Positions 1 through 49,436 of a stretch of DNA of 49,436 bases are shown in pieces; the stretch's first letter is position 1; every line of letters begins with the position of its first letter. Origin of the DNA: an uncultured Calditrichaceae bacterium. Lineage in GTDB: Bacteria > Calditrichota > Calditrichia > RBG-13-44-9. The position numbers were made by a program, and so were the translations under genes. Below the pieces are notes generated by a model that was not told the origin of the DNA, did not search any database, and worked only from the letters and a program-made list of their open reading frames with translations. The stretch is taken from NCBI GenBank assembly GCA_964627635.1, contig CAZVKP010000001.1, forward strand, positions 1-49,436. Direction: 5' to 3'.

Positions 1-1
1 G

Positions 2-925
2 GTAGACCTTTCAGCTCAAATGGCACTTTACGCGAAATACATGATGTTCATCACTAGTGAAATCGGCGCCGATTCGCTAAACAATGTCTATACACACCGT
101 TACCGATTATTGGTTCGGATTATCAATGGAAAAATGTGGGATAAAAATCACTCGTTTTATTATGATATTACATCTGAAGGGAAAAAAATATCAGCAAAAA
201 CCGTGGCTGCATTTTGGACATTGATGTCTGAGGTGGCTACTCTTCCGCAGGCCAGAAAGTTGGGAGAGCATTTGAACAACCCGGAGGAATTTTACCGCGC
301 ACACCTCTTTCCCACTTTATCTGCCGATCACCCGGATTATGACCCTGCCGGTCGTTACTGGCGTGGAGGTGTATATGCCCCCACAAACTACATGATTATC
401 AAAGGGTTGGATATGTACCCTTTAAGAGAACTGGCTGCCGCCGCAGCCCTGAATCATGTGGAAAATGTTTATCAGGTATATAAAGATTTTCAACCTGTTG
501 CAGACAATATTGCTGATGAAGAAAAAGACGGTGCTTATCAGACTATTTGGGAGTGTTATGCACCGGATACTATACAACCGGCAACACGTCAGAACGGCAA
601 ATTGCTCTGTCAGCAGGATTTTGTAGGTTCTTCCGGGTTAGGACCGATAGCTTTGTTGTTGGAAAATGTGATCGGTTTGCAACCGTCAGGTCCCCGGGAT
701 GAGCTGCACTGGAATCTGCGCTTGCGTGAAAAACACGGTGTGGAAAATTATAGTTTTGGGAATAACCGCACAGATATCATTTGTGAAACGAATAAATTGC
801 CGGTGGAGGCTGCTCAGATATTTATTAAGAGCAACAGCCCTTATAATTTGATCGTCTCATCTCAAGTGGGGGTGAAAACATTTGAAGTGAAAAAAGGCGA
901 AAACCGATTTATAATTAAGCTATAA
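2..925 (+). CDS. C-terminal part of an (alpha/alpha)6-barrel glycoside hydrolase (trehalase/GH63/MGH1-like); 5' end lies outside the window
   Basis: The frame is open from the window edge (no stop between nt 2 and the ATG at 20) to TAA at 923-925. Segments RYWRGGVYAPTNYMIIKGL and WECYAPD resemble the C-terminal barrel of trehalase/GH63-type enzymes. Confidence 0.5.
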   Translation, partial: VDLSAQMALYAKYMMFITSEIGADSLNNVYTHRYRLLVRIINGKMWDKNHSFYYDITSEGKKISAKTVAAFWTLMSEVATLPQARKLGEHLNNPEEFYRAHLFPTLSADHPDYDPAGRYWRGGVYAPTNYMIIKGLDMYPLRELAAAAALNHVENVYQVYKDFQPVADNIADEEKDGAYQTIWECYAPDTIQPATRQNGKLLCQQDFVGSSGLGPIALLLENVIGLQPSGPRDELHWNLRLREKHGVENYSFGNNRTDIICETNKLPVEAAQIFIKSNSPYNLIVSSQVGVKTFEVKKGENRFIIKL

Positions 926-1212
926 TGTGATTCGTAATCCTATTGTGGCTGTTTTTTGTGTTTTAATTTTCAATTATTTGTCTGTTTTTCAAGTTTTAAT
1001 TGAGTTTGAATTGAAAATTCTGAGTGGATTTATCAAAAGTAGGGTTTCATTCAGAACAAAATTTAATCCTCATTGTGCACGAAACTAAATTATTCTTGAT
1101 TTTTTTTAACCTTTATTGTATTATAATTGCCAGCAAATTATTGTTTTTCATCAGATAAATGAAGTTTGTTAGCTTGAATTATAGGTAACGGAGTTCTAAA
1201 ACTATTGAATTA

Positions 1213-2637
1213 ATGATAGGAGTCAGCCACATTAAAGTTAATAAAATAGCACTTGGTTCGGATCATTCCGGCTTCCAGCTAAAAGAAATTTTCAAAAAGT
1301 ACCTGGAAACACGTGGCTACCAGATTGTGGATTGTGGAACTCACAGCACCGAGCCTGTGGATTATCCACTTATTGCATACAAAGTTGCCAAACTTGTCTC
1401 CGACAATTCCTGCGAACGAGGTATTATGATCGATGGCGCCGGGATTGGATCTGCCATAACTGCTAACAAACTGCCAGGTGTACGGGCAACACTTTGTTAT
1501 GACTTTTCATCTGCTCGAAACAGCCGGGAGCATAATGATGCGAATTTCCTCACTTTGGGAGCTGGATTGATTGGTGAAGGGCTTGCCAAACAAATTGTTG
1601 AGCTTTGGTTAACAACCGACTGTACCACCGAAAGGTATCTTAAAAGAGTCCAACAAATCAAAGATATTGAAGAAGGAAAAATTACCGTGAACCAACTGCC
1701 AAATAATCCACCTGCAAAAGTTTCGCCTGCCCAAGAATCTAGTGAAATTCAGCCGGAAGAATTGCAAAAGATTGTCGATCGGATCCAATCTCTGTTAAAA
1801 GAAAAATTTGGTGTCTCCCTGAATGATCTTGACAATCTTCACCCTGCGGATGTAATGGATGGCCGTGGTGTGGGCGTCGAAAAAAATACCGGGGCTATGC
1901 GAGATTTTATTAATATGGGTGTAGGACGAGTGTCCTGTTCGCTTGGAAATGGAAAAGATATTCCGCAGGATATCGTTTGCTTTATTGATCACACTCTCCT
2001 AAAGCCGGCGGCTACCGAAACTGACATAAGCCAGTTGTGTGAAGAAGCGTTACAGTACCAATTTGCTTCTGTATGTGTGAATCCAAGTTATGTAAAGCTT
2101 GCAGCAGATATCATTAAACAGTCCCCGGTAAAGGTCTGTAGTGTTGTTGGATTCCCATTTGGTTCACATACACCTGAGGTAAAGGCTTTGGAAGCCCGGC
2201 AGGCTATACGACACGGCGCACGGGAAATTGATATGGTGATTAATATCGGTGCTCTGAAGAGTGGTAACGATGATTTGGTGTTTCGGGACATCCGTGCTGT
2301 TACGGAGGCTTGTGAGGACGGGAGTGCTCTTAGCAAAGTAATCCTCGAAACAGCACTTCTGAGCGATGAGGAAAAGATTCGGGGCTGCCAGATTGCTCGC
2401 CGGGCGAAAGCGGATTTTGTTAAAACTTCCACAGGCTTCGGGCCGGGTGGTGCCACTGCCCATGATGTGGCGTTAATGAGTGAAGCTGTGAAAGATTCAA
2501 AAATGGGTGTTAAAGCGTCGGGCGGTATCCGCAGTTATGCCGATGCCAAGAAAATGATTAGTGCCGGTGCAACCCGTATCGGAGCCAGTGCCGGTATTCA
2601 AATTGTGAAAGAAGCCAAGCATTTAACAGAGTCTTGA
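1213..2637 (+). CDS. Fusion protein: ribose-5-phosphate isomerase B (RpiB/LacAB) N-domain plus deoxyribose-phosphate aldolase (DeoC/DERA) C-domain, joined by a linker with an encapsulation-peptide-like helix
   Basis: N-terminal [14 protein letters not shown]...[17 protein letters not shown] matches the RpiB fold. C-terminal IDHTLLKP...VCVNP...VVGFPFG...EIDMVINIG...[10 protein letters not shown]...GVKASGGIR matches a class I DERA. Linker aa 181-200 ([20 protein letters not shown], nt 1753-1812) is preceded by a Pro/Ser/Gln low-complexity stretch. Confidence 0.85.
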
Positions 2638-2700
2638 TTGTGACAAATAGAAATATTTAATCTTCAAGCAAGTGCTAACTATTTCATAGAGGAGCATGTT

Positions 2701-3330
2701 TTGGTAGATTTAAGATCTTATGTTTTTCTTGATAAACTTCAGCCGCAATATGCCGCATTTCTGGGGACTGTGGCTCAAGGATTCTTACCCATTGCCGGGA
2801 TGGCTTCACTGTATGTGGAAATTTCGCCTGGAATTGAAATAAATCGCATCACGGATATTGCACTGAAATCAACCCGTGTAACCCCGGGGATGCAGATTGT
2901 GGAACGTCTTTACGGCCTTTTGGAAATCCACTCCGAATCACAGGCGGATGTGCGACAGGCGGGGGCAGCAGTATTGCAAGCGTTGGAACTAAATGAACAG
3001 GATCGTCACAAACCGCGAGTGTTATCCAGTCAGGTGATTCGCCGTATGGACGATCACCAAACACAACTAATCAATCGAATGCGGCACGGCAACATGATTA
3101 TTCCCGGTCAAACTCTTTACGTAATGGAATTGGAGCCGGCGGCTTATGCGGCTTTGGCTGCGAATGAGGCGGAAAAAGCCGCCGAAATTAATATTCTGGA
3201 AGTGCGGGCATTTGGTAGCTTTGGGCGTGTATATTTAGGTGGTGAGGAAAGGGATATCGACGTTGCCTGGCGTGCAGCCCAATCGACCATTGAAAATGTA
3301 AGCGGCAGAGTTGTGGAAAAACGGAAGTAG
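2701..3330 (+). CDS. BMC shell protein, tandem-domain (BMC-T-like), TTG start
   Basis: Two BMC-like halves are present: [11 protein letters not shown]...[20 protein letters not shown] and [30 protein letters not shown]...[25 protein letters not shown] lies 7 nt upstream of the TTG. The gene sits inside the shell-gene cluster. Confidence 0.65.
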
Positions 3331-3340
3331 AAATATTTAT

Positions 3341-3420
3341 ACTGATCAGAATGCATATCGGGAGGATGGGGTTGAGGTTCATTTAAAATTAAAATTGTAT
3401 ATTTATTAATAAAGCTGACC
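3341..3420. repeat. Copy 1 of an 80-bp dispersed intergenic element (partner at 36165-36244)
   Basis: Manual ungapped alignment gives 73/80 identical positions between the two copies. Both are in the same orientation and lie about 70 nt upstream of a + strand gene. Confidence 0.85.
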
Positions 3421-3493
3421 TTATGATACAATTATTTTAAAATATTGATTAATAATTAAATTTATTAAATGATTAGTGAAGGAGGTAGTTCAA

Positions 3494-3808
3494 ATGGCAG
3501 AAGCGTTAGGACTGATTGAAACCCGCAGCTTTCCGGCGATGGTAGAAGCCGCGGATGCGATGGTAAAAGCAGCAAAAGTAGAACTGGTAAGTTATGAAAA
3601 TACCGGTGGTGGATATGTAACTGCCGTAATCCGGGGCGATGTGGCTGCAGTCCGGGCTGCATGTGAAGCAGGACAGGCCGGGGCATCCAAAGTTGGAGAG
3701 ATTATCGCTGTTCATATTATTGCGCGTCCGCATACCAATATTGATTTGGTTCTGCCGCTGGGCCGGAAAAAAGAAGCTGAGTCGGAGATGAAAAAGTCTT
3801 CAAAATAA
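3494..3808 (+). CDS. BMC-H shell protein (PduA/EutM/CcmK-type hexamer)
   Basis: MAEALGLIETRSFPAMVEAADAMVKAAKVELVSYENTGGGYVTAVIRGDVAAVRAACEAG is a canonical BMC domain. GAAGGAGG lies 8 nt upstream of the ATG at 3494, so the GTG at 3476 in the ORF track is probably not the start. Confidence 0.9.
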   Translation: MAEALGLIETRSFPAMVEAADAMVKAAKVELVSYENTGGGYVTAVIRGDVAAVRAACEAGQAGASKVGEIIAVHIIARPHTNIDLVLPLGRKKEAESEMKKSSK

Positions 3809-4024
3809 TTCTGCTTGAAGCGTATTCCCGACATTTTTTGGAACTGGCAGCAATATGTAAAATTGTGAAATAGATGAATATTTTTAATTCTCTTTTATTT
3901 CATCGATGACGTTAATGTTTGTTCCGAAAATGATTCCAATTTTTTGGTTGCAGGTTTTAATTTAGCCCATTATTGAGGATAATTAGGATAAGACTCCAAA
4001 ATGTGTTTTGTAAAAGGAGAATAA

Positions 4025-4324
4025 ATGGTTCTGGCAAAAGTCATCGGAACGGTGGTATCCACCAAGAAAGAACAAAGTATGGAGGGAATGAAATTCCTCC
4101 TGCTTAAAGCCGTTGATCTGGAGGGAAATCCGAGTGGCGGCCATGTAATTGCGGTGGATGCAGTTGGTGCGGGAGTGGGGGAAATGGTTTTATATGCATC
4201 CGGAAGCTCGGCTCGACAAACAATAATTACAAAAGATAAGCCGTGCGATGCAGTGATAATGGCGATTGTGGATAATTGGGAAACGGATGGCAAGATAAAA
4301 TATAAAAAGGGTGTGGATGATTGA
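4025..4324 (+). CDS. BMC-P vertex protein (EutN/CcmL/PduN family), paralog 1
   Basis: [15 protein letters not shown]...[25 protein letters not shown] is the typical EutN/CcmL signature. AAGGAG lies upstream. Confidence 0.9.
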
Positions 4325-4385
4325 TAACAATATCTCTTTCCCAATTAGAGTTAATTAACGAGCAAAATATCAGAGGTTTGACATA

Positions 4386-5828
4386 TTGAATAAACTTACC
4401 GATGAACAGATCGAACTCATTGCCCGTCAGGTTGTAACACGCATGAGTGAGAAGAGCGATTCAGGAAAACAGCCGTCAGACGATACCCGTTATGATGAAT
4501 TAAGTGTGGGTGTATTTCCTGATGTGAATTCTGCTGTGGATGCTGCACATAATGCCCAGAAACGCTTGATGGAACTGTCTTTGGAAAAGCGTGATGAAAT
4601 AATTAGTGCCATTCGGGAAAAAATGCTGGCGCATGCCGGGGAATTAGCAGCAGATGCAAATACCGAAACAGGTGTGGGTCGAACCGAAGATAAGGTCATT
4701 AAGAACCAACTGGTCACAAAGAAAACTCCAGGTACTGAAGACCTTCGAACGGCTGCGAAATCGGGGGATCGTGGACTTACCGTGTATGAACGTGCGCCTT
4801 ATGGTGTTGTTGGTGCTATTACCCCAAGTACAAATCCCACCTCCACAATTATTTGCAATACAATTGGTATGGTAGCTGCCGGCAATGGTGTGGTTTTTAA
4901 TGTTCACCCTTCTGCCAAAAATGTTTCCGTTAAAAATATTTATTTGATTAACCAGGCTATTATTGAAGCAGGTGGTCCTGCAAATCTGGTGAGCACTGTG
5001 GCGAATCCGACAATTGAAAGTGCTCAGGAGTTGATGCAGCATCGTCGAGTGAGAATATTGGTTATTACCGGTGGAGCCGGGGTTGTGAGAGAAGCCATGC
5101 GGAGTGGCAAACGGGCAATTTGTGCAGGGCCGGGTAATCCACCTGTGGTTGTTGACGAAACTGCGGATCTGGAGAAAGCGGCACGTGATATTGTCTTTGG
5201 AGCTTCGTTCGATAACAATGTAATTTGCACTGACGAAAAAGAGGTTTTTGCAGTTGCCACAATTGCAGATCGTCTGATCCGGGAAATGACCCGGCATAAG
5301 GCTGTGTTGTTAACCCCGGTGCAGGTTCGTCAACTGGACAGAGTCATTTTTAACGAGACCAAAGGTCCGGGAAAACCGGGAGTCATTAACCGTGACCTGA
5401 TTGGCAAAAATGCGGGTGTTATTTTATCGAAAATTGGTGTAACAGCCGGCGATGATATCAGACTGGTAATAGCAGAGGTGGAGAAAGATCATCCGTTGGT
5501 CTGGACCGAACAGATGATGCCGGTGCTCCCGGTGGTAAAAGTTTCAAATGCGGATGAAGCCATTGATTTGGCTATTCGGGCGGAGCACGGTTTTGGGCAT
5601 ACCGCAGTCATGCATTCACGCAATATTGATAACTTGAGCCGTATGGCACGGGAAATCGATTGTAGTATTTTCGTTAAGAATGGTCCGACACTGGCAGGCT
5701 TGGGGTACGGTGGAGAGGGATACTGTTCGTTTTCCATTGCCAGTCCCACTGGGGAAGGGATGACCGGACCACACAGCTTTACCCGTGAAAGACGATGCGT
5801 TCTGGTTGATCATTTTCGGATTGTTTAA
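4386..5828 (+). CDS. CoA-acylating aldehyde dehydrogenase (PduP/EutE-like) with an N-terminal encapsulation peptide; TTG start
   Basis: ALDH-fold motifs are present, including the FDNNVICTDEKE catalytic-Cys region and GGAGVV. The N-terminal LTDEQIELIARQVVTRM (nt 4395-4445) is an amphipathic helix followed by a polar linker, as in BMC cargo enzymes. Confidence 0.85.
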   Translation: MNKLTDEQIELIARQVVTRMSEKSDSGKQPSDDTRYDELSVGVFPDVNSAVDAAHNAQKRLMELSLEKRDEIISAIREKMLAHAGELAADANTETGVGRTEDKVIKNQLVTKKTPGTEDLRTAAKSGDRGLTVYERAPYGVVGAITPSTNPTSTIICNTIGMVAAGNGVVFNVHPSAKNVSVKNIYLINQAIIEAGGPANLVSTVANPTIESAQELMQHRRVRILVITGGAGVVREAMRSGKRAICAGPGNPPVVVDETADLEKAARDIVFGASFDNNVICTDEKEVFAVATIADRLIREMTRHKAVLLTPVQVRQLDRVIFNETKGPGKPGVINRDLIGKNAGVILSKIGVTAGDDIRLVIAEVEKDHPLVWTEQMMPVLPVVKVSNADEAIDLAIRAEHGFGHTAVMHSRNIDNLSRMAREIDCSIFVKNGPTLAGLGYGGEGYCSFSIASPTGEGMTGPHSFTRERRCVLVDHFRIV

Positions 5829-5910
5829 CATTTTAGGTTGACGTAATGAGTCCTTTTTCAGACAGTGAATAACGAAATTTTACAATAGAACATATCCGTA
5901 AGGAATTTAA

Positions 5911-6543
5911 ATGGATCAAGTATCAGATTTGCAGAAAACATATCCGGCTATAGCATTGATTGAATTCAACAATCTTGCAGATGGTCTCACCGCTGGTGAC
6001 GCCATAGTCAAAAAAGCACCGATTGCCATGTTAAAGTCGGGAACGGTAAGTCAGGGGAAATTTTTAGTCCTTATTGGCGGAACAACTGCTTCCGTGCGGG
6101 AATCCTTCCGGGAAGGTCTGAATGTTGGCGCTCAAAGTGTAATCGATTCATTGTTTCTTCCGGATATTCATCCTCAGGTGCATCAGGCAATTTTAGGTGA
6201 AAAAAGGTCGATTTCGGGAGATGCATTAGGCATTGTAGAAACCACTACGGTTGCTGCTATTCTGCAGGTTGCAGATCCCGGGGTGAAGGGGGCAGACGTT
6301 GATATCGTTGAAATGCGGTTGGCGGATGGTTATGGGGGAAAAGGTTACACCTTGTTTACCGGTAAAGTAGAAGAAGTGGAGGCAGCCATCGAAATTGGCT
6401 GCGGTACCTTACAACAGGATCGCAGGGTAACTGTTTACAAAAGAGTGATCCCACTAATCCATCGGGATATGATTCATGAATTGGAAAGTAGTTTACGATT
6501 TAGTCAATCCCAAAAGCTAAATCTTGCGGACGGAGAAAAGTAA
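5911..6543 (+). CDS. BMC-T shell protein (tandem BMC domains, PduT-like)
   Basis: Domain 1 is IALIEFNNLADGLTAGDAIVKKAPIAML...FLVLIGGTTASV. Domain 2 is ALGIVETTTVAAILQVADPGVKGADVDIVEMRL...GYTLFTGKVEEVEAAIEIG. Confidence 0.8.
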   Translation: MDQVSDLQKTYPAIALIEFNNLADGLTAGDAIVKKAPIAMLKSGTVSQGKFLVLIGGTTASVRESFREGLNVGAQSVIDSLFLPDIHPQVHQAILGEKRSISGDALGIVETTTVAAILQVADPGVKGADVDIVEMRLADGYGGKGYTLFTGKVEEVEAAIEIGCGTLQQDRRVTVYKRVIPLIHRDMIHELESSLRFSQSQKLNLADGEK

Positions 6544-6544
6544 T

Positions 6545-6829
6545 ATGTTGCTCGGAAAAGTTCTCGGCACAGTTACACCAAGTTTAGTTTACCAAGGATT
6601 AGAAGGTGTTCCCTTCTTAATTATACAGCCACTGAATAAAACACAAAAGCCGGAAGGCAAACCACTCATTGCAGCAGATTCCACCCGCATGGCGGGACCC
6701 GGAGAGTTAATCTACTATGAAGGTGGCAGGGAAGCGGCACTGGCGCTCGATCCCTGGTTTGTTCCGGTAGATCACACCATTGTGGGAATTGTGGATGAAG
6801 TTAATATAAACCAGCAGGAGAATGAATAG
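6545..6829 (+). CDS. BMC-P vertex protein (EutN/CcmL family), paralog 2
   Basis: MLLGKVLGTVTPS...LIAADSTRMAGPGELIYYEGGREAA fits the family. The ATG at 6545 lies 2 nt after the BMC-T stop. Confidence 0.8.
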   Translation: MLLGKVLGTVTPSLVYQGLEGVPFLIIQPLNKTQKPEGKPLIAADSTRMAGPGELIYYEGGREAALALDPWFVPVDHTIVGIVDEVNINQQENE

Positions 6830-7167
6830 TGAAATTAGGTAAAGTTGTCGGCGACATAGTTTCTACCATTAACCATCCCTTTTATGATCATAAAAAACTG
6901 CTTGTTGTTGATCAAATCAAACCGTCAGGTGAGCCGAAAGGCAGTTATTTAATTGCGGTGGATTCCGTTGGAGCGGGAGTTGGAGAAACTGTTTTAGTGA
7001 TTGATGAAGGGAACTCTGCCAGACAGATTGCCAATACCCCCGGAGCTCCTGTGCGTTCAATTATCATGGGTATCGTGGATGAAGTACAATTTAGTCAAGT
7101 TTTCATTAACACCGGGCTTAAGCCCGGTGTTAATGGGAACCACCTTTCTACCACCGAACCGTTTTAA
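6829..7167 (+). CDS. BMC-P vertex protein (EutN/CcmL family), paralog 3, with a ~25-aa C-terminal extension; GTG start overlaps the previous stop
   Basis: MKLGKVVGDIVSTINHP...LIAVDSVGAGVGETVLVIDEGNSARQ fits the family. The GTG at 6829 overlaps the last base of the preceding TAG. Confidence 0.8.
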   Translation: MKLGKVVGDIVSTINHPFYDHKKLLVVDQIKPSGEPKGSYLIAVDSVGAGVGETVLVIDEGNSARQIANTPGAPVRSIIMGIVDEVQFSQVFINTGLKPGVNGNHLSTTEPF

Positions 7168-7485
7168 CGGTTTCTTCAGAATTTTATCTCACTGGCGTAC
7201 AAAGACAACCGGATATTACGACTAAGTCAGGATATCTGAATTTGTTGTAATGCCTACATAAGAATTGATTAGATTTTCGTTTTAAATACGGATTGATATT
7301 TTTTTACTAAAATTGGAAAGCACTACTAAACACCGCTATTTGTCTACTGGCACGGATACTACCAAATCTAAAAAATATTCCCTTCTAAAAATTTTAAAAA
7401 CTTGCTTTATTTTTAATGAATTGTTAAATTGAATTTAATTTGTTAGTAATTATTTGTTATTTCTAAACTTAACTATGATTTTTAG

Positions 7486-8340
7486 ATGATAGGACAACGG
7501 ACTTTCCATCATTTATCTCCTCATCAGTCACTCGAAAAATATTTATCTGACATCAGTCAGATCCCCCTGATTGATGCAGAAGAAGAGGTTCAACTCACCA
7601 TTCGCATCCGCCAAAACGACCAGGAAGCTCTCAACATTTTGGTGCGGTCGAATTTACGTTTTGTGGTAAAAGTTGCCAAAGAATACCAGAATCAGGGATT
7701 GCCTCTCATGGATTTAATCAATGAAGGAAATCTGGGACTCATTAAAGCCGCAAAACGATTTGATGAAACCCGTGGATTTCGATTCATATCTTATGCAGTG
7801 TGGTGGATTCGTCAATCAATTTTGCAAGCGTTGGCAGAGCAGGCACGGGTAGTAAGACTCCCCTTGAACCGGGTTGGACTCATAAACAAAGTAAATCAGA
7901 TTATCAGAGAACTTGAGCAGGAATACAATCGGGAACCCACAACAGACGAAATATCAAATATCCTCAAAATTCCCAGCGCGGATATTAAGAAAGCATTAAG
8001 CAATGGAAGCTTTCATCTATCCCTCGATCAACCGTTTTCCAATGCCGGTGAAGGAAACATGAAGGATTTGCTATCGAATCCCAATTCTCAAATGCCGGAT
8101 GCAGATTTAATTAAAGAATCCTTGAGTATGGAAGTTAGACGGGTATTGAAGACCCTGTCCCCTCGTGAAGAAGAAGTGATCAAAATGTATTTCGGAGTTG
8201 ATATTGAGCGCCCATTAACTTTGGAAGAAATTGGAGATCGCTTAAATTTAACCCGGGAACGAGTCCGCCAGATCAAAGAACGAGCGCTTGTTCGATTGCG
8301 GCATCAGTCCCGTTCACAAAATCTAAGGTTGTTTCTGTAA
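7486..8340 (+). CDS. rpoD: Sigma-70 family sigma factor, probably the short FCB/Bacteroidetes-type primary sigma
   Basis: Region 2 reads DLINEGNLGLIKAAKRFD...FISYAVWWIRQSILQAL and region 4.2 reads LTLEEIGDRLNLTRERVRQIKERAL. At about 284 aa it lacks region 1.1, like Bacteroidetes SigA. Confidence 0.8.
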   Translation: MIGQRTFHHLSPHQSLEKYLSDISQIPLIDAEEEVQLTIRIRQNDQEALNILVRSNLRFVVKVAKEYQNQGLPLMDLINEGNLGLIKAAKRFDETRGFRFISYAVWWIRQSILQALAEQARVVRLPLNRVGLINKVNQIIRELEQEYNREPTTDEISNILKIPSADIKKALSNGSFHLSLDQPFSNAGEGNMKDLLSNPNSQMPDADLIKESLSMEVRRVLKTLSPREEEVIKMYFGVDIERPLTLEEIGDRLNLTRERVRQIKERALVRLRHQSRSQNLRLFL

Positions 8341-8386
8341 CCCTTTATAGTTATTTTCACAACCACTTAATTATCTGGAGGTTGAA

Positions 8387-9745
8387 GTGTCGAAGAATTT
8401 AATGACCAGTGTTTCTGGTGTTCGCGGAATTATCGGAGAAAGCCTTACACCTGAGGTGATTGTGAAATATACATCTGCTTTTGGTCAGAGATTGCAGGGA
8501 CAAAAAGTAGTGGTAGGTGGCGATCCCCGAATCAGTTTCCGATTTATTTTCCCTTTAGTGAAAAGCACCTTAGTTGCCTGTGGATGCGACGTGGTGGATA
8601 TCGGGATAGCGTCAACTCCCACCGTAGAACTTGTAGTCGAAAAAATGCAGTGTGGGGGTGGGCTTGCCATCACGGCCAGCCACAATCCGATTCAATGGAA
8701 TGGACTCAAATTTATTGGTCCGGATGGAATGTTTCTGCCCGAGAAAGAAATATTTACCTTATTCAATGAAGCGGATTCGAAAAAAAGGGCTTATGTTAAT
8801 TATGATAAATTGGGAAAAGAGGAATCTTATGATAAAGCCATTGACGACCACCTGAAATTAATTTATGAGTTGCCTTATATTAAAATTGATGAGATTCAAA
8901 AGAAAAAATTCAAAATTGTATTGGATTGTGTAAATGGTGCTGGCGGCACTATTATTCCCAGAATGTTAAAAGACTTGGGCTGTGAGGTAATAGAACTAAA
9001 TACCGAATTATCTGGTATTTTTGCACATGCCCCTGAACCGGTTGCTCAAAATCTGGTAGATCTTGCAGTGGCTGTCAAGGAAAATAATGCTGATTTGGGA
9101 ATTGCTGTGGATCCGGATGTGGACCGTCTGGCAATTATTGCCAATGACGGAAATCCGTTAGGGGAGGAGTACACATTAGCACTGGCAGTCAAGTTTTTAT
9201 TAAGTAAAAAATTGGGGTATGTGGTGGTTAATCTTTCCACTTCCCGTGTAATTGATGATATCGTACAATATTATAATGTGCTGCTGTTTAAAACAAAAGT
9301 GGGCGAAATTAATGTCTCTCAAAGGATGAAAGAAGTGGAAGCGGTGATTGGTGGAGAAGGCAACGGAGGCGTTATTCTTCCTGATGTCCATCTGGGGCGG
9401 GATGCACCGGTAGGTGTGGCACTCATTCTCCAGGCATTGGCAGAATTCGATGGAACTATCGCCCAGTTGAAACAAAGCTTACCCCAATTTTATATTTTGA
9501 AGGATAAAGAAAATATAAAAAATATCGATGCGGACCGGGTAATTGAACATTTTGCTGAAAAGTATAAAGATGAGCAATTGGATTTGACTGATGGATTGAG
9601 AATTGACCGGGCGGATTCCTGGATTCATATCCGTAAATCCAACACCGAGCCCATTGTTCGCCTTATCGTGGAAAGCCGGACGCCGGAAATTTCCTGGCGA
9701 ATTCTGCAGGAAGTAAAAGAAGAAATCAAGGGATTACAGGTATAA
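8387..9745 (+). CDS. glmM: Alpha-D-phosphohexomutase family enzyme; most resembles FCB-type phosphoglucosamine mutase, but PMM/PGM or phosphopentomutase activity cannot be excluded
   Basis: The active-site loop TASHNP, the metal loop GIAVDPDVDR and the sugar loop GGEGNGG are present. The N-terminal SGVRGIIGESLTPE is typical of Bacteroidetes-type GlmM. GTG start with GGAGG upstream. Confidence 0.7.
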   Translation: MSKNLMTSVSGVRGIIGESLTPEVIVKYTSAFGQRLQGQKVVVGGDPRISFRFIFPLVKSTLVACGCDVVDIGIASTPTVELVVEKMQCGGGLAITASHNPIQWNGLKFIGPDGMFLPEKEIFTLFNEADSKKRAYVNYDKLGKEESYDKAIDDHLKLIYELPYIKIDEIQKKKFKIVLDCVNGAGGTIIPRMLKDLGCEVIELNTELSGIFAHAPEPVAQNLVDLAVAVKENNADLGIAVDPDVDRLAIIANDGNPLGEEYTLALAVKFLLSKKLGYVVVNLSTSRVIDDIVQYYNVLLFKTKVGEINVSQRMKEVEAVIGGEGNGGVILPDVHLGRDAPVGVALILQALAEFDGTIAQLKQSLPQFYILKDKENIKNIDADRVIEHFAEKYKDEQLDLTDGLRIDRADSWIHIRKSNTEPIVRLIVESRTPEISWRILQEVKEEIKGLQV

Positions 9746-9814
9746 TTAAAAATACGATGATCGGAGTCTTATTTATAAAAACTGAATACTTAGAATATTC
9801 CTTTAAAAATTGAG

Positions 9815-9846
9815 AGGGCGGCGCTTTTGTCGCCCTTATACTTTTT
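9815..9846 (+). terminator. Rho-independent terminator-like hairpin after the mutase gene
   Basis: The stem AGGGCG/CGCCCT has a 10-nt loop and is followed by TATACTTTTT. Confidence 0.4.
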
Positions 9847-9876
9847 GTATGATACACAGAAAATTTAATAATTGAT

Positions 9877-11184
9877 ATGACTGCTTACGAAATTATTGCT
9901 AAGAAACGGGATAACCGGATTTTAACCAAAAAAGAAATACATTTTTTTATCAATGAATATTTAAAAGGTACCATCAAAGATTATCAAATGTCCGCTCTAC
10001 TGATGGCGGTTTTCTTTAATGGTATGAATGATGAGGAACTTTTTGCGATTACCGAGTCTTATTTAAATTCCGGGAAAATACTGGATTTATCGGAAATTCC
10101 CGGTATCAAGATTGACAAACATAGCACCGGTGGTGTGGGAGATAAAGTTTCAATTGTGCTGGCACCTTTAGCAGCCAGTTTGGGCGTCCCAGTACCAATG
10201 ATCTCCGGAAGGGCGTTGGGGCACACCGGCGGCACCCTGGATAAATTAGAATCAATCCCGGGATTTAATGTTTTCAGCACCCTGGAACAGTTTAAAAAGC
10301 AAGTTTCCGAAATTGGTGTGGCAATGTTGGGGCAAACCGATTCCATCGTTCCGGCGGACCGCCAGATTTACGCCCTCAGAGATGTGACCGCCACTGTCGA
10401 ATCGATTCCACTGATAACCGCCAGCATTATGAGTAAAAAAATTGCAGAAGGGATTGATGGATTGGTGCTGGATGTAAAATTTGGCAATGGTGCATTTATG
10501 AAAGAACCCGAGAAAGCAGAACTCCTTGCCACTTACCTGATCAAAGTGGGAAAAGCGTTCAACAAAAAAATGGTGGCACATCTCACCGCAATGGATCAAC
10601 CACTCGGTTATAAAATCGGCAATTGGCTGGAAATTTTGGAATGCTTGGATTGTTTCCATGGAAAAGGTCCCGATGATTTAATGGAGGTTATTTTAACTCT
10701 TACCCCTGAAATGCTGGTTCTGGGTGAACGGGCAAAAACTGTAGCAGAAGCACGTACTTTATGTGAACGAGCCATTTCTGACGGATCTGCATTTGAAAAA
10801 TTTTTAGAGATGGTGGACCATCAGGGTGGGGATACAAGCTATATTGAAAATCCCGATAAATACCAGATGGCATGTAATAAGCAAGTTATAAAAGCCGATC
10901 GTGCCGGATATATTACAGCCTTTGATTCCCGTGAAATAGGACTGGCAAGTGTGCAGCTTGGTGCCGGACGTAAGCGGGCAGACGATCCGGTAGACCCTTC
11001 CGCCGGGATAATTCTCTTTAAAAAGATTGGAGATAAAGTTTCTCGGGATGAACCCATCATGGAAATGCATTCCAATGATGATAATGCTTTGATAGAAACT
11101 GCTGATAGATTAATTTCTACCGTTACCATCGAAGAAAATAAACCGGCTGACCAAAGATTGTTATTAAAGAGACTCAATGATTGA
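9877..11184 (+). CDS. pdp: Pyrimidine-nucleoside (thymidine) phosphorylase
   Basis: DKHSTGGVGDK and SGRALGHTGGTLDKLESIPG motifs are present, and the 435-aa length is typical of the DeoA/Pdp family. Confidence 0.9.
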   Translation: MTAYEIIAKKRDNRILTKKEIHFFINEYLKGTIKDYQMSALLMAVFFNGMNDEELFAITESYLNSGKILDLSEIPGIKIDKHSTGGVGDKVSIVLAPLAASLGVPVPMISGRALGHTGGTLDKLESIPGFNVFSTLEQFKKQVSEIGVAMLGQTDSIVPADRQIYALRDVTATVESIPLITASIMSKKIAEGIDGLVLDVKFGNGAFMKEPEKAELLATYLIKVGKAFNKKMVAHLTAMDQPLGYKIGNWLEILECLDCFHGKGPDDLMEVILTLTPEMLVLGERAKTVAEARTLCERAISDGSAFEKFLEMVDHQGGDTSYIENPDKYQMACNKQVIKADRAGYITAFDSREIGLASVQLGAGRKRADDPVDPSAGIILFKKIGDKVSRDEPIMEMHSNDDNALIETADRLISTVTIEENKPADQRLLLKRLND

Positions 11185-11698
11185 TTACAAAATTTATTTC
11201 GTGGTTAAAGGAAGTCGACCTGGCCCCGATAAATTTCATTATTCATCGCATTCACAATTTCTTAATTTTTTGACCACGATTATTAGAATCTAACAATCTT
11301 TAGCATGGTCATTTTTGCGAATTTACTTCGTTTAAATTTTTAATTGTATACAAATAAATTCTTCCAAAAAATGTGATACATACTTGTAATTTCATTTCAG
11401 TTTTATTATAATTTGAAGCGTGAGTATAAAAACCAATATCTGTATGGTTCGTGAAAAAATACTTGATTTAGTTTTGCCTTAAATCTAAATTAAACTCCGC
11501 TAAAAAAAGGTGAGGATGCGTATCGAAATTTGTTAAGGATTATTAAATTTTAAGGTTTTGTTTTAAACTTGAAATTATTAGGTCAGAAATATGATCTGTC
11601 CTTAACAAAGATTGAAAGTGCATCCAATCGAGGGAACCGAATATCGCTTGGATGGTAAGTTGAGTATTCGGTTTTTTTTATTTATAAAATGGAGGTTT

Positions 11699-12793
11699 AT
11701 GATGAGAAAACTCTTGTCCCTGATTTTGGTCTTGTTTTTCCTGCCGGCATTTTTTACCGGTTTATTTGCACAGGGTGAAGCCACAGTGCTATTTCTGATG
11801 ATTAATCCTGGTGCACGACAAGGGGGAATGGGCGAAACTGGTGTAGCTCTTGCCGATGATGCAAATGCGATTTATTGGAATCCTGCAGGATTGGCTTTCC
11901 AGTATGAAGAACCTGAAGTGGACAGGAAAGGGGAAGCAACTTTAATGCATGTTAATTGGCTGCCCCAATTTAATTTGGGTGATATGTATTACGATTATGC
12001 CGCAGGCAGATATCATATCGAGGGTATCGGTATGGTTGGATTCGGGATTCAGTATATTAATTATGGCGAGAGTATCTTGACCGGTGAAGAGGGTCCCGAA
12101 GAGTTAGGCAGGTTCAATAGCAGCGAAGCAGCAGTGAGCGGGAGTTATGCACTTAAGGTGAATGACAACTTAGGTCTGGGGGTTAATCTGAAATATATCT
12201 ATTCGCGTCTTTCACCCATCGATGTGTCTGTGGGAGCTGAAAAAGGTAAAGGAATCGCATCCTCTTTTGCGGTAGATTTCGGTCTCCTTTATAAGCCCGG
12301 ATTTGCTGAGAAATTACGTCTGGGAGCCAACATAAGCAACATTGGCCCCAAAATTTCCTATGTGGACTTTGCCCAGGCAGATCCGTTACCCACCAACTTA
12401 AGGTTGGGATTTGCCTATCATCTAGTAAAGAGTGAATTTAATACTCTGACGCTGGCATATGATACCAACCGGTTATTGGTAAATCGTGACAGTACAGAAG
12501 TTGATGGGGTTTTTGAAGCCATGTTTTACTCCACATGGACCGGCAACAGTTTTTCCGATCAATTGAAAAAGTTTACCCATTCTCTGGGATTAGAATATTG
12601 GTATACCAACCTGATTGCTTTACGAGCCGGTTACTTTTATGAAGATCCTGATGCAGGTGGTAGAAAATTTTGGACCTTCGGTGGTGGTTTACGCTACTCA
12701 ATATTCGGATTTGATTTCAGTTACATTTATGCATCTGTTGAAGATCATCCGTTATCGGACACTATGCGATTTTCGCTGGGCATAAAATTTTAA
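11699..12793 (+). CDS. PorV/PorQ-family outer-membrane beta-barrel protein (T9SS-associated)
   Basis: The signal peptide MMRKLLSLILVLFFLPAFFTGLFAQ follows GGAGG at 11691-11695. GARQGGMGETGVALADDANAIYWNPAGLA is the family signature, and the protein ends in an aromatic beta-strand (FSLGIKF). The upstream extension in the ORF track (11612) is probably not translated. Confidence 0.65.
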   Translation: MMRKLLSLILVLFFLPAFFTGLFAQGEATVLFLMINPGARQGGMGETGVALADDANAIYWNPAGLAFQYEEPEVDRKGEATLMHVNWLPQFNLGDMYYDYAAGRYHIEGIGMVGFGIQYINYGESILTGEEGPEELGRFNSSEAAVSGSYALKVNDNLGLGVNLKYIYSRLSPIDVSVGAEKGKGIASSFAVDFGLLYKPGFAEKLRLGANISNIGPKISYVDFAQADPLPTNLRLGFAYHLVKSEFNTLTLAYDTNRLLVNRDSTEVDGVFEAMFYSTWTGNSFSDQLKKFTHSLGLEYWYTNLIALRAGYFYEDPDAGGRKFWTFGGGLRYSIFGFDFSYIYASVEDHPLSDTMRFSLGIKF

Positions 12794-12807
12794 AGCTATA
12801 ATTAAAT

Positions 12808-12843
12808 GTGAAAACCCGGAGGGACTTATATTCGGGTTTTCAC
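12808..12843 (+). terminator. Terminator-like hairpin after the PorV-like gene
   Basis: An 11-bp stem GTGAAAACCCG/CGGGTTTTCAC encloses a 14-nt loop. No clean T-tract follows. Confidence 0.35.
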
Positions 12844-12885
12844 ACGTGGAATTGGTTCTGCGTTAGGGAGAATTGGACGATTTTG

Positions 12886-15800
12886 ATGAAAAATATCTGT
12901 TTGAAGGCTGCTTTTGTTGCGGTTCTTTTTGTTGTTCAAACCTCATACTCTATTCCATCTGGTTCAGATTCTGTCAATGTGCTGGCGGTCCGTGTTCAGT
13001 TTGCGAAGCAGGACACCAGTACTACAACCGGGGATGGTACGTTTGATTTATCTGATTCCGAAAATCAATTTAAAATTGATCCTCCTCCCCATAATCGAAG
13101 TTATTTCCAGGATCATCTAAAATTTCTGGAAAACTATTATTTCAAAGTGTCACACGGTCAACTTCACGTAACCGGAGATGTGTTTCCACTCGGGGAAAAT
13201 GCAGCCTATCAATTGGACGAACCAATGACAAACTACAATCCCAACACCACACCGGATGCGATAAATAATGGCTTGGCTCGCTTGCTGAGGGATGCGATTC
13301 AAAAAGCCGACCAGGATCCGATCTGATCCCGCTATAGATTTTAGCCGGTATCAGAGTTTTATTGTTTTTCATGCCGGTGTGGGAAAAGATGTGGATTTGG
13401 GATTTGATGAAACACCACAGGATGTTCCATCGCTTTTTATCACCTCGAATTTTTTACAAACAAATTTAGGAATTTCCTCGATTTCAGTCGATAATGGTGC
13501 CGTGCAGGTTTCTAATGGAATGCTTTTGCCGGAAACCGAAAGCCAGGTGGGCATCGGATTGGGGTTGAATGGTATTCTGGTTGCCAATTTTGCATCTCAA
13601 CTCGGTTTACTGGATCTGTTTAGTCCTGAGACACAGCGTTCCGGCATCGGACGGTTTGGCTTGATGGATGCCGGTCTGTTCAATGGAGATGGTTTGTTGC
13701 CTGCGCTCCCCTCTGCCTGGACCCGCATAGACGCAGGGTGGGAGACACCATTAGATATTTATTATTCCCCTGGAGACGAACTTACGGTTCATTCAACACT
13801 GTCATCTCATCCCCAAAGAATTTACCGGATACCAATCAATAAAAAAGAATATTTTTTAGTCGAGAATCGATATGCCGGGAGATTAAATCTGGATAGTTTA
13901 AGATTTGAAATGTCCCAAGGCCTGGATACTCTGGTTTCGGTAAAGGAGGTTTTAATAACCCATTTTCCCGATCAGGTATCTTTTAGTGAACGCGGTGTAT
14001 TAGTCGATGTGAAAAATCCTGATATTGGCTTACCTGGCAGCGGTTGTCTCATCTGGCATATTGATGAAAATGTAATAGATGCCAATCGGGCAGCAAACCG
14101 GATTAATGCCGATCCCGATCACCGCGGGGTAGATTTGGAGGAAGCGGATGGTTCACAGGACATCGGGCAGGAGTTTGATTTTTTAAGCGCCGGCGCCGGT
14201 TCGGAAACCGGCTGGATTCTGGATATGTGGTATCAGGGAAATTCCGCACCTTTGTTTAAACAGGATGATAATGAGTTTTCGGTTAATACGGTGCCAAACA
14301 GCAGAAGTTATAATAACCGGGCGAACAGCCACGTGACGATCTCTAATTTTTCACGTCCGGATTCTGTGATGACGTTTCGGGTAAACCTAAATATTTTCCA
14401 ACAAAATTTTCCCCCATCTGTCGACCCGGTGGTTTATGGGAAAGTAACCGCAATTAAAACCACAGATTTGGATTTTAACGGTTTTCATGATCTGATTCTT
14501 ACCACGACGACGGGTAAAGTATTAGCTGTTGGTTCTGAAGGAAACAATTCCTGGGCAACAGATTCATTAGAAGTGTTAGATCTGGATGATGATTTAATAC
14601 CACCACCGGCTTTATTTACTATTCCATCTCAACAAAGTGAGCCTCAAAAGGGAATGGTTGCGCTCACTCAATCCGGAAAGGTTTATGGTTTTGTTTTTAC
14701 GCAACAAAAAACAGTGGATACCCTGTTTAAACCGTACCAGCTAAATTCACCAAATACTACACATCCACTTGCTTTTATAGATTCTCAGAGTGGTAGTAAA
14801 ATTATTTGGGGAAACCAAAACGGAAACGTTTATCAACTTACTATCGATGAAAATACAGTCTCTTTGGATTCGCTGTTCAATGTAGGCGAAGGGATCCGAT
14901 TTGTGCACCGTGATGGAGAAAATAATATTATTGTTACATCTTCAAACGGCAAAATATTTCAAAATCACGATATTATTAAGCAAGATGTATCGGCTGATTT
15001 TGGACCGGTTGGGGATGAATCCGTTATTTATGACAGAAATAATCAATTATACGCATTAACTCTTTCTGACGAGCTCTTCCAGCAGCAATTTGATTATCAG
15101 TTAAAATCACCGCTAATTGCGATTCCATTTGTGGACAATATTAAAAGCCCCTGGTACTTTGCCGGCGGACAAAACCGATTGTTTTCTTTTCGCTACAATT
15201 TTGCGCTAACGGAAAACTATCCGGTTAAAATTTTTCAACCGGATCGTAAAGCAAATCTAATTTTATCTCCCTTATTCGGGAAATTTTTCAGGGGTGATAA
15301 CAGTGAAGACTTTGGCGTATTAATCAGCGATCCGGCTGGCAGTATAAATGGATATGATTTAAGGGGAGAGCTTTTTGTGGATTTTCCGCTGGTGACAGGA
15401 GACTCATTAAAAGTGAGTCCGGTATTGTTGGATATTGACGGTGATGCCGATGCGGAAGTAGCGGCAGTTACCAATGGTGGGCAACTTTATGTGTGGGATT
15501 TGAATTCCACCTTTGAAGAAAACGGGTGGAATCAGCTTTTTGCCGATGAAATGAACACCAATCGTATCGTTTCCACAGCCGGAATTGACTTGCCGGTTGA
15601 TTCAAAAATATCTTCAAACCAATTATTACCTGAGGAAAAGGTATATAATTGGCCAAATCCCAATACCGAAAATCATACGTTTATTCGATACTATTTGACG
15701 GATAATGCAACGGTTTCGTTAAAAATTTTTGATATTGCAGGCGATTTGGTGCGGGAACTTGAGGCACCCGGCAACCCCCAGACATTTAATGAAGTCCGCT

Positions 15801-15904
15801 GGAATTTAAGTAATATCCAAAGTGGTGTGTATTTAGCCCGCGTGGAAGCCAAAAGTTCATCTGCCAGTGAGGTGAGGATCATAAAAATTGCAGTTGTAAA
15901 ATAA
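12886..15904 (+). pseudogene. Frameshift-interrupted gene (or sequencing error) for a ~1000-aa secreted M6-peptidase-like protein with FG-GAP/VCBS-like repeats and a T9SS C-terminal sorting domain
   Basis: ORF 12886-13326 (signal peptide MKNICLKAAFVAVLFVVQTSYS) and ORF 13292-15904 read as one protein if 1 nt is skipped near 13321. The tail from about 15659 to 15901 (NWPNPNTENHTFIRYYL...SLKIFDIAGDLV...SGVYLARVEA) is a typical type A T9SS CTD. Confidence 0.6.
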
Positions 15905-15961
15905 TCGAAACTAATTTTATTGTAGACGTTAACTTTTCAATATTTAATTGACTTTATAGGT

Positions 15962-18900
15962 TTGAACTTGAGTCTAAGCAGCATAATATCAAACAAATTT
16001 ATACGAACATTTTTGTTCCAAATTGGGATTTTCTTTGTTTTTGCCGGCAATTTAAATGCCCAGTTTGGCAATTTTAATCATCCGGAATTGGTCTGGAAAA
16101 CTTTTGAGACCGAACATTTTATCATTCATCATCACCAGGGGACAGACCATACAGCTCATAAAGTTGCCAGTATTGCTGAAGAAGTCTATCCTCACATCAC
16201 TCAATTATACAAATACGCACCGGAAGAAAAAACCCAATTTGTGATTCGGGATACCGATGATTACTCAAACGGTGGTGCTTATTTTTATGACAATAAAATT
16301 GAGATCTGGGCGAAAAACATGGATTACGTGTTACGCGGCACACATGATTGGCTGCGGGATGTGGTGACACATGAATTTACGCATATTATTTCCATGAGAA
16401 AAGCGCTTAAATTCGGTTCCAGAATTCCTGCCGGGTGGCTTCAAATTTTCGGATATGAAGAAGAGCGACGGAACGATGTGGTCCGGGGGTTTCCTGATGT
16501 GTTAGTGTCCTATCCTATATCAGGAATTTCCATCCCGGTGTGGTTTGCCGAGGGGACTGCCCAGTTTCAGTCACCCAGCAAAAACTACGATTACCGGGAT
16601 TCTCACCGGGAAATGATTTTGCGGGACCGGGTGGTAACCGGCAATCTGCTGGATTTGAATGAAATGAGTGTGTTCGGAAAAAACAGCATTGGAAATGAAT
16701 CTTCTTACAATCAGGGATATGCTTTTGTCAATTTTTTGACCAAGACGTTCGGAGATAGCATTGTGCGGAAATTAGCGAAGCACTCCGGTGAACCAATCAC
16801 GTTGAATTTTAACGGTGTAATAGAAAAAGTGACCGGAGTTGAGGCGGATAGTTTGTTCCGAATGTGGCATGGCTACCTGAAAGATAGTTATGAAACCCGT
16901 CTTACTTCAGTAAATAAAAATCTGCGAATCGGGAAATCATTACATGATGAAGGGATTGGTAATATTCACCCGATTTTTTCTCCGGATGGGAAAAAAGTAG
17001 CTTATTTGGAGAGCACTTCAGATTATCTCTCCGTAAATGGCCTGGCAATTTTAAATTTAAAGACCAATGAAAAAAAAGTTGTCGATGGGCCCATTGCATC
17101 CTCAGTGAGCTGGTCACCGAATGGTCGTTATCTCACCTATGCCAAACAGTCCGATCTTCAATCCAATGGCAGCAGTTACTACGATATTTACGTTTACGAT
17201 TTAAAACGAAATAAAAAATACCGGATTACCAACGGATTCAGAGCAACCAATCCCGACTGGTCTCATGACGGTAAACGTCTGGCTTTTGTGGTCCACAGCG
17301 ATGGAATGACCAACCTTTTTACCATGAAACCGGAGGAATTTGTTTGGCTTGACAAGGATGAACTTTGGCAAACCCGCTATTACGATTTATACAAACATGA
17401 ATTGGTGAAAGAAATCCCATCGGAGCGAAGAGATAAGTGGAAAGAATACTACAGAAAAGTTGAATTTTTTGGTAAGGATATTCAGCAGTTAACCCATTTT
17501 ACCAATGGAAGACAAATTTATCACCCGCGCTGGTCTTTGGAGGATGATCATCTCTTTTTTGATACCTCTACCGGTTTTGCACGGGACATTGCCAAAATCC
17601 CGGCGAAAGGTGGGGAATACGAATTAATACTGAATCGTAAATGCGATGAAAGATATCCGATAATTGATCCGGGAAGCGGAGAATTATATTTTGCGAGTGA
17701 CAGAACCGGTATATTTAACATTTATTCATATAATTTTGAAACACGTGAGGTACATCCCCACACCAACGTGACCGGTGGTGCGTTTATGCCAAGTCTCAAT
17801 GAGAGGGGAGATTTGGTTTATTCACTCTACAAAAATCAGGGATATAAAATTTATCGCATCCGCAAAGTAAATGAACTTCCCCCGAAGAATTTAACCTACG
17901 ACCAAAATTATGAGGCTAAAATTCCAGAGATTCAGAGCTCAGATCGTGAAGTTGATTCCACACCGGCACAACCATACAATCGGAGTTTTGGACCCATCGG
18001 AATTATGCCCCGATTGTTAATCGATTACGGTACCATTAAGCCCGGATTTTATCTGTACACCAACGAAATCCTGGACAAAATGTTCTTTTTTGGCGGTGCG
18101 GATATAAACAAGGACAGGGAATATAATTTATTTACCATCTTTGAATTTAATCTTTGGAAACCAACCATTTTTTTCGAATTTTATAACCAATCTGCGAAAA
18201 TCACGGATGAATTTTCCGATCCGTTTTCTGTATCTTCCGATGACATCGAAATTGATTTCAATTTGATGGAAGCGGATATTGGATTACGGGGAAAGTTTCG
18301 CAGACATTTTGATTGGGAATTAAGCTATATTTACAGCTTATATCGTGCCAAGATAAATACATTTGCATACAAAGAATTATCAACCGGAAAAATTTTTACT
18401 TCTCCCACCATTCGGTATTCTTATTTACGAGGCCATGCGCTTTCCTTGTCTCTTAAACGTGACCGTGTAGTGCAGTCGGTAGATCGTGCTATAAATCCAC
18501 GCAGAGGTTATTATGCCTCCTTCCGATTTACACGGGAATGGAATAAATTTTTAGATGAGTTTGCCACAGACAGGGTAATTGGATTGGAAGTCTTTGAAGA
18601 TTATAATTTTAACAGGATTGAATTGAATGTGGAACGTTATTTTCCGGTACCAATGACCCGGCGGCACTCTTTGAGTCTGCGACTTCAGGGTGGATATATC
18701 GATAAACCAGTGGATGATTTTTTCAATTTTTTTGCAGGCAGTTTGGTTGGTTTAAAGGGATATTCCTATTACAGTATTGAAGGCCGAAAAATGGCGATTG
18801 GTTCGGTAACCTACCGTATGCCCCTGGTGCGTAATTTGAATTTCCAAATATTTAATTGGTATCTGGATAAAATCTACATCGGCGGTTTTTATCAATATGG

Positions 18901-19144
18901 CGATGCCTGGAATGATGGCGGTCCGACATTTGAGAATTTTAAATCTGATGTGGGATTCCAAATCCGACTGGAAACATTTTCCTGGTATATGTTTCCCACC
19001 CGGATATTCTTTGAGGCAGCATACCCACTTAAAGAAAATCAAAATCGAAAAATTGAATATCAACAGGATTGGAAATTTTATCTGGGAATTTTATTCGATT
19101 TCGATTTAAGAACAGATCATAAGAGATTCAGGAAATTACCATGA
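15962..19144 (+). CDS. Large outer-membrane protein: N-terminal MA-clan metalloprotease-like domain, PD40/TolB-like beta-propeller repeats and a C-terminal Omp85/D15-like beta-barrel; TTG start
   Basis: HEFTH (HExxH) lies at 16370-16384. PD40-like repeats include FSPDGKKVAYL, WSPNGRYLTYA, PDWSHDGKRLAFV and HPRWSLEDDHLFF. The C-terminal GGYIDKPVDDFFNFFAGSLVGLKGYSYYSIEGRK is a barrel-like region. Confidence 0.65.
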   Translation: MNLSLSSIISNKFIRTFLFQIGIFFVFAGNLNAQFGNFNHPELVWKTFETEHFIIHHHQGTDHTAHKVASIAEEVYPHITQLYKYAPEEKTQFVIRDTDDYSNGGAYFYDNKIEIWAKNMDYVLRGTHDWLRDVVTHEFTHIISMRKALKFGSRIPAGWLQIFGYEEERRNDVVRGFPDVLVSYPISGISIPVWFAEGTAQFQSPSKNYDYRDSHREMILRDRVVTGNLLDLNEMSVFGKNSIGNESSYNQGYAFVNFLTKTFGDSIVRKLAKHSGEPITLNFNGVIEKVTGVEADSLFRMWHGYLKDSYETRLTSVNKNLRIGKSLHDEGIGNIHPIFSPDGKKVAYLESTSDYLSVNGLAILNLKTNEKKVVDGPIASSVSWSPNGRYLTYAKQSDLQSNGSSYYDIYVYDLKRNKKYRITNGFRATNPDWSHDGKRLAFVVHSDGMTNLFTMKPEEFVWLDKDELWQTRYYDLYKHELVKEIPSERRDKWKEYYRKVEFFGKDIQQLTHFTNGRQIYHPRWSLEDDHLFFDTSTGFARDIAKIPAKGGEYELILNRKCDERYPIIDPGSGELYFASDRTGIFNIYSYNFETREVHPHTNVTGGAFMPSLNERGDLVYSLYKNQGYKIYRIRKVNELPPKNLTYDQNYEAKIPEIQSSDREVDSTPAQPYNRSFGPIGIMPRLLIDYGTIKPGFYLYTNEILDKMFFFGGADINKDREYNLFTIFEFNLWKPTIFFEFYNQSAKITDEFSDPFSVSSDDIEIDFNLMEADIGLRGKFRRHFDWELSYIYSLYRAKINTFAYKELSTGKIFTSPTIRYSYLRGHALSLSLKRDRVVQSVDRAINPRRGYYASFRFTREWNKFLDEFATDRVIGLEVFEDYNFNRIELNVERYFPVPMTRRHSLSLRLQGGYIDKPVDDFFNFFAGSLVGLKGYSYYSIEGRKMAIGSVTYRMPLVRNLNFQIFNWYLDKIYIGGFYQYGDAWNDGGPTFENFKSDVGFQIRLETFSWYMFPTRIFFEAAYPLKENQNRKIEYQQDWKFYLGILFDFDLRTDHKRFRKLP

Positions 19145-20052
19145 GATTCATCTTTAGTACATTTTTCGCACTCTTAATTTTAGTGAATTTTTGTATGGCA
19201 CAATCTCCGTTTTTATGGGGGCAGGAAACGATTTTGACCAAAAGATTTGCGATGCGCCAGGAAGCCGCGACATCCGTACACACTTCCCCTCCGGAAATTG
19301 AAAACAAGAATATAGGCGGAGAGAAATCAATAAAAAAAGCAGTTATTCTTTCTGCGATTATTCCCGGAACGGGAGAATTCTACGCCAAATCTTACCTGAA
19401 ATCTGCAATTTTTTTAGCAACCGAAATCGGTGCCTGGGCAGTGAACATCTCCTATATTCAGAAAGGAGATGAAAAAGATGAAGAGTTTAGGCAGTTTGCA
19501 GATGAACATTGGAGTGAACGCCGATATTGGTCTTGGGTTGCCTATAACGCTGCCATGGAAAATATTGCCGACGCACCTTTCGCGATTGAAGATTTAATAC
19601 AGGATAACAGTGGTCGATATTTAATTCCTGAAGAACAATATAATTCGGAAATAATTGAAATATTGCGATCCATCGAAAGGAATGGACTCACTGGCTTCTC
19701 GCATCGATTGCCCAAAACGAAAACTCAGCAGTATTACGAAATGATTGGTAAATATCCGCATCAATTCGGAGCTGCATGGGACGATGCGACATTTAAATAC
19801 TACGATCCTGAGACCATTACACCCAACTTTGATTTTTATCGGAATATGCGTCATAATGCGAATCGCTTGTATAATATAGCCCAGTGGGGATTAACGGTGG
19901 CGCTGGTCAATCATGTAGTATCTGCTATAGATGCGGGATTTACAGCTCGAAGCTACAATCAGAGCCGAGAACTGAAAATACAAATGAGTTACGAAAATTA
20001 TTATTATAAAGGCCAATATTTAAATATGCTGGGTGTCGATGTTAAGTGGTAG
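19141..20052 (+). CDS. DUF5683-like membrane/secreted protein, paralog 1
   Basis: It has a signal peptide and KKAVILSAIIPGTGEFYAKSYLKSAIF. The ATG overlaps the previous stop (ATGA). Confidence 0.45.
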   Translation: MRFIFSTFFALLILVNFCMAQSPFLWGQETILTKRFAMRQEAATSVHTSPPEIENKNIGGEKSIKKAVILSAIIPGTGEFYAKSYLKSAIFLATEIGAWAVNISYIQKGDEKDEEFRQFADEHWSERRYWSWVAYNAAMENIADAPFAIEDLIQDNSGRYLIPEEQYNSEIIEILRSIERNGLTGFSHRLPKTKTQQYYEMIGKYPHQFGAAWDDATFKYYDPETITPNFDFYRNMRHNANRLYNIAQWGLTVALVNHVVSAIDAGFTARSYNQSRELKIQMSYENYYYKGQYLNMLGVDVKW

Positions 20053-20163
20053 TACTGTTAATTTTCAGTTCATAAATCAGTAAGTTCTAAACCCGAGGGA
20101 ATAATTGATATTTAAATTTACAAATTCATTTTACATAGTTATGCTAAGTCTTGAAGGAAGCTC

Positions 20164-20871
20164 ATGAAACTGATTTCATTTATTATAATTTTAAGCACTT
20201 TTTTTTCTTTCTCTTTTAGCCAGACTGCTTCTGAATTTAATGTTGCACGGGTAAAATCCCAACCAACAACTATGGAGGGAAATGAAGAGCCCGGCTTTAA
20301 AGCAAGATATGTTTTTCTGTCACTGCTGATACCCGGTGCGGGTGAGCTGTTTATGGGTGAAAGCAAGATGGCGAAAATATTTTTTGGAACAGATTTACTG
20401 CTGTGGGCGGGTTACTTCGGCACACAGGCATATGTGGATGTTTTGGGAAATGATTTTCGTACCTTCGCTACTGTACACGCTGATGTCGATGCTTCGGATA
20501 AGGAGGAGCAATATTGGATTGAGATTGGAAGTGCCGGTAATATTTATGAATATAATGAGCAAAAACGGGTGGATCGGCGTTTAAATGAAACACTTCCGGA
20601 AAATGATAAATTTTCCTGGCAGTGGGATTCACAGCAAAATCGGGAAAAATATAATGAGCTCCGGGTAAAGCAGCACGATTGGGAAAGACGGGCAACCTTT
20701 TTGATTAGTGGATTAATCCTCAATCGCTTGATAAGTGCAATAGATGTGGTCCGTTTGATTCGGAAAGATGAAAAAAGTGAGAAAAAACAAAAGTCTTCCT
20801 TGTATTTCAATTACCTTGATGATGTGCGTCATGGTGAGACCATGAGTCTGAACTTGCAAATGAGGTGGTAA
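20164..20871 (+). CDS. DUF5683-like membrane/secreted protein, paralog 2
   Basis: It has a signal peptide, and SLLIPGAGELFMGESKMAKIFF is related to the motif in the preceding gene. Confidence 0.45.
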   Translation: MKLISFIIILSTFFSFSFSQTASEFNVARVKSQPTTMEGNEEPGFKARYVFLSLLIPGAGELFMGESKMAKIFFGTDLLLWAGYFGTQAYVDVLGNDFRTFATVHADVDASDKEEQYWIEIGSAGNIYEYNEQKRVDRRLNETLPENDKFSWQWDSQQNREKYNELRVKQHDWERRATFLISGLILNRLISAIDVVRLIRKDEKSEKKQKSSLYFNYLDDVRHGETMSLNLQMRW

Positions 20872-20872
20872 A

Positions 20873-21766
20873 ATGCAGGAAGAACCAGGGAAGAAAAGAA
20901 TTTTAGTTACAGGAAGTTCAGGGTTTTTGGGTAGATACCTCATTAAATTTGCCCCCCGGGAGTATCATCTGATCAGTCAGTTTCGCTCCAAAAAACCCGA
21001 GCCGTATGGACGAGACCTCACTTTTCTCAAAATGGATTTTTTGTCAGAAAGCTTTAAAAATTTAGAAGATCTGAAACCCAATGTTATTATTCATACCGCC
21101 GCTATGGCATCTATTGATGATTGTGAAGTAAATCCGGATAGAGCCCGTCAAATAAATTATGATGTAACTCGTAGATTAATTGATTTTGCAAGTAACTTGG
21201 ATATCCGGTTTATTTTTATTTCATCCGATGTCATATTTGATGGAGAAAGAGGAAATTATTCGGAAAGCGATTCTCCCAATCCGTTGAATATTTATGCTGA
21301 AACAAAAGTGGATGCAGAGCAATACATTCTTTCAAAAAAAGCAAATGCAGTTGTTGTGAGACCGTCATTATTTTATGGATTAGGACTTAACGGGCGACCA
21401 TCATTCACTGAGACCATGTTAAGCAATTTACGTGCGGGAAAACAGGTATTCCTGTTTACCGATCAATACCGGACACCGGTATTGGTGAACAATTTAACCG
21501 ATGCGCTGTGGGAATTGGTGAATTTGGACTTCACCGGCATCATCCATCTGGGAAATAATCACAGAATTTCCAGAATTTCGATGGGGCAATTGTTGTGTGA
21601 GTTGTTCAAACTGGATAAAAATCTTCTGGTGCCAGTGAAATCTTCTGAAGCAAAGTTAATTGCTAAACGCCCACTGGACTGTTCTTTGAATACCGACCTG
21701 GCATCTTCGCTGTTAAAAACCAGGTTTGTGGACTGCCATAGCGGATTTAACATTGCATACCATTAG
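20873..21766 (+). CDS. NAD(P)-dependent sugar-nucleotide reductase/epimerase, RmlD (dTDP-4-dehydrorhamnose reductase)-like
   Basis: The Rossmann motif ILVTGSSGFLGRYL and the catalytic YAETK (YxxxK) are present, and the length is about 297 aa. Confidence 0.7.
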   Translation: MQEEPGKKRILVTGSSGFLGRYLIKFAPREYHLISQFRSKKPEPYGRDLTFLKMDFLSESFKNLEDLKPNVIIHTAAMASIDDCEVNPDRARQINYDVTRRLIDFASNLDIRFIFISSDVIFDGERGNYSESDSPNPLNIYAETKVDAEQYILSKKANAVVVRPSLFYGLGLNGRPSFTETMLSNLRAGKQVFLFTDQYRTPVLVNNLTDALWELVNLDFTGIIHLGNNHRISRISMGQLLCELFKLDKNLLVPVKSSEAKLIAKRPLDCSLNTDLASSLLKTRFVDCHSGFNIAYH

Positions 21767-22662
21767 AAACGGGTCATTTCCCGAATTTTTTTAACCCGTT
21801 CTTCGATATCATCCCGGCTAATTGATTTTAGGCGCTCGAAACTAAAGGATTCCACATTAAAAGAAGCGACGGTGCTGCCATACACTACCGCCCGCCTGAT
21901 ATTTTCCGGTGTTATCTCCTTTTCACTGGCGAGGTAACCAAGAAAACCCCCCGCAAATGTGTCACCTGCACCGGTGGGATCAATCACCTTTTCAACCGGA
22001 TATGCCGGCACAAAAAACATATCATTCTCTGTTAGTAGAAGTGCTCCATGTTCTCCCTTTTTAATCACTAGTATTTTAGGACCTTGTTTGAATAGTCTGC
22101 GGGCAGCCTGATGGATTTGATAGATTCCGGTTAATTCCCGAATCTCTTCATCATTTAAAATCATTACATCCACTTTTTGGATAACATTTTCCAATGCCTT
22201 TTTACTACCGCTAATCCAAAAATTCATGGTATCCAGCACAGTCAGTTGGGGAGATTGTACACTGTTTAACACTTCCAATTGTAATTCAGGATCTATATTG
22301 GCCAGAAAGATAAAGTTGCTGTCACTATAGTTTGGCGGGATCTTTGGTTGGAAGGTTTCGAACACATTTAAATAAGTAAAAAGGGTATCTCTTTGATTCA
22401 TATTTTCATGATATCGCCCGCCCCAGCGGAAGGTTTCTCCTTCCTCAACGGTAACTCCGGCGAGGTCAACCTTTCGTTCGTTCAGAAATTGAATATTATC
22501 CATGTTGAAATCCTGTCCCACCACTCCCACTACATTAACCGGGGCAAAGAAGCTTGCGGCAGTACTAAAATAGAGAGCGGAACCTCCCAAAGATTCATCA
22601 ACTTTTCCGGTTGGTGTTTCCACACTGTCTATCGCAATGGAACCCACAACTAATATTGACAT
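21763..22662 (-). CDS. PfkB-family carbohydrate/nucleoside kinase
   Basis: The DPTGAGDTFAGGF signature and the N-terminal LGGSALYF-type region are present. Confidence 0.8.
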   Translation of the reverse strand: MSILVVGSIAIDSVETPTGKVDESLGGSALYFSTAASFFAPVNVVGVVGQDFNMDNIQFLNERKVDLAGVTVEEGETFRWGGRYHENMNQRDTLFTYLNVFETFQPKIPPNYSDSNFIFLANIDPELQLEVLNSVQSPQLTVLDTMNFWISGSKKALENVIQKVDVMILNDEEIRELTGIYQIHQAARRLFKQGPKILVIKKGEHGALLLTENDMFFVPAYPVEKVIDPTGAGDTFAGGFLGYLASEKEITPENIRRAVVYGSTVASFNVESFSFERLKSISRDDIEERVKKIREMTRF

Positions 22663-22755
22663 AATGTATTCCCTTCAAAAATTAAATTTGATATTCAAAT
22701 GCATAAGTTAGTTGATGCGGGATTTGCTTAATATAAAGTCATATAATTATGTTGA

Positions 22756-24393
22756 TCACATTTTCTCCGGTGCAGAAATTCCCAGTAAATGAAATCCATT
22801 GGCTAATACCGTCTTGCTTGCCAGGCAGAGGGCTAAACGGGCTTGAGTGATGGTTTCATTGTCAGTTAAAACCCGACATTCGGTATAAAACTTATGAAAA
22901 GCGGTTGATACATCTGAAAGATATTGTGGCATTAAATGTAAAGCAAATTCTTTACTGCAACGAACCGCAATGCGAGGGAATTCCATCAATTTTTTGATTA
23001 GCTGTAATTCGCTGGATTCAATCAAATAACTTAAATCCGGTTTTCCGTTAAACTGTTTTCCCTGTTCTTCTGCATTTCTCAGAATGCTGCATATTCTCGC
23101 ATGTGCATATTGATTGTAATATACCGGGTTTTCATCCGATTGTGTTTTTGCCAATGTTAAATCAAAATTTAAGTGGCTATCCATGCTCCGCATCAGAAAG
23201 AACCAACGTGTTACGTCTGCTCCTATTTCCTCAAGCAGTTCATCTAAAGTTACAAAATTTGCCTTTCGGGTGGACATTTTTACTTTATCTTTTCCCTGAT
23301 AGAGAGTCACAAATTGATGGATGAGTACCCTAACTTTCTCTTTATTATAGCCTAATGCTTCAATGCCTGCCAAAACATCCGGGTAAGTCGCAATATGGTC
23401 TGCGCCGAATAAGTCTACAATTAAATCGAATCCTCGCTCAAATTTTGTCTTATGATATGCGATATCCGGTAGCCGATAGGTTGGTTCACCGCTACTCTTC
23501 ACAATCACTCTGTCCTGATCCAAGCCGAATTCAGTGGACCGAAACCAGAGTGCGCCATCTTTTTCATACGCCAGATTTTTGTCCTTAAAAATCCGAATGA
23601 GTTCATCAATATTTCCCTGGTCGTAAAGTTCTTTTTCATTAAAGAAAACATCAAAGGAAATGCCAAGCTGCGAAAGGGTGTTTTTAATATCTTTAAAAAT
23701 CAGTTGTTCGGCAGTATCTTTAAAAATAGCAATTTCTTCTTGAAATTTTAAGGAATCGCCATGGGTTTCGTAAAGTTGTTGCGCAACAGCCTGAATATAT
23801 CCACCCTGATAATAATCATCCGGAAATTCAATTTTTTCACCAGTTAATTGTAAATATCGCAAGCGAACACTTTCTCCCAATACCCGCATCTGTCTGCCAG
23901 CGTTGTTAAAATAGTATTCCCGGGTGACCTGATACCCTGCCCATTCCATAAAATTTGCTAATGTATCGCCTAGTACCGCCTGCCGGCCGTGTCCGATAGT
24001 AAGTGGACCGGTGGGATTAGCACTCACAAATTCCACTTGTGCCTTCTTGCCAACGCCGAAATTTAATCTGCCAAAATCGGATTTTTCTTTAAGGATATCT
24101 TTTACAGTATTTTGCAAAAGATGGGGAGTAAAAAAGAAATTGATAAATCCTGCCCCTGCAATTTCTACCTTCCCGATAAGAGTTGTGTCTATTTTAAGTT
24201 GATCGACAATATTTTGGGCAATCTGCCGGGGATTTTGTTTAAGTTGCGGTGCGAGTTGCATCGCCACATTTATGCTGAGGTCACCATGTTGTTCCAATTT
24301 GGGAATATCGAAATCAAACTCAATTTTTGGATAAGATAAATTGGTGAGGACCTTGTTAATTTCTTTCTTCAAATACGATTCTATCTGAAACAT
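22756..24393 (-). CDS. argS: Arginine--tRNA ligase
   Basis: SANPTGPLTIGHGR (HIGH-like), MSTRK (KMSKS-like) and a DALR-type C-terminal domain are present. The start is chosen at MFQIESYLKKEI; the 22-codon upstream extension to 24459 lies within the rsfS coding region (24356-24736). Confidence 0.9.
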   Translation of the reverse strand: MFQIESYLKKEINKVLTNLSYPKIEFDFDIPKLEQHGDLSINVAMQLAPQLKQNPRQIAQNIVDQLKIDTTLIGKVEIAGAGFINFFFTPHLLQNTVKDILKEKSDFGRLNFGVGKKAQVEFVSANPTGPLTIGHGRQAVLGDTLANFMEWAGYQVTREYYFNNAGRQMRVLGESVRLRYLQLTGEKIEFPDDYYQGGYIQAVAQQLYETHGDSLKFQEEIAIFKDTAEQLIFKDIKNTLSQLGISFDVFFNEKELYDQGNIDELIRIFKDKNLAYEKDGALWFRSTEFGLDQDRVIVKSSGEPTYRLPDIAYHKTKFERGFDLIVDLFGADHIATYPDVLAGIEALGYNKEKVRVLIHQFVTLYQGKDKVKMSTRKANFVTLDELLEEIGADVTRWFFLMRSMDSHLNFDLTLAKTQSDENPVYYNQYAHARICSILRNAEEQGKQFNGKPDLSYLIESSELQLIKKLMEFPRIAVRCSKEFALHLMPQYLSDVSTAFHKFYTECRVLTDNETITQARLALCLASKTVLANGFHLLGISAPEKM

Positions 24394-24736
24394 CTTCCTC
24401 CACTTGTAATATGCGTGCATCTCCCCACAACTTTTCCAGCGAATAAAAATCTCGGGCATGGGGACGGAAAATATGGATGACCACTTCTATATAATCAAGT
24501 ACGACCCAATTTAATTTTTCAAAACCTTCTTTGTGCCAGGGAGGTATGTCCTGTGATTCCAATTGATCTTCCACCGCATCAGAAATCGCTTTTACGTGTA
24601 AATCAGATTCCCCGGTTACTAAGATGTAATAATCCGTTACATCTGTCAACTTTCGGACATCTAAAATGAGGATGTCATCACCCTTTTTTTCCCAGGCAAC
24701 CTTTGCCATAATTTTTGCTAATTCGGTAGAGGTCAA
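24356..24736 (-). CDS. rsfS: Ribosome silencing factor RsfS (iojap-like)
   Basis: KKGDDILILDVRKLTDVTDYYILVTGESDLHVKAISDAV...DYIEVVIHIF is the typical RsfS sequence. Confidence 0.85.
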   Translation of the reverse strand: MTSTELAKIMAKVAWEKKGDDILILDVRKLTDVTDYYILVTGESDLHVKAISDAVEDQLESQDIPPWHKEGFEKLNWVVLDYIEVVIHIFRPHARDFYSLEKLWGDARILQVEEDVSDRIVFEERN

Positions 24737-24745
24737 TGTATCTCC

Positions 24746-25393
24746 TTATTTATTATTGAATGGAGTTAATTCTTTATAATCCTTACCCAAAATTAATGAA
24801 GCATCCAATTGTCTGTTACGATCGATTTCTTGCTCCACATGATTTTCATTAATCCCCAGAACTTCGGCAAGTTTTTCTGCATTTTCCCGGTTGCCAATTC
24901 GGTCAATAATAATTGTTTCTTTGACATCAAAATTTTTATAATTACCCATATACACAACATCAAATTCATTTTTGCGTAAAAATTTAGTTGTTTTTAATGC
25001 AATACCATCAACACCACATCCATTTAAAACTTCAATTTGTGTTTTCTGTACCACCGGATTTACGACCGCTGCTCTCTCATTTTTTGTAGGATCGTTTTCT
25101 GAGGTTTCTAATGCTTGTTCTTCCGGTGGTTGTGATGTTTCTGCTATATCTTTAGTAGCTTTTTCCGCATTAGATTTATTATTCAAAACTGAAGGAAAAT
25201 CGAGCGACTTTGCACCATAATAAATACCAAAAAGAATTGCGACGACCACAATTCCGTAAAATATAGGTTTTAAGAACTTAAAGGAAAATTTTTGTGAAGG
25301 GAGTTTAGGAGTCTTTTTATTTTGATCTAATTCTTTGTAAACAATTCGTCGAATTTTTTTATTAGACAGATCTCTGCGTGTTCTTCTCGCCAA
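24746..25393 (-). CDS. Membrane-anchored LytR_C (LytR/CpsA/Psr C-terminal) domain protein
   Basis: A single TM helix (IFYGIVVVAILFGIYY) is followed by IEVLNGCGVDGIALKTTKFLRKNEFDVVYMGN, which is typical of LytR_C. Confidence 0.6.
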   Translation of the reverse strand: MARRTRRDLSNKKIRRIVYKELDQNKKTPKLPSQKFSFKFLKPIFYGIVVVAILFGIYYGAKSLDFPSVLNNKSNAEKATKDIAETSQPPEEQALETSENDPTKNERAAVVNPVVQKTQIEVLNGCGVDGIALKTTKFLRKNEFDVVYMGNYKNFDVKETIIIDRIGNRENAEKLAEVLGINENHVEQEIDRNRQLDASLILGKDYKELTPFNNK

Positions 25394-25416
25394 CCTATAA
25401 CTTCTCCTCTACTTTC

Positions 25417-25899
25417 CTATCGACCATACCCGAGCCAGTTGTTGTAGTTGTTGTAATATCCCGGTCCATAATAGCCGGGACTGATATTTACACCAACTTT
25501 AACCATACTGTTTTCTGTCGGACGATAAAAAAGTTCAGCACCACCAAAAAATTGTGTGTTGTCTAAAGCAGAGGTATTTACTGAATTGTTGAATGAATTA
25601 TATGGTGTGTTCATAATGCCCACATTGAAACGAAGCAAAAGGGGATCGCTAACACGATAGTTAATCGTATTGGTGTAAGTATTCACCATCATACCGTTTC
25701 CGCCCAGACCGTAATAACCCATTGAAAAACTGTGGTTCATGTCAATCTTATCGGAATTCAAAAAACCGAGTATGAGATTATTTGCCGGTTTTCCAACTAT
25801 TTGCGAGAAGGATGGTACTTCCGCTTGCTCTTTAAATTGACCAAAACTTAATGCGGGAATGAGAATAAATAACAAAACGATTAAACTCTTTTTCATCAC
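25417..25899 (-). CDS. Small secreted protein of unknown function with a Tyr/Asn/Gly-rich C-terminus
   Basis: The signal peptide is MMKKSLIVLLFILIPALSFGQ. No family was recognised. Confidence 0.4.
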   Translation of the reverse strand: MMKKSLIVLLFILIPALSFGQFKEQAEVPSFSQIVGKPANNLILGFLNSDKIDMNHSFSMGYYGLGGNGMMVNTYTNTINYRVSDPLLLRFNVGIMNTPYNSFNNSVNTSALDNTQFFGGAELFYRPTENSMVKVGVNISPGYYGPGYYNNYNNWLGYGR

Positions 25900-26601
25900 A
25901 GCCTCCTTTTACGAAACCTTCAATTATACCTTACATTAAAGGTTTTTAAATGTTCCATACAAATCTAATGAAATTTTTGGCAAAAATAAAGATTAATTTA
26001 TGGCAGGTAGGGGATATCATTGATTTAATTTTGAATAATTCTTTGTCCCTTACACTGTTGTCACTTTATATAAAAGACCCGAAGGCAACAATTTGCATAC
26101 CGCATTGAAAAAAACTGAATTTCTGGAGCAATTTTGATATTTTTTTCAAAATAAAGTTTTAAAATGTTTCTCCTTTTAACATTTTATTTTCCTTATGACT
26201 TGTTGCATGCCGACACCGTGTGGGAGCCTTTGTGGTAAAAATTTATAAATGGTAGCAGGTAAATAAAATAATTCTACTTCCTAAGCGGTATTTTCTATTT
26301 TTTTTATAAATATCTTTAAAATCAGGCAATTACTATTTTTGCTTAATTTTTGACTTTCGGTAATCTTTAGTTAATACGGCTTGTTTTTATCCAATTAACT
26401 GAAATGCCTGCGTTTTAATAAATATATTTTATTTTAAACTTAATCTCATTATTTTATGTTCAATAAAATTAAGACAAAAGCATGTGTAATCTGGCTTGGT
26501 TTATGAATGATGTTTTGTTGGAAATAACAAAGGGAAGCTCAACTAAAATACTGTAACCTAATTATTTGGCGTATTACCAATAAAATCTAATCTGGAGCTA
26601 T

Positions 26602-28101
26602 ATGAAAATCCGTTTAATCAACCGGGATTTTGAGCAGGAAAAAGTAGATCTGATTGCGGTCCCGGTTTTTGCTGACGATAAGAAATTTCCGGAACGAATA
26701 AATTTCCTGGCACATCAAATGACACCGGACCCGGAAAAGGTGCTGGGACGACCTGATTTTGAGTGCAAACTTAATCAATATCGGATTGTTTATACCACAA
26801 GTGAGGAATTTCCGGTTGTTGCTTTTGTTGGGGCCGGCAAGATAAATGAATGGAATTTGGAGAAGTCTCGACAATTGTGGGGGACCGTCTTAAAAATTTC
26901 CCATGAATTGAAAATACTAAATCCGGGGATTTACTGGGACGACGATTTACCAATTTCCGGCACTATTTCCTCTTTTTTACCGGAAATGGTTGCGGCACTC
27001 AAAACTGCCGAATACCGTGTCAGAGAGTTTATTTCACAAAAAGAAGATATGCCGCCGCAAGTGCAGGAAGTCACTATATTTTTCCCGAATGCTGATGAAA
27101 GTAAGAAAAAATTTATTGAAATTGGGGAAAAACTGGGAGATAGTGTTAATATTGCGCGCCGCTTAGCTGAGTCTCCTGCCAACCAGTTGACACCCGAAAA
27201 ATTTGTAGAAGAGGTAACCGTTTTTGGTGAGCAATATCAGTGGGAACTTGAAATTCTTGATAGAGCCAAGATGGAAGAGCTGGGGATGAACTCATTATTG
27301 GCTGTATCTTTGGGGAGTGAACATCCCCCATATTTAGCTATCGCCTCATATCGACATAAAAAAGCAAAAAGGACGGTTGGTATTGTTGGAAAAGGTGTCA
27401 CATTCGATACCGGTGGAATTTCCATTAAACCTTCCAAAAAAATGGAAGACATGAAATATGATATGAGTGGCGCCGCGGCGGTATTGGGAGCGCTCAATGC
27501 TATAAGCGCAACTCAGCTTCCGGTAAATGTGGTAGCGGCTATGCCTTTAGTGGAAAATATGCCCTCCGGTAAAGCGATTCGTCCCGGAGATGTGGTAAAG
27601 AGTTATTCCGGAAAAACAATAGAAGTAATCAATACCGACGCCGAGGGACGATTAATTTTAGCGGATACTTTAAGCTATGTGGAGAAAAAATATAAACCGG
27701 AATTCATAGTGGATTTAGCCACACTTACCGGTTCTGTGGTAGTGGCATTAGGACATATGGGAGCTGCTGTTCTTTCCACAAATACCGATTTACTTGAGAA
27801 TTTACAGGAAGCTTCCAATATATCCGGTGAGAAAATCTGGGAACTTCCCCTCTGGGAAGAGTATCAGGAAATCATGAAAAGTAAAATTGCAGATATTCGG
27901 AATATTTCATCAAGTCCGCAGGCTGGTGTGATTACCGCAGCGATGTTCCTGAAATATTTTATCGAAAAAACGGCATGGGCGCATCTGGATATTGCCGGTA
28001 CTGCTTGGGAAATGCCGGAAAAATCCTATCGTCCCGCAGGTTCAACGGGGTTTGGTGTAAGGCTGTTGTGGCAATGGGCAAATATTTTGGCAAGTGAATA
28101 A
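26602..28101 (+). CDS. pepA: Leucyl aminopeptidase (M17)
   Basis: VGKGVTFDTGGISIKP and NTDAEGRLILAD motifs are present. Confidence 0.9.
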   Translation: MKIRLINRDFEQEKVDLIAVPVFADDKKFPERINFLAHQMTPDPEKVLGRPDFECKLNQYRIVYTTSEEFPVVAFVGAGKINEWNLEKSRQLWGTVLKISHELKILNPGIYWDDDLPISGTISSFLPEMVAALKTAEYRVREFISQKEDMPPQVQEVTIFFPNADESKKKFIEIGEKLGDSVNIARRLAESPANQLTPEKFVEEVTVFGEQYQWELEILDRAKMEELGMNSLLAVSLGSEHPPYLAIASYRHKKAKRTVGIVGKGVTFDTGGISIKPSKKMEDMKYDMSGAAAVLGALNAISATQLPVNVVAAMPLVENMPSGKAIRPGDVVKSYSGKTIEVINTDAEGRLILADTLSYVEKKYKPEFIVDLATLTGSVVVALGHMGAAVLSTNTDLLENLQEASNISGEKIWELPLWEEYQEIMKSKIADIRNISSSPQAGVITAAMFLKYFIEKTAWAHLDIAGTAWEMPEKSYRPAGSTGFGVRLLWQWANILASE

Positions 28102-28274
28102 GCAAGTTTTTACATAAGTTCGATTTAATTTAATTAACAGGCACAAGCCAGGTTACCCTGGTATAAAAAATGCTCGATGGCTTTTGCTGCGCTCAATATG
28201 AAATAAATTTATTTACATCTACCACTTCATTTCAGTAGATGTATGAATATCACAAGCAATATATTGACCTGGCT

Positions 28275-29084
28275 ATGAACAAAATGATCGACATCCATAA
28301 TCATCTTATTCCCAAATTTGATGATGGACCGCAATCATTGGATGAATCCATCGAAATGCTGCGCCAGGCAAGTGCACAAGGAATTACCGATGTGTTTGCC
28401 ACCTCTCATTTTAATGAATACATTCCAAAAGAAATGGAAGACGAATATTTTAGCAAACTTCAGGAATTGCGTGAAGAAGTTTTGACTGAGGGGATTGGTG
28501 TCAATATTTATTCCGGCTCGGAAATCTTTTATCACCATTATGTGGATACAACTATCAAATCCAATAAGGTAACAACCCTGGGCGGCTGGGGACAATACGT
28601 GCTGATCGAATTTCCCATGTTTCAAATGCCGGACGGTGTGGAAGATGTTTTGTTTCGTCTCTCTGTGGAAAATTATATCCCCATTGTTGCGCATCCGGAA
28701 CGTTATAATGCAATTATCGAACGTCCCCAGAAAGCCCTCGATTTTATCAGGTATGGCGGTTTACTTCAGTTAAATGGTGGTAGCGTATTAGGTCACTTTG
28801 GCAGAGAAGTTCAAAAAGTAAGCATACAACTCCTGGAAGATTGGGTGGTTCATTTTATCGGGTCCGATGCCCATTCACCGGATAGTCGTACTTTTGTGTT
28901 ACAGGATGTTTATTCCTTCTTGAAAGATAAATTTTCAGAATCGTATCTGAATCAACTTTTATATAAAAATCCACAAAAAATCATTGATGAAGTTCGGATT
29001 GAGAAAGTCCATTTACCATCGCAGAAGAAAAATGAGGGTTTTTTGGGGAAATTAAAAAAGCAATTCAAGAAGTCATTTCAATAA
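28275..29084 (+). CDS. PHP-family protein-tyrosine phosphatase (CpsB/YwqE-like); start ambiguous (28239, 28275 or 28284)
   Basis: MIDIHNHLIPKFDDGP matches the N-terminus of the CpsB/YwqE family, and GSDAHS lies near the C-terminus. Confidence 0.7.
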   Translation: MNKMIDIHNHLIPKFDDGPQSLDESIEMLRQASAQGITDVFATSHFNEYIPKEMEDEYFSKLQELREEVLTEGIGVNIYSGSEIFYHHYVDTTIKSNKVTTLGGWGQYVLIEFPMFQMPDGVEDVLFRLSVENYIPIVAHPERYNAIIERPQKALDFIRYGGLLQLNGGSVLGHFGREVQKVSIQLLEDWVVHFIGSDAHSPDSRTFVLQDVYSFLKDKFSESYLNQLLYKNPQKIIDEVRIEKVHLPSQKKNEGFLGKLKKQFKKSFQ

Positions 29085-29122
29085 GTTAGTTGATAAATAT
29101 TTTAATACTTAAGGAGGTCGAT

Positions 29123-31147
29123 ATGCCCCCTGATGTTCCGACCAGAGAAATTTATTGGAATATTAATGGCATCATCTGGATGTATGTGCTTTTGCTGTTT
29201 ACGGTAATTATATTCGCCTGGAAATTTTACCGTCGTTACAAATTATGGAAACTGGGGCAACCTGAAAACAGATTAGATAATATTCCTGAAAGACTGCGGC
29301 TGGTGTGGCGCTATGCCTTAGGACAGGGAAGAGTGGTAAAACAGAAATATCCCGGAATTATGCATTTGTTGTTGTATAGCGGCTTTGTTATTCTGTTTAT
29401 TGGCACGGTTCTCATTTTTATCCAGGTGGATTTTACCGAACCGTTGTTTTCCATAAAATTTCTGCACTCAACCTTTTACCTTTTTTATTCAGTGACTTTG
29501 GATGTTTTCGGAATACTGGCGATTGTGGGCATTATTCTGGCAGCCTATCGCCGGATATTTATTAAACCGGTTAATTTAAAACAGCGCAGGGACGATGTAA
29601 TCATACTAACCTCTTTTTTAATTATTTTAATTACCGGCTTTATTATAGAAGGACTTAGGATTGGCGTTTTAAAACCGGAATGGGGTTTATGGTCGCCAGC
29701 CGGATATGGCTTAGCCAAGGTGTTTTCGGGATTGGGTTTTACTCAATTGGGTATGAAAACAGCTCATGCATGGACCTGGTGGTTTCACCTGGTAATTTCT
29801 CTGGCGTTTGTGGCATATATTCCCTACTCAAAATTATTTCACATTTTTACAACTCCACTCAACATCTTCTTTCAGTCACTGGAGCCCAAAGGTGCTTTGA
29901 ACAAAATGGAATTAGAGGAATTGGAAAATTTCGGTTCATCACGAATTGATCATTTTTCCTGGAAAGAATTGATGGATTTGGATGCCTGCACCGAGTGTGG
30001 GCGTTGCTCTGATGTTTGTCCCGCAACCGTTACTCAAAAGGCATTATCCCCCATGAAAGTGATCCTGGATTTGAGAGATCATCTCAGTCAAGTGGGTCCT
30101 TCCATGCTTAAAGCTGATAATCCCGAAAATGTAGAAAGTCCCATCCAAATGGTTGGAGAAGCGGTTCTGGATGAAGAACTCTGGGGATGCACAACCTGTC
30201 GGGCTTGCCAAGAAGCCTGTCCGGTATATATTGAACATATCCCCACAATCCTGGAAATGCGTCGTCATCTCGTTCTGGAAGAGAGCCGTTTTCCGAGTGA
30301 AGTAACCAATACGTTCAAAAATATGGAAACCAATGGAAACCCCTGGGGCATTTCCGCGGAAGATCGGGAAAAATGGGCGACGGGATTGGAGGTACCGAAA
30401 ATGCGGGAAGTGAATGGGGAGGTTGAATATCTGTTTTGGGTGGGATGTGCAGGTGCGTATGACGCTCGAAGCCAAAAAGTGGCACAGGCAATGGTTAAAA
30501 TATTAAATGAAGCTGGCGTAGATTATGCGATTTTGGGCCAGGAAGAAACCTGCAATGGCGATCCCGCAAGGCGAATTGGTAATGAATACTTGTTTCAGAT
30601 TTTAGCCGAACAAAATGTGGAGACTCTCAGTCAATATCAATTTAAGAAAATTCTGACGTTTTGCCCGCACTGTTTCAATACCCTGGCAAATGAGTACGGA
30701 CAGTTTGGTGGCAATTATCAAGTAGTGCACCACACCGACCTGTTGGATGAACTGATAAAGTCCGGAAAAATCAAATTGCAAAAAGATTTGAAACAGACTA
30801 TTACATATCATGATTCCTGTTATCTGGGAAGGCATAATGATATTTATGATTCACCCCGGAATATCCTGCAAGCGATTCCCGGTGTTAATTTAAAGGAGAT
30901 GGCTCGGTCACGGGAAAATGGGTTCTGTTGTGGTGCGGGTGGAGGTCGCATGTGGATGGAGGAGGAGCATCCCAAAGTAAACCATAACCGTGTTGATGAA
31001 GCCGCCGGTTTAAATCCGGATACTATTGGTACCGCCTGCCCATTTTGTGCCACCATGATCGGTGATGGTATCAACGAAACGAGACGTGAAGAACAAATTG
31101 AAGGTAAAGATGTCGCACTGCTGGTGGCAGAAGCAATGGAAATTTAG
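29123..31147 (+). CDS. Membrane-bound Fe-S oxidoreductase: NarI/DsrM-like multi-TM N-domain fused to an HdrD/DsrK-like domain with 2x[4Fe-4S] and CCG motifs
   Basis: CTECGRCSDVCP and CTTCRACQEACP ferredoxin motifs and CCG-type motifs (CPHCFNTL, CCGAGGG) are present, with about 5-6 N-terminal TM helices. AAGGAGG lies 6 nt upstream of the ATG at 29123. Confidence 0.75.
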   Translation: MPPDVPTREIYWNINGIIWMYVLLLFTVIIFAWKFYRRYKLWKLGQPENRLDNIPERLRLVWRYALGQGRVVKQKYPGIMHLLLYSGFVILFIGTVLIFIQVDFTEPLFSIKFLHSTFYLFYSVTLDVFGILAIVGIILAAYRRIFIKPVNLKQRRDDVIILTSFLIILITGFIIEGLRIGVLKPEWGLWSPAGYGLAKVFSGLGFTQLGMKTAHAWTWWFHLVISLAFVAYIPYSKLFHIFTTPLNIFFQSLEPKGALNKMELEELENFGSSRIDHFSWKELMDLDACTECGRCSDVCPATVTQKALSPMKVILDLRDHLSQVGPSMLKADNPENVESPIQMVGEAVLDEELWGCTTCRACQEACPVYIEHIPTILEMRRHLVLEESRFPSEVTNTFKNMETNGNPWGISAEDREKWATGLEVPKMREVNGEVEYLFWVGCAGAYDARSQKVAQAMVKILNEAGVDYAILGQEETCNGDPARRIGNEYLFQILAEQNVETLSQYQFKKILTFCPHCFNTLANEYGQFGGNYQVVHHTDLLDELIKSGKIKLQKDLKQTITYHDSCYLGRHNDIYDSPRNILQAIPGVNLKEMARSRENGFCCGAGGGRMWMEEEHPKVNHNRVDEAAGLNPDTIGTACPFCATMIGDGINETRREEQIEGKDVALLVAEAMEI

Positions 31148-31253
31148 TAATTATTGCTAATGGTTTGAAATAGATGAGGTTCTGAAATTTTCATAAAAAA
31201 TTGTTTGTCTTTAAATCTATTGGGAATTATATTTAAAAAAAATAAAAAACACT

Positions 31254-31319
31254 ATGACTACTGAGAGCAAAAAATATTTTAGCATTTATTATTTTTGGTA
31301 TTATTATGGAGCTATATAA
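31254..31319 (+). CDS. Putative 21-codon leader peptide MTTESKKYFSIYYFWYYYGAI of the aromatic amino acid operon attenuator
   Basis: Codons 8-18 contain 6 Tyr, 2 Phe and 1 Trp. The stop at 31317-31319 lies 6 nt upstream of the alternative-pairing segment. Confidence 0.7.
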   Translation: MTTESKKYFSIYYFWYYYGAI

Positions 31320-31395
31320 AACCGCCTCTCAGTAGATTGTCACAAAAAAACGTGAACTTCAAAACCCCTCTCAATCTACCGAGAGGGGTTTTTTT
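31258..31395 (+). promoter_or_regulatory. Ribosome-mediated transcription attenuator with alternative 1:2, 2:3 and 3:4 hairpins
   Basis: Segment 1 is ctactgagag (31258-31267) and segment 2 is ctctcagtagattg (31326-31339). Segment 3 is caatctaccgagag (31372-31385). Pairing 1:2 is 10/10, 2:3 is 13/14, and 3 overlaps the terminator loop and 3' arm. Confidence 0.7.
31365..31395 (+). terminator. Rho-independent terminator (attenuator 3:4 hairpin)
   Basis: The stem cccctctc/gagagggg has an 8-nt loop and is followed by T7 (31389-31395), 35 nt upstream of the aroF start. Confidence 0.8.
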
Positions 31396-31429
31396 ATATG
31401 TAGGTGGTATTAACTTAAGGAGGTGCATT

Positions 31430-32461
31430 ATGGTAGTGGTTATGAAACTCCATGCTTCCAGGGATGAAATAAATAATGTGGAGCAATTTATCAATAAACA
31501 TGGTGCCCGGGCTCATATTTCAGTGGGCGAGCAGCGAACAATTATTGGTGTAATTGGTTACCGACATCAGGTTCGTAGAGAGCATGTTCAGAGACTGCCT
31601 GGGGTGGATAATGTGATCCCGATTTCCAAACCGTATAAATTGGTGAGCCGGGAATTTAAACGGGATGATACAGTTATTCCATTGAATGGCGTTCAAATCG
31701 GTGGGCCTAAGCCGGTAGTGATTGCCGGTCCCTGCTCGGTAGAAAGTGAGGACCAGATATTAGAGACGGCATCAATTGTTAAAAAGAATGGCGGTCATCT
31801 ATTGAGGGGAGGTGCGTTTAAACCTCGCACCAGTCCTTACAGTTTTCAGGGTTTAGGTGAAGAAGGCTTGCGCTATTTACAAAAGGCAAAAGAAGAAACC
31901 GGACTTTATATTGTTACCGAAGTTTTGGAGGCGATGCACGTTCCGTTGGTTGCAAAATATGCAGATGTTCTTCAAGTTGGTGCCCGAAATATGCAAAATT
32001 ATGAATTGCTTAAAGAAGTGGGACGTCAACAAAAACCTGTGCTACTGAAACGTGGAATGTCTGCAACGTTAACAGAGTTTTTGATGAGCGCTGAATATAT
32101 TATGTCCGAGGGTAACAGCCAGGTAATTTTATGTGAACGTGGGATTCGAACATTTGTTGAATACACCCGGAATACTTTAGATTTGAATGTAGTACCCACT
32201 ATCAAGCAAATTTCACATTTGCCGATAATGGTAGATCCAAGTCATGGGACCGGAAAACGTAATTTAATTGAACCGTTGAGTCTCGGAGCACTGGCAGTGG
32301 GAGCAGATGGTTTGATTGTGGAAGTTCATCCCCGTCCGGAAGAAGCCTGGTCCGATGCCGAACAAACACTGAATCCATCAGAATTTCATCATTTGATGGA
32401 AAAAATTAATTATTTTACCCGGTGTCATAGAAATGTCGAAACTGTCGAAAAAGCCGTATGA
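31430..32461 (+). CDS. aroF: 3-deoxy-7-phosphoheptulonate (DAHP) synthase, type I-beta, with an N-terminal ferredoxin-like/ACT-like regulatory domain
   Basis: GPCSVES...GGAFKPRTSPYSFQGLGEEGL...VDPSHG motifs are present. AAGGAGG lies at 31417-31423. The longer ORF from 31295 would read through the terminator and is rejected. Confidence 0.9.
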   Translation: MVVVMKLHASRDEINNVEQFINKHGARAHISVGEQRTIIGVIGYRHQVRREHVQRLPGVDNVIPISKPYKLVSREFKRDDTVIPLNGVQIGGPKPVVIAGPCSVESEDQILETASIVKKNGGHLLRGGAFKPRTSPYSFQGLGEEGLRYLQKAKEETGLYIVTEVLEAMHVPLVAKYADVLQVGARNMQNYELLKEVGRQQKPVLLKRGMSATLTEFLMSAEYIMSEGNSQVILCERGIRTFVEYTRNTLDLNVVPTIKQISHLPIMVDPSHGTGKRNLIEPLSLGALAVGADGLIVEVHPRPEEAWSDAEQTLNPSEFHHLMEKINYFTRCHRNVETVEKAV

Positions 32462-33768
32462 TTGAATCAGAATTTGATACAAATAAGGAAATGGAATTCA
32501 CCAACCTTCCGCACATAGAAATCAAAACCGGTGTATTGAGTGGAAAAACCAATGCACCTCCTTCCAAAAGTATTACCCACCGGTTGCTGATTATTGCGGC
32601 ACTTTCCGGACAGAGATGGCACATTAAAAATCCACTTTTCAGCGATGATACCCGAATTACGCTGGATGCTTTAAATCAGATGGGATTTTCCATGAATAGT
32701 ATCCCAAATGAATTTGTTTTGGATGGAACTCATAAAAATATTGAATCGCCGTCGGTGATATTTTTTGGTAATTCCGGAACCAGTGCTCGCCTCCTCACTG
32801 CGGTAGCCGCATCGATTTCCGGTGAGTTTCATTTGGACGGAACAGAGCGGATGCGTCAGCGTCCCATGTTTCCATTAATAAATGCATTGCAGCAATTGGG
32901 TGCGGAAATTGAGCATCAAAATGGATATTTGCCAATGGACGTTTCGGGAGGGAACTTAAAGGGTGGTGAAGTCATCATCGATGCCTCCCAGTCATCCCAA
33001 TTTATTTCAGCATTACTTTTAATTGCCCCTTATTTAAAACAAGATTTAACCATACTTCCCGAAGGAACAATCGCATCCAGCGGTTACGTGGATTTAACCT
33101 TTTCTTTAATGAGAAAAAATGGGATCGAAGTTAAAAAAGACGGGGAAAAGATTGTACTACCCGGAAATCAAAATTATGTGATGCGTGACGACAAGGTAGA
33201 AGGCGACTACTCCAGTGCATCGTATTTTTTGGCTGGTGCTGCGTTAACCGGAGGATCGGTGACTGTTAGTAATCTTGAGCAAAGCTCTCACCAGTCTGAT
33301 CAAATAATATTGGAAATTTTGAGTGAAGCAGGAGCGAGAGTTGTGAGGGAATCGGACAAAGTTATTGTGAAAGGCGGCAAAATCAAGGGAATTGATATGG
33401 ATATGCAAAGTTGTCCGGATATCGTCCCCACCGTGGCAGTAATGGCATTATTTGCCACAGGAGATACAAGAATGAGAAATGTAAGGCATCTTCAATTCAA
33501 AGAATCCGATCGCCTCAAGGCGATTCAGGAAAATATATCCAGATTGGGAGGAGAGTCTGAAATTGAAGGAAATGATCTGATCATAAAGCCTCGTCCGCTT
33601 AAAGGCGCTACTCTGCCAACTTATGATGATCACAGAATTGCCATGAGTTTTGCCCTGGCTGGATTACGGGTAAAAGGGGTGAGTATTGAGAATCCAAAAT
33701 GTGTTGAAAAATCTTTTCCTGAATTTTGGCGAGAATTTTATCAAATGATTCAAATTAAAGAGAATTGA
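32458..33768 (+). CDS. aroA: 3-phosphoshikimate 1-carboxyvinyltransferase (EPSP synthase)
   Basis: PPSKSITHRLLIIAAL and GNSGTSARLL motifs are present. There is a 4-nt ATGA overlap with aroF. Confidence 0.9.
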   Translation: MIESEFDTNKEMEFTNLPHIEIKTGVLSGKTNAPPSKSITHRLLIIAALSGQRWHIKNPLFSDDTRITLDALNQMGFSMNSIPNEFVLDGTHKNIESPSVIFFGNSGTSARLLTAVAASISGEFHLDGTERMRQRPMFPLINALQQLGAEIEHQNGYLPMDVSGGNLKGGEVIIDASQSSQFISALLLIAPYLKQDLTILPEGTIASSGYVDLTFSLMRKNGIEVKKDGEKIVLPGNQNYVMRDDKVEGDYSSASYFLAGAALTGGSVTVSNLEQSSHQSDQIILEILSEAGARVVRESDKVIVKGGKIKGIDMDMQSCPDIVPTVAVMALFATGDTRMRNVRHLQFKESDRLKAIQENISRLGGESEIEGNDLIIKPRPLKGATLPTYDDHRIAMSFALAGLRVKGVSIENPKCVEKSFPEFWREFYQMIQIKEN

Positions 33769-33801
33769 TTAAACTTATGAATACAATATATCGGAGTTTT
33801 A

Positions 33802-35145
33802 ATGAGTGGTAATTTGTTTGGAAAAGCATTTCAAGTCATGACATTTGGAGAGAGCCACGGGCCATACATTGGTCTGGTAATTGATGGTGTTAAACCGGGA
33901 ATACCCATTGAGGTGGAGGATATCCAGAAAGAGTTGGATCGACGTCGTCCGGGGCAAAGCGATATTGTAACCCCTCGCAAGGAAACCGATCAGGTGGAAA
34001 TTATCAGTGGTATTTTTGAAGGGAAGACGACCGGAACCCCACTGACAATGTTAATTAGAAATCAAGACCAACGCTCCAAAGATTATCAAAAATTGAAGAA
34101 CATTTTACGACCCGGACATGCCAGTTACACATTCTTAAAAAAATACGGTGTTTTCGATTATCGCGGCGGGGGAAGAGCCAGCGGACGTGAGACTGCTACG
34201 CGGGTAGCAGCCGGCGCTGTTGCGAAACAATTCTTGAGTCAAAGGGGCATCCAAATTATTGCTTATACCAAACAGATATCTGATATTCAAATTGAATCTA
34301 TTGATTATAAACAGATCGAACAAAATGCGGTGAGAGCCCCGGACGAGAGTGCTGCTGAAAGAATGATACAAGCGATTAATCGGGCAAAAGAAGAGGGTGA
34401 TTCGCTGGGCGGCGTAATCGAGATTGTGGTAAAGAACTCACCTGTTGGTTTAGGCGAGCCTGTATTTCATAAGCTGGAAGCAGATTTAGCACAGGGATTG
34501 ATGTCCATTGGAGCGGTGAAAGCTTTTGAGATGGGAAGCGGTTTCGATGCAGCGAATATGAAGGGCAGTGAACACAACGATTCTTGCTATTTTGATAAAA
34601 CTGAAAACCGGATCAGAACCCGAACCAACAATTCAGGAGGTGTAGTAGGTGGAATTACCAATGGAGAAAATTTGATTATGCGAGTTGCTGTTAAACCACC
34701 TTCATCAATTAATAAATCACAGGAAACTGTCGATCTTTCCGGAAATCCGGTGACATTCGAAGTGGGCGGCCGTCACGATCCGTGCATTTGTCCACGTGTT
34801 GTTCCCGTAGCTGAAGCAATGGCTGCACTGGTCTTGATCGATCACATTTTATTGCAGGAAAGAATATCAGAAAATGACAGCCTGCAAAATTTACGTGAAA
34901 AAATTGATACAATTGATGTGCAATTATTACTCTTGCTAAGCAAGCGTCGCCACTTAATTGGGGAAATTGCAGAAATCAAGAAATCAAAAAATATTGAGAT
35001 TGATGATCCTGAGAGAGAGCAAGAAGTGAGGGAGAAGTGGCATAAGTTAGCCACCGAACTGGAGATTCCTTCCGATGTCGTCGAACGTCTCATTAATATA
35101 GTTTTTGATCACTCCAAAAATACACAAAAGGACTTGTTAAAATGA
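33802..35145 (+). CDS. aroC: Chorismate synthase fused to a C-terminal AroQ-type chorismate mutase domain
   Basis: FGESHG and GGGRASGRETATRV identify chorismate synthase. The last ~88 aa (nt about 34879-35142), LREKIDTIDVQLLLLLSKRRHLIGEIAEIKK...DPEREQEV, look like a CM_2 helix bundle. Confidence 0.85.
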   Translation: MSGNLFGKAFQVMTFGESHGPYIGLVIDGVKPGIPIEVEDIQKELDRRRPGQSDIVTPRKETDQVEIISGIFEGKTTGTPLTMLIRNQDQRSKDYQKLKNILRPGHASYTFLKKYGVFDYRGGGRASGRETATRVAAGAVAKQFLSQRGIQIIAYTKQISDIQIESIDYKQIEQNAVRAPDESAAERMIQAINRAKEEGDSLGGVIEIVVKNSPVGLGEPVFHKLEADLAQGLMSIGAVKAFEMGSGFDAANMKGSEHNDSCYFDKTENRIRTRTNNSGGVVGGITNGENLIMRVAVKPPSSINKSQETVDLSGNPVTFEVGGRHDPCICPRVVPVAEAMAALVLIDHILLQERISENDSLQNLREKIDTIDVQLLLLLSKRRHLIGEIAEIKKSKNIEIDDPEREQEVREKWHKLATELEIPSDVVERLINIVFDHSKNTQKDLLK

Positions 35146-35885
35146 AATCTATGGGATTGATCGGATTTGGCAGGTTTGGTCAGGTTCTTTTCAGGCAATT
35201 GAACCAATTAATCGATATCCACATTTACGATCCTTATGTTAATGTTCATCCAAATGACAACATTCCATTAACCTCTCTGGAGTCTGTTTGCCGGAATCCT
35301 TTGGTTGTCGTAGCGGTTCCGGTTTCAGCTATCCGAAGTATCTCAGAACAGATGACTAATTATCTTATGGACAATGTTGTAGTTATGGATGTTTGTGGGG
35401 TGAAAGAATATCCGCTTAAAATAATGACGCAATTTTTCCCCGAAAGAGTCCAAATTTTAGGAAGTCATCCGTTGTTTGGCCCGGATTCGGTAATTTCGGA
35501 TCTCACTGATCATTTAATGATCCTGACTCCCCAGCGAATTTCTGATGCAAGATTAAAGGAAATAAAAACATTTTGGAAGCAATTTGGTCTTAAGTTAATT
35601 GAGATGAGCGCGGAAGAACAGGATCGTTTGATGGCATGGACGCTGGCATTAACTCACTTTTTGGGACGTGGATTAAATGGATTACCTTTACCGGATACCG
35701 GAATTGCTACCAGGGATTATCAAAATTTACTGCGACTAATGGAAAAAATAAACCGGGACACCTGGGAGCTTTTCGAAGACATGCACCGGTATAATCCTTA
35801 TACTTCCGAGATGCGGGAAAGACTTTTACAATCCATGACAGAATTAAAAAATAAGTTGGACAAATTAAAACCCGTTGAATTCTAA
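35142..35885 (+). CDS. tyrA: Prephenate (or arogenate) dehydrogenase
   Basis: MGLIGFGRFGQ (GxGxxG) and SHPLFGP motifs are present. There is an ATGA overlap with aroC. Confidence 0.75.
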   Translation: MKSMGLIGFGRFGQVLFRQLNQLIDIHIYDPYVNVHPNDNIPLTSLESVCRNPLVVVAVPVSAIRSISEQMTNYLMDNVVVMDVCGVKEYPLKIMTQFFPERVQILGSHPLFGPDSVISDLTDHLMILTPQRISDARLKEIKTFWKQFGLKLIEMSAEEQDRLMAWTLALTHFLGRGLNGLPLPDTGIATRDYQNLLRLMEKINRDTWELFEDMHRYNPYTSEMRERLLQSMTELKNKLDKLKPVEF

Positions 35886-36112
35886 GTACCAATTTCACTA
35901 CACATTTAAATACCCTCGCTCGGTATAGTCACGCAATTACCATTCATTCCCTTTAAAATTTGCTTGATGATAACCGTCCTGTTTGATAAATTAAAATATG
36001 ATTATGTCATTTGCTCAGCTTTCTGTATTAATATTAAATTATTTGTATGACTTGGTGATTGTATTAATACCTCATCCCTTTCCCCTCACACGGTGACCAC
36101 TATGTGGCATCC

Positions 36113-36147
36113 CCCTTCCCCTTCTCCAATTTGGAGAAGGGGAAGGG
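36113..36147. repeat. 35-nt perfect palindrome (17-nt arms around one central base) rich in C/G runs
   Basis: The sequence cccttccccttctccaatttggagaaggggaaggg was verified base by base as self-complementary. Confidence 0.9.
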
Positions 36148-36164
36148 CGTGTAACAATCTTCAA

Positions 36165-36244
36165 ACTGATCAGAATGCATATCTGGGGGATGGGATTGAG
36201 GTTCATTTAAAATTGATATTGTATATTTATTAATCAAGCTGATC
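36165..36244. repeat. Copy 2 of the 80-bp dispersed intergenic element (partner at 3341-3420)
   Basis: 73/80 positions are identical to copy 1, ungapped and in the same orientation. It lies 68 nt upstream of the SDR gene. Confidence 0.85.
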
Positions 36245-36311
36245 TAGCGACATAATGATAAATTTAACATAATAAGTTCGAATGATCACAAAATTATTTC
36301 GGGAATATTAG

Positions 36312-37070
36312 ATGGAATCACAAAACAAAGTTGCAGTAGTTACCGGCGGGGGGCAAGGAATTGGAAAAGCGATTGCTAAAAAATTCCTTCAAAATGGAAT
36401 AAAAGTAGTGATCGCTGAAATTGATGAAGAGGCGGGAAAAGAAACACAACTGGAATTGAGTAATGAGGGTGATATTCGATTTATACCCTGCGATGTAGGA
36501 AGCGAATCCTCCGTAAAAAATATGATTGCGGAGATTATTCAACAATTTGGTCAGCTTGATTATCTGATTAACAATGCGGCGATCTCAAATAATAAACCGT
36601 TGGAAGAGCTGTCTTCGATTGAATGGAGTCGTGTGATTGAGGTGAATCTAACCGGAACATTTTTATGTGTAAAATATGCAGCACCATATCTGAAGCAACA
36701 CAAAGGTGCGTTGATCAATATTGCTTCCACCCGAGCATTCATGTCCGAAGCAAATACCGAAGCATATTCAGCTACTAAAGGTGGAATTGTTGGACTCACT
36801 CATGCGCTTTCGATAAGCTTGGGACCGGATGTGCGGGTAAACTGCATCAGTCCCGGTTGGATTGACACCACCGACTGGCAGAAATCTTCCCATCGCAAAA
36901 AAATAGAATGGAGTAAGGAAGATCATTCTCAACATCCTGTTGGCAGAGTTGGCATACCCAATGATGTGGCATCTTTGGCACTGTTTTTAGTATCACCTGA
37001 AAATAGTTTCATCACCGGTGCAAATTTTATTGTAGATGGTGGCATGACCAGAAAAATGATTTATGTTTAG
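36312..37070 (+). CDS. Short-chain dehydrogenase/reductase (FabG/glucose dehydrogenase-like)
   Basis: VTGGGQGIGKAIA (TGxxxGIG), NNAA and YSATKGG (YxxxK) motifs are present. Confidence 0.85.
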   Translation: MESQNKVAVVTGGGQGIGKAIAKKFLQNGIKVVIAEIDEEAGKETQLELSNEGDIRFIPCDVGSESSVKNMIAEIIQQFGQLDYLINNAAISNNKPLEELSSIEWSRVIEVNLTGTFLCVKYAAPYLKQHKGALINIASTRAFMSEANTEAYSATKGGIVGLTHALSISLGPDVRVNCISPGWIDTTDWQKSSHRKKIEWSKEDHSQHPVGRVGIPNDVASLALFLVSPENSFITGANFIVDGGMTRKMIYV

Positions 37071-37077
37071 ATATATC

Positions 37078-37101
37078 AAAATGGATTTAAAAATCCATTT
37101 T
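37078..37101 (+). terminator. Weak AT-rich hairpin after the SDR gene
   Basis: AAAATGGAT...ATCCATTTT forms a stem of about 9 bp. Confidence 0.3.
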
Positions 37102-37202
37102 AAGATTTTAATTCGATTGATTTTGCTTGTTCGCAGTGTTCATGAATCATTTTAGCCACACTTCCGTAGTTCTGAATATCATTTAAAACGGAGGAGCAAA
37201 GA

Positions 37203-38270
37203 ATGAAATCTGCAAAATGTTTTACTATCACTCCCAATTTGCTGACCAAAATGTTGTGCTATGCCTGGATGTTCTTTTTTGTGTTCAGTCAAATAAATCC
37301 AAGCACTGGCAGTAGTCAAAGTCTAAACATTCCCAGCAAACATTTTGGTCTCAGTATCGGCAATTCAAAAAAATTTAAAGGATTCCGGATTAACTTTCGA
37401 GACCACAAGGTGGAGGAGATAAATGGTATTAATGTAACTTTATGGCGGTCGAAAAATAACAGAAGTGCGGAAGTCAATGGCATATCGTTAGGTATAATGC
37501 CGGATGCCGGATATTTGAATGGTATTCAACTGGGTGCCTTGGGCGTAGGAGCTGATAAAAAAGTATCCGGTGTATCGCTGGGACTTTTGGGGGTTGGTGC
37601 AGGGACCGAAATTAATGGTATTGCAATTGGCGGATTGGGTGCCGGTTCCGGTGTTCATACCAAGGGGCTTGTTATCGGTGGATTGGGAGCAGGCTCGGGC
37701 GGAAATATGACCGGTATTTCTATTGGTGGATTGGGCGCAGGTGCCGGTGGCGATATGACAGGAATTAGTGTTGGCGGTCTTGGAGCAGGCGCTGGTGGGA
37801 ATATGAGTGGACTGTCAATTGGGGGGTTGGGAGCTGGTGCAGGGGGTAACCTCACCGGGATAACAATAGGCGGTTTAGGCGCAGGTGCCGGTGGAAATAT
37901 TACCGGTTTAACCATAGCTGGTATTGGTGCCGGTTGTGGCGGAGAGTTAAAGGGCATTACATTGGGCGGCATTGCCGCCGGTGCGCCGAAAGTGACCGGA
38001 TTAACGATTGGTGGATTTGCTGTTGGTGGAGTGCAACTCCAAGGAATCCAGGTAGCAACCGCCTGGATTAAAGTAGAAAACGAAGGAAATTTGAAAGGAT
38101 TCTGTGCCAGTGCCTTCAATCAAATAAAAGGAACACAAACAGGCATATCACTCGGTATCTTTAATTTCGCATATAAATTAAATGGGATTCAATTCGGTGT
38201 GTTAAATTATGTTCGGGATAACCCACCACTTATGAAAATTTTACCGCTTCTGAACTTTAACTTTGATTAA
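37203..38270 (+). CDS. Secreted Gly-rich repeat protein (about 20-aa GISIGGLGAGAGGNxT repeats; LA_2272-like surface repeat family?)
   Basis: It has an N-terminal hydrophobic signal/anchor. At least 8 consecutive 20-residue repeats lie between about 37600 and 38050. The C-terminus reads GIQFGVLNY...LPLLNFNF. Confidence 0.55.
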   Translation: MKSAKCFTITPNLLTKMLCYAWMFFFVFSQINPSTGSSQSLNIPSKHFGLSIGNSKKFKGFRINFRDHKVEEINGINVTLWRSKNNRSAEVNGISLGIMPDAGYLNGIQLGALGVGADKKVSGVSLGLLGVGAGTEINGIAIGGLGAGSGVHTKGLVIGGLGAGSGGNMTGISIGGLGAGAGGDMTGISVGGLGAGAGGNMSGLSIGGLGAGAGGNLTGITIGGLGAGAGGNITGLTIAGIGAGCGGELKGITLGGIAAGAPKVTGLTIGGFAVGGVQLQGIQVATAWIKVENEGNLKGFCASAFNQIKGTQTGISLGIFNFAYKLNGIQFGVLNYVRDNPPLMKILPLLNFNFD

Positions 38271-38732
38271 GGCAATTTTTTTCGGATTAGTTCTGAATAT
38301 GATATTATGTAAACAATGTGGCAAAGATATTTAATTACCAATTAAAAGTAACTTTTAATTGTAGAAATAAAATTTATTTTAACATTATAATTTAAGTTTT
38401 AAGTTATTAAAGTGGGAGATAAAGAACAGTTCTCTTTGCTTTTTTATGTTGAGAGTTGTTATTTTTTACTTGTAGTTTCACTTCCGTTAAACAGTTTACA
38501 TACATTAGCCCTCCCCAAAATGTCAAATAAAATTGCGAATATTTATTAATTTGTATTTCAAAATTAAAGTTGAAGTAATTATCTTGTATTTATCGACGAC
38601 GCGTCCAAATTTTTTACGGCGCTTTTAAATAAAGATCTGTATGGAAACCGGATTGTGTCACATTATATTGATTTTTAATTAATATAACTTAATGTATTTT
38701 GACTTAAAGAAAATTATGTTTGGAAGCAAGCC

Positions 38733-41700
38733 ATGAATTTAAAGTCAGGTACTGTAGTTGTGAGTCCATTCTGGCCCGAACCTGTGGAAATAAAACTTAT
38801 TGAAGAATCAGGTGATTACGTACATATTGTTGGTGTCACGACTAAATCCAATCAGCATGTTGATCAGATTATTTCAAAAAAAGAATTAGCAAATTTCGAA
38901 GTATTGGGGACAGAAATTAGATGTGATGAAGAACCCTGGAAAGTATTCCTGGGTTTAGAAACTATTCGCTATCGGTTTGCAACCCTTTATGATCCACTAC
39001 TCGCGATGAATACATCAAAAGTAGATCCTTTACCCCACCAAATTGAGGCGGTTTACGGTTATGTTTTGAAGTTGCCAAGAATCCGATTTCTGATTGCGGA
39101 TGACCCTGGCGCAGGTAAAACGATTATGGCTGGATTAATCATAAAGGAATTAAAACTGCGAAATCTGGCCAAGAAAATCCTGATAGTCGTCCCGGGACAT
39201 TTGAAAGACCAGTGGCGTCGGGAACTGTCAGAACGCTTCGAAGAAAAATTTATGGTTATGGATCGAGGCTTACTGGATGCACTTTACGGAGAAAATGCCT
39301 GGTTGCGGGAGAAGCAAATTATTACGTCAATAGATTTTGCCAAACAAGAAGATGTGTTACCTTCAATTGCCAGTGCAAGGTATGATTTAATCATAGTGGA
39401 TGAAGCTCATAAAATGAGTGCTTATAAATATGGTGATAAAATTAGCAAGACCAGTCGTTATAAACTTGGTGAGGCACTTTCACGGAATACCGAACACTTG
39501 CTTTTTCTGACTGCTACTCCCCATAAGGGAGATCCGGAAAATTTTAGGTTGTTTTTGGATTTGCTTGAACGGGGATTTTTTTCAACTAATGAGCTGTTAA
39601 ATGATTCGGTTAAAAATAAAGATAATCCTTTATTTATTCGCCGGATTAAGGAAGATCTCAAGGATTTTGAAGGAAAACCCATTTTTCTTCCCCGCTATGT
39701 GAGAACCAAGGCATTTCGATGGAAAACGGATTCTCCTAATGAACAGATTCTCTACAATGAACTCTCTAAATACGTTCAGAATCAATACAATAAAGCATTA
39801 ACTAAAACTAAAAGGCGAAATGTTGCATTTGCGTTGGTTATTCTACAAAGACGATTGGCTTCCAGCACTTATGCATTGTGGAAATCTCTGGAACGGCGCA
39901 AAAAACGCCTGGAAGAAATGCTGGAAACAGTAGATAAACCCGGAAAATTGATGGAAAAAGAATTTGATTTTGATACGGTGGAGGATATGAGCGAAGAAGA
40001 ACGATGGAAGGAAGAAGAAATTTGGGAGACATTGAGTGTTGCGGAAAATCGGGAAGAATTAGAAAAGGAGATACAAACCCTTATTGGTTTAATTACAAAG
40101 GCAAAGAAAATAATTCAGAATGAAGAAGAATTGAAATTGCTGGAATTTAAAAATGCGTTGCAGGAATTAGTACAAAACTATGCCGAACGAAAAGACAAAA
40201 AGGTATTGGTTTTTACCGAATCTAAGGAGACGCTGGAATATCTGGAAAAGAAAATTCGAAGCTGGGGGTATTCAACAAATACCATTCACGGCGGGATGAA
40301 ATTAGATGAACGAATTAAAGCTGAAACTATTTTTAAAAATGAAACCGATGTATTGGTTGCAACCGAGGCTGCAGGTGAAGGTATAAATCTCCAATTTTGC
40401 CATTTAATGATAAATTACGACATTCCCTGGAATCCGAACCGATTGGAACAACGAATGGGACGAATACATCGCTATGGGCAGCAAAAAGAGGTTCACATTT
40501 TTAATTTAGTGGCAATTGACAGTCGTGAAGGCCAAGTATTGTACCGTTTATTTGAAAAAATTGATGAAATTAGAGATGCCATGGGCAGCGATAAAGTATT
40601 TGATGTTCTGAGCGAAGTATTGTATGATAAAAATCTATCTCAGCTATTGATGGAAGCCGCTGCCAGTTCCAGAGATATCAATGAAATTGTTAATGAGGTG
40701 GATATTACTGTAGATGATGAATATATCGCTCAAATAAAGGAAAACTTAGGTGAAAGTCTGGCAACCAGATTTATTGACTATACCAGAATTAAAGAAATGG
40801 CTCAACAGGCTAAAGAATACCGGTTGATTCCGGAGTATACCGAAAGTTATTTTAAAAAAGCATTTGCCAAAGTTGGAGGTCGATTCCGAAAATTATCAGG
40901 AAGCGAACAGTCACCGTGGAAAGAAGGACTTATCTCTGTAGATTCAATCCCATATGATATTCGTAAAATTGCCGATGAAGATACTTTTATAAAGACACAT
41001 GGCGAATTATTAAAGCGCTATATGCGATGCACCTTTGACAAGGAAATCGCTTTTAAGAATCCCGATATGGAATTTGTTACCTTTGGTCATCCGTTATTTG
41101 AAGCGGTAATGGATTGGGTCGATGCTAATTTTAATGACTCATTATTAAATGGCGCAACCTTTATCGACCCGGACGGAAAACTCAATGGATATATTCTGTT
41201 TTTTGAGGGAGAGATTAAAGATGGCATGGGAGATGTAGCCGGAAAGCGGCTTTTCAGCTTTTTGATTAGTGACAATGACATTACAACTGTTTCTCCGGCT
41301 ATTATTTGGGATTTATCGGAAAATGACTCCGAAGAAATAATACCAAATGAAGTGTCTGGGATCGATATAGATGCCCTTAAGAAAAAAGGATTTAATGCCA
41401 TTATCCCGCAACTTGAATCCTATAAATCTGAATTATTTCAAGAACGCCAACGGCAAGCTCACATCCATCATAAATACGGCGTGAAATCATTAGATGACCT
41501 TGTGGTCAATTTGGATGCTGAATTAATTAAACTCTATGAACGTAAAGAAATGGGAGAAAATGTCGATCTGGCGATTCGTAATAAGCAGGAACGAATGAGT
41601 GAATACCAACGGGCGCTCCAAGAGTTGAAAGAACTCATTGAAATGGAACAGAGTTTGACTATGAGCGCGCCAAAATTTAGAGGAATCCTTCGGGTAATAC

Positions 41701-42110
41701 CTGCTAAGAAGAAAAGCATAGCAATGGTCAGTGATGAAATGATTGAACGCATCGGTATGGAGGTTGCCATAAATTATGAAGAAGAAAATAAACGAACGGC
41801 GGAAGACGTGTCATCCGAAAATTTGGGTTTTGATATTCGTTCCGTGGATATAAACAAAAATATTCGCTACATCGAGGTGAAAGCCCGGGCGGGAATGGAT
41901 GCAATTGCATTGACCCAGAATGAATGGTTTAAAGCCAGGCGATTTAAAAATGATTATTATTTATATGCTGTGCTCAATGTAGCAGAGAGTCCACAACTCT
42001 ATATTATTCCGAATCCGGCTGAAAATCTTAAACCGGATGAAAAGATAGAAATGGTGCGTTATATTATTGATGTAAGACAGATAGTACAAATAGGTGCTGA
42101 AAATGATTAA
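38733..42110 (+). CDS. SNF2-family helicase (1125 aa) with a C-terminal DUF3883-like PD-(D/E)xK nuclease-fold domain
   Basis: Motif I is ADDPGAGKT, motif II is IIVDEAHK and motif III is LTATPHKG. The helicase-C region reads VLVATEAAGEGINLQFCHLMINYDIPWNPNRLEQRMGRIHRYGQ. The C-terminal GFDIRSVD...IRYIEVKAR...LTQNEWFKA...YYLYAV is the DUF3883-like part. Confidence 0.85.
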   Translation: MNLKSGTVVVSPFWPEPVEIKLIEESGDYVHIVGVTTKSNQHVDQIISKKELANFEVLGTEIRCDEEPWKVFLGLETIRYRFATLYDPLLAMNTSKVDPLPHQIEAVYGYVLKLPRIRFLIADDPGAGKTIMAGLIIKELKLRNLAKKILIVVPGHLKDQWRRELSERFEEKFMVMDRGLLDALYGENAWLREKQIITSIDFAKQEDVLPSIASARYDLIIVDEAHKMSAYKYGDKISKTSRYKLGEALSRNTEHLLFLTATPHKGDPENFRLFLDLLERGFFSTNELLNDSVKNKDNPLFIRRIKEDLKDFEGKPIFLPRYVRTKAFRWKTDSPNEQILYNELSKYVQNQYNKALTKTKRRNVAFALVILQRRLASSTYALWKSLERRKKRLEEMLETVDKPGKLMEKEFDFDTVEDMSEEERWKEEEIWETLSVAENREELEKEIQTLIGLITKAKKIIQNEEELKLLEFKNALQELVQNYAERKDKKVLVFTESKETLEYLEKKIRSWGYSTNTIHGGMKLDERIKAETIFKNETDVLVATEAAGEGINLQFCHLMINYDIPWNPNRLEQRMGRIHRYGQQKEVHIFNLVAIDSREGQVLYRLFEKIDEIRDAMGSDKVFDVLSEVLYDKNLSQLLMEAAASSRDINEIVNEVDITVDDEYIAQIKENLGESLATRFIDYTRIKEMAQQAKEYRLIPEYTESYFKKAFAKVGGRFRKLSGSEQSPWKEGLISVDSIPYDIRKIADEDTFIKTHGELLKRYMRCTFDKEIAFKNPDMEFVTFGHPLFEAVMDWVDANFNDSLLNGATFIDPDGKLNGYILFFEGEIKDGMGDVAGKRLFSFLISDNDITTVSPAIIWDLSENDSEEIIPNEVSGIDIDALKKKGFNAIIPQLESYKSELFQERQRQAHIHHKYGVKSLDDLVVNLDAELIKLYERKEMGENVDLAIRNKQERMSEYQRALQELKELIEMEQSLTMSAPKFRGILRVIPAKKKSIAMVSDEMIERIGMEVAINYEEENKRTAEDVSSENLGFDIRSVDINKNIRYIEVKARAGMDAIALTQNEWFKARRFKNDYYLYAVLNVAESPQLYIIPNPAENLKPDEKIEMVRYIIDVRQIVQIGAEND

Positions 42111-43353
42111 AAATGTTGAAATTTTACATTACAAAGGATTTAAATATAATCACATTGATCTGACGAATTACAATATTTTAGTTGGACCAAATGCCAGTGG
42201 TAAGAGTTCCTTATTGGATGTTTTTACCTTTTTAAAAGATGTGTTGAATGAAGAACCTGTATATGCTATACAAAAAAGAAGCTCGCGTTTTGAAGAATTG
42301 GTTTGGAATCAACAAAGAGATTACTTTGAAATTGCTGTAGAATTTAAAATACCGCCAGAAAAAAATACACGTTACCAATTTGCTAGATATGAAATAGCTC
42401 TCACTCAAAATGAATTAGATGGAATTATTATAGAAAATGAGCAACTCTGGTTGTTAAGAGATTACAATAAAAGAAACCTCAAGCGAAAGTTGAATAAACA
42501 ACTTACACTTTTCCCGCGTGAACCGGAAGCTCCCATCCATGTTATTACTCAATCAAAAAAAAATCCGGTTGGTTGGCGTAAAATTGTTTCGAAAAGTAAT
42601 AAAGGAAATGATTATTTTCGATCAGAAAACACCGAATGGAATATAACATATCGATTTGGACCTCAAAAAGCCTCGTTGGCACGCATTCCAGAAGATGTTA
42701 ATAGATTTTCAATTTCGTTGTGGATTAAGTCAGTTCTTATGGAAGGTATAGAATTTATCCAGCTAAACAGTGCCGATATGCATAAAGCCTGCAGGCCAGA
42801 TTCTCCAGTATATTTTGAAGCAACCGGAAGCAATCTGCCCAAAGTGATTAAGTATCTAAAGGATAACCATTCTGATGCTTTTAAACGATGGGTGGATCAT
42901 GTAGGAACCGCCTTACCTGATGTATTGAATATTCAGGTTAAGGAAAGGCCTGAAGATCGATTCCTGTATTTGTCAATTAAATATCAAAGTGGGGTCGAAA
43001 TTCCTTCCTGGTTGTTGTCAGATGGCACCTTAAGATTATTGGCTCAAACATTAATTGCTTATTTGCCTGAAAAAGATAAATTATATATGATTGAAGAACC
43101 TGAAAATGGATTACATCCTCAAGCAATCGAAACAGTTATACAATCATTATCTTCTGTGTATAAAAACCAAGTAATTTTGGCAACTCATTCACCAGTGGTG
43201 TTACGATTATCTGAGCCAGATGATATACTCTGTTTTTCCAAAACCGAATCAGGGGCATTTGACATCATCCGAGGAGATAAGCATCCCAAATTAAAAGGCT
43301 GGAAAAAAGATGTGGATATGGCAACTCTTCATGCTGCCGGGGTTTTACAATAA
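42103..43353 (+). CDS. AAA/ABC-type ATPase (AAA_21/AAA_15-like, SMC/OLD-type fold without a nuclease domain)
   Basis: Walker A is GPNASGKSS, Walker B/D-loop is LYMIEEPENGLHP and the H-loop is ILATHSP. The ATG at 42103 overlaps the helicase stop (42108-42110). Confidence 0.8.
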   Translation: MIKNVEILHYKGFKYNHIDLTNYNILVGPNASGKSSLLDVFTFLKDVLNEEPVYAIQKRSSRFEELVWNQQRDYFEIAVEFKIPPEKNTRYQFARYEIALTQNELDGIIIENEQLWLLRDYNKRNLKRKLNKQLTLFPREPEAPIHVITQSKKNPVGWRKIVSKSNKGNDYFRSENTEWNITYRFGPQKASLARIPEDVNRFSISLWIKSVLMEGIEFIQLNSADMHKACRPDSPVYFEATGSNLPKVIKYLKDNHSDAFKRWVDHVGTALPDVLNIQVKERPEDRFLYLSIKYQSGVEIPSWLLSDGTLRLLAQTLIAYLPEKDKLYMIEEPENGLHPQAIETVIQSLSSVYKNQVILATHSPVVLRLSEPDDILCFSKTESGAFDIIRGDKHPKLKGWKKDVDMATLHAAGVLQ

Positions 43354-43973
43354 TGAAAGATTTAGTCATTTTGGTGCCTGATAAAAATACACAATTTGTC
43401 TTAAATGGACTTTTACCCCGTCATCAAGCACTTCAAATACGTCCTCTGGAATATGATATTTTTATTCATCCACAACGGGATCCAGGTGTTTATCGTTATG
43501 CTTCAACGTTTTTCCGGCAATTTTTCCGGCAATATGATTACGCTCTTGTGTTTATTGACAGGGAGGGATGTGGACAAGAAGATAAGACTGCTAGTGAAAT
43601 TAGAGAAAATATTCAATCAGATTTGAATAGAAATGGATGGCAAGATCGTTGTGATGTTGTTGTTTTCGATCCGGAATTGGAAATATGGGCTTGGGTGGAC
43701 TCTCCCCATTTGGCTCATTTTCTTGGGTGGGAAAATTTAACGACATTACATGAGTTTATAAAGCAAGAGGGGTTTTGGATAGAAAATGACCCGAAACCAA
43801 ATCGCCCAAAGGAATCAATTGAAACTGCTCTACGAGAAAAAGAAATACAACGGTCTTCTGCGATCTACAGAAACATTGCTTCAAATGCCAGTTTCAGTGA
43901 TTGTGAGGATTCTTCTTTCTTACATTTTAAAAGTGTTTTAACTCAATGGTTTCCAGAAAGGAGAAGAAGGTGA
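43353..43973 (+). CDS. 206-aa partner of the ATPase, family uncertain (DUF4276-like/Toprim-like by loose motif resemblance)
   Basis: The ATG shares a base with the ATPase [32 protein letters not shown] and [15 protein letters not shown] are loosely reminiscent of DUF4276. No profile search was possible. Confidence 0.35.
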
Positions 43974-46846
43974 AAGATAAAGATAAACGTCTCATAGAAG
44001 AATCGTTCCCGGTTAAGGAAGTGAGCAAAGAGTCCGCGAGAGAAAAGAACATCCGTCACGGGCATATTTCCACTTTACACATCTGGTGGGCGAGGCGACC
44101 GTTGGCAGCTTCCAGAGCCACTGCCTATGCGGCTCTGACGCCAGCTCCCAAAACACCGGATGAGTGGAATGCAAAACGAAATTTTATAACAGAACTTTGT
44201 AAATGGGAAAATTCCAATAACCAGCAATTACTCGAAAAAGCGCGGAAGGACATTCTGGAAGCCAACGGCGGCGTTCCACCCAAAGTGCTTGATTCCTTTG
44301 CAGGTGGGGGATCGATTCCCCTGGAGGCGCTGCGACTGGGATGCGAGACCTATTCCAATGATTATAATCCGGTGGCGGTGCTCATACAAAAATGCACGTT
44401 AGAGTATCCCCAGAAATATGGGAAACCAATACCAAAGGCTCAGTATCTGGCGGAACGGCCATGGCTGAAAAGCAGCAAAGAGCAGAGCGCAGAGCGAAAA
44501 GCGTTGTTTTATGATAATGTAATGAACGGCAGCAACGAAATGTTAAACCCGCTGCTGGAGGATGTGAAATACTGGGGGAACTGGGTGCTGCAGGAAGCCA
44601 AAAAAGAGATCGGCAGGTTTTATCTAAAAGATCCAGACGGTTCTGTTCCGGTAGGTTATATCTGGGCGCGGACCATTCCCTGCCAGAATCCGACTTGTGG
44701 AGCAGAGATTCCCTTGATGCGGCAGTTCTGGTTGGCGAAGAAACCGAAGAAAAAAGTAGCGCTGTTTCCGACATCCCCCCCAGCCCCCCTTCCCACGGAA
44801 GTGGTGGCTTACGCCAATAGGGGGGAAGGTGATAGTCCCCTTTCGAAGGGGGATTTAGGGGGATGTCCACAGGTACAGTTCAAGATTATTGGGGACGGTT
44901 ACGAACCGATGCCGGAAGATTTTGACCCGTCCAACGGCACGGTATCCCGGGCGGTTGCTACCTGTCCGGTATGCGGCAGTACCATAGAAGCCAAAACCAC
45001 CCGCAAACTGTTCCAGCAGGGAAAAAGCGGCGAGCGTATGGTAGCGGTGGTGACCCATAAGCCCGGCACGACCGGCAAAAAATACCGCCTTGCCACCGAC
45101 CAGGATATGGAAATTTTCCGGGAAGCAGAAAAATATCTGCAGGAAAAACGGGAAGGGCTGATGCAGGAATGGGGGATGGACCCGGTGCCAGATGAACCCT
45201 TACCACCTAAAGAAAGTCATCGTGCTGTTGGTAGTCAGTTACCACTTTATAATTTTAAAGTATGGGGGGATTTATTTAACATCAGACAAAAAATAGTTCT
45301 ATTAACATTTATTGAAAAGGTGCTATATGCACAGCGAAGGTTGTTAGAATTTAAACTGGATTTAGGATATGTTAAGTCGTTGAGCAGTTATTTAGGTTTA
45401 ACTTTTGATATGACGGCTGCTTTTGGAAACGTGCTTGCTAGATGGGAGAACACTTCGGAGGCGATTAAACAATTATTTTCAAGACAAGCACTACCAATGC
45501 TCTGGGATTATATAGAAGTAAATCCACTAAGTACATCTTCTGGGAGTTTTAACGCTGGCTCTGATTATTATTATAAGGTAATTGAGCACTGCTCAAAAGT
45601 AAGTAAAAATTCCTCTTCAATTTCACAATTTTCTTCTACTTCATTAAATTTTAAGAATAATTATTTTGATACAGTAATTACAGATCCCCCTTATTATGAC
45701 AACGTTCCCTACTCTTATCTTTCTGATTTCTTTTATGTTATTTTAAAGCGCACTGTTGGCCAAGTAAATTCAGAAATGTTTTCTACACCACTTACGCCTA
45801 AAAGCAATGAAATTGTGGTTTATGGAAATACGCCTGGAGGAAAAGGAAAAGCCACAAAATTTTTTGAGGATATGCTCAAAAAATCTTTTCAAGAAATTAA
45901 TCGTGTGCTTAAGCCAAATGGTACAGCAATAATAGTTTATGCCCATAAATCTACGGCCGGTTGGGAAACATTGATTAATTCTATGTTAGATTCTGGACTG
46001 ATAATCACAAGTGCATGGCCTGTTAATACAGAGATGAAATCTAGGCTTCTGGCGCATGAAACAGCTGCATTAGCATCATCTATGTATATAGTCGCTCGCA
46101 AAAGGAAGCGACAACCCACCGGTTTCTACAATCAGGTAAAAGAAGAACTGAATCAATATCTTTCTCAAAAATTGGACCGTCTCTGGCAGGAGGGCATCAG
46201 TGGGGCAGATTTTTTTATTGCTGCCATCGGATCCGCCATCGAAGTGTTTGGCAAATACGAAAAAGTAATGGATTACGAGGGCAACATCATCCGCGCCAAC
46301 CGTTTGTTAATGGACGTGCGTAAAATTGCCACCGATTATGCAGTGAGACAAATCCTGCACAACGGGTTTGCGGGGGAGATTTCCGACCTCACTCGCTTTT
46401 ACGTGCTGTACCGCTGGGAATTCGGTGCCGCCAAAGCGCCCTTCGACGAAGCCCGTAAACTGGCGGCAAGCTGCGGCATCGATCTGTCCCAATTTTGGCA
46501 TAAGCACAAGTTCATCAAAAAAGCTAAAGAATTCGTGAAAGTGTTGGGACCGCAGGAGCGTAATCCGGAAGAATTAAAAAATTCCATCGAACTGATTGAT
46601 GTATTGCAAAAAGCGTTGTTACTGTGGGAAAAGAGCAAACGGGAAGAGATGATGCAAGTTTTGCAGGAATCCGGTTATGCCAATAGCGAAGCGTTTTACC
46701 GGGTAGCGCAGGCCATCTCCGAAACATTACCCAACGAGAGCAAAGAAAAGAAATTGCTGGAAGGCTTTTTGTCCGGGAGAGAACGGATTCAGTCCGAGAG
46801 CAAGAATTATGTAGTCAAAGAGCGGCAGGGGAAGTTTGATTTTTAA
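43970..46846 (+). CDS. DUF1156-type Zn-ribbon DNA methyltransferase (N6-adenine/N4-cytosine class)
   Basis: The N-terminal [38 protein letters not shown] is the DUF1156 signature. The SAM motif DSFAGGGS starts at 44291. The Zn ribbon is CQNPTC...CPVC (44681-44974) and motif IV DPPY lies at 45683-45694. The GTG at 43970 overlaps the upstream TGA (GTGA); the ATG at 43946 is an alternative start. Confidence 0.85.
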
Positions 46847-46886
46847 TTTTGGAGTTTAGAGTTAGTTATCAAAGAAAGAAAAAACA

Positions 46887-47174
46887 GTGGAATGTCAGGA
46901 ATACAGTTTCAGTAGTCATGCGATTCAGCGAATGTTTGAAAGAATGATTTCGAAACAAACTGTTAAATTGGCTGTACAGCATGGTGAAGTTATTGCACGT
47001 TATCCTGACGATAAGCCTTATCCGAGTTATTTGATTTTATATTTTGAGATGGATCGACCGATACACGTTCTTGCAGCATTGGAAAAATCAAAAAATAAAT
47101 GTTATATTGTTACCGTATATGAACCGGATAAACATATCTGGGAAGACGATTTTCGTACAAGGAGAAAATCATGA
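46887..47174 (+). CDS. DUF4258-domain protein (putative toxin of a type II TA pair); GTG start
   Basis: FSSHAIQRMFERMISKQTV...PIHVLAA...YIVTVYEPD matches the DUF4258 pattern. There is a 4-nt overlap with the downstream zinc-finger gene. Confidence 0.65.
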   Translation: MECQEYSFSSHAIQRMFERMISKQTVKLAVQHGEVIARYPDDKPYPSYLILYFEMDRPIHVLAALEKSKNKCYIVTVYEPDKHIWEDDFRTRRKS

Positions 47175-47395
47175 AATGTGTGATTTGCAAACAGGGAATT
47201 ACAAAACCGGGTTTGACAACGGTTACGCTTCAACGCGGTGATACAACCATAATTTTTAAAGAAGTTCCGGCAGATATCTGCGAGAATTGTGGTGAATATT
47301 ATTTGTCGGAAGAAATTACCGGTAAACTTTTGGCACGGGCAGAAGAAGCGGTTCAAAAAGGCACAGAAGTGGAAATTCTGAAGTTCGCCGCTTGA
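47171..47395 (+). CDS. YgiT-type zinc-finger protein (MqsA-like antitoxin N-domain)
   Basis: MKCVICKQG...TTVTLQRGDTTIIFKEVPADICENCGEYYLSEE carries the two CxxC knuckles. Confidence 0.7.
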   Translation: MKCVICKQGITKPGLTTVTLQRGDTTIIFKEVPADICENCGEYYLSEEITGKLLARAEEAVQKGTEVEILKFAA

Positions 47396-47421
47396 ATTGA
47401 ACTTTTTTAAAAGGATAGTTT

Positions 47422-47709
47422 ATGACAAACGAAGATATCCTTCAAATTTTAAAAACACTCCAGCCGGAAGCCCGGAGTAAATACAGGGCAGACACCAAGG
47501 GAATTTTTTGTTCTTATGTTCGGGGAGATGAAACAAACGTCAGCGATATTGATGTTCTGTTTAATTTCGCTGATTCTGCCTATCTTTTCGATTTTGTGGG
47601 ATTAAGCCAGTTCCTGGAGGAAAAATTTCAATGTCAGGTGGATATTGTTCCACAAGATGATATCGGTGCGGAACTGAAGGCGGAAATATTGAGGGAGACT
47701 CTTTCATGA
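47422..47709 (+). CDS. Minimal nucleotidyltransferase (MNT/MntA-like antitoxin), apparently orphaned
   Basis: The ...YVRGDETNVSDIDVLF motif is present, but the usual GS is CS here. There is no intact HEPN/DUF86 partner downstream. Confidence 0.7.
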   Translation: MTNEDILQILKTLQPEARSKYRADTKGIFCSYVRGDETNVSDIDVLFNFADSAYLFDFVGLSQFLEEKFQCQVDIVPQDDIGAELKAEILRETLS

Positions 47710-47846
47710 TGAGAGTTTACAATAATTACAGGTGACAAACCATACATAATAAAATTCCTAAGATAGAACCGTTGTTAGAATAAATTAAAAAGGAATTGGA
47801 AAAGAACGATAATCAATAAAAAAAGAAAGGGTAAATAGAGGAAAAT

Positions 47847-49436
47847 AATGAAAGCCTTTCATACCATTGCTGTTCCCCACAAGGATATTTTGGAAGGGCG
47901 TCTCACCATGGATGTGTATGCCGCGGAATTATGGGATGTGTATAAACAACGGGGAACTGACGAATATAAAGACAAAGAGACCTTTTTCAACAAAACCTAT
48001 CGCACTCAGGGTATGGAAAATTTACTGGATACGGTCAAAAAGCGACTGGATGGTAAAGGCGGCGATCCGGTGATTCAGCTCCAGACACCGTTTGGCGGGG
48101 GAAAAACCCATTCGCTCATTGCTATTTTTCACAAAGCTTCTGAGTGGGGTGTTAAACCGGTGGTCATTGTTGGTGAAAAATTAAAAACCGGAAGCCGCGC
48201 CGAAGCATTTGATACGGTTTGGGGAATCGTAGAAGAACAATTAACAGGATCAAAAAAAGAATTTGATTCGCCCATACCACCGGGTGGGGATCAAATGAGG
48301 GAAATGTTAGAAACGCATCAACCGGTATTAATACTCATTGATGAGATGATACCCTACTTAAATTACGCTGATGCTGTAACAGTGGAAAATAAATCATTAA
48401 CATCTCTCACCCTCACTTTTTTGCACAATTTAACCAATGTGGTGAGTCAATTACCCAACGTGGCACTGGTGTTCACCACCACACCCAGTAATCCATACGA
48501 TCGGACTTCGCGTGGGGAAGAAATTGTTCATCAACTGCAAAATATTACTGCTCGCCGGGAAATAATTAAGACGCCGGTGAGCGATGAAGAAATTTCGCAC
48601 ATTATCCGAAGGCGGCTTTTTAGTCAGTTAAATGAAAGCGAGGCGAAGAAGGTTGTTTTGTCATTTATGGATTACGCCGAGAAAGAGAATATTTTACCGG
48701 GAAATATGGAATCCAGTCAATATCGTGATTCCTTTCTGAACTCCTATCCGTTTTTACCGGAAGTGATCAATGTGTTGTATCATCGATGGGGGAGCTTCCC
48801 AAAGTTCCAGCGGACGAGGGGTGTTTTGCGTCTTCTTTCATTAGTTATCCACAGCTTAAAAGAAACCAATATCCCATATATCAGTCTGGCAGATTTTGAT
48901 CTATCCAACCATGAAATTCGCCAGGAACTCATTCGTCACACCGGTCAGGAATTCAACGGAATAATCGCATCGGATATAACGGATAAGAATTCCGGTTCCC
49001 GGATTGTGGATATGTCCTTGGGTAAATCTTACAAAGGATTAAAATTAGGAACCCGAACAGCAACCTCAACTTTTATGTATTCTTTTTCCGGGGGATCGGA
49101 ACGTGGCGCAACGACGCCCGAAATCAAACTCTCGGCAACCACACTGGACAATCCGGCAAGTATGATCTCAGATGCTCTGGATCAGTTAAAACGCAAGCTG
49201 TTTTATTTACAAGCCAAAGATAAATACTATTTTAGCAACGTTCCCAACCTGAATTTAATTCATTTCACAAAAATGGAAAATGTAAAAGAGGAGGATATAG
49301 AAAATTTAGAAATGGAACTGTTAAAGCAAAGCATCAAAGGGGATCGATTGCAGGTTTTCTTACAGGAAGAAAATTCAGCAAATATTCCGGATACTGACCG
49401 TCTAAAATTGGTTGTTTTACAAAAGGAAAATCAGGA
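47847..49436 (+). CDS. DUF499-family ATPase, 5' part (the gene runs off the window end)
   Basis: This frame is not in the ORF track because it has no stop. I translated it by hand as open from the ATG at 47847 to the window edge. It contains TIAVPHKDILEGRLTMDVYAAELWDV, Walker A TPFGGGKTHS, Walker B LILIDEM and YPFLPEVINVLYHRWGSFPKFQRTRGVLRLL. Confidence 0.8.

Follow-up and report, generated by a model that had tools for sequence, protein, structure and literature searches.

An aromatic-rich reading frame ahead of a DAHP synthase operon

Is the short, Tyr- and Phe-rich reading frame that lies ahead of a DAHP synthase operon in a Calditrichota bacterium the leader peptide of a transcription attenuator, and which charged tRNAs might it sense? 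The question arose from a 49,436-nucleotide stretch of DNA from this organism (the window), in which a leader peptide, two competing RNA pairings and a terminator had been proposed from the letters of the DNA (the original prediction).

The putative target is an operon of four genes (31430..35885, + strand), identified by their Pfam domains as a type I-beta DAHP synthase with an N-terminal FXD domain (31430-32461), EPSP synthase (32458-33768), a chorismate synthase–chorismate mutase fusion (33802-35145) and prephenate dehydrogenase (35142-35885), all on the + strand. This is the order aroF-aroA-aroC/CM-tyrA that had been proposed, including the additional N-terminal domain of the DAHP synthase. 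Neighbouring genes overlap or leave short gaps, a search of 31430-35885 gave no convincing internal terminator, and the same gene order recurs in three of the related loci (L001, L002 and L005). The output of the operon is chorismate, prephenate and the Tyr branch, which fits the sensing of Tyr and Phe. The N-terminal domain of the Thermotoga maritima DAH7PS binds Tyr. The DAHP synthase of the window is homologous to that enzyme over its full length (1RZM/3PG9) and probably carries a Tyr-binding allosteric domain of its own.

The gene begins at ATG 31430, preceded by the Shine-Dalgarno sequence AGGAGG at 31418-31423 (31418..31432 in all, + strand). A 388-aa aroF reading frame that opens at TTG 31295 had been suspected of being wrong and is so: the FXD profile aligns from residue 1 of the protein that starts at ATG 31430, a 343-aa protein identical to the product of that start is present in a public collection, and near full-length homologues have 340-350 aa.

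A consensus scan located a probable sigma-70-type promoter at 31205..31233 (+ strand), with a −35 element TTGTCT (31205-31210), a 17-nt spacer and a −10 element TATATT (31228-31233). The arrangement TTG(A/T)TT, ~17 nt, TATATT is found 20-28 nt 5' of the leader start in most of 21 related loci. A possible promoter of the FCB or Bacteroidetes type had been suggested because of TTTG at 31204-31207 and a second motif at 31228-31235, and this suggestion fails. The Bacteroidetes motif consists of TTTG at −33 and TAnnTTTG at −7; the hexamers conserved here, TTG(A/T)TT and TATATT, are sigma-70-like, and because the bases that follow TATATT differ across 22 loci (CA, GA, CT, AA, TT and others), TAnnTTTG is not conserved and we reject that reading. 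Transcription is predicted to start near 31240, giving an A-rich 5' UTR of ~14 nt without a Shine-Dalgarno sequence.

Between this conserved promoter and the DAHP synthase gene lies the reading frame in question, 21 codons and a stop (31254..31319, + strand; ATG start, TAA end) with the product MTTESKKYFSIYYFWYYYGAI, exactly as originally read. Codons 8-18 (31275..31307, + strand), TAT TTT AGC ATT TAT TAT TTT TGG TAT TAT TAT, contain 6 Tyr, 2 Phe and 1 Trp, so the density of nine aromatic codons among 11 consecutive ones is correct; among the 1002 reading frames of 10-50 codons in the six frames of the window it is reached once, the runner-up having seven. The leader is thus enriched in codons for Tyr, Phe and Trp, and the operon downstream combines shikimate pathway genes with chorismate mutase and tyrA. 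No Shine-Dalgarno sequence stands 5' of the leader ATG, which is preceded by AAAATAAAAAACACT, whereas the DAHP synthase gene of the same window has the strong AGGAGG; the leaders of related loci have at best weak purine-rich motifs where a Shine-Dalgarno sequence would be expected.

Mutually exclusive pairings in the leader RNA

The leader contains three segments and a terminator, all on the + strand. Segment 1, CTACTGAGAG (31258..31267), coincides with codons 2-5 and is fully complementary to 31326-31335, the 5' part of segment 2, as had been pointed out; it would act as an anti-antiterminator. The 1:2 duplex has an energy of −16.2 kcal/mol; when the upstream part was shuffled 500 times, that value was never equalled (p < 0.002). 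The duplex is also included in the minimum-free-energy fold. Segment 2, CTCTCAGTAGATTG (31326..31339, extendable to C31325), is the candidate switch element, with segment 1 or segment 3 as its partner. Its pairing with segment 3, CAATCTACCGAGAG (31372..31385), comprises 13 of 14 positions, the lone mismatch being A31331/C31380, in agreement with the original count. Segment 3 begins at the final base of the terminator 5' arm, spans the entire loop and extends 5 nt into the 3' arm; the overlap with loop and 3' arm noticed earlier therefore stands, and the 2:3 pairing, an antiterminator of −16.5 kcal/mol, is mutually exclusive with the terminator.

The intrinsic terminator, or attenuator, was recovered by a terminator scan at 31361..31395. 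It consists of AAAA, the 5' arm CCCCTCTC (31365-31372), the loop AATCTACC, the 3' arm GAGAGGGG (31381-31388) and T7 (31389-31395), each part lying where it had been placed; the scanner lengthens the stem to 12 pairs (31361-31392), and the motif occurs once in the window. The T-run ends 34 nt from the DAHP synthase start, and the terminator does not sequester the Shine-Dalgarno sequence or ATG of that gene. The hairpin has an energy of −14.9 kcal/mol, close to those of the 1:2 and 2:3 duplexes, and such near-equality is what a switch would be expected to show.

Folding of 31240-31400 gave a minimum free energy of −41.6 kcal/mol, compared with −21.9 ± 3.5 kcal/mol for 200 dinucleotide shuffles, none of which was as stable (z = −5.67). 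When the full leader was folded at equilibrium with ribosome footprints masked, the terminator dominated almost every state, the exceptions including stalls at codons 8-9 of the window leader. The switch therefore has to be kinetic, and equilibrium folding was abandoned as a test of it. As a crude stand-in for co-transcriptional kinetics, we instead folded transcripts that end before the 3' arm is complete, for eight leaders in which every architecture is represented. With the ribosome placed on the aromatic codons, the antiterminator was the optimal fold in each of them; placing the ribosome at the stop codon instead abolished or weakened it.

Conservation of the leader with DAHP synthase

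Upstream regions of related aroF genes were then aligned, and the mini-ORF, the terminator and the 2:3 pairing are kept in all related loci, with compensatory changes. A Tyr/Phe-rich mini-ORF followed by a terminator lies 5' of the gene in each of the 20 Calditrichota-type loci that span the leader region (DAHP synthase protein identity 65-81%), and an aromatic-rich mini-ORF with a terminator in both Ignavibacteria-type loci (63-66% identity). One further contig, L004, breaks off within the leader, so that segment 2 and the terminator are all that is left of it, and stands outside the 20. The terminator lies 15-35 nt 5' of the gene in the related loci, and 91 nt in L164. The more distant loci, with 54-61% identity (Geobacter, Anaerolineae, Acidobacteria and others), number 149; in 148 of these, every small ORF has at most five aromatic residues in 11. 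Recurrent 'peptides' 5' of DAHP synthase in Geobacter were rejected as leaders: in the two such loci that were read (L088, L101), they are the out-of-frame 3' end of the upstream gene, by appearance a Crp/Fnr-type regulator.

Positional equivalents of the leader are present in 21 related loci (20 distinct sequences), always as the single open frame, the other two forward frames carrying stop codons in every leader. Across 21 distinct leaders, 189 of ~505 residues are aromatic (Y 101, F 74, W 14), with 7-12 aromatic codons and an aromatic share of 29-50% in each, and synonymous codons vary (TAT 76, TAC 25; TTT 68, TTC 6). The peptides are 18-31 aa long and differ in their termini and in residue order, aromatic composition alone being kept. 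The pattern indicates that selection is on the leader codons, not on the peptide or the nucleotides.

The related loci fall into three lineages, class A, class B (L002, L082 and L086) and Ignavibacteria, which have unlike sequences and one logic; in Ignavibacteria the analogue of the antiterminator is formed by GCCAGTAGTTA pairing with TAACTACTGGC. The upstream neighbour differs from locus to locus (acetate kinase, an Hpt protein, a divergent prephenate dehydratase and, in the window, a CCG/Fe-S protein). The downstream genes differ too, yet the element is always 5' of DAHP synthase and in single copy. We also observed that leaders preceding DAHPS-aroB-aroDE operons have 1-4 Trp codons, against 0-1 in those preceding operons with chorismate mutase and tyrA.

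Covariation and spacing within class A

Pairing was counted, cell by cell, in an alignment of 16 class-A sequences (A3) and compared with that of slid partners, which over all three helices gave 29-62%. For the terminator, 99.2% of cells are paired. The 2:3 antiterminator reaches 92.9%, against 29-52% when slid, and three of its pairs have changed on both sides; the 1:2 helix reaches 77%, against 35-42%, and four of its pairs have done so. One column of segment 2, A3 column 102, covaries both with its segment-1 partner (UA 7, CG 6) and with its segment-3 partner (AU 9, GC 7). Segment 2 is strongly conserved. Covariation is limited because the helices are so conserved: 8 of 15 antiterminator pairs are invariant or depart by mismatch alone. 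Kinship among the sequences also means that the shuffle controls overstate significance. RNAalifold predicts the terminator as the sole consensus structure, with three covarying pairs.

The 1:2 helix is less widespread. It occurs in ~9 of 16 class-A relatives, being significant in the window, L081, L083 and L003 (p ≤ 0.006) and seen by eye in L163, L164, L165, L169 and L170. It is absent from the rest, as in L085, L001, L005 and L084, and with roughly half of the class-A relatives lacking it we reject it as a universal feature.

The distances between codons and helices are constrained. The last aromatic codon lies 19-23 nt 5' of segment 2 in 13 of 16 class-A leaders and 21 nt in the window, where all nine aromatic codons are thus at least 21 nt away. 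The stop codon begins either 6-11 nt 5' of segment 2 or 7 nt inside it; the TAA of the window starts 9 nt and ends 6 nt 5' of the segment. A ribosome at the stop would fully occlude segment 2 in the ten relatives that have the stop 7-12 nt inside it, and partially in the window. Many relatives combine a stop inside segment 2 with the lack of a 1:2 helix. A GGAGG motif 3' of the aromatic run is also conserved. Its pairing with the 5' half of segment 2 or with the terminator 5' arm was no better than in shuffled or slid controls, and it may represent Gly-Gly codons or an internal Shine-Dalgarno-like pause site.

A ribosome-mediated attenuator is the most probable reading

The analysis establishes several features of the locus: the reading frame, three competing helices that are conserved and covary, the spacing rules, and a linkage to DAHP synthase alone. 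Taken together, they point to a ribosome-mediated transcription attenuator of the DAHP synthase operon that would sense charged tRNA-Tyr and tRNA-Phe and, to a minor extent, tRNA-Trp, a reading to which we assign a probability of roughly 0.88. From these features we infer translation of the leader, stalling, kinetic competition and the response to amino acids, as follows.

Transcription would start from the sigma-70-like promoter ~14 nt 5' of the leader ATG, and a ribosome would translate the 21 codons as RNA polymerase moves ahead. Shortage of Tyr or Phe would stall that ribosome on codons 8-18 and, because the stall is at least 21 nt 5' of segment 2, this segment would remain free; the spacing and the folds of truncated transcripts agree with the original proposal on this point. 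A ribosome that stalls at codons 8-9 could itself cover segment 1, and so could a trailing one or one just initiating. A stall at codons 12-18 leaves this segment unmasked and requires the assumption of a second ribosome, either queued or at initiation. Free segment 2 would then grab the terminator loop once it has emerged and zip on into the 3' arm, and the 2:3 pairing would prevent formation of the terminator hairpin and allow read-through into aroF-aroA-aroC/CM-tyrA.

When aromatic tRNAs are charged, the ribosome would proceed to the stop codon, which borders segment 2 in the window and falls within it in many relatives, and there block or perturb this segment. On ribosome release, segment 1 would capture segment 2, the GC-rich hairpin and T7 would form, and transcription would terminate at ~31395. 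A finishing ribosome had been expected to mask segment 2; the position of the stop codon is as described, but masking would be partial in the window, where the footprint covers about the first 4 of 14 nt, and termination there would therefore probably also need the 1:2 helix after release.

Alternative explanations

A switch of this kind could be real and yet be worked by something other than a ribosome: a protein that binds RNA in the manner of TRAP, PyrR or LicT, uncharged tRNA as in a T-box, or a small-molecule riboswitch, the reading frame being an incidental U/A-rich spacer. The window leader does lack a Shine-Dalgarno sequence, segments 1-3 are conserved far beyond the needs of pairing, which could mean a bound factor, and the conserved GGAGG has no supported pairing partner. 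We nevertheless consider this explanation very unlikely. An incidental spacer would not be expected to keep an open frame with its start, 29-50% aromatic residues, synonymous variation and a constant placement of the stop codon with respect to segment 2 across 21 divergent leaders, which include lineages with unrelated helix sequences. There is no (G/U)AG repeat array, and riboswitch, T-box and protein-binding leader families all stayed below their Rfam thresholds. No Rfam family of any kind reached its threshold in the leader (searched up to E = 10), in the whole window or in 11 related and outgroup loci. In 30900-31800, where 16 matches with E up to 10 were obtained, none was to the T-box model, and the only sub-threshold match to a family of the types considered here was PyrR (18 bits against 54, E = 8.4).

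The product of the leader might itself be functional, either as a small aromatic, hydrophobic peptide or as a ~150-nt terminated RNA acting in trans, with control of the operon secondary or additional. The rnTrpL/peTrpL system of Sinorhizobium is a precedent, for which functions in trans of leader peptides and released attenuator RNAs are described as documented (PMC7298713, PMC6614838), and the sequences of segments 1-3 are unusually conserved for loci whose proteins are 65-81% identical. A peptide with a function of its own sits poorly with the leaders, since these vary in length (18-31 aa), at their termini and in residue order, and keep composition alone. This explanation seems to us still less probable than a switch worked by another factor, and a role in trans would supplement the attenuator reading and not replace it.

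A third explanation takes the hairpin for no more than the terminator that ends the upstream gene (29090-31147), or for an ordinary intergenic one, with the reading frame and complementarities arising by chance. In its favour, the terminator is intrinsic, strong and able to stand alone, it is the sole RNAalifold consensus structure, and codons for Tyr, Phe and Ile arise easily in low-complexity T/A-rich DNA. The comparative data nevertheless effectively refute this explanation: a conserved promoter separates the upstream gene from the leader, the neighbour differs or lies on the other strand while the element stays with DAHP synthase, the loop is conserved and covaries with segment 2, and neither the aromatic density (1 of 1002 small ORFs of the window) nor the fold (z = −5.7) looks like chance.

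Relation to known attenuators

Read as a ribosome-mediated attenuator, the leader resembles trpL and pheL of E. coli in several respects: a short reading frame contains a run of end-product codons, an intrinsic terminator stands ahead of the first structural gene, the 1:2, 2:3 and 3:4 pairings exclude one another, and the stop codon adjoins segment 2. There is no sequence or model homology to these leaders; among the corresponding Rfam models, Trp_leader (RF00513) and Phe_leader (RF01859), the latter scored 22.1 bits against a threshold of 55. The trp/pheA logic originally invoked is thus appropriate as regards attenuation by a leader peptide, but not in its details. Segment 1 lies at codons 2-5, 5' of the regulatory codons, whereas that of E. 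coli trpL lies over them; segment 3 is formed by the terminator loop and 3' arm, and not by the 5' arm as in trp/pheA. The codons are mainly those for Tyr, with Phe, and not those of one amino acid, and DAHP synthase heads an operon of common-pathway and Tyr genes in a different phylum, Calditrichota.

Leaders upstream of DAHP synthase have been reported elsewhere. The aroR leader peptide of Corynebacterium glutamicum, 5' of aroF (Neshat et al., 2014, via PMC11802643), is likewise described as a ribosome-mediated attenuator of a DAHP synthase operon that uses aromatic codons (Phe-Tyr-Phe). In that account it has three such codons and responds to limitation for Phe, Tyr reportedly being without effect (PMC11802643). 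Judged by this description, it is set apart from the leaders studied here, which have 7-12 aromatic codons and are dominated by Tyr, and its host belongs to the unrelated Actinobacteria; kinship in sequence or structure is not expected. The uORFC-13-1 motif 5' of aroF in Acholeplasma (Brewer et al., 2021, PMC8632094) is a candidate uORF with a promoter, a start and Phe codons directly 5' of a terminator, found exclusively before DAHP synthase, in Mollicutes and unassigned environmental sequences; compared by its description, it has a U run coding for at least one Phe, and no Tyr run or three-segment switch is reported (PMC8632094). Terminator/antiterminator predictions have also been published 5' of DAHP synthase and tyrA operons, as here, but these give structure alone, name no sensing mechanism or leader peptide, and concern other phyla. 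Our literature search found no report of leader-peptide attenuation in Calditrichota or Ignavibacteria, and no demonstrated Tyr-responsive leader peptide.

Implications

The proposed mechanism is classical, and the leader belongs to a known type, the leader-peptide attenuator, in little-studied phyla; the general understanding of attenuation is unchanged. A more specific reading combines several propositions: that the leaders form an independently evolved family in two phyla, that Tyr is chiefly sensed, that segment 2 acts by trapping the loop and 3' arm, that the codons are tuned to the operon, and that the leader's initiation site is closed. As a whole we regard this combination as tentative and rather doubtful. 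If it holds, the element could be the founding example of an attenuator family spanning the FCB-group phyla Calditrichota and Ignavibacteriota, and the 1:2 helix over codons 2-5 might close the initiation site of the leader, allowing one reading per transcript.

For annotation, the 388-aa reading frame from 31295 should be removed and the mini-ORF merits the label of a leader peptide; the 22 aligned leaders are a possible seed for a covariance model with which both phyla could be annotated. The locus extends classical leader-peptide attenuation to Calditrichota and Ignavibacteria, and provides a testable case in which a leader dominated by Tyr codons would act on the committed step of aromatic biosynthesis, beside an enzyme that probably has a Tyr-binding allosteric domain itself.

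A leader ORF, alternative helices and a terminator precede the DAHP synthase gene

The forward strand of the window carries a 21-codon leader ORF (ATG 31254 to TAA 31317–31319) encoding MTTESKKYFSIYYFWYYYGAI, in which codons 8–18 include nine aromatic residues. Segment 1 (CTACTGAGAG, 31258–31267) is perfectly complementary to 31326–31335, whereas segment 2 (CTCTCAGTAGATTG, 31326–31339) can pair at 13 of 14 positions with segment 3 (CAATCTACCGAGAG, 31372–31385), which runs from the last base of the terminator 5′ arm through the whole loop into the first 5 nt of the 3′ arm. The terminator hairpin reads CCCCTCTC/AATCTACC/GAGAGGGG, followed by T7 (31389–31395); a terminator scan gives it a 12-pair stem. 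On re-reading, this anatomy matched exactly that described in the original prediction of a Tyr/Phe/Trp leader-peptide attenuator, and several controls place it beyond chance. The fold of 31240–31400 (−41.6 kcal/mol) is far more stable than its shuffles (−21.9 ± 3.5; z = −5.67). Among 1002 ORFs of 10–50 codons in six frames, the leader alone has 9/11 aromatic residues, the runner-up having seven. The 1:2 duplex (−16.2 kcal/mol) was equalled by 0/500 shuffles, and the terminator motif occurs once within the window.

Pfam confirmed the downstream genes as originally named, all on the forward strand: a family I DAHP synthase with an N-terminal ferredoxin-like FXD domain (31430–32461), EPSP synthase (32458–33768), chorismate synthase fused to type II chorismate mutase (33802–35145) and prephenate dehydrogenase (35142–35885). 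Neighbouring genes in this set overlap or lie close together, and no convincing internal terminator was found within 31430–35885. The long aroF ORF from TTG 31295 is wrong, as had been suspected, because the FXD match begins at residue 1 of the ATG-31430 protein, AGGAGG sits 6 nt before this ATG, and an identical 343-aa protein exists in public collections, where near full-length homologues have 340–350 aa. Residues 1–326 align with Thermotoga maritima DAH7PS (1RZM, 3PG9), in which Tyr is bound by the N-terminal domain. The upstream gene (29090–31147) encodes, according to Pfam, a CCG/4Fe–4S protein with no relation to aromatic metabolism.

A consensus scan places a promoter at TTGTCT (31205–31210) and TATATT (31228–31233), with a 17-nt spacer on the forward strand. 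In most relatives TTG(A/T)TT and TATATT, about 17 nt apart, lie 20–28 nt before the leader start, and the predicted promoter is thus sigma-70-like. The FCB-type promoter suggested earlier was not borne out: the bases completing a Bacteroidetes TAnnTTTG motif vary among relatives. The implied 5′ UTR is A-rich and about 14 nt long. It has no Shine–Dalgarno sequence in the window, which weakens a translation-dependent model, and relatives show weak purine-rich motifs only.

Elsewhere, the window contains a bacterial microcompartment locus (1213–6543) with an RpiB–DeoC fusion protein (1213–2637), BMC-domain shell proteins (2701–3330 and 5911–6543) and an aldehyde dehydrogenase (4386–5828). PorV, a type IX secretion component (11612–12793), and an 870-aa protein bearing a Por_Secre_tail sorting domain (13292–15904) are consistent with an FCB-group organism. 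The region 38733–46846 (GC about 0.36, vs about 0.41 elsewhere) is probably an Hma-type anti-phage defence island: it encodes an SNF2 helicase with a NOV_C domain (38733–42110; PADLOC HmaA, 1e-200), a HEC-01A/mad3-like AAA ATPase (42094–43353), a small mad4-like protein (43353–43973) and a DUF1156 adenine methylase (43946–46846; HmaB, 4e-125).

The element is conserved with DAHP synthase in relatives

The nearest DAHP synthases in reference genomes are from Caldithrix/Calditrichia MAGs (76–78% identity); all others are at most 61% identical. Genome and metagenome scans, together with eleven exact-protein look-ups guided by homologue search, gave 20 Calditrichota-type loci (65–81% identity; one contig ends inside the leader) and two Ignavibacteria-type loci (63–66%). 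All that include the upstream region have a Tyr/Phe-rich mini-ORF of 18–31 codons, then a GC-rich hairpin and T-run, and the original prediction is upheld by this comparison. Examples of the peptides are MKSLKNTFYYYGYYYYFGGWCSDSQ (L001), MISIENKKFYFTFYYYYFEGL (L083), MKAFERTFFNGIFYFYAYYYYFGGITQTSQ (L163), MKSAERTFSFYFWYYFWGMPPSASQ (L164), MKTNVNKIYYFSYYFYQRGYSINLP (L002) and, from Ignavibacteria, MNINSTFNRSFSFYFYFYFDSYS (L166). The T-run ends 15–35 nt before the DAHP synthase start in relatives, and 91 nt before it in L164.

In the other 149 loci (Geobacter, Anaerolineae, Acidobacteria and others; 54–61% identity), no small upstream ORF exceeds 5/11 aromatic residues, except in L053, a Clostridiaceae MAG locus (54% identical). 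Its candidate leader (3703–3909, before a DAHP synthase starting at 4001) has a TTGACA/TATAAT promoter, a 43-codon ORF (MEHVMNSRQLNEVFGYFFFTGDYYYFSAGTFAWPKLHRRSCPF) and a terminator (GGGAGACTCTTAGAGGGTCTCCCTTTTT, 3882–3909); it is seemingly independent of the Calditrichota element and unrelated to it in sequence. The small-ORF scan also returned recurring ‘peptides’ such as ...GWWCIRWRNWRS in many Geobacter-type loci. Those about 200 nt before DAHP synthase in L088 and L101 are not leaders; they are another frame of the upstream gene's 3′ end (...TISRTFKKLKEEGIIEVQG...HQMDKLEKLSERHE, then stop), and this gene looks like a Crp/Fnr-type regulator.

The 21 distinct leaders contain 101 Y, 74 F and 14 W in about 505 residues, with mixed synonymous codons (TAT 76, TAC 25; TTT 68, TTC 6). 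In 21/21 both other forward frames are interrupted by stop codons, and no conserved residue order, length or termini were found among the peptides. Synonymous variation, an open frame and an unconserved peptide together indicate that selection acts on translated aromatic codons, not on a peptide or nucleotide motif.

The hairpin does not belong to the upstream gene as its terminator, because the neighbours vary and DAHP synthase is constant. The element is single copy and always with DAHP synthase, though flanking genes differ: upstream are an acetate kinase, a G3P acyltransferase, an Hpt protein or a prephenate dehydratase transcribed divergently, and downstream EPSPS–CS/CM–tyrA, CS/CM alone or aroB–aroDE. 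Leaders before DAHPS–aroB–aroD/E, which serves the common pathway only (L164, L165, L169, L170), have 1–4 Trp codons vs 0–1 before chorismate mutase/tyrA or CS/CM operons (Mann–Whitney p = 0.0009); this is weak evidence that codon mix may track operon content, because the four form one clade.

Alternative pairings covary

Pairing was counted in A3, a MAFFT alignment of 16 leaders with window-like architecture (class A), with slid partners as controls. The terminator (3:4) was paired in 99.2% of cells (slid 36–73%), the antiterminator (2:3) in 92.9% (29–52%) and the 1:2 helix in 77.4% (36–42%), with two, three and four pairs, respectively, changed on both sides. We regard these counts as supportive rather than formal proof, given the kinship of the sequences and the strong conservation of the helices; the RNAalifold consensus contains the terminator only. 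Column 102, in segment 2, is A or G and covaries both with its segment-1 partner (U–A 7, C–G 6) and with its segment-3 partner (A–U 9, G–C 7). Such covariation of a conserved terminator loop with a distant segment would be hard to explain if there were no alternative pairing. Significant 1:2 helices (p ≤ 0.006) occur in the window, L081, L083 and L003; in L163, L164, L165, L169 and L170 the helix is visible by eye, and L085, L001, L005 and L084 lack it.

In class B (L002, L082, L086), AGAGGGGGTATTCAAT lies within the ORF just past the Tyr run and pairs with ATTGAATAC...CCCCTCT, which spans the stretch 5′ of the terminator and the terminator's own 5′ arm. In Ignavibacteria, GCCAGTAGTTA pairs with TAACTACTGGC, the terminator loop and 3′ arm. 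These unrelated sequences appear to follow the same switch logic as class A. Directly 3′ of the aromatic run, a GGAGG (Gly–Gly codons; 31308–31312) is conserved in class-A relatives (A3 columns 76–80). Its pairing with segment 2 or the terminator 5′ arm was no better than controls; one possibility is an SD-like pause site.

Ribosome position and proposed switching

The run's final aromatic codon precedes segment 2 by 19–23 nt in 13/16 class-A leaders, more than the roughly 12–13 nt that a ribosome protects 3′ of its A site. In class A, the stop codon starts either 6–11 nt short of segment 2 or 7 nt into it, where it is the TAG of CTCA(A/G)TAG. We folded transcripts ending before the terminator 3′ arm is complete for eight leaders representing every architecture. 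When a modelled ribosome occupied the aromatic codons, the best structure in 8/8 was the antiterminator (−12 to −27.5 kcal/mol). The predicted masking of segment 2 by a ribosome at the stop codon held for L164, L001, L002, L086, L166 and L171, which lost the antiterminator; in the window (−9.9 kcal/mol) and L168 (−11.2 kcal/mol) it was merely shortened. In complete transcripts folded with modelled ribosome states, the terminator almost always forms at equilibrium, as is typical of attenuators, and the switch decision must therefore be kinetic.

The likeness to trp/pheA proposed originally stands as far as attenuation goes; the window differs from the textbook trp model in that segment 1 lies at codons 2–5 and the antiterminator would trap the terminator loop and 3′ arm, not the 5′ arm. 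Segment 1 would be masked directly solely by stalls at codons 8–9 (modelled equilibrium terminator probability 0.07–0.16), and stalls at codons 12–18 would need a second, initiating ribosome over segment 1.

Relation to known systems

No Rfam family reaches threshold (Phe_leader, 22 bits vs 55), and T-box is absent from the matches listed up to E = 10. Corynebacterium glutamicum aroF is under the leader peptide aroR (Phe–Tyr–Phe) and is reported to respond to Phe, not Tyr (PMC11802643). Acholeplasma aroF is preceded by a uORF motif with Phe codons (PMC8632094), and predictions of terminator/antiterminator pairs exist for the regions upstream of DAHP synthase–tyrA operons of Thermus, Bacteroides and Vibrio (PMC1173090). 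A 2010 survey added Firmicutes to the Proteobacteria and Actinobacteria, from which alone, by its account, leader peptides were previously known (PMC2965389); we found no paper linking them to Caldithrix or Ignavibacteria. The mini-ORF, helices and spacing conserved in relatives support the leader-peptide reading, and we put at a little under nine in ten the probability that the element works by ribosome-mediated attenuation in response to Tyr and Phe. The kind of regulation is classical; the family itself is new to the literature.

Follow-up and report, generated by a model that had tools for sequence, protein, structure and literature searches.

A predicted Hma-type defence locus with a nested MAD3–MAD4 pair and further embedded modules in an uncultured bacterium

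The PADLOC system Hma (helicase–methylase–ATPase; Payne et al. 2021, PMC8565338) corresponds to the Type-1 DUF499-centred BREX-related system of PMC12839542. Its type locus, from Halomonas meridiana, has the order hmaA-ptuA-ptuB-hmaB...hmaC (PMC11232893). A NOV_C domain is annotated in HmaA, and through this nickase HmaA by itself makes E. coli resistant to T4 (PMC11232893); the view in the original prediction that the mechanism is not worked out is thus partly outdated. Additional genes are common in such loci, with embedded genes in 62.7% of 1,485 Hma systems (bioRxiv 10.1101/2024.01.29.577857) and insertions in 66.5% of Hma loci (PMC11232893). The commonest embedded family includes HEC-01 (HEC, "Hma-embedded candidate"), a pair made up of an ABC ATPase and a TOPRIM protein; since the only homologue of HEC-01 put to the test failed to protect E. 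coli (bioRxiv 10.1101/2024.01.29.577857), autonomous activity of the family is unproven. OLD-type ABC ATPase/nuclease modules are described from 1242 or more taxa with BREX or BREX-related systems, and have been proposed to be backup effectors (PMC12839542). MADS defence requires both mad3 and mad4, and deletion of mad3 leaves methylation in place (bioRxiv 10.1101/2023.03.30.534895). The literature describes MAD4-type proteins as Toprim-like nucleases.

The window analysed here is an entire contig of 49,436 bp. Judged by its sequence, the locus at its end appears to be an anti-phage locus of the Hma, or Type-1 DUF499-centred BREX-related, kind: hmaA, hmaB and hmaC all lie on one strand, and smaller predicted defence and toxin–antitoxin genes are nested among these three core genes. 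The features are as follows.

38271..38732, no strand: presumed promoter region upstream of hmaA, AT-rich and intergenic (inferred)
38733..42110, + strand: hmaA, SNF2/RapA-like translocase with C-terminal NOV_C (PD-(D/E)xK) nuclease domain, 1125 aa (PADLOC, Pfam, motifs)
42103..43353, + strand: MAD3-like/HEC-01A-like ABC-type ATPase, embedded gene 1, 416 aa counted from the ATG (NCBIfam, PADLOC, Pfam, motifs)
43353..43973, + strand: MAD4-like partner, predicted Toprim-like nuclease, embedded gene 2, 206 aa (NCBIfam, PADLOC, conserved residues)
43946..46846 (alternative start GTG 43970), + strand: hmaB, DUF1156 N6-adenine-type DNA methyltransferase, 966 aa (PADLOC, Pfam, motifs)
44770..44867, no strand: MITE-like GC-rich palindromic element of 98 nt inside hmaB (inverted repeat, RNA fold)
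46887..47174, + strand: DUF4258 protein, putative toxin, embedded gene 3, 95 aa (Pfam DUF4258, 1e-22)
47171..47395, + strand: YgiT/MqsA-type zinc-finger protein, putative antitoxin, embedded gene 4, 74 aa (NCBIfam, Pfam)
47422..47709, + strand: minimal nucleotidyltransferase (MNT) without a HEPN partner, embedded gene 5, 95 aa (Pfam, PADLOC)
47848..49436, + strand: hmaC, DUF499 AAA+ ATPase, N-terminal 529 aa only, running to the end of the window without a stop codon (PADLOC, Pfam, motifs)

The three core proteins are matched by the PADLOC models HmaA (1.2e-200, residues 19-1110), HmaB (3.9e-125) and HmaC (8.2e-96), which bears out the earlier identification of the trio as Hma. The HmaA protein has Pfam matches to Helicase_C, SNF2-rel_dom, ResIII and, at residues 1004-1092, NOV_C (PF13020), the domain first noted here as a DUF3883 tail. 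Its motifs are intact (GAGKT 126, DEAH 223, QRMGRIHRYGQ 573, GFDI 1032, EVK 1048), and the nearest solved structure by sequence is RapA. HmaB matches Pfam DUF1156 (3.3e-23), with N6_N4_Mtase under the Pfam cut-off, and features motif I (DSFAGGG 116), motif IV (DPPY 580) and the cysteine knuckles CQNPTC and CPVC. HmaC matches Pfam DUF499 (8.8e-25) and contains a Walker A-like FGGGKTHS and a Walker B LILIDE at 161; no HEPN domain precedes its ATPase. Full-length HmaC relatives have 846-853 aa and, as the window is the whole contig, hmaC was cut short by the assembly. Profile searches (Pfam, PADLOC, NCBIfam) placed the families named beforehand: SNF2/DUF3883, AAA ATPase, DUF1156, DUF4258, YgiT, MNT and DUF499.

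The helicase also matches DrmD (1.1e-150) and BrxHI/II models, and Hma has been argued to be evolutionarily related to BREX (PMC12839542), so that a DISARM- or BREX-type system mislabelled by the PADLOC Hma models has to be considered. However, the NCBIfam DrmD models score far under their cut-offs (400.7 against 610), homologues of DrmA/B/C, PglZ and BrxL are absent among the eight proteins (Pfam, PADLOC, NCBIfam), and the Hma models are the best matches for all three core genes; mislabelling is therefore most improbable.

Re-reading of the sequence gave the eight open reading frames, their order and the three overlapping junctions of the first four genes as originally predicted. The ATG of the embedded ATPase (42103-42105) lies within the final codons of hmaA, whose stop TAA occupies 42108-42110, an overlap of 8 nt; an in-frame GTG is present at 42094. 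The next junction is a TAATG at 43351-43355 (1 nt overlap), and the third a GTGA at 43970-43973. Here GTG 43970 offers the methylase an alternative start in the same frame, with AAGGAG ahead of it at 43955-43960; a start at the first ATG of hmaB, at 43946, would mean an overlap of 28 nt. A fourth overlap, ATGA at 47171-47174 (4 nt), couples the DUF4258 gene to the YgiT gene. Upstream of hmaA, the region 38271-38732 holds no ORF of at least 50 aa, the GC content is 0.318 over 38001-39000, and promoter-like sites are found at 38362-38391 and 38642-38669, in a scan whose overall result does not exceed chance. The upstream neighbours are housekeeping genes, which does not agree with the term "defence island" used earlier.

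The pair between hmaA and hmaB went unrecognised in the original prediction, yet both proteins belong to a named family, MAD3/MAD4 of MADS, above the curated NCBIfam cut-offs. The ATPase scores 478 bits over its full length against antiphage_MADS3 (cut-off 420); its best PADLOC match is HEC-01A (1.2e-47), with mad3 at 5.2e-35, and its Pfam matches are AAA_21/AAA_15. Its motifs are a Walker A GPNASGKS at 28, a signature LSDG at 305, a Walker B MIEEPE at 329 and THS at 361. The 206-aa partner scores 218 bits against antiphage_MADS4 (cut-off 160) and 2.2e-6 against PADLOC mad4. Its proposed assignment to DUF4276 finds a sub-threshold match only (E=0.057); at E<=1, DUF4276 is matched by 12 of the 34 members of the family. 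The PADLOC mad4 model is matched by 33 of the 34 MAD4 homologues and HEC-01B by 14 of them; the two named families therefore overlap, although the partner in the window reaches no HEC-01B model at E<=0.01.

Across the 34 homologues, D43, D69, E71, E108 and E110 are invariant and D10 nearly so. In the AF2 model of MAD4 (pLDDT 92.5), four strands alternate with helices, and the conserved acidic residues directly follow strand ends. Neither Foldseek nor a PDB profile search gave a significant PDB match, leaving Toprim unconfirmed by fold; the Toprim-like nuclease is predicted from the literature and the conserved acidic residues. With this protein, and with the DUF4258 toxin as a further candidate nuclease, the helicase C-terminus would not be the only nuclease-like fold of the locus, as had been thought.

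The neighbourhood of the pair was surveyed at species level, with crude ORF calling, in the closest 80 of 291 loci. Within this set MAD3 and MAD4 are always paired, with MAD3 immediately upstream in 78 loci, that is, in all those with upstream sequence, and about 90% of the pairs stand alone amid housekeeping genes. In 8 of the 80 (L004, L009, L010, L016, L028, L043, L050 and L060) the pair lies inside a locus in which both DUF1156- and DUF499-type genes adjoin it. Its position there differs: between hmaA and hmaB in the window, L004 and L010, between hmaB and hmaC in L016, L043 and L060, and ahead of hmaB in L009 and L028. The only recurrent neighbours in these closest 80 loci are DUF499, DUF1156 and HmaA (9, 7 and 4 loci, respectively, on BLAST clustering with the window included); the remainder are diverse and largely housekeeping. 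This pattern fits a portable cassette.

An alternative is that, in this lineage, Hma has come to depend on MAD3–MAD4 as a built-in subunit for restriction or sensing, as MADS does, so that hmaA–mad3–mad4–hmaB–hmaC would be an obligate five-gene system and a distinct functional subtype. The gene-order comparison originally proposed bears on this point. The order of the window recurs in full in L004 and L010, with all shared proteins 53-76% identical, and partly in L009, where the retrieved sequence does not reach hmaA and mad4 is separated from hmaB by a Schlafen-like gene; these relatives include a Gemmatimonadota MAG. The start/stop overlaps at all three junctions, again found in L004, the restriction of recurrent neighbours to DUF1156/DUF499 loci, and the MADS and HEC-01 experiments cited above all speak for such a system. 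Nevertheless, MAD3 and MAD4 are coupled to each other in every case, but not always to the hma genes: in L010 gaps of 333 and 201 nt take the place of the overlaps that flank the pair. The predominance of solitary pairs and the variable position likewise count against it, as do the absence of the pair from most Hma loci and the sufficiency of HmaA's own nuclease for defence (PMC11232893). In a neighbour-joining tree (without support values) Hma-embedded pairs occur in several places, interleaved with solitary ones, and L005 and L011, close relatives of the window's pair, have no Hma genes nearby. The tight overlaps on both flanks in the window and L004 could reflect functional integration just as well as simple co-expression; overall, we regard an obligate system as unlikely.

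Between hmaB and hmaC, the YgiT protein exceeds the cut-off of NCBIfam YgiT_finger (4.8e-12) and matches Pfam MqsA_antitoxin (5.5e-5); L004 has a 74%-identical homologue at the same junction. The MNT matches Pfam NTP_transf_2 (1e-8) and PADLOC PDC-S09 (2.4e-22), while its 33.6 bits against NCBIfam MntA are under the cut-off of 60. No ORF of at least 50 aa was found in an ORF scan of 47709-47848, between MNT and hmaC.

The MITE-like element has inverted-repeat arms of 23 nt and a predicted RNA fold of -62 kcal/mol (z=-4.3). The reading frame of hmaB runs in frame through it. In metagenome contigs, 82 stretches match its right arm exactly; the arm is part of a family of 73-109-nt elements.

This element within a reading frame, an MNT lacking its HEPN partner and an hmaC visible only in part could be the marks of a decaying Hma operon, invaded by mobile cargo and deprived of its restriction function. 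Against this, every ORF is open, and inspection of the translations found the nucleotide-binding, methyltransferase and nuclease motifs intact throughout; the element lies in an HmaB loop of variable length, in which relatives are 16-28 aa shorter, and the literature treats embedded genes as normal in active Hma loci. An inactive locus is thus quite improbable.

We favour, with a probability of about 0.75, an Hma locus with three nested cargo modules: MAD3–MAD4, the DUF4258–YgiT pair and the lone MNT. Of the two options first offered, an undescribed subtype or a composite, the latter holds, because embedded genes and ABC-ATPase/TOPRIM pairs in Hma loci have already been published; the locus is an ordinary example of that arrangement. 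By analogy with published relatives, HmaB would methylate a motif in host DNA and so mark self, HmaC, an ORC/STAND-like ATPase, would aid recognition of unmodified DNA, and HmaA would move along DNA, nicking it with its PD-(D/E)xK tail. MAD3–MAD4 may be a self-contained, portable cassette of sensor-ATPase and nuclease, which within the operon would form a second, co-expressed layer, perhaps, by analogy with PARIS, a backup once the methylation-based layer is inhibited. The toxin–antitoxin pair and MNT would be additional mobile cargo at the same insertion-prone junction.

The Hma type locus shares with the window the three core families on one strand, a helicase with a C-terminal NOV_C PD-(D/E)xK domain, an ATPase–nuclease pair exactly between hmaA and hmaB, and more genes between hmaB and hmaC. 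It differs in that its pair is Septu PtuA–PtuB (HNH) rather than MAD3–MAD4; in the window, the hmaB–hmaC cargo is the DUF4258–YgiT pair and MNT, hmaC is truncated, and the nearest relatives of the uncultured host bacterium are Calditrichaceae/KSB1 MAGs. HEC-01 (bioRxiv 10.1101/2024.01.29.577857) is likewise a two-gene combination of ABC ATPase and Toprim-like partner within an Hma locus, and HEC-01A is the best PADLOC match of the ATPase, but the window's partner matches mad4 instead of HEC-01B. As in MADS (mad1-8 of Pseudomonas aeruginosa SMC4386), MAD3 and MAD4 equivalogs are adjacent in this order, and the methylation-based defence locus that holds them has an N6-type methyltransferase next to them; homologues of MAD1, 5, 6, 7 and 8 are absent from the present locus, however, its methylase belongs to DUF1156/HmaB rather than MAD2 (no better than 1.5e-6 with the mad2 model), and the partners are HmaA and HmaC. 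In PARIS (AriA–AriB) and other OLD-type ABC ATPase/Toprim systems (Gabija GajA, P2 Old), too, an ABC-type ATPase has a small protein, predicted to be a Toprim-type nuclease, as its partner, and such pairs are often found inside BREX/RM-like loci. The partner in the window is not DUF4435/AriB, and AriA, PtuA and GajA, of PARIS, Septu and Gabija, are the nearest solved ATPases by sequence, through weak matches (E about 2e-4) confined to the C-terminal ABC motifs.

The locus consists of eight co-directional genes on the + strand; these genes, their coordinates and their junctions, as originally predicted, were confirmed by the ORF list and by direct reading of the sequence. Pfam, PADLOC-DB and NCBIfam are concordant on the gene identities. 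The framework is that of Hma, the helicase-methylase-ATPase anti-phage system, and its genes lie on the + strand throughout, with an embedded pair between hmaA and hmaB and another three genes between hmaB and hmaC. The features, in gene order, are:

Gene 1, + strand, ending at 42110: HmaA (PADLOC 1.2e-200, near full length; Pfam SNF2-rel_dom, Helicase_C and, at residues 1004-1092, NOV_C (PF13020), 1.8e-22)
Gene 2, + strand, from 42103: MAD3 of MADS (NCBIfam 478 bits, cut-off 420; top PADLOC match HEC-01A)
Gene 3, + strand: MAD4 of MADS, 206 aa (NCBIfam 218 bits, cut-off 160)
Gene 4, + strand, from 43970 or 43946: HmaB (PADLOC 3.9e-125; DUF1156 3.3e-23)
Gene 5, + strand: DUF4258 toxin-like protein (Pfam 1e-22)
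Gene 6, + strand: YgiT/MqsA-type zinc-finger protein (NCBIfam 4.8e-12)
Gene 7, 47422-47709, + strand: minimal nucleotidyltransferase, MNT (PADLOC candidate PDC-S09, 2.4e-22)
Gene 8, + strand, open at the contig end: HmaC, first 529 aa only (PADLOC 8.2e-96; DUF499 8.8e-25)

Genes 1 and 2 overlap by 8 nt, with the ATG at 42103 lying within the end of gene 1 (stop TAA, 42108-42110). Genes 2 and 3 meet at TAATG (43351-43355) and genes 3 and 4 at GTGA (43970-43973), where AAGGAG at 43955-43960 precedes the GTG at 43970; an in-frame ATG at 43946 is an alternative, upstream start of gene 4. The DUF4258 and YgiT genes are coupled by a fourth overlap, ATGA at 47171-47174. No terminator-like sites were found on the + strand in 38.0-49.4 kb, which is weakly compatible with a single transcription unit. 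Promoter-like sites in the locus region were not above chance, the searches for tRNA or integration sites and for Rfam families gave no match, and there are no meaningful direct repeats in the region. Since the window is the complete 49,436-bp contig, the truncation of hmaC is caused by the assembly; exact-protein look-ups to extend the contig returned only 2.5-2.7-kb Logan contigs of run SRR15699983, or nothing.

All three components of the PADLOC definition, HmaA, HmaB and HmaC, are present. The published rule for Hma, that the hma genes share a strand and that neighbouring ones are separated by no more than three embedded genes (bioRxiv 10.1101/2024.01.29.577857), describes the window as well. 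The catalytic motifs are conserved: HmaA has intact helicase motifs I, II and VI and an intact D…ExK nuclease motif (GFDI at 1032, EVK at 1048), HmaB carries DPPY and an FxGxG-type motif I, and HmaC has Walker A and Walker B motifs.

The two genes between hmaA and hmaB encode an ATPase and its partner. Gene 2 aligns with HEC-01A, the ATPase of Hma-embedded candidate 01 (PDLC04182; 1.2e-47, residues 14-398 of 416), and features both Walker motifs (A and B), an LSDG resembling the ABC signature, and an H-loop. Among solved structures, AriA, PtuA and GajA come nearest to it in sequence, at weak similarity, and its matches to AriA models are to generic AAA_21/AAA_15-type profiles. The 206-aa product of gene 3 has no match to the partner model HEC-01B at E<=0.01. 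Among 34 family members, 33 match the PADLOC mad4 model and 14 also match HEC-01B (best 1.4e-6), so that the two names cover overlapping families. By these profile matches, the window pair appears to link HEC-01 and MAD3/MAD4, which the literature has treated as separate names; no paper equating them was found in the literature searched.

Mad4/DUF4276 and HEC-01B have been assigned to the Toprim superfamily (PMC12065111; bioRxiv 10.1101/2024.01.29.577857). When the 206-aa protein was aligned with 33 homologues, D43, D69, E71, E108 and E110 were invariant and D10 nearly so. The AF2 model (pLDDT 92.5) consists of four strands alternating with helices, with the conserved acidic residues positioned just past the strand ends: D10 follows directly on strand 1, and D69-x-E71 lies at the end of strand 3. 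The conserved residues and the predicted model thus agree with the published Toprim assignment. Foldseek against the PDB gave nothing significant (best E=0.037), no PDB sequence was matched in a profile search, and the assignment of the fold therefore stays literature-based. The profile searches recovered the families named in the original prediction, except that the match of the 206-aa protein to Pfam DUF4276 was sub-threshold.

Several other systems were considered for the locus. PARIS was rejected, as the 206-aa protein has neither a Pfam match nor a match to AriB (DUF4435 Toprim). For MADS, the MAD3 and MAD4 equivalogs are present; MAD6, MAD7 and MAD8, which are mandatory in the MADS authors' detection model (bioRxiv 10.1101/2023.03.30.534895), are matched by none of the eight proteins in PADLOC or NCBIfam, and membership was rejected. 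DISARM was likewise set aside: its DrmD models also match the helicase, but at 400.7, far short of the NCBIfam cut-off of 610, and neither DrmB (DUF1998) nor a PLD gene is present. So was BREX, the defining genes of which are missing in Pfam, PADLOC and NCBIfam searches. No other genes specific to DISARM, BREX or MADS are present among the eight.

One genome per species was scanned for relatives of the 206-aa protein; the best 80 of the 291 obtained were examined with their surroundings. MAD3 lies directly upstream of MAD4 wherever upstream sequence exists (78 of the 80 loci). When about 1,050 ORFs flanking the pair at these loci and in the window were clustered by BLAST, only three neighbour families recurred: DUF499 at nine loci, DUF1156 at seven and HmaA at four; apart from the Hma genes, no conserved partner was found among the 80 closest of the 291 loci. 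The remaining neighbours, tallied by Pfam and PADLOC over two ORFs per side, are diverse and largely housekeeping (for example glycine cleavage, citrate synthase and G6PD). The pair is therefore mostly solitary among the best 80 of 291 loci, with DUF1156/DUF499 loci as its sole recurrent neighbours, and the invariant adjacency of MAD3 and MAD4 amid such diverse neighbours points to a portable two-gene cassette. Genes of both DUF1156 and DUF499 type stand beside the pair at eight of the 80 fetched loci (phmmer and BLAST), so about one in ten of these best-matching MAD3-MAD4 loci falls within a DUF1156/DUF499 locus. This far exceeds what would be predicted from the rarity of Hma, 1,485 systems in 234,099 genomes (bioRxiv 10.1101/2024.01.29.577857). 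On the chromosome of Candidatus Paraprochloron terpiosi (L047, 8559-14161), three MAD3-like ATPase ORFs cluster about a single MAD4: one precedes it, another follows it directly and the third is on the opposite strand.

The gene order was compared across homologous loci, as had been proposed. The order of the window is shared, fully or partly, by a Calditrichaceae MAG (L004), an unclassified bacterium (L010) and a Gemmatimonadota MAG (L009; the fetched stretch begins just before mad3, with hmaA outside it), and the proteins that they have in common with the window all show 53-76% identity to its own. At three other loci (L016, L043, L060) the pair is placed between hmaB and hmaC, and at L028 it precedes hmaB. 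In a crude NJ tree, the Hma-embedded pairs are scattered over several places and interleaved with solitary pairs. The main alternative to a portable cassette is that, in the clade of the window, MAD3-MAD4 is an obligate subunit of Hma. We consider this unlikely; it is retained because the genes overlap, because the order of the five genes is conserved, and because HEC-01 on its own was inactive whereas MADS requires mad3 and mad4. MAD3 and MAD4 are coupled at every locus, whereas their overlap with hma genes is not general: in L010 the pair is flanked by gaps of 333 and 201 nt, and in L009 a Schlafen-like gene (AlbA_2 and HATPase_c_4; 2168-3454) stands between mad4 and hmaB.

The hmaB-hmaC junction is variable, being empty in L010, occupied by YgiT alone in L004 and by DUF4258, YgiT and MNT in the window. 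The MNT is an orphan immediately upstream of a DUF499 gene that lacks HEPN; a Type VII toxin-antitoxin of the MntA-HepT kind was rejected, as MntA reaches only 33.6 bits (cut-off 60), no HEPN ORF lies beside the gene and hmaC has no HEPN N-terminus. Over half of the DUF499 ATPases of Type 1 begin with a HEPN domain, and HEPN toxins usually have an MNT as antitoxin (PMC12839542); the MNT of the window could therefore be a relic of, or a regulator for, a lost HEPN fusion. In L004, the closest relative, hmaC is followed by an unannotated 194-aa protein and then by an AAA_15 ABC ATPase (17121-18005), the second such ATPase of that locus.

The surroundings do not bear out the description of the region as a defence island. 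Eight of the nine ORFs at 26.6-38.3 kb are housekeeping by Pfam (including an aminopeptidase, CpsB/CapC, an Fe-S protein, aromatic amino-acid synthesis and an SDR). The contiguous aromatic amino-acid biosynthesis genes at 31295-35885 (+), with DAHP synthase, EPSP synthase, a chorismate synthase-chorismate mutase fusion and prephenate dehydrogenase, indicate a housekeeping neighbourhood for the Hma locus. The ninth ORF, directly upstream of the locus (37203-38270, +), has no Pfam match; it encodes a 355-aa protein whose N-terminus is hydrophobic and which contains numerous Gly-rich repeats in tandem (GGLGAGAGGN/D.TG.S/T.), in a region of strong GC skew (0.28).

Within hmaB lies a MITE-like element, a 98-nt GC-rich imperfect palindrome with 23-nt arms (44770-44867; GC 0.52 against about 0.37 around it; RNA fold -62 kcal/mol, z=-4.3). 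It lies in frame with hmaB, so that its reading would add about 33 residues to the methylase, and falls in a length-variable loop between two Cys knuckles, where the relatives are 16-28 aa shorter. Its right arm, GAAGGGGGATTTAGGGGGATGTC, has 82 exact-match stretches on the metagenome contigs L083-L162 (for example L104 11683-12301, L105 20-489 and L128 11274-11594). The element belongs to a family of palindromes of 73-109 nt with ACATCCCC…GGGGATGT ends, in variants of 73-75, 96-97 and 109 nt; the last forms tandem arrays of 149-bp period on long contigs, one from a TARA sample. Thirteen of 69 copies lie inside predicted ORFs of at least 250 aa. The element resembles the Rickettsia palindromic elements, which insert in frame into genes, and is a small example of selfish DNA tolerated within coding sequence.

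In the mechanism we propose for the locus, HmaB would mark self DNA, while HmaC and HmaA would recognise unmodified DNA, translocate along it and nick it. By analogy with PARIS, MAD3-MAD4 may act as a further, co-expressed layer in which a sensor ATPase is joined to a nuclease, and the toxin-antitoxin pair and the MNT would be additional mobile cargo. A tested HEC-01 homologue gave no protection of E. coli (bioRxiv 10.1101/2024.01.29.577857), whereas defence by MADS needs mad3 and mad4, methylation persisting without mad3 (bioRxiv 10.1101/2023.03.30.534895). A more far-reaching reading, to which we give a probability of roughly 0.15, is that MAD3-MAD4 (that is, HEC-01) is a plug-in effector or sensor, non-autonomous and active only if a methylation-based host system licenses it (the MADS core, Hma or the BREX-related (BR) systems, perhaps others). 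If true, it would reconcile the two sets of results, and the tightly coupled hmaA-mad3-mad4-hmaB-hmaC clade would be a genuine Hma-MADS hybrid with five genes. The mostly solitary pair, with its recurrence beside DUF1156 and DUF499, frames the question of whether a widespread ATPase-nuclease pair is autonomous or dependent on a methylation system.

Of the two possibilities raised in the original prediction, a composite of two systems is supported, as an arrangement already catalogued; an undescribed subtype is not, embedding between hma genes having been published. Payne et al. found embedded genes in 62.7% of 1,485 Hma systems, usually outside defence islands, the commonest of these "Hma-embedded candidates" (HEC) being HEC-01 to -03, in which an ABC ATPase is partnered by TOPRIM, NERD or PIN (bioRxiv 10.1101/2024.01.29.577857). 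Insertions in 66.5% of loci, a Halomonas locus of the order hmaA-ptuA-ptuB-hmaB…hmaC, and protection against T4 by HmaA alone through its NOV_C nickase have also been reported (PMC11232893). Hma has been reclassified as Type-1 DUF499-centred BR systems, and OLD-type ABC ATPase/nuclease modules, found in at least 1242 taxa, described as backup effectors (PMC12839542). A stand-alone DUF3780 gene, the Type-2 marker in that scheme (PMC12839542), does not occur within the window, which stops inside hmaC. By its motifs and NOV_C domain the HmaA of the window matches one Type-1 feature, a helicase with an active C-terminal PD-(D/E)xK nuclease; the Type-1 criteria also include an N-terminal Tudor domain on the helicase (PMC12839542). 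The locus thus provides a further case, in an uncultured Calditrichota/KSB1-like bacterium, of the catalogued pattern of defence genes nested within Hma.
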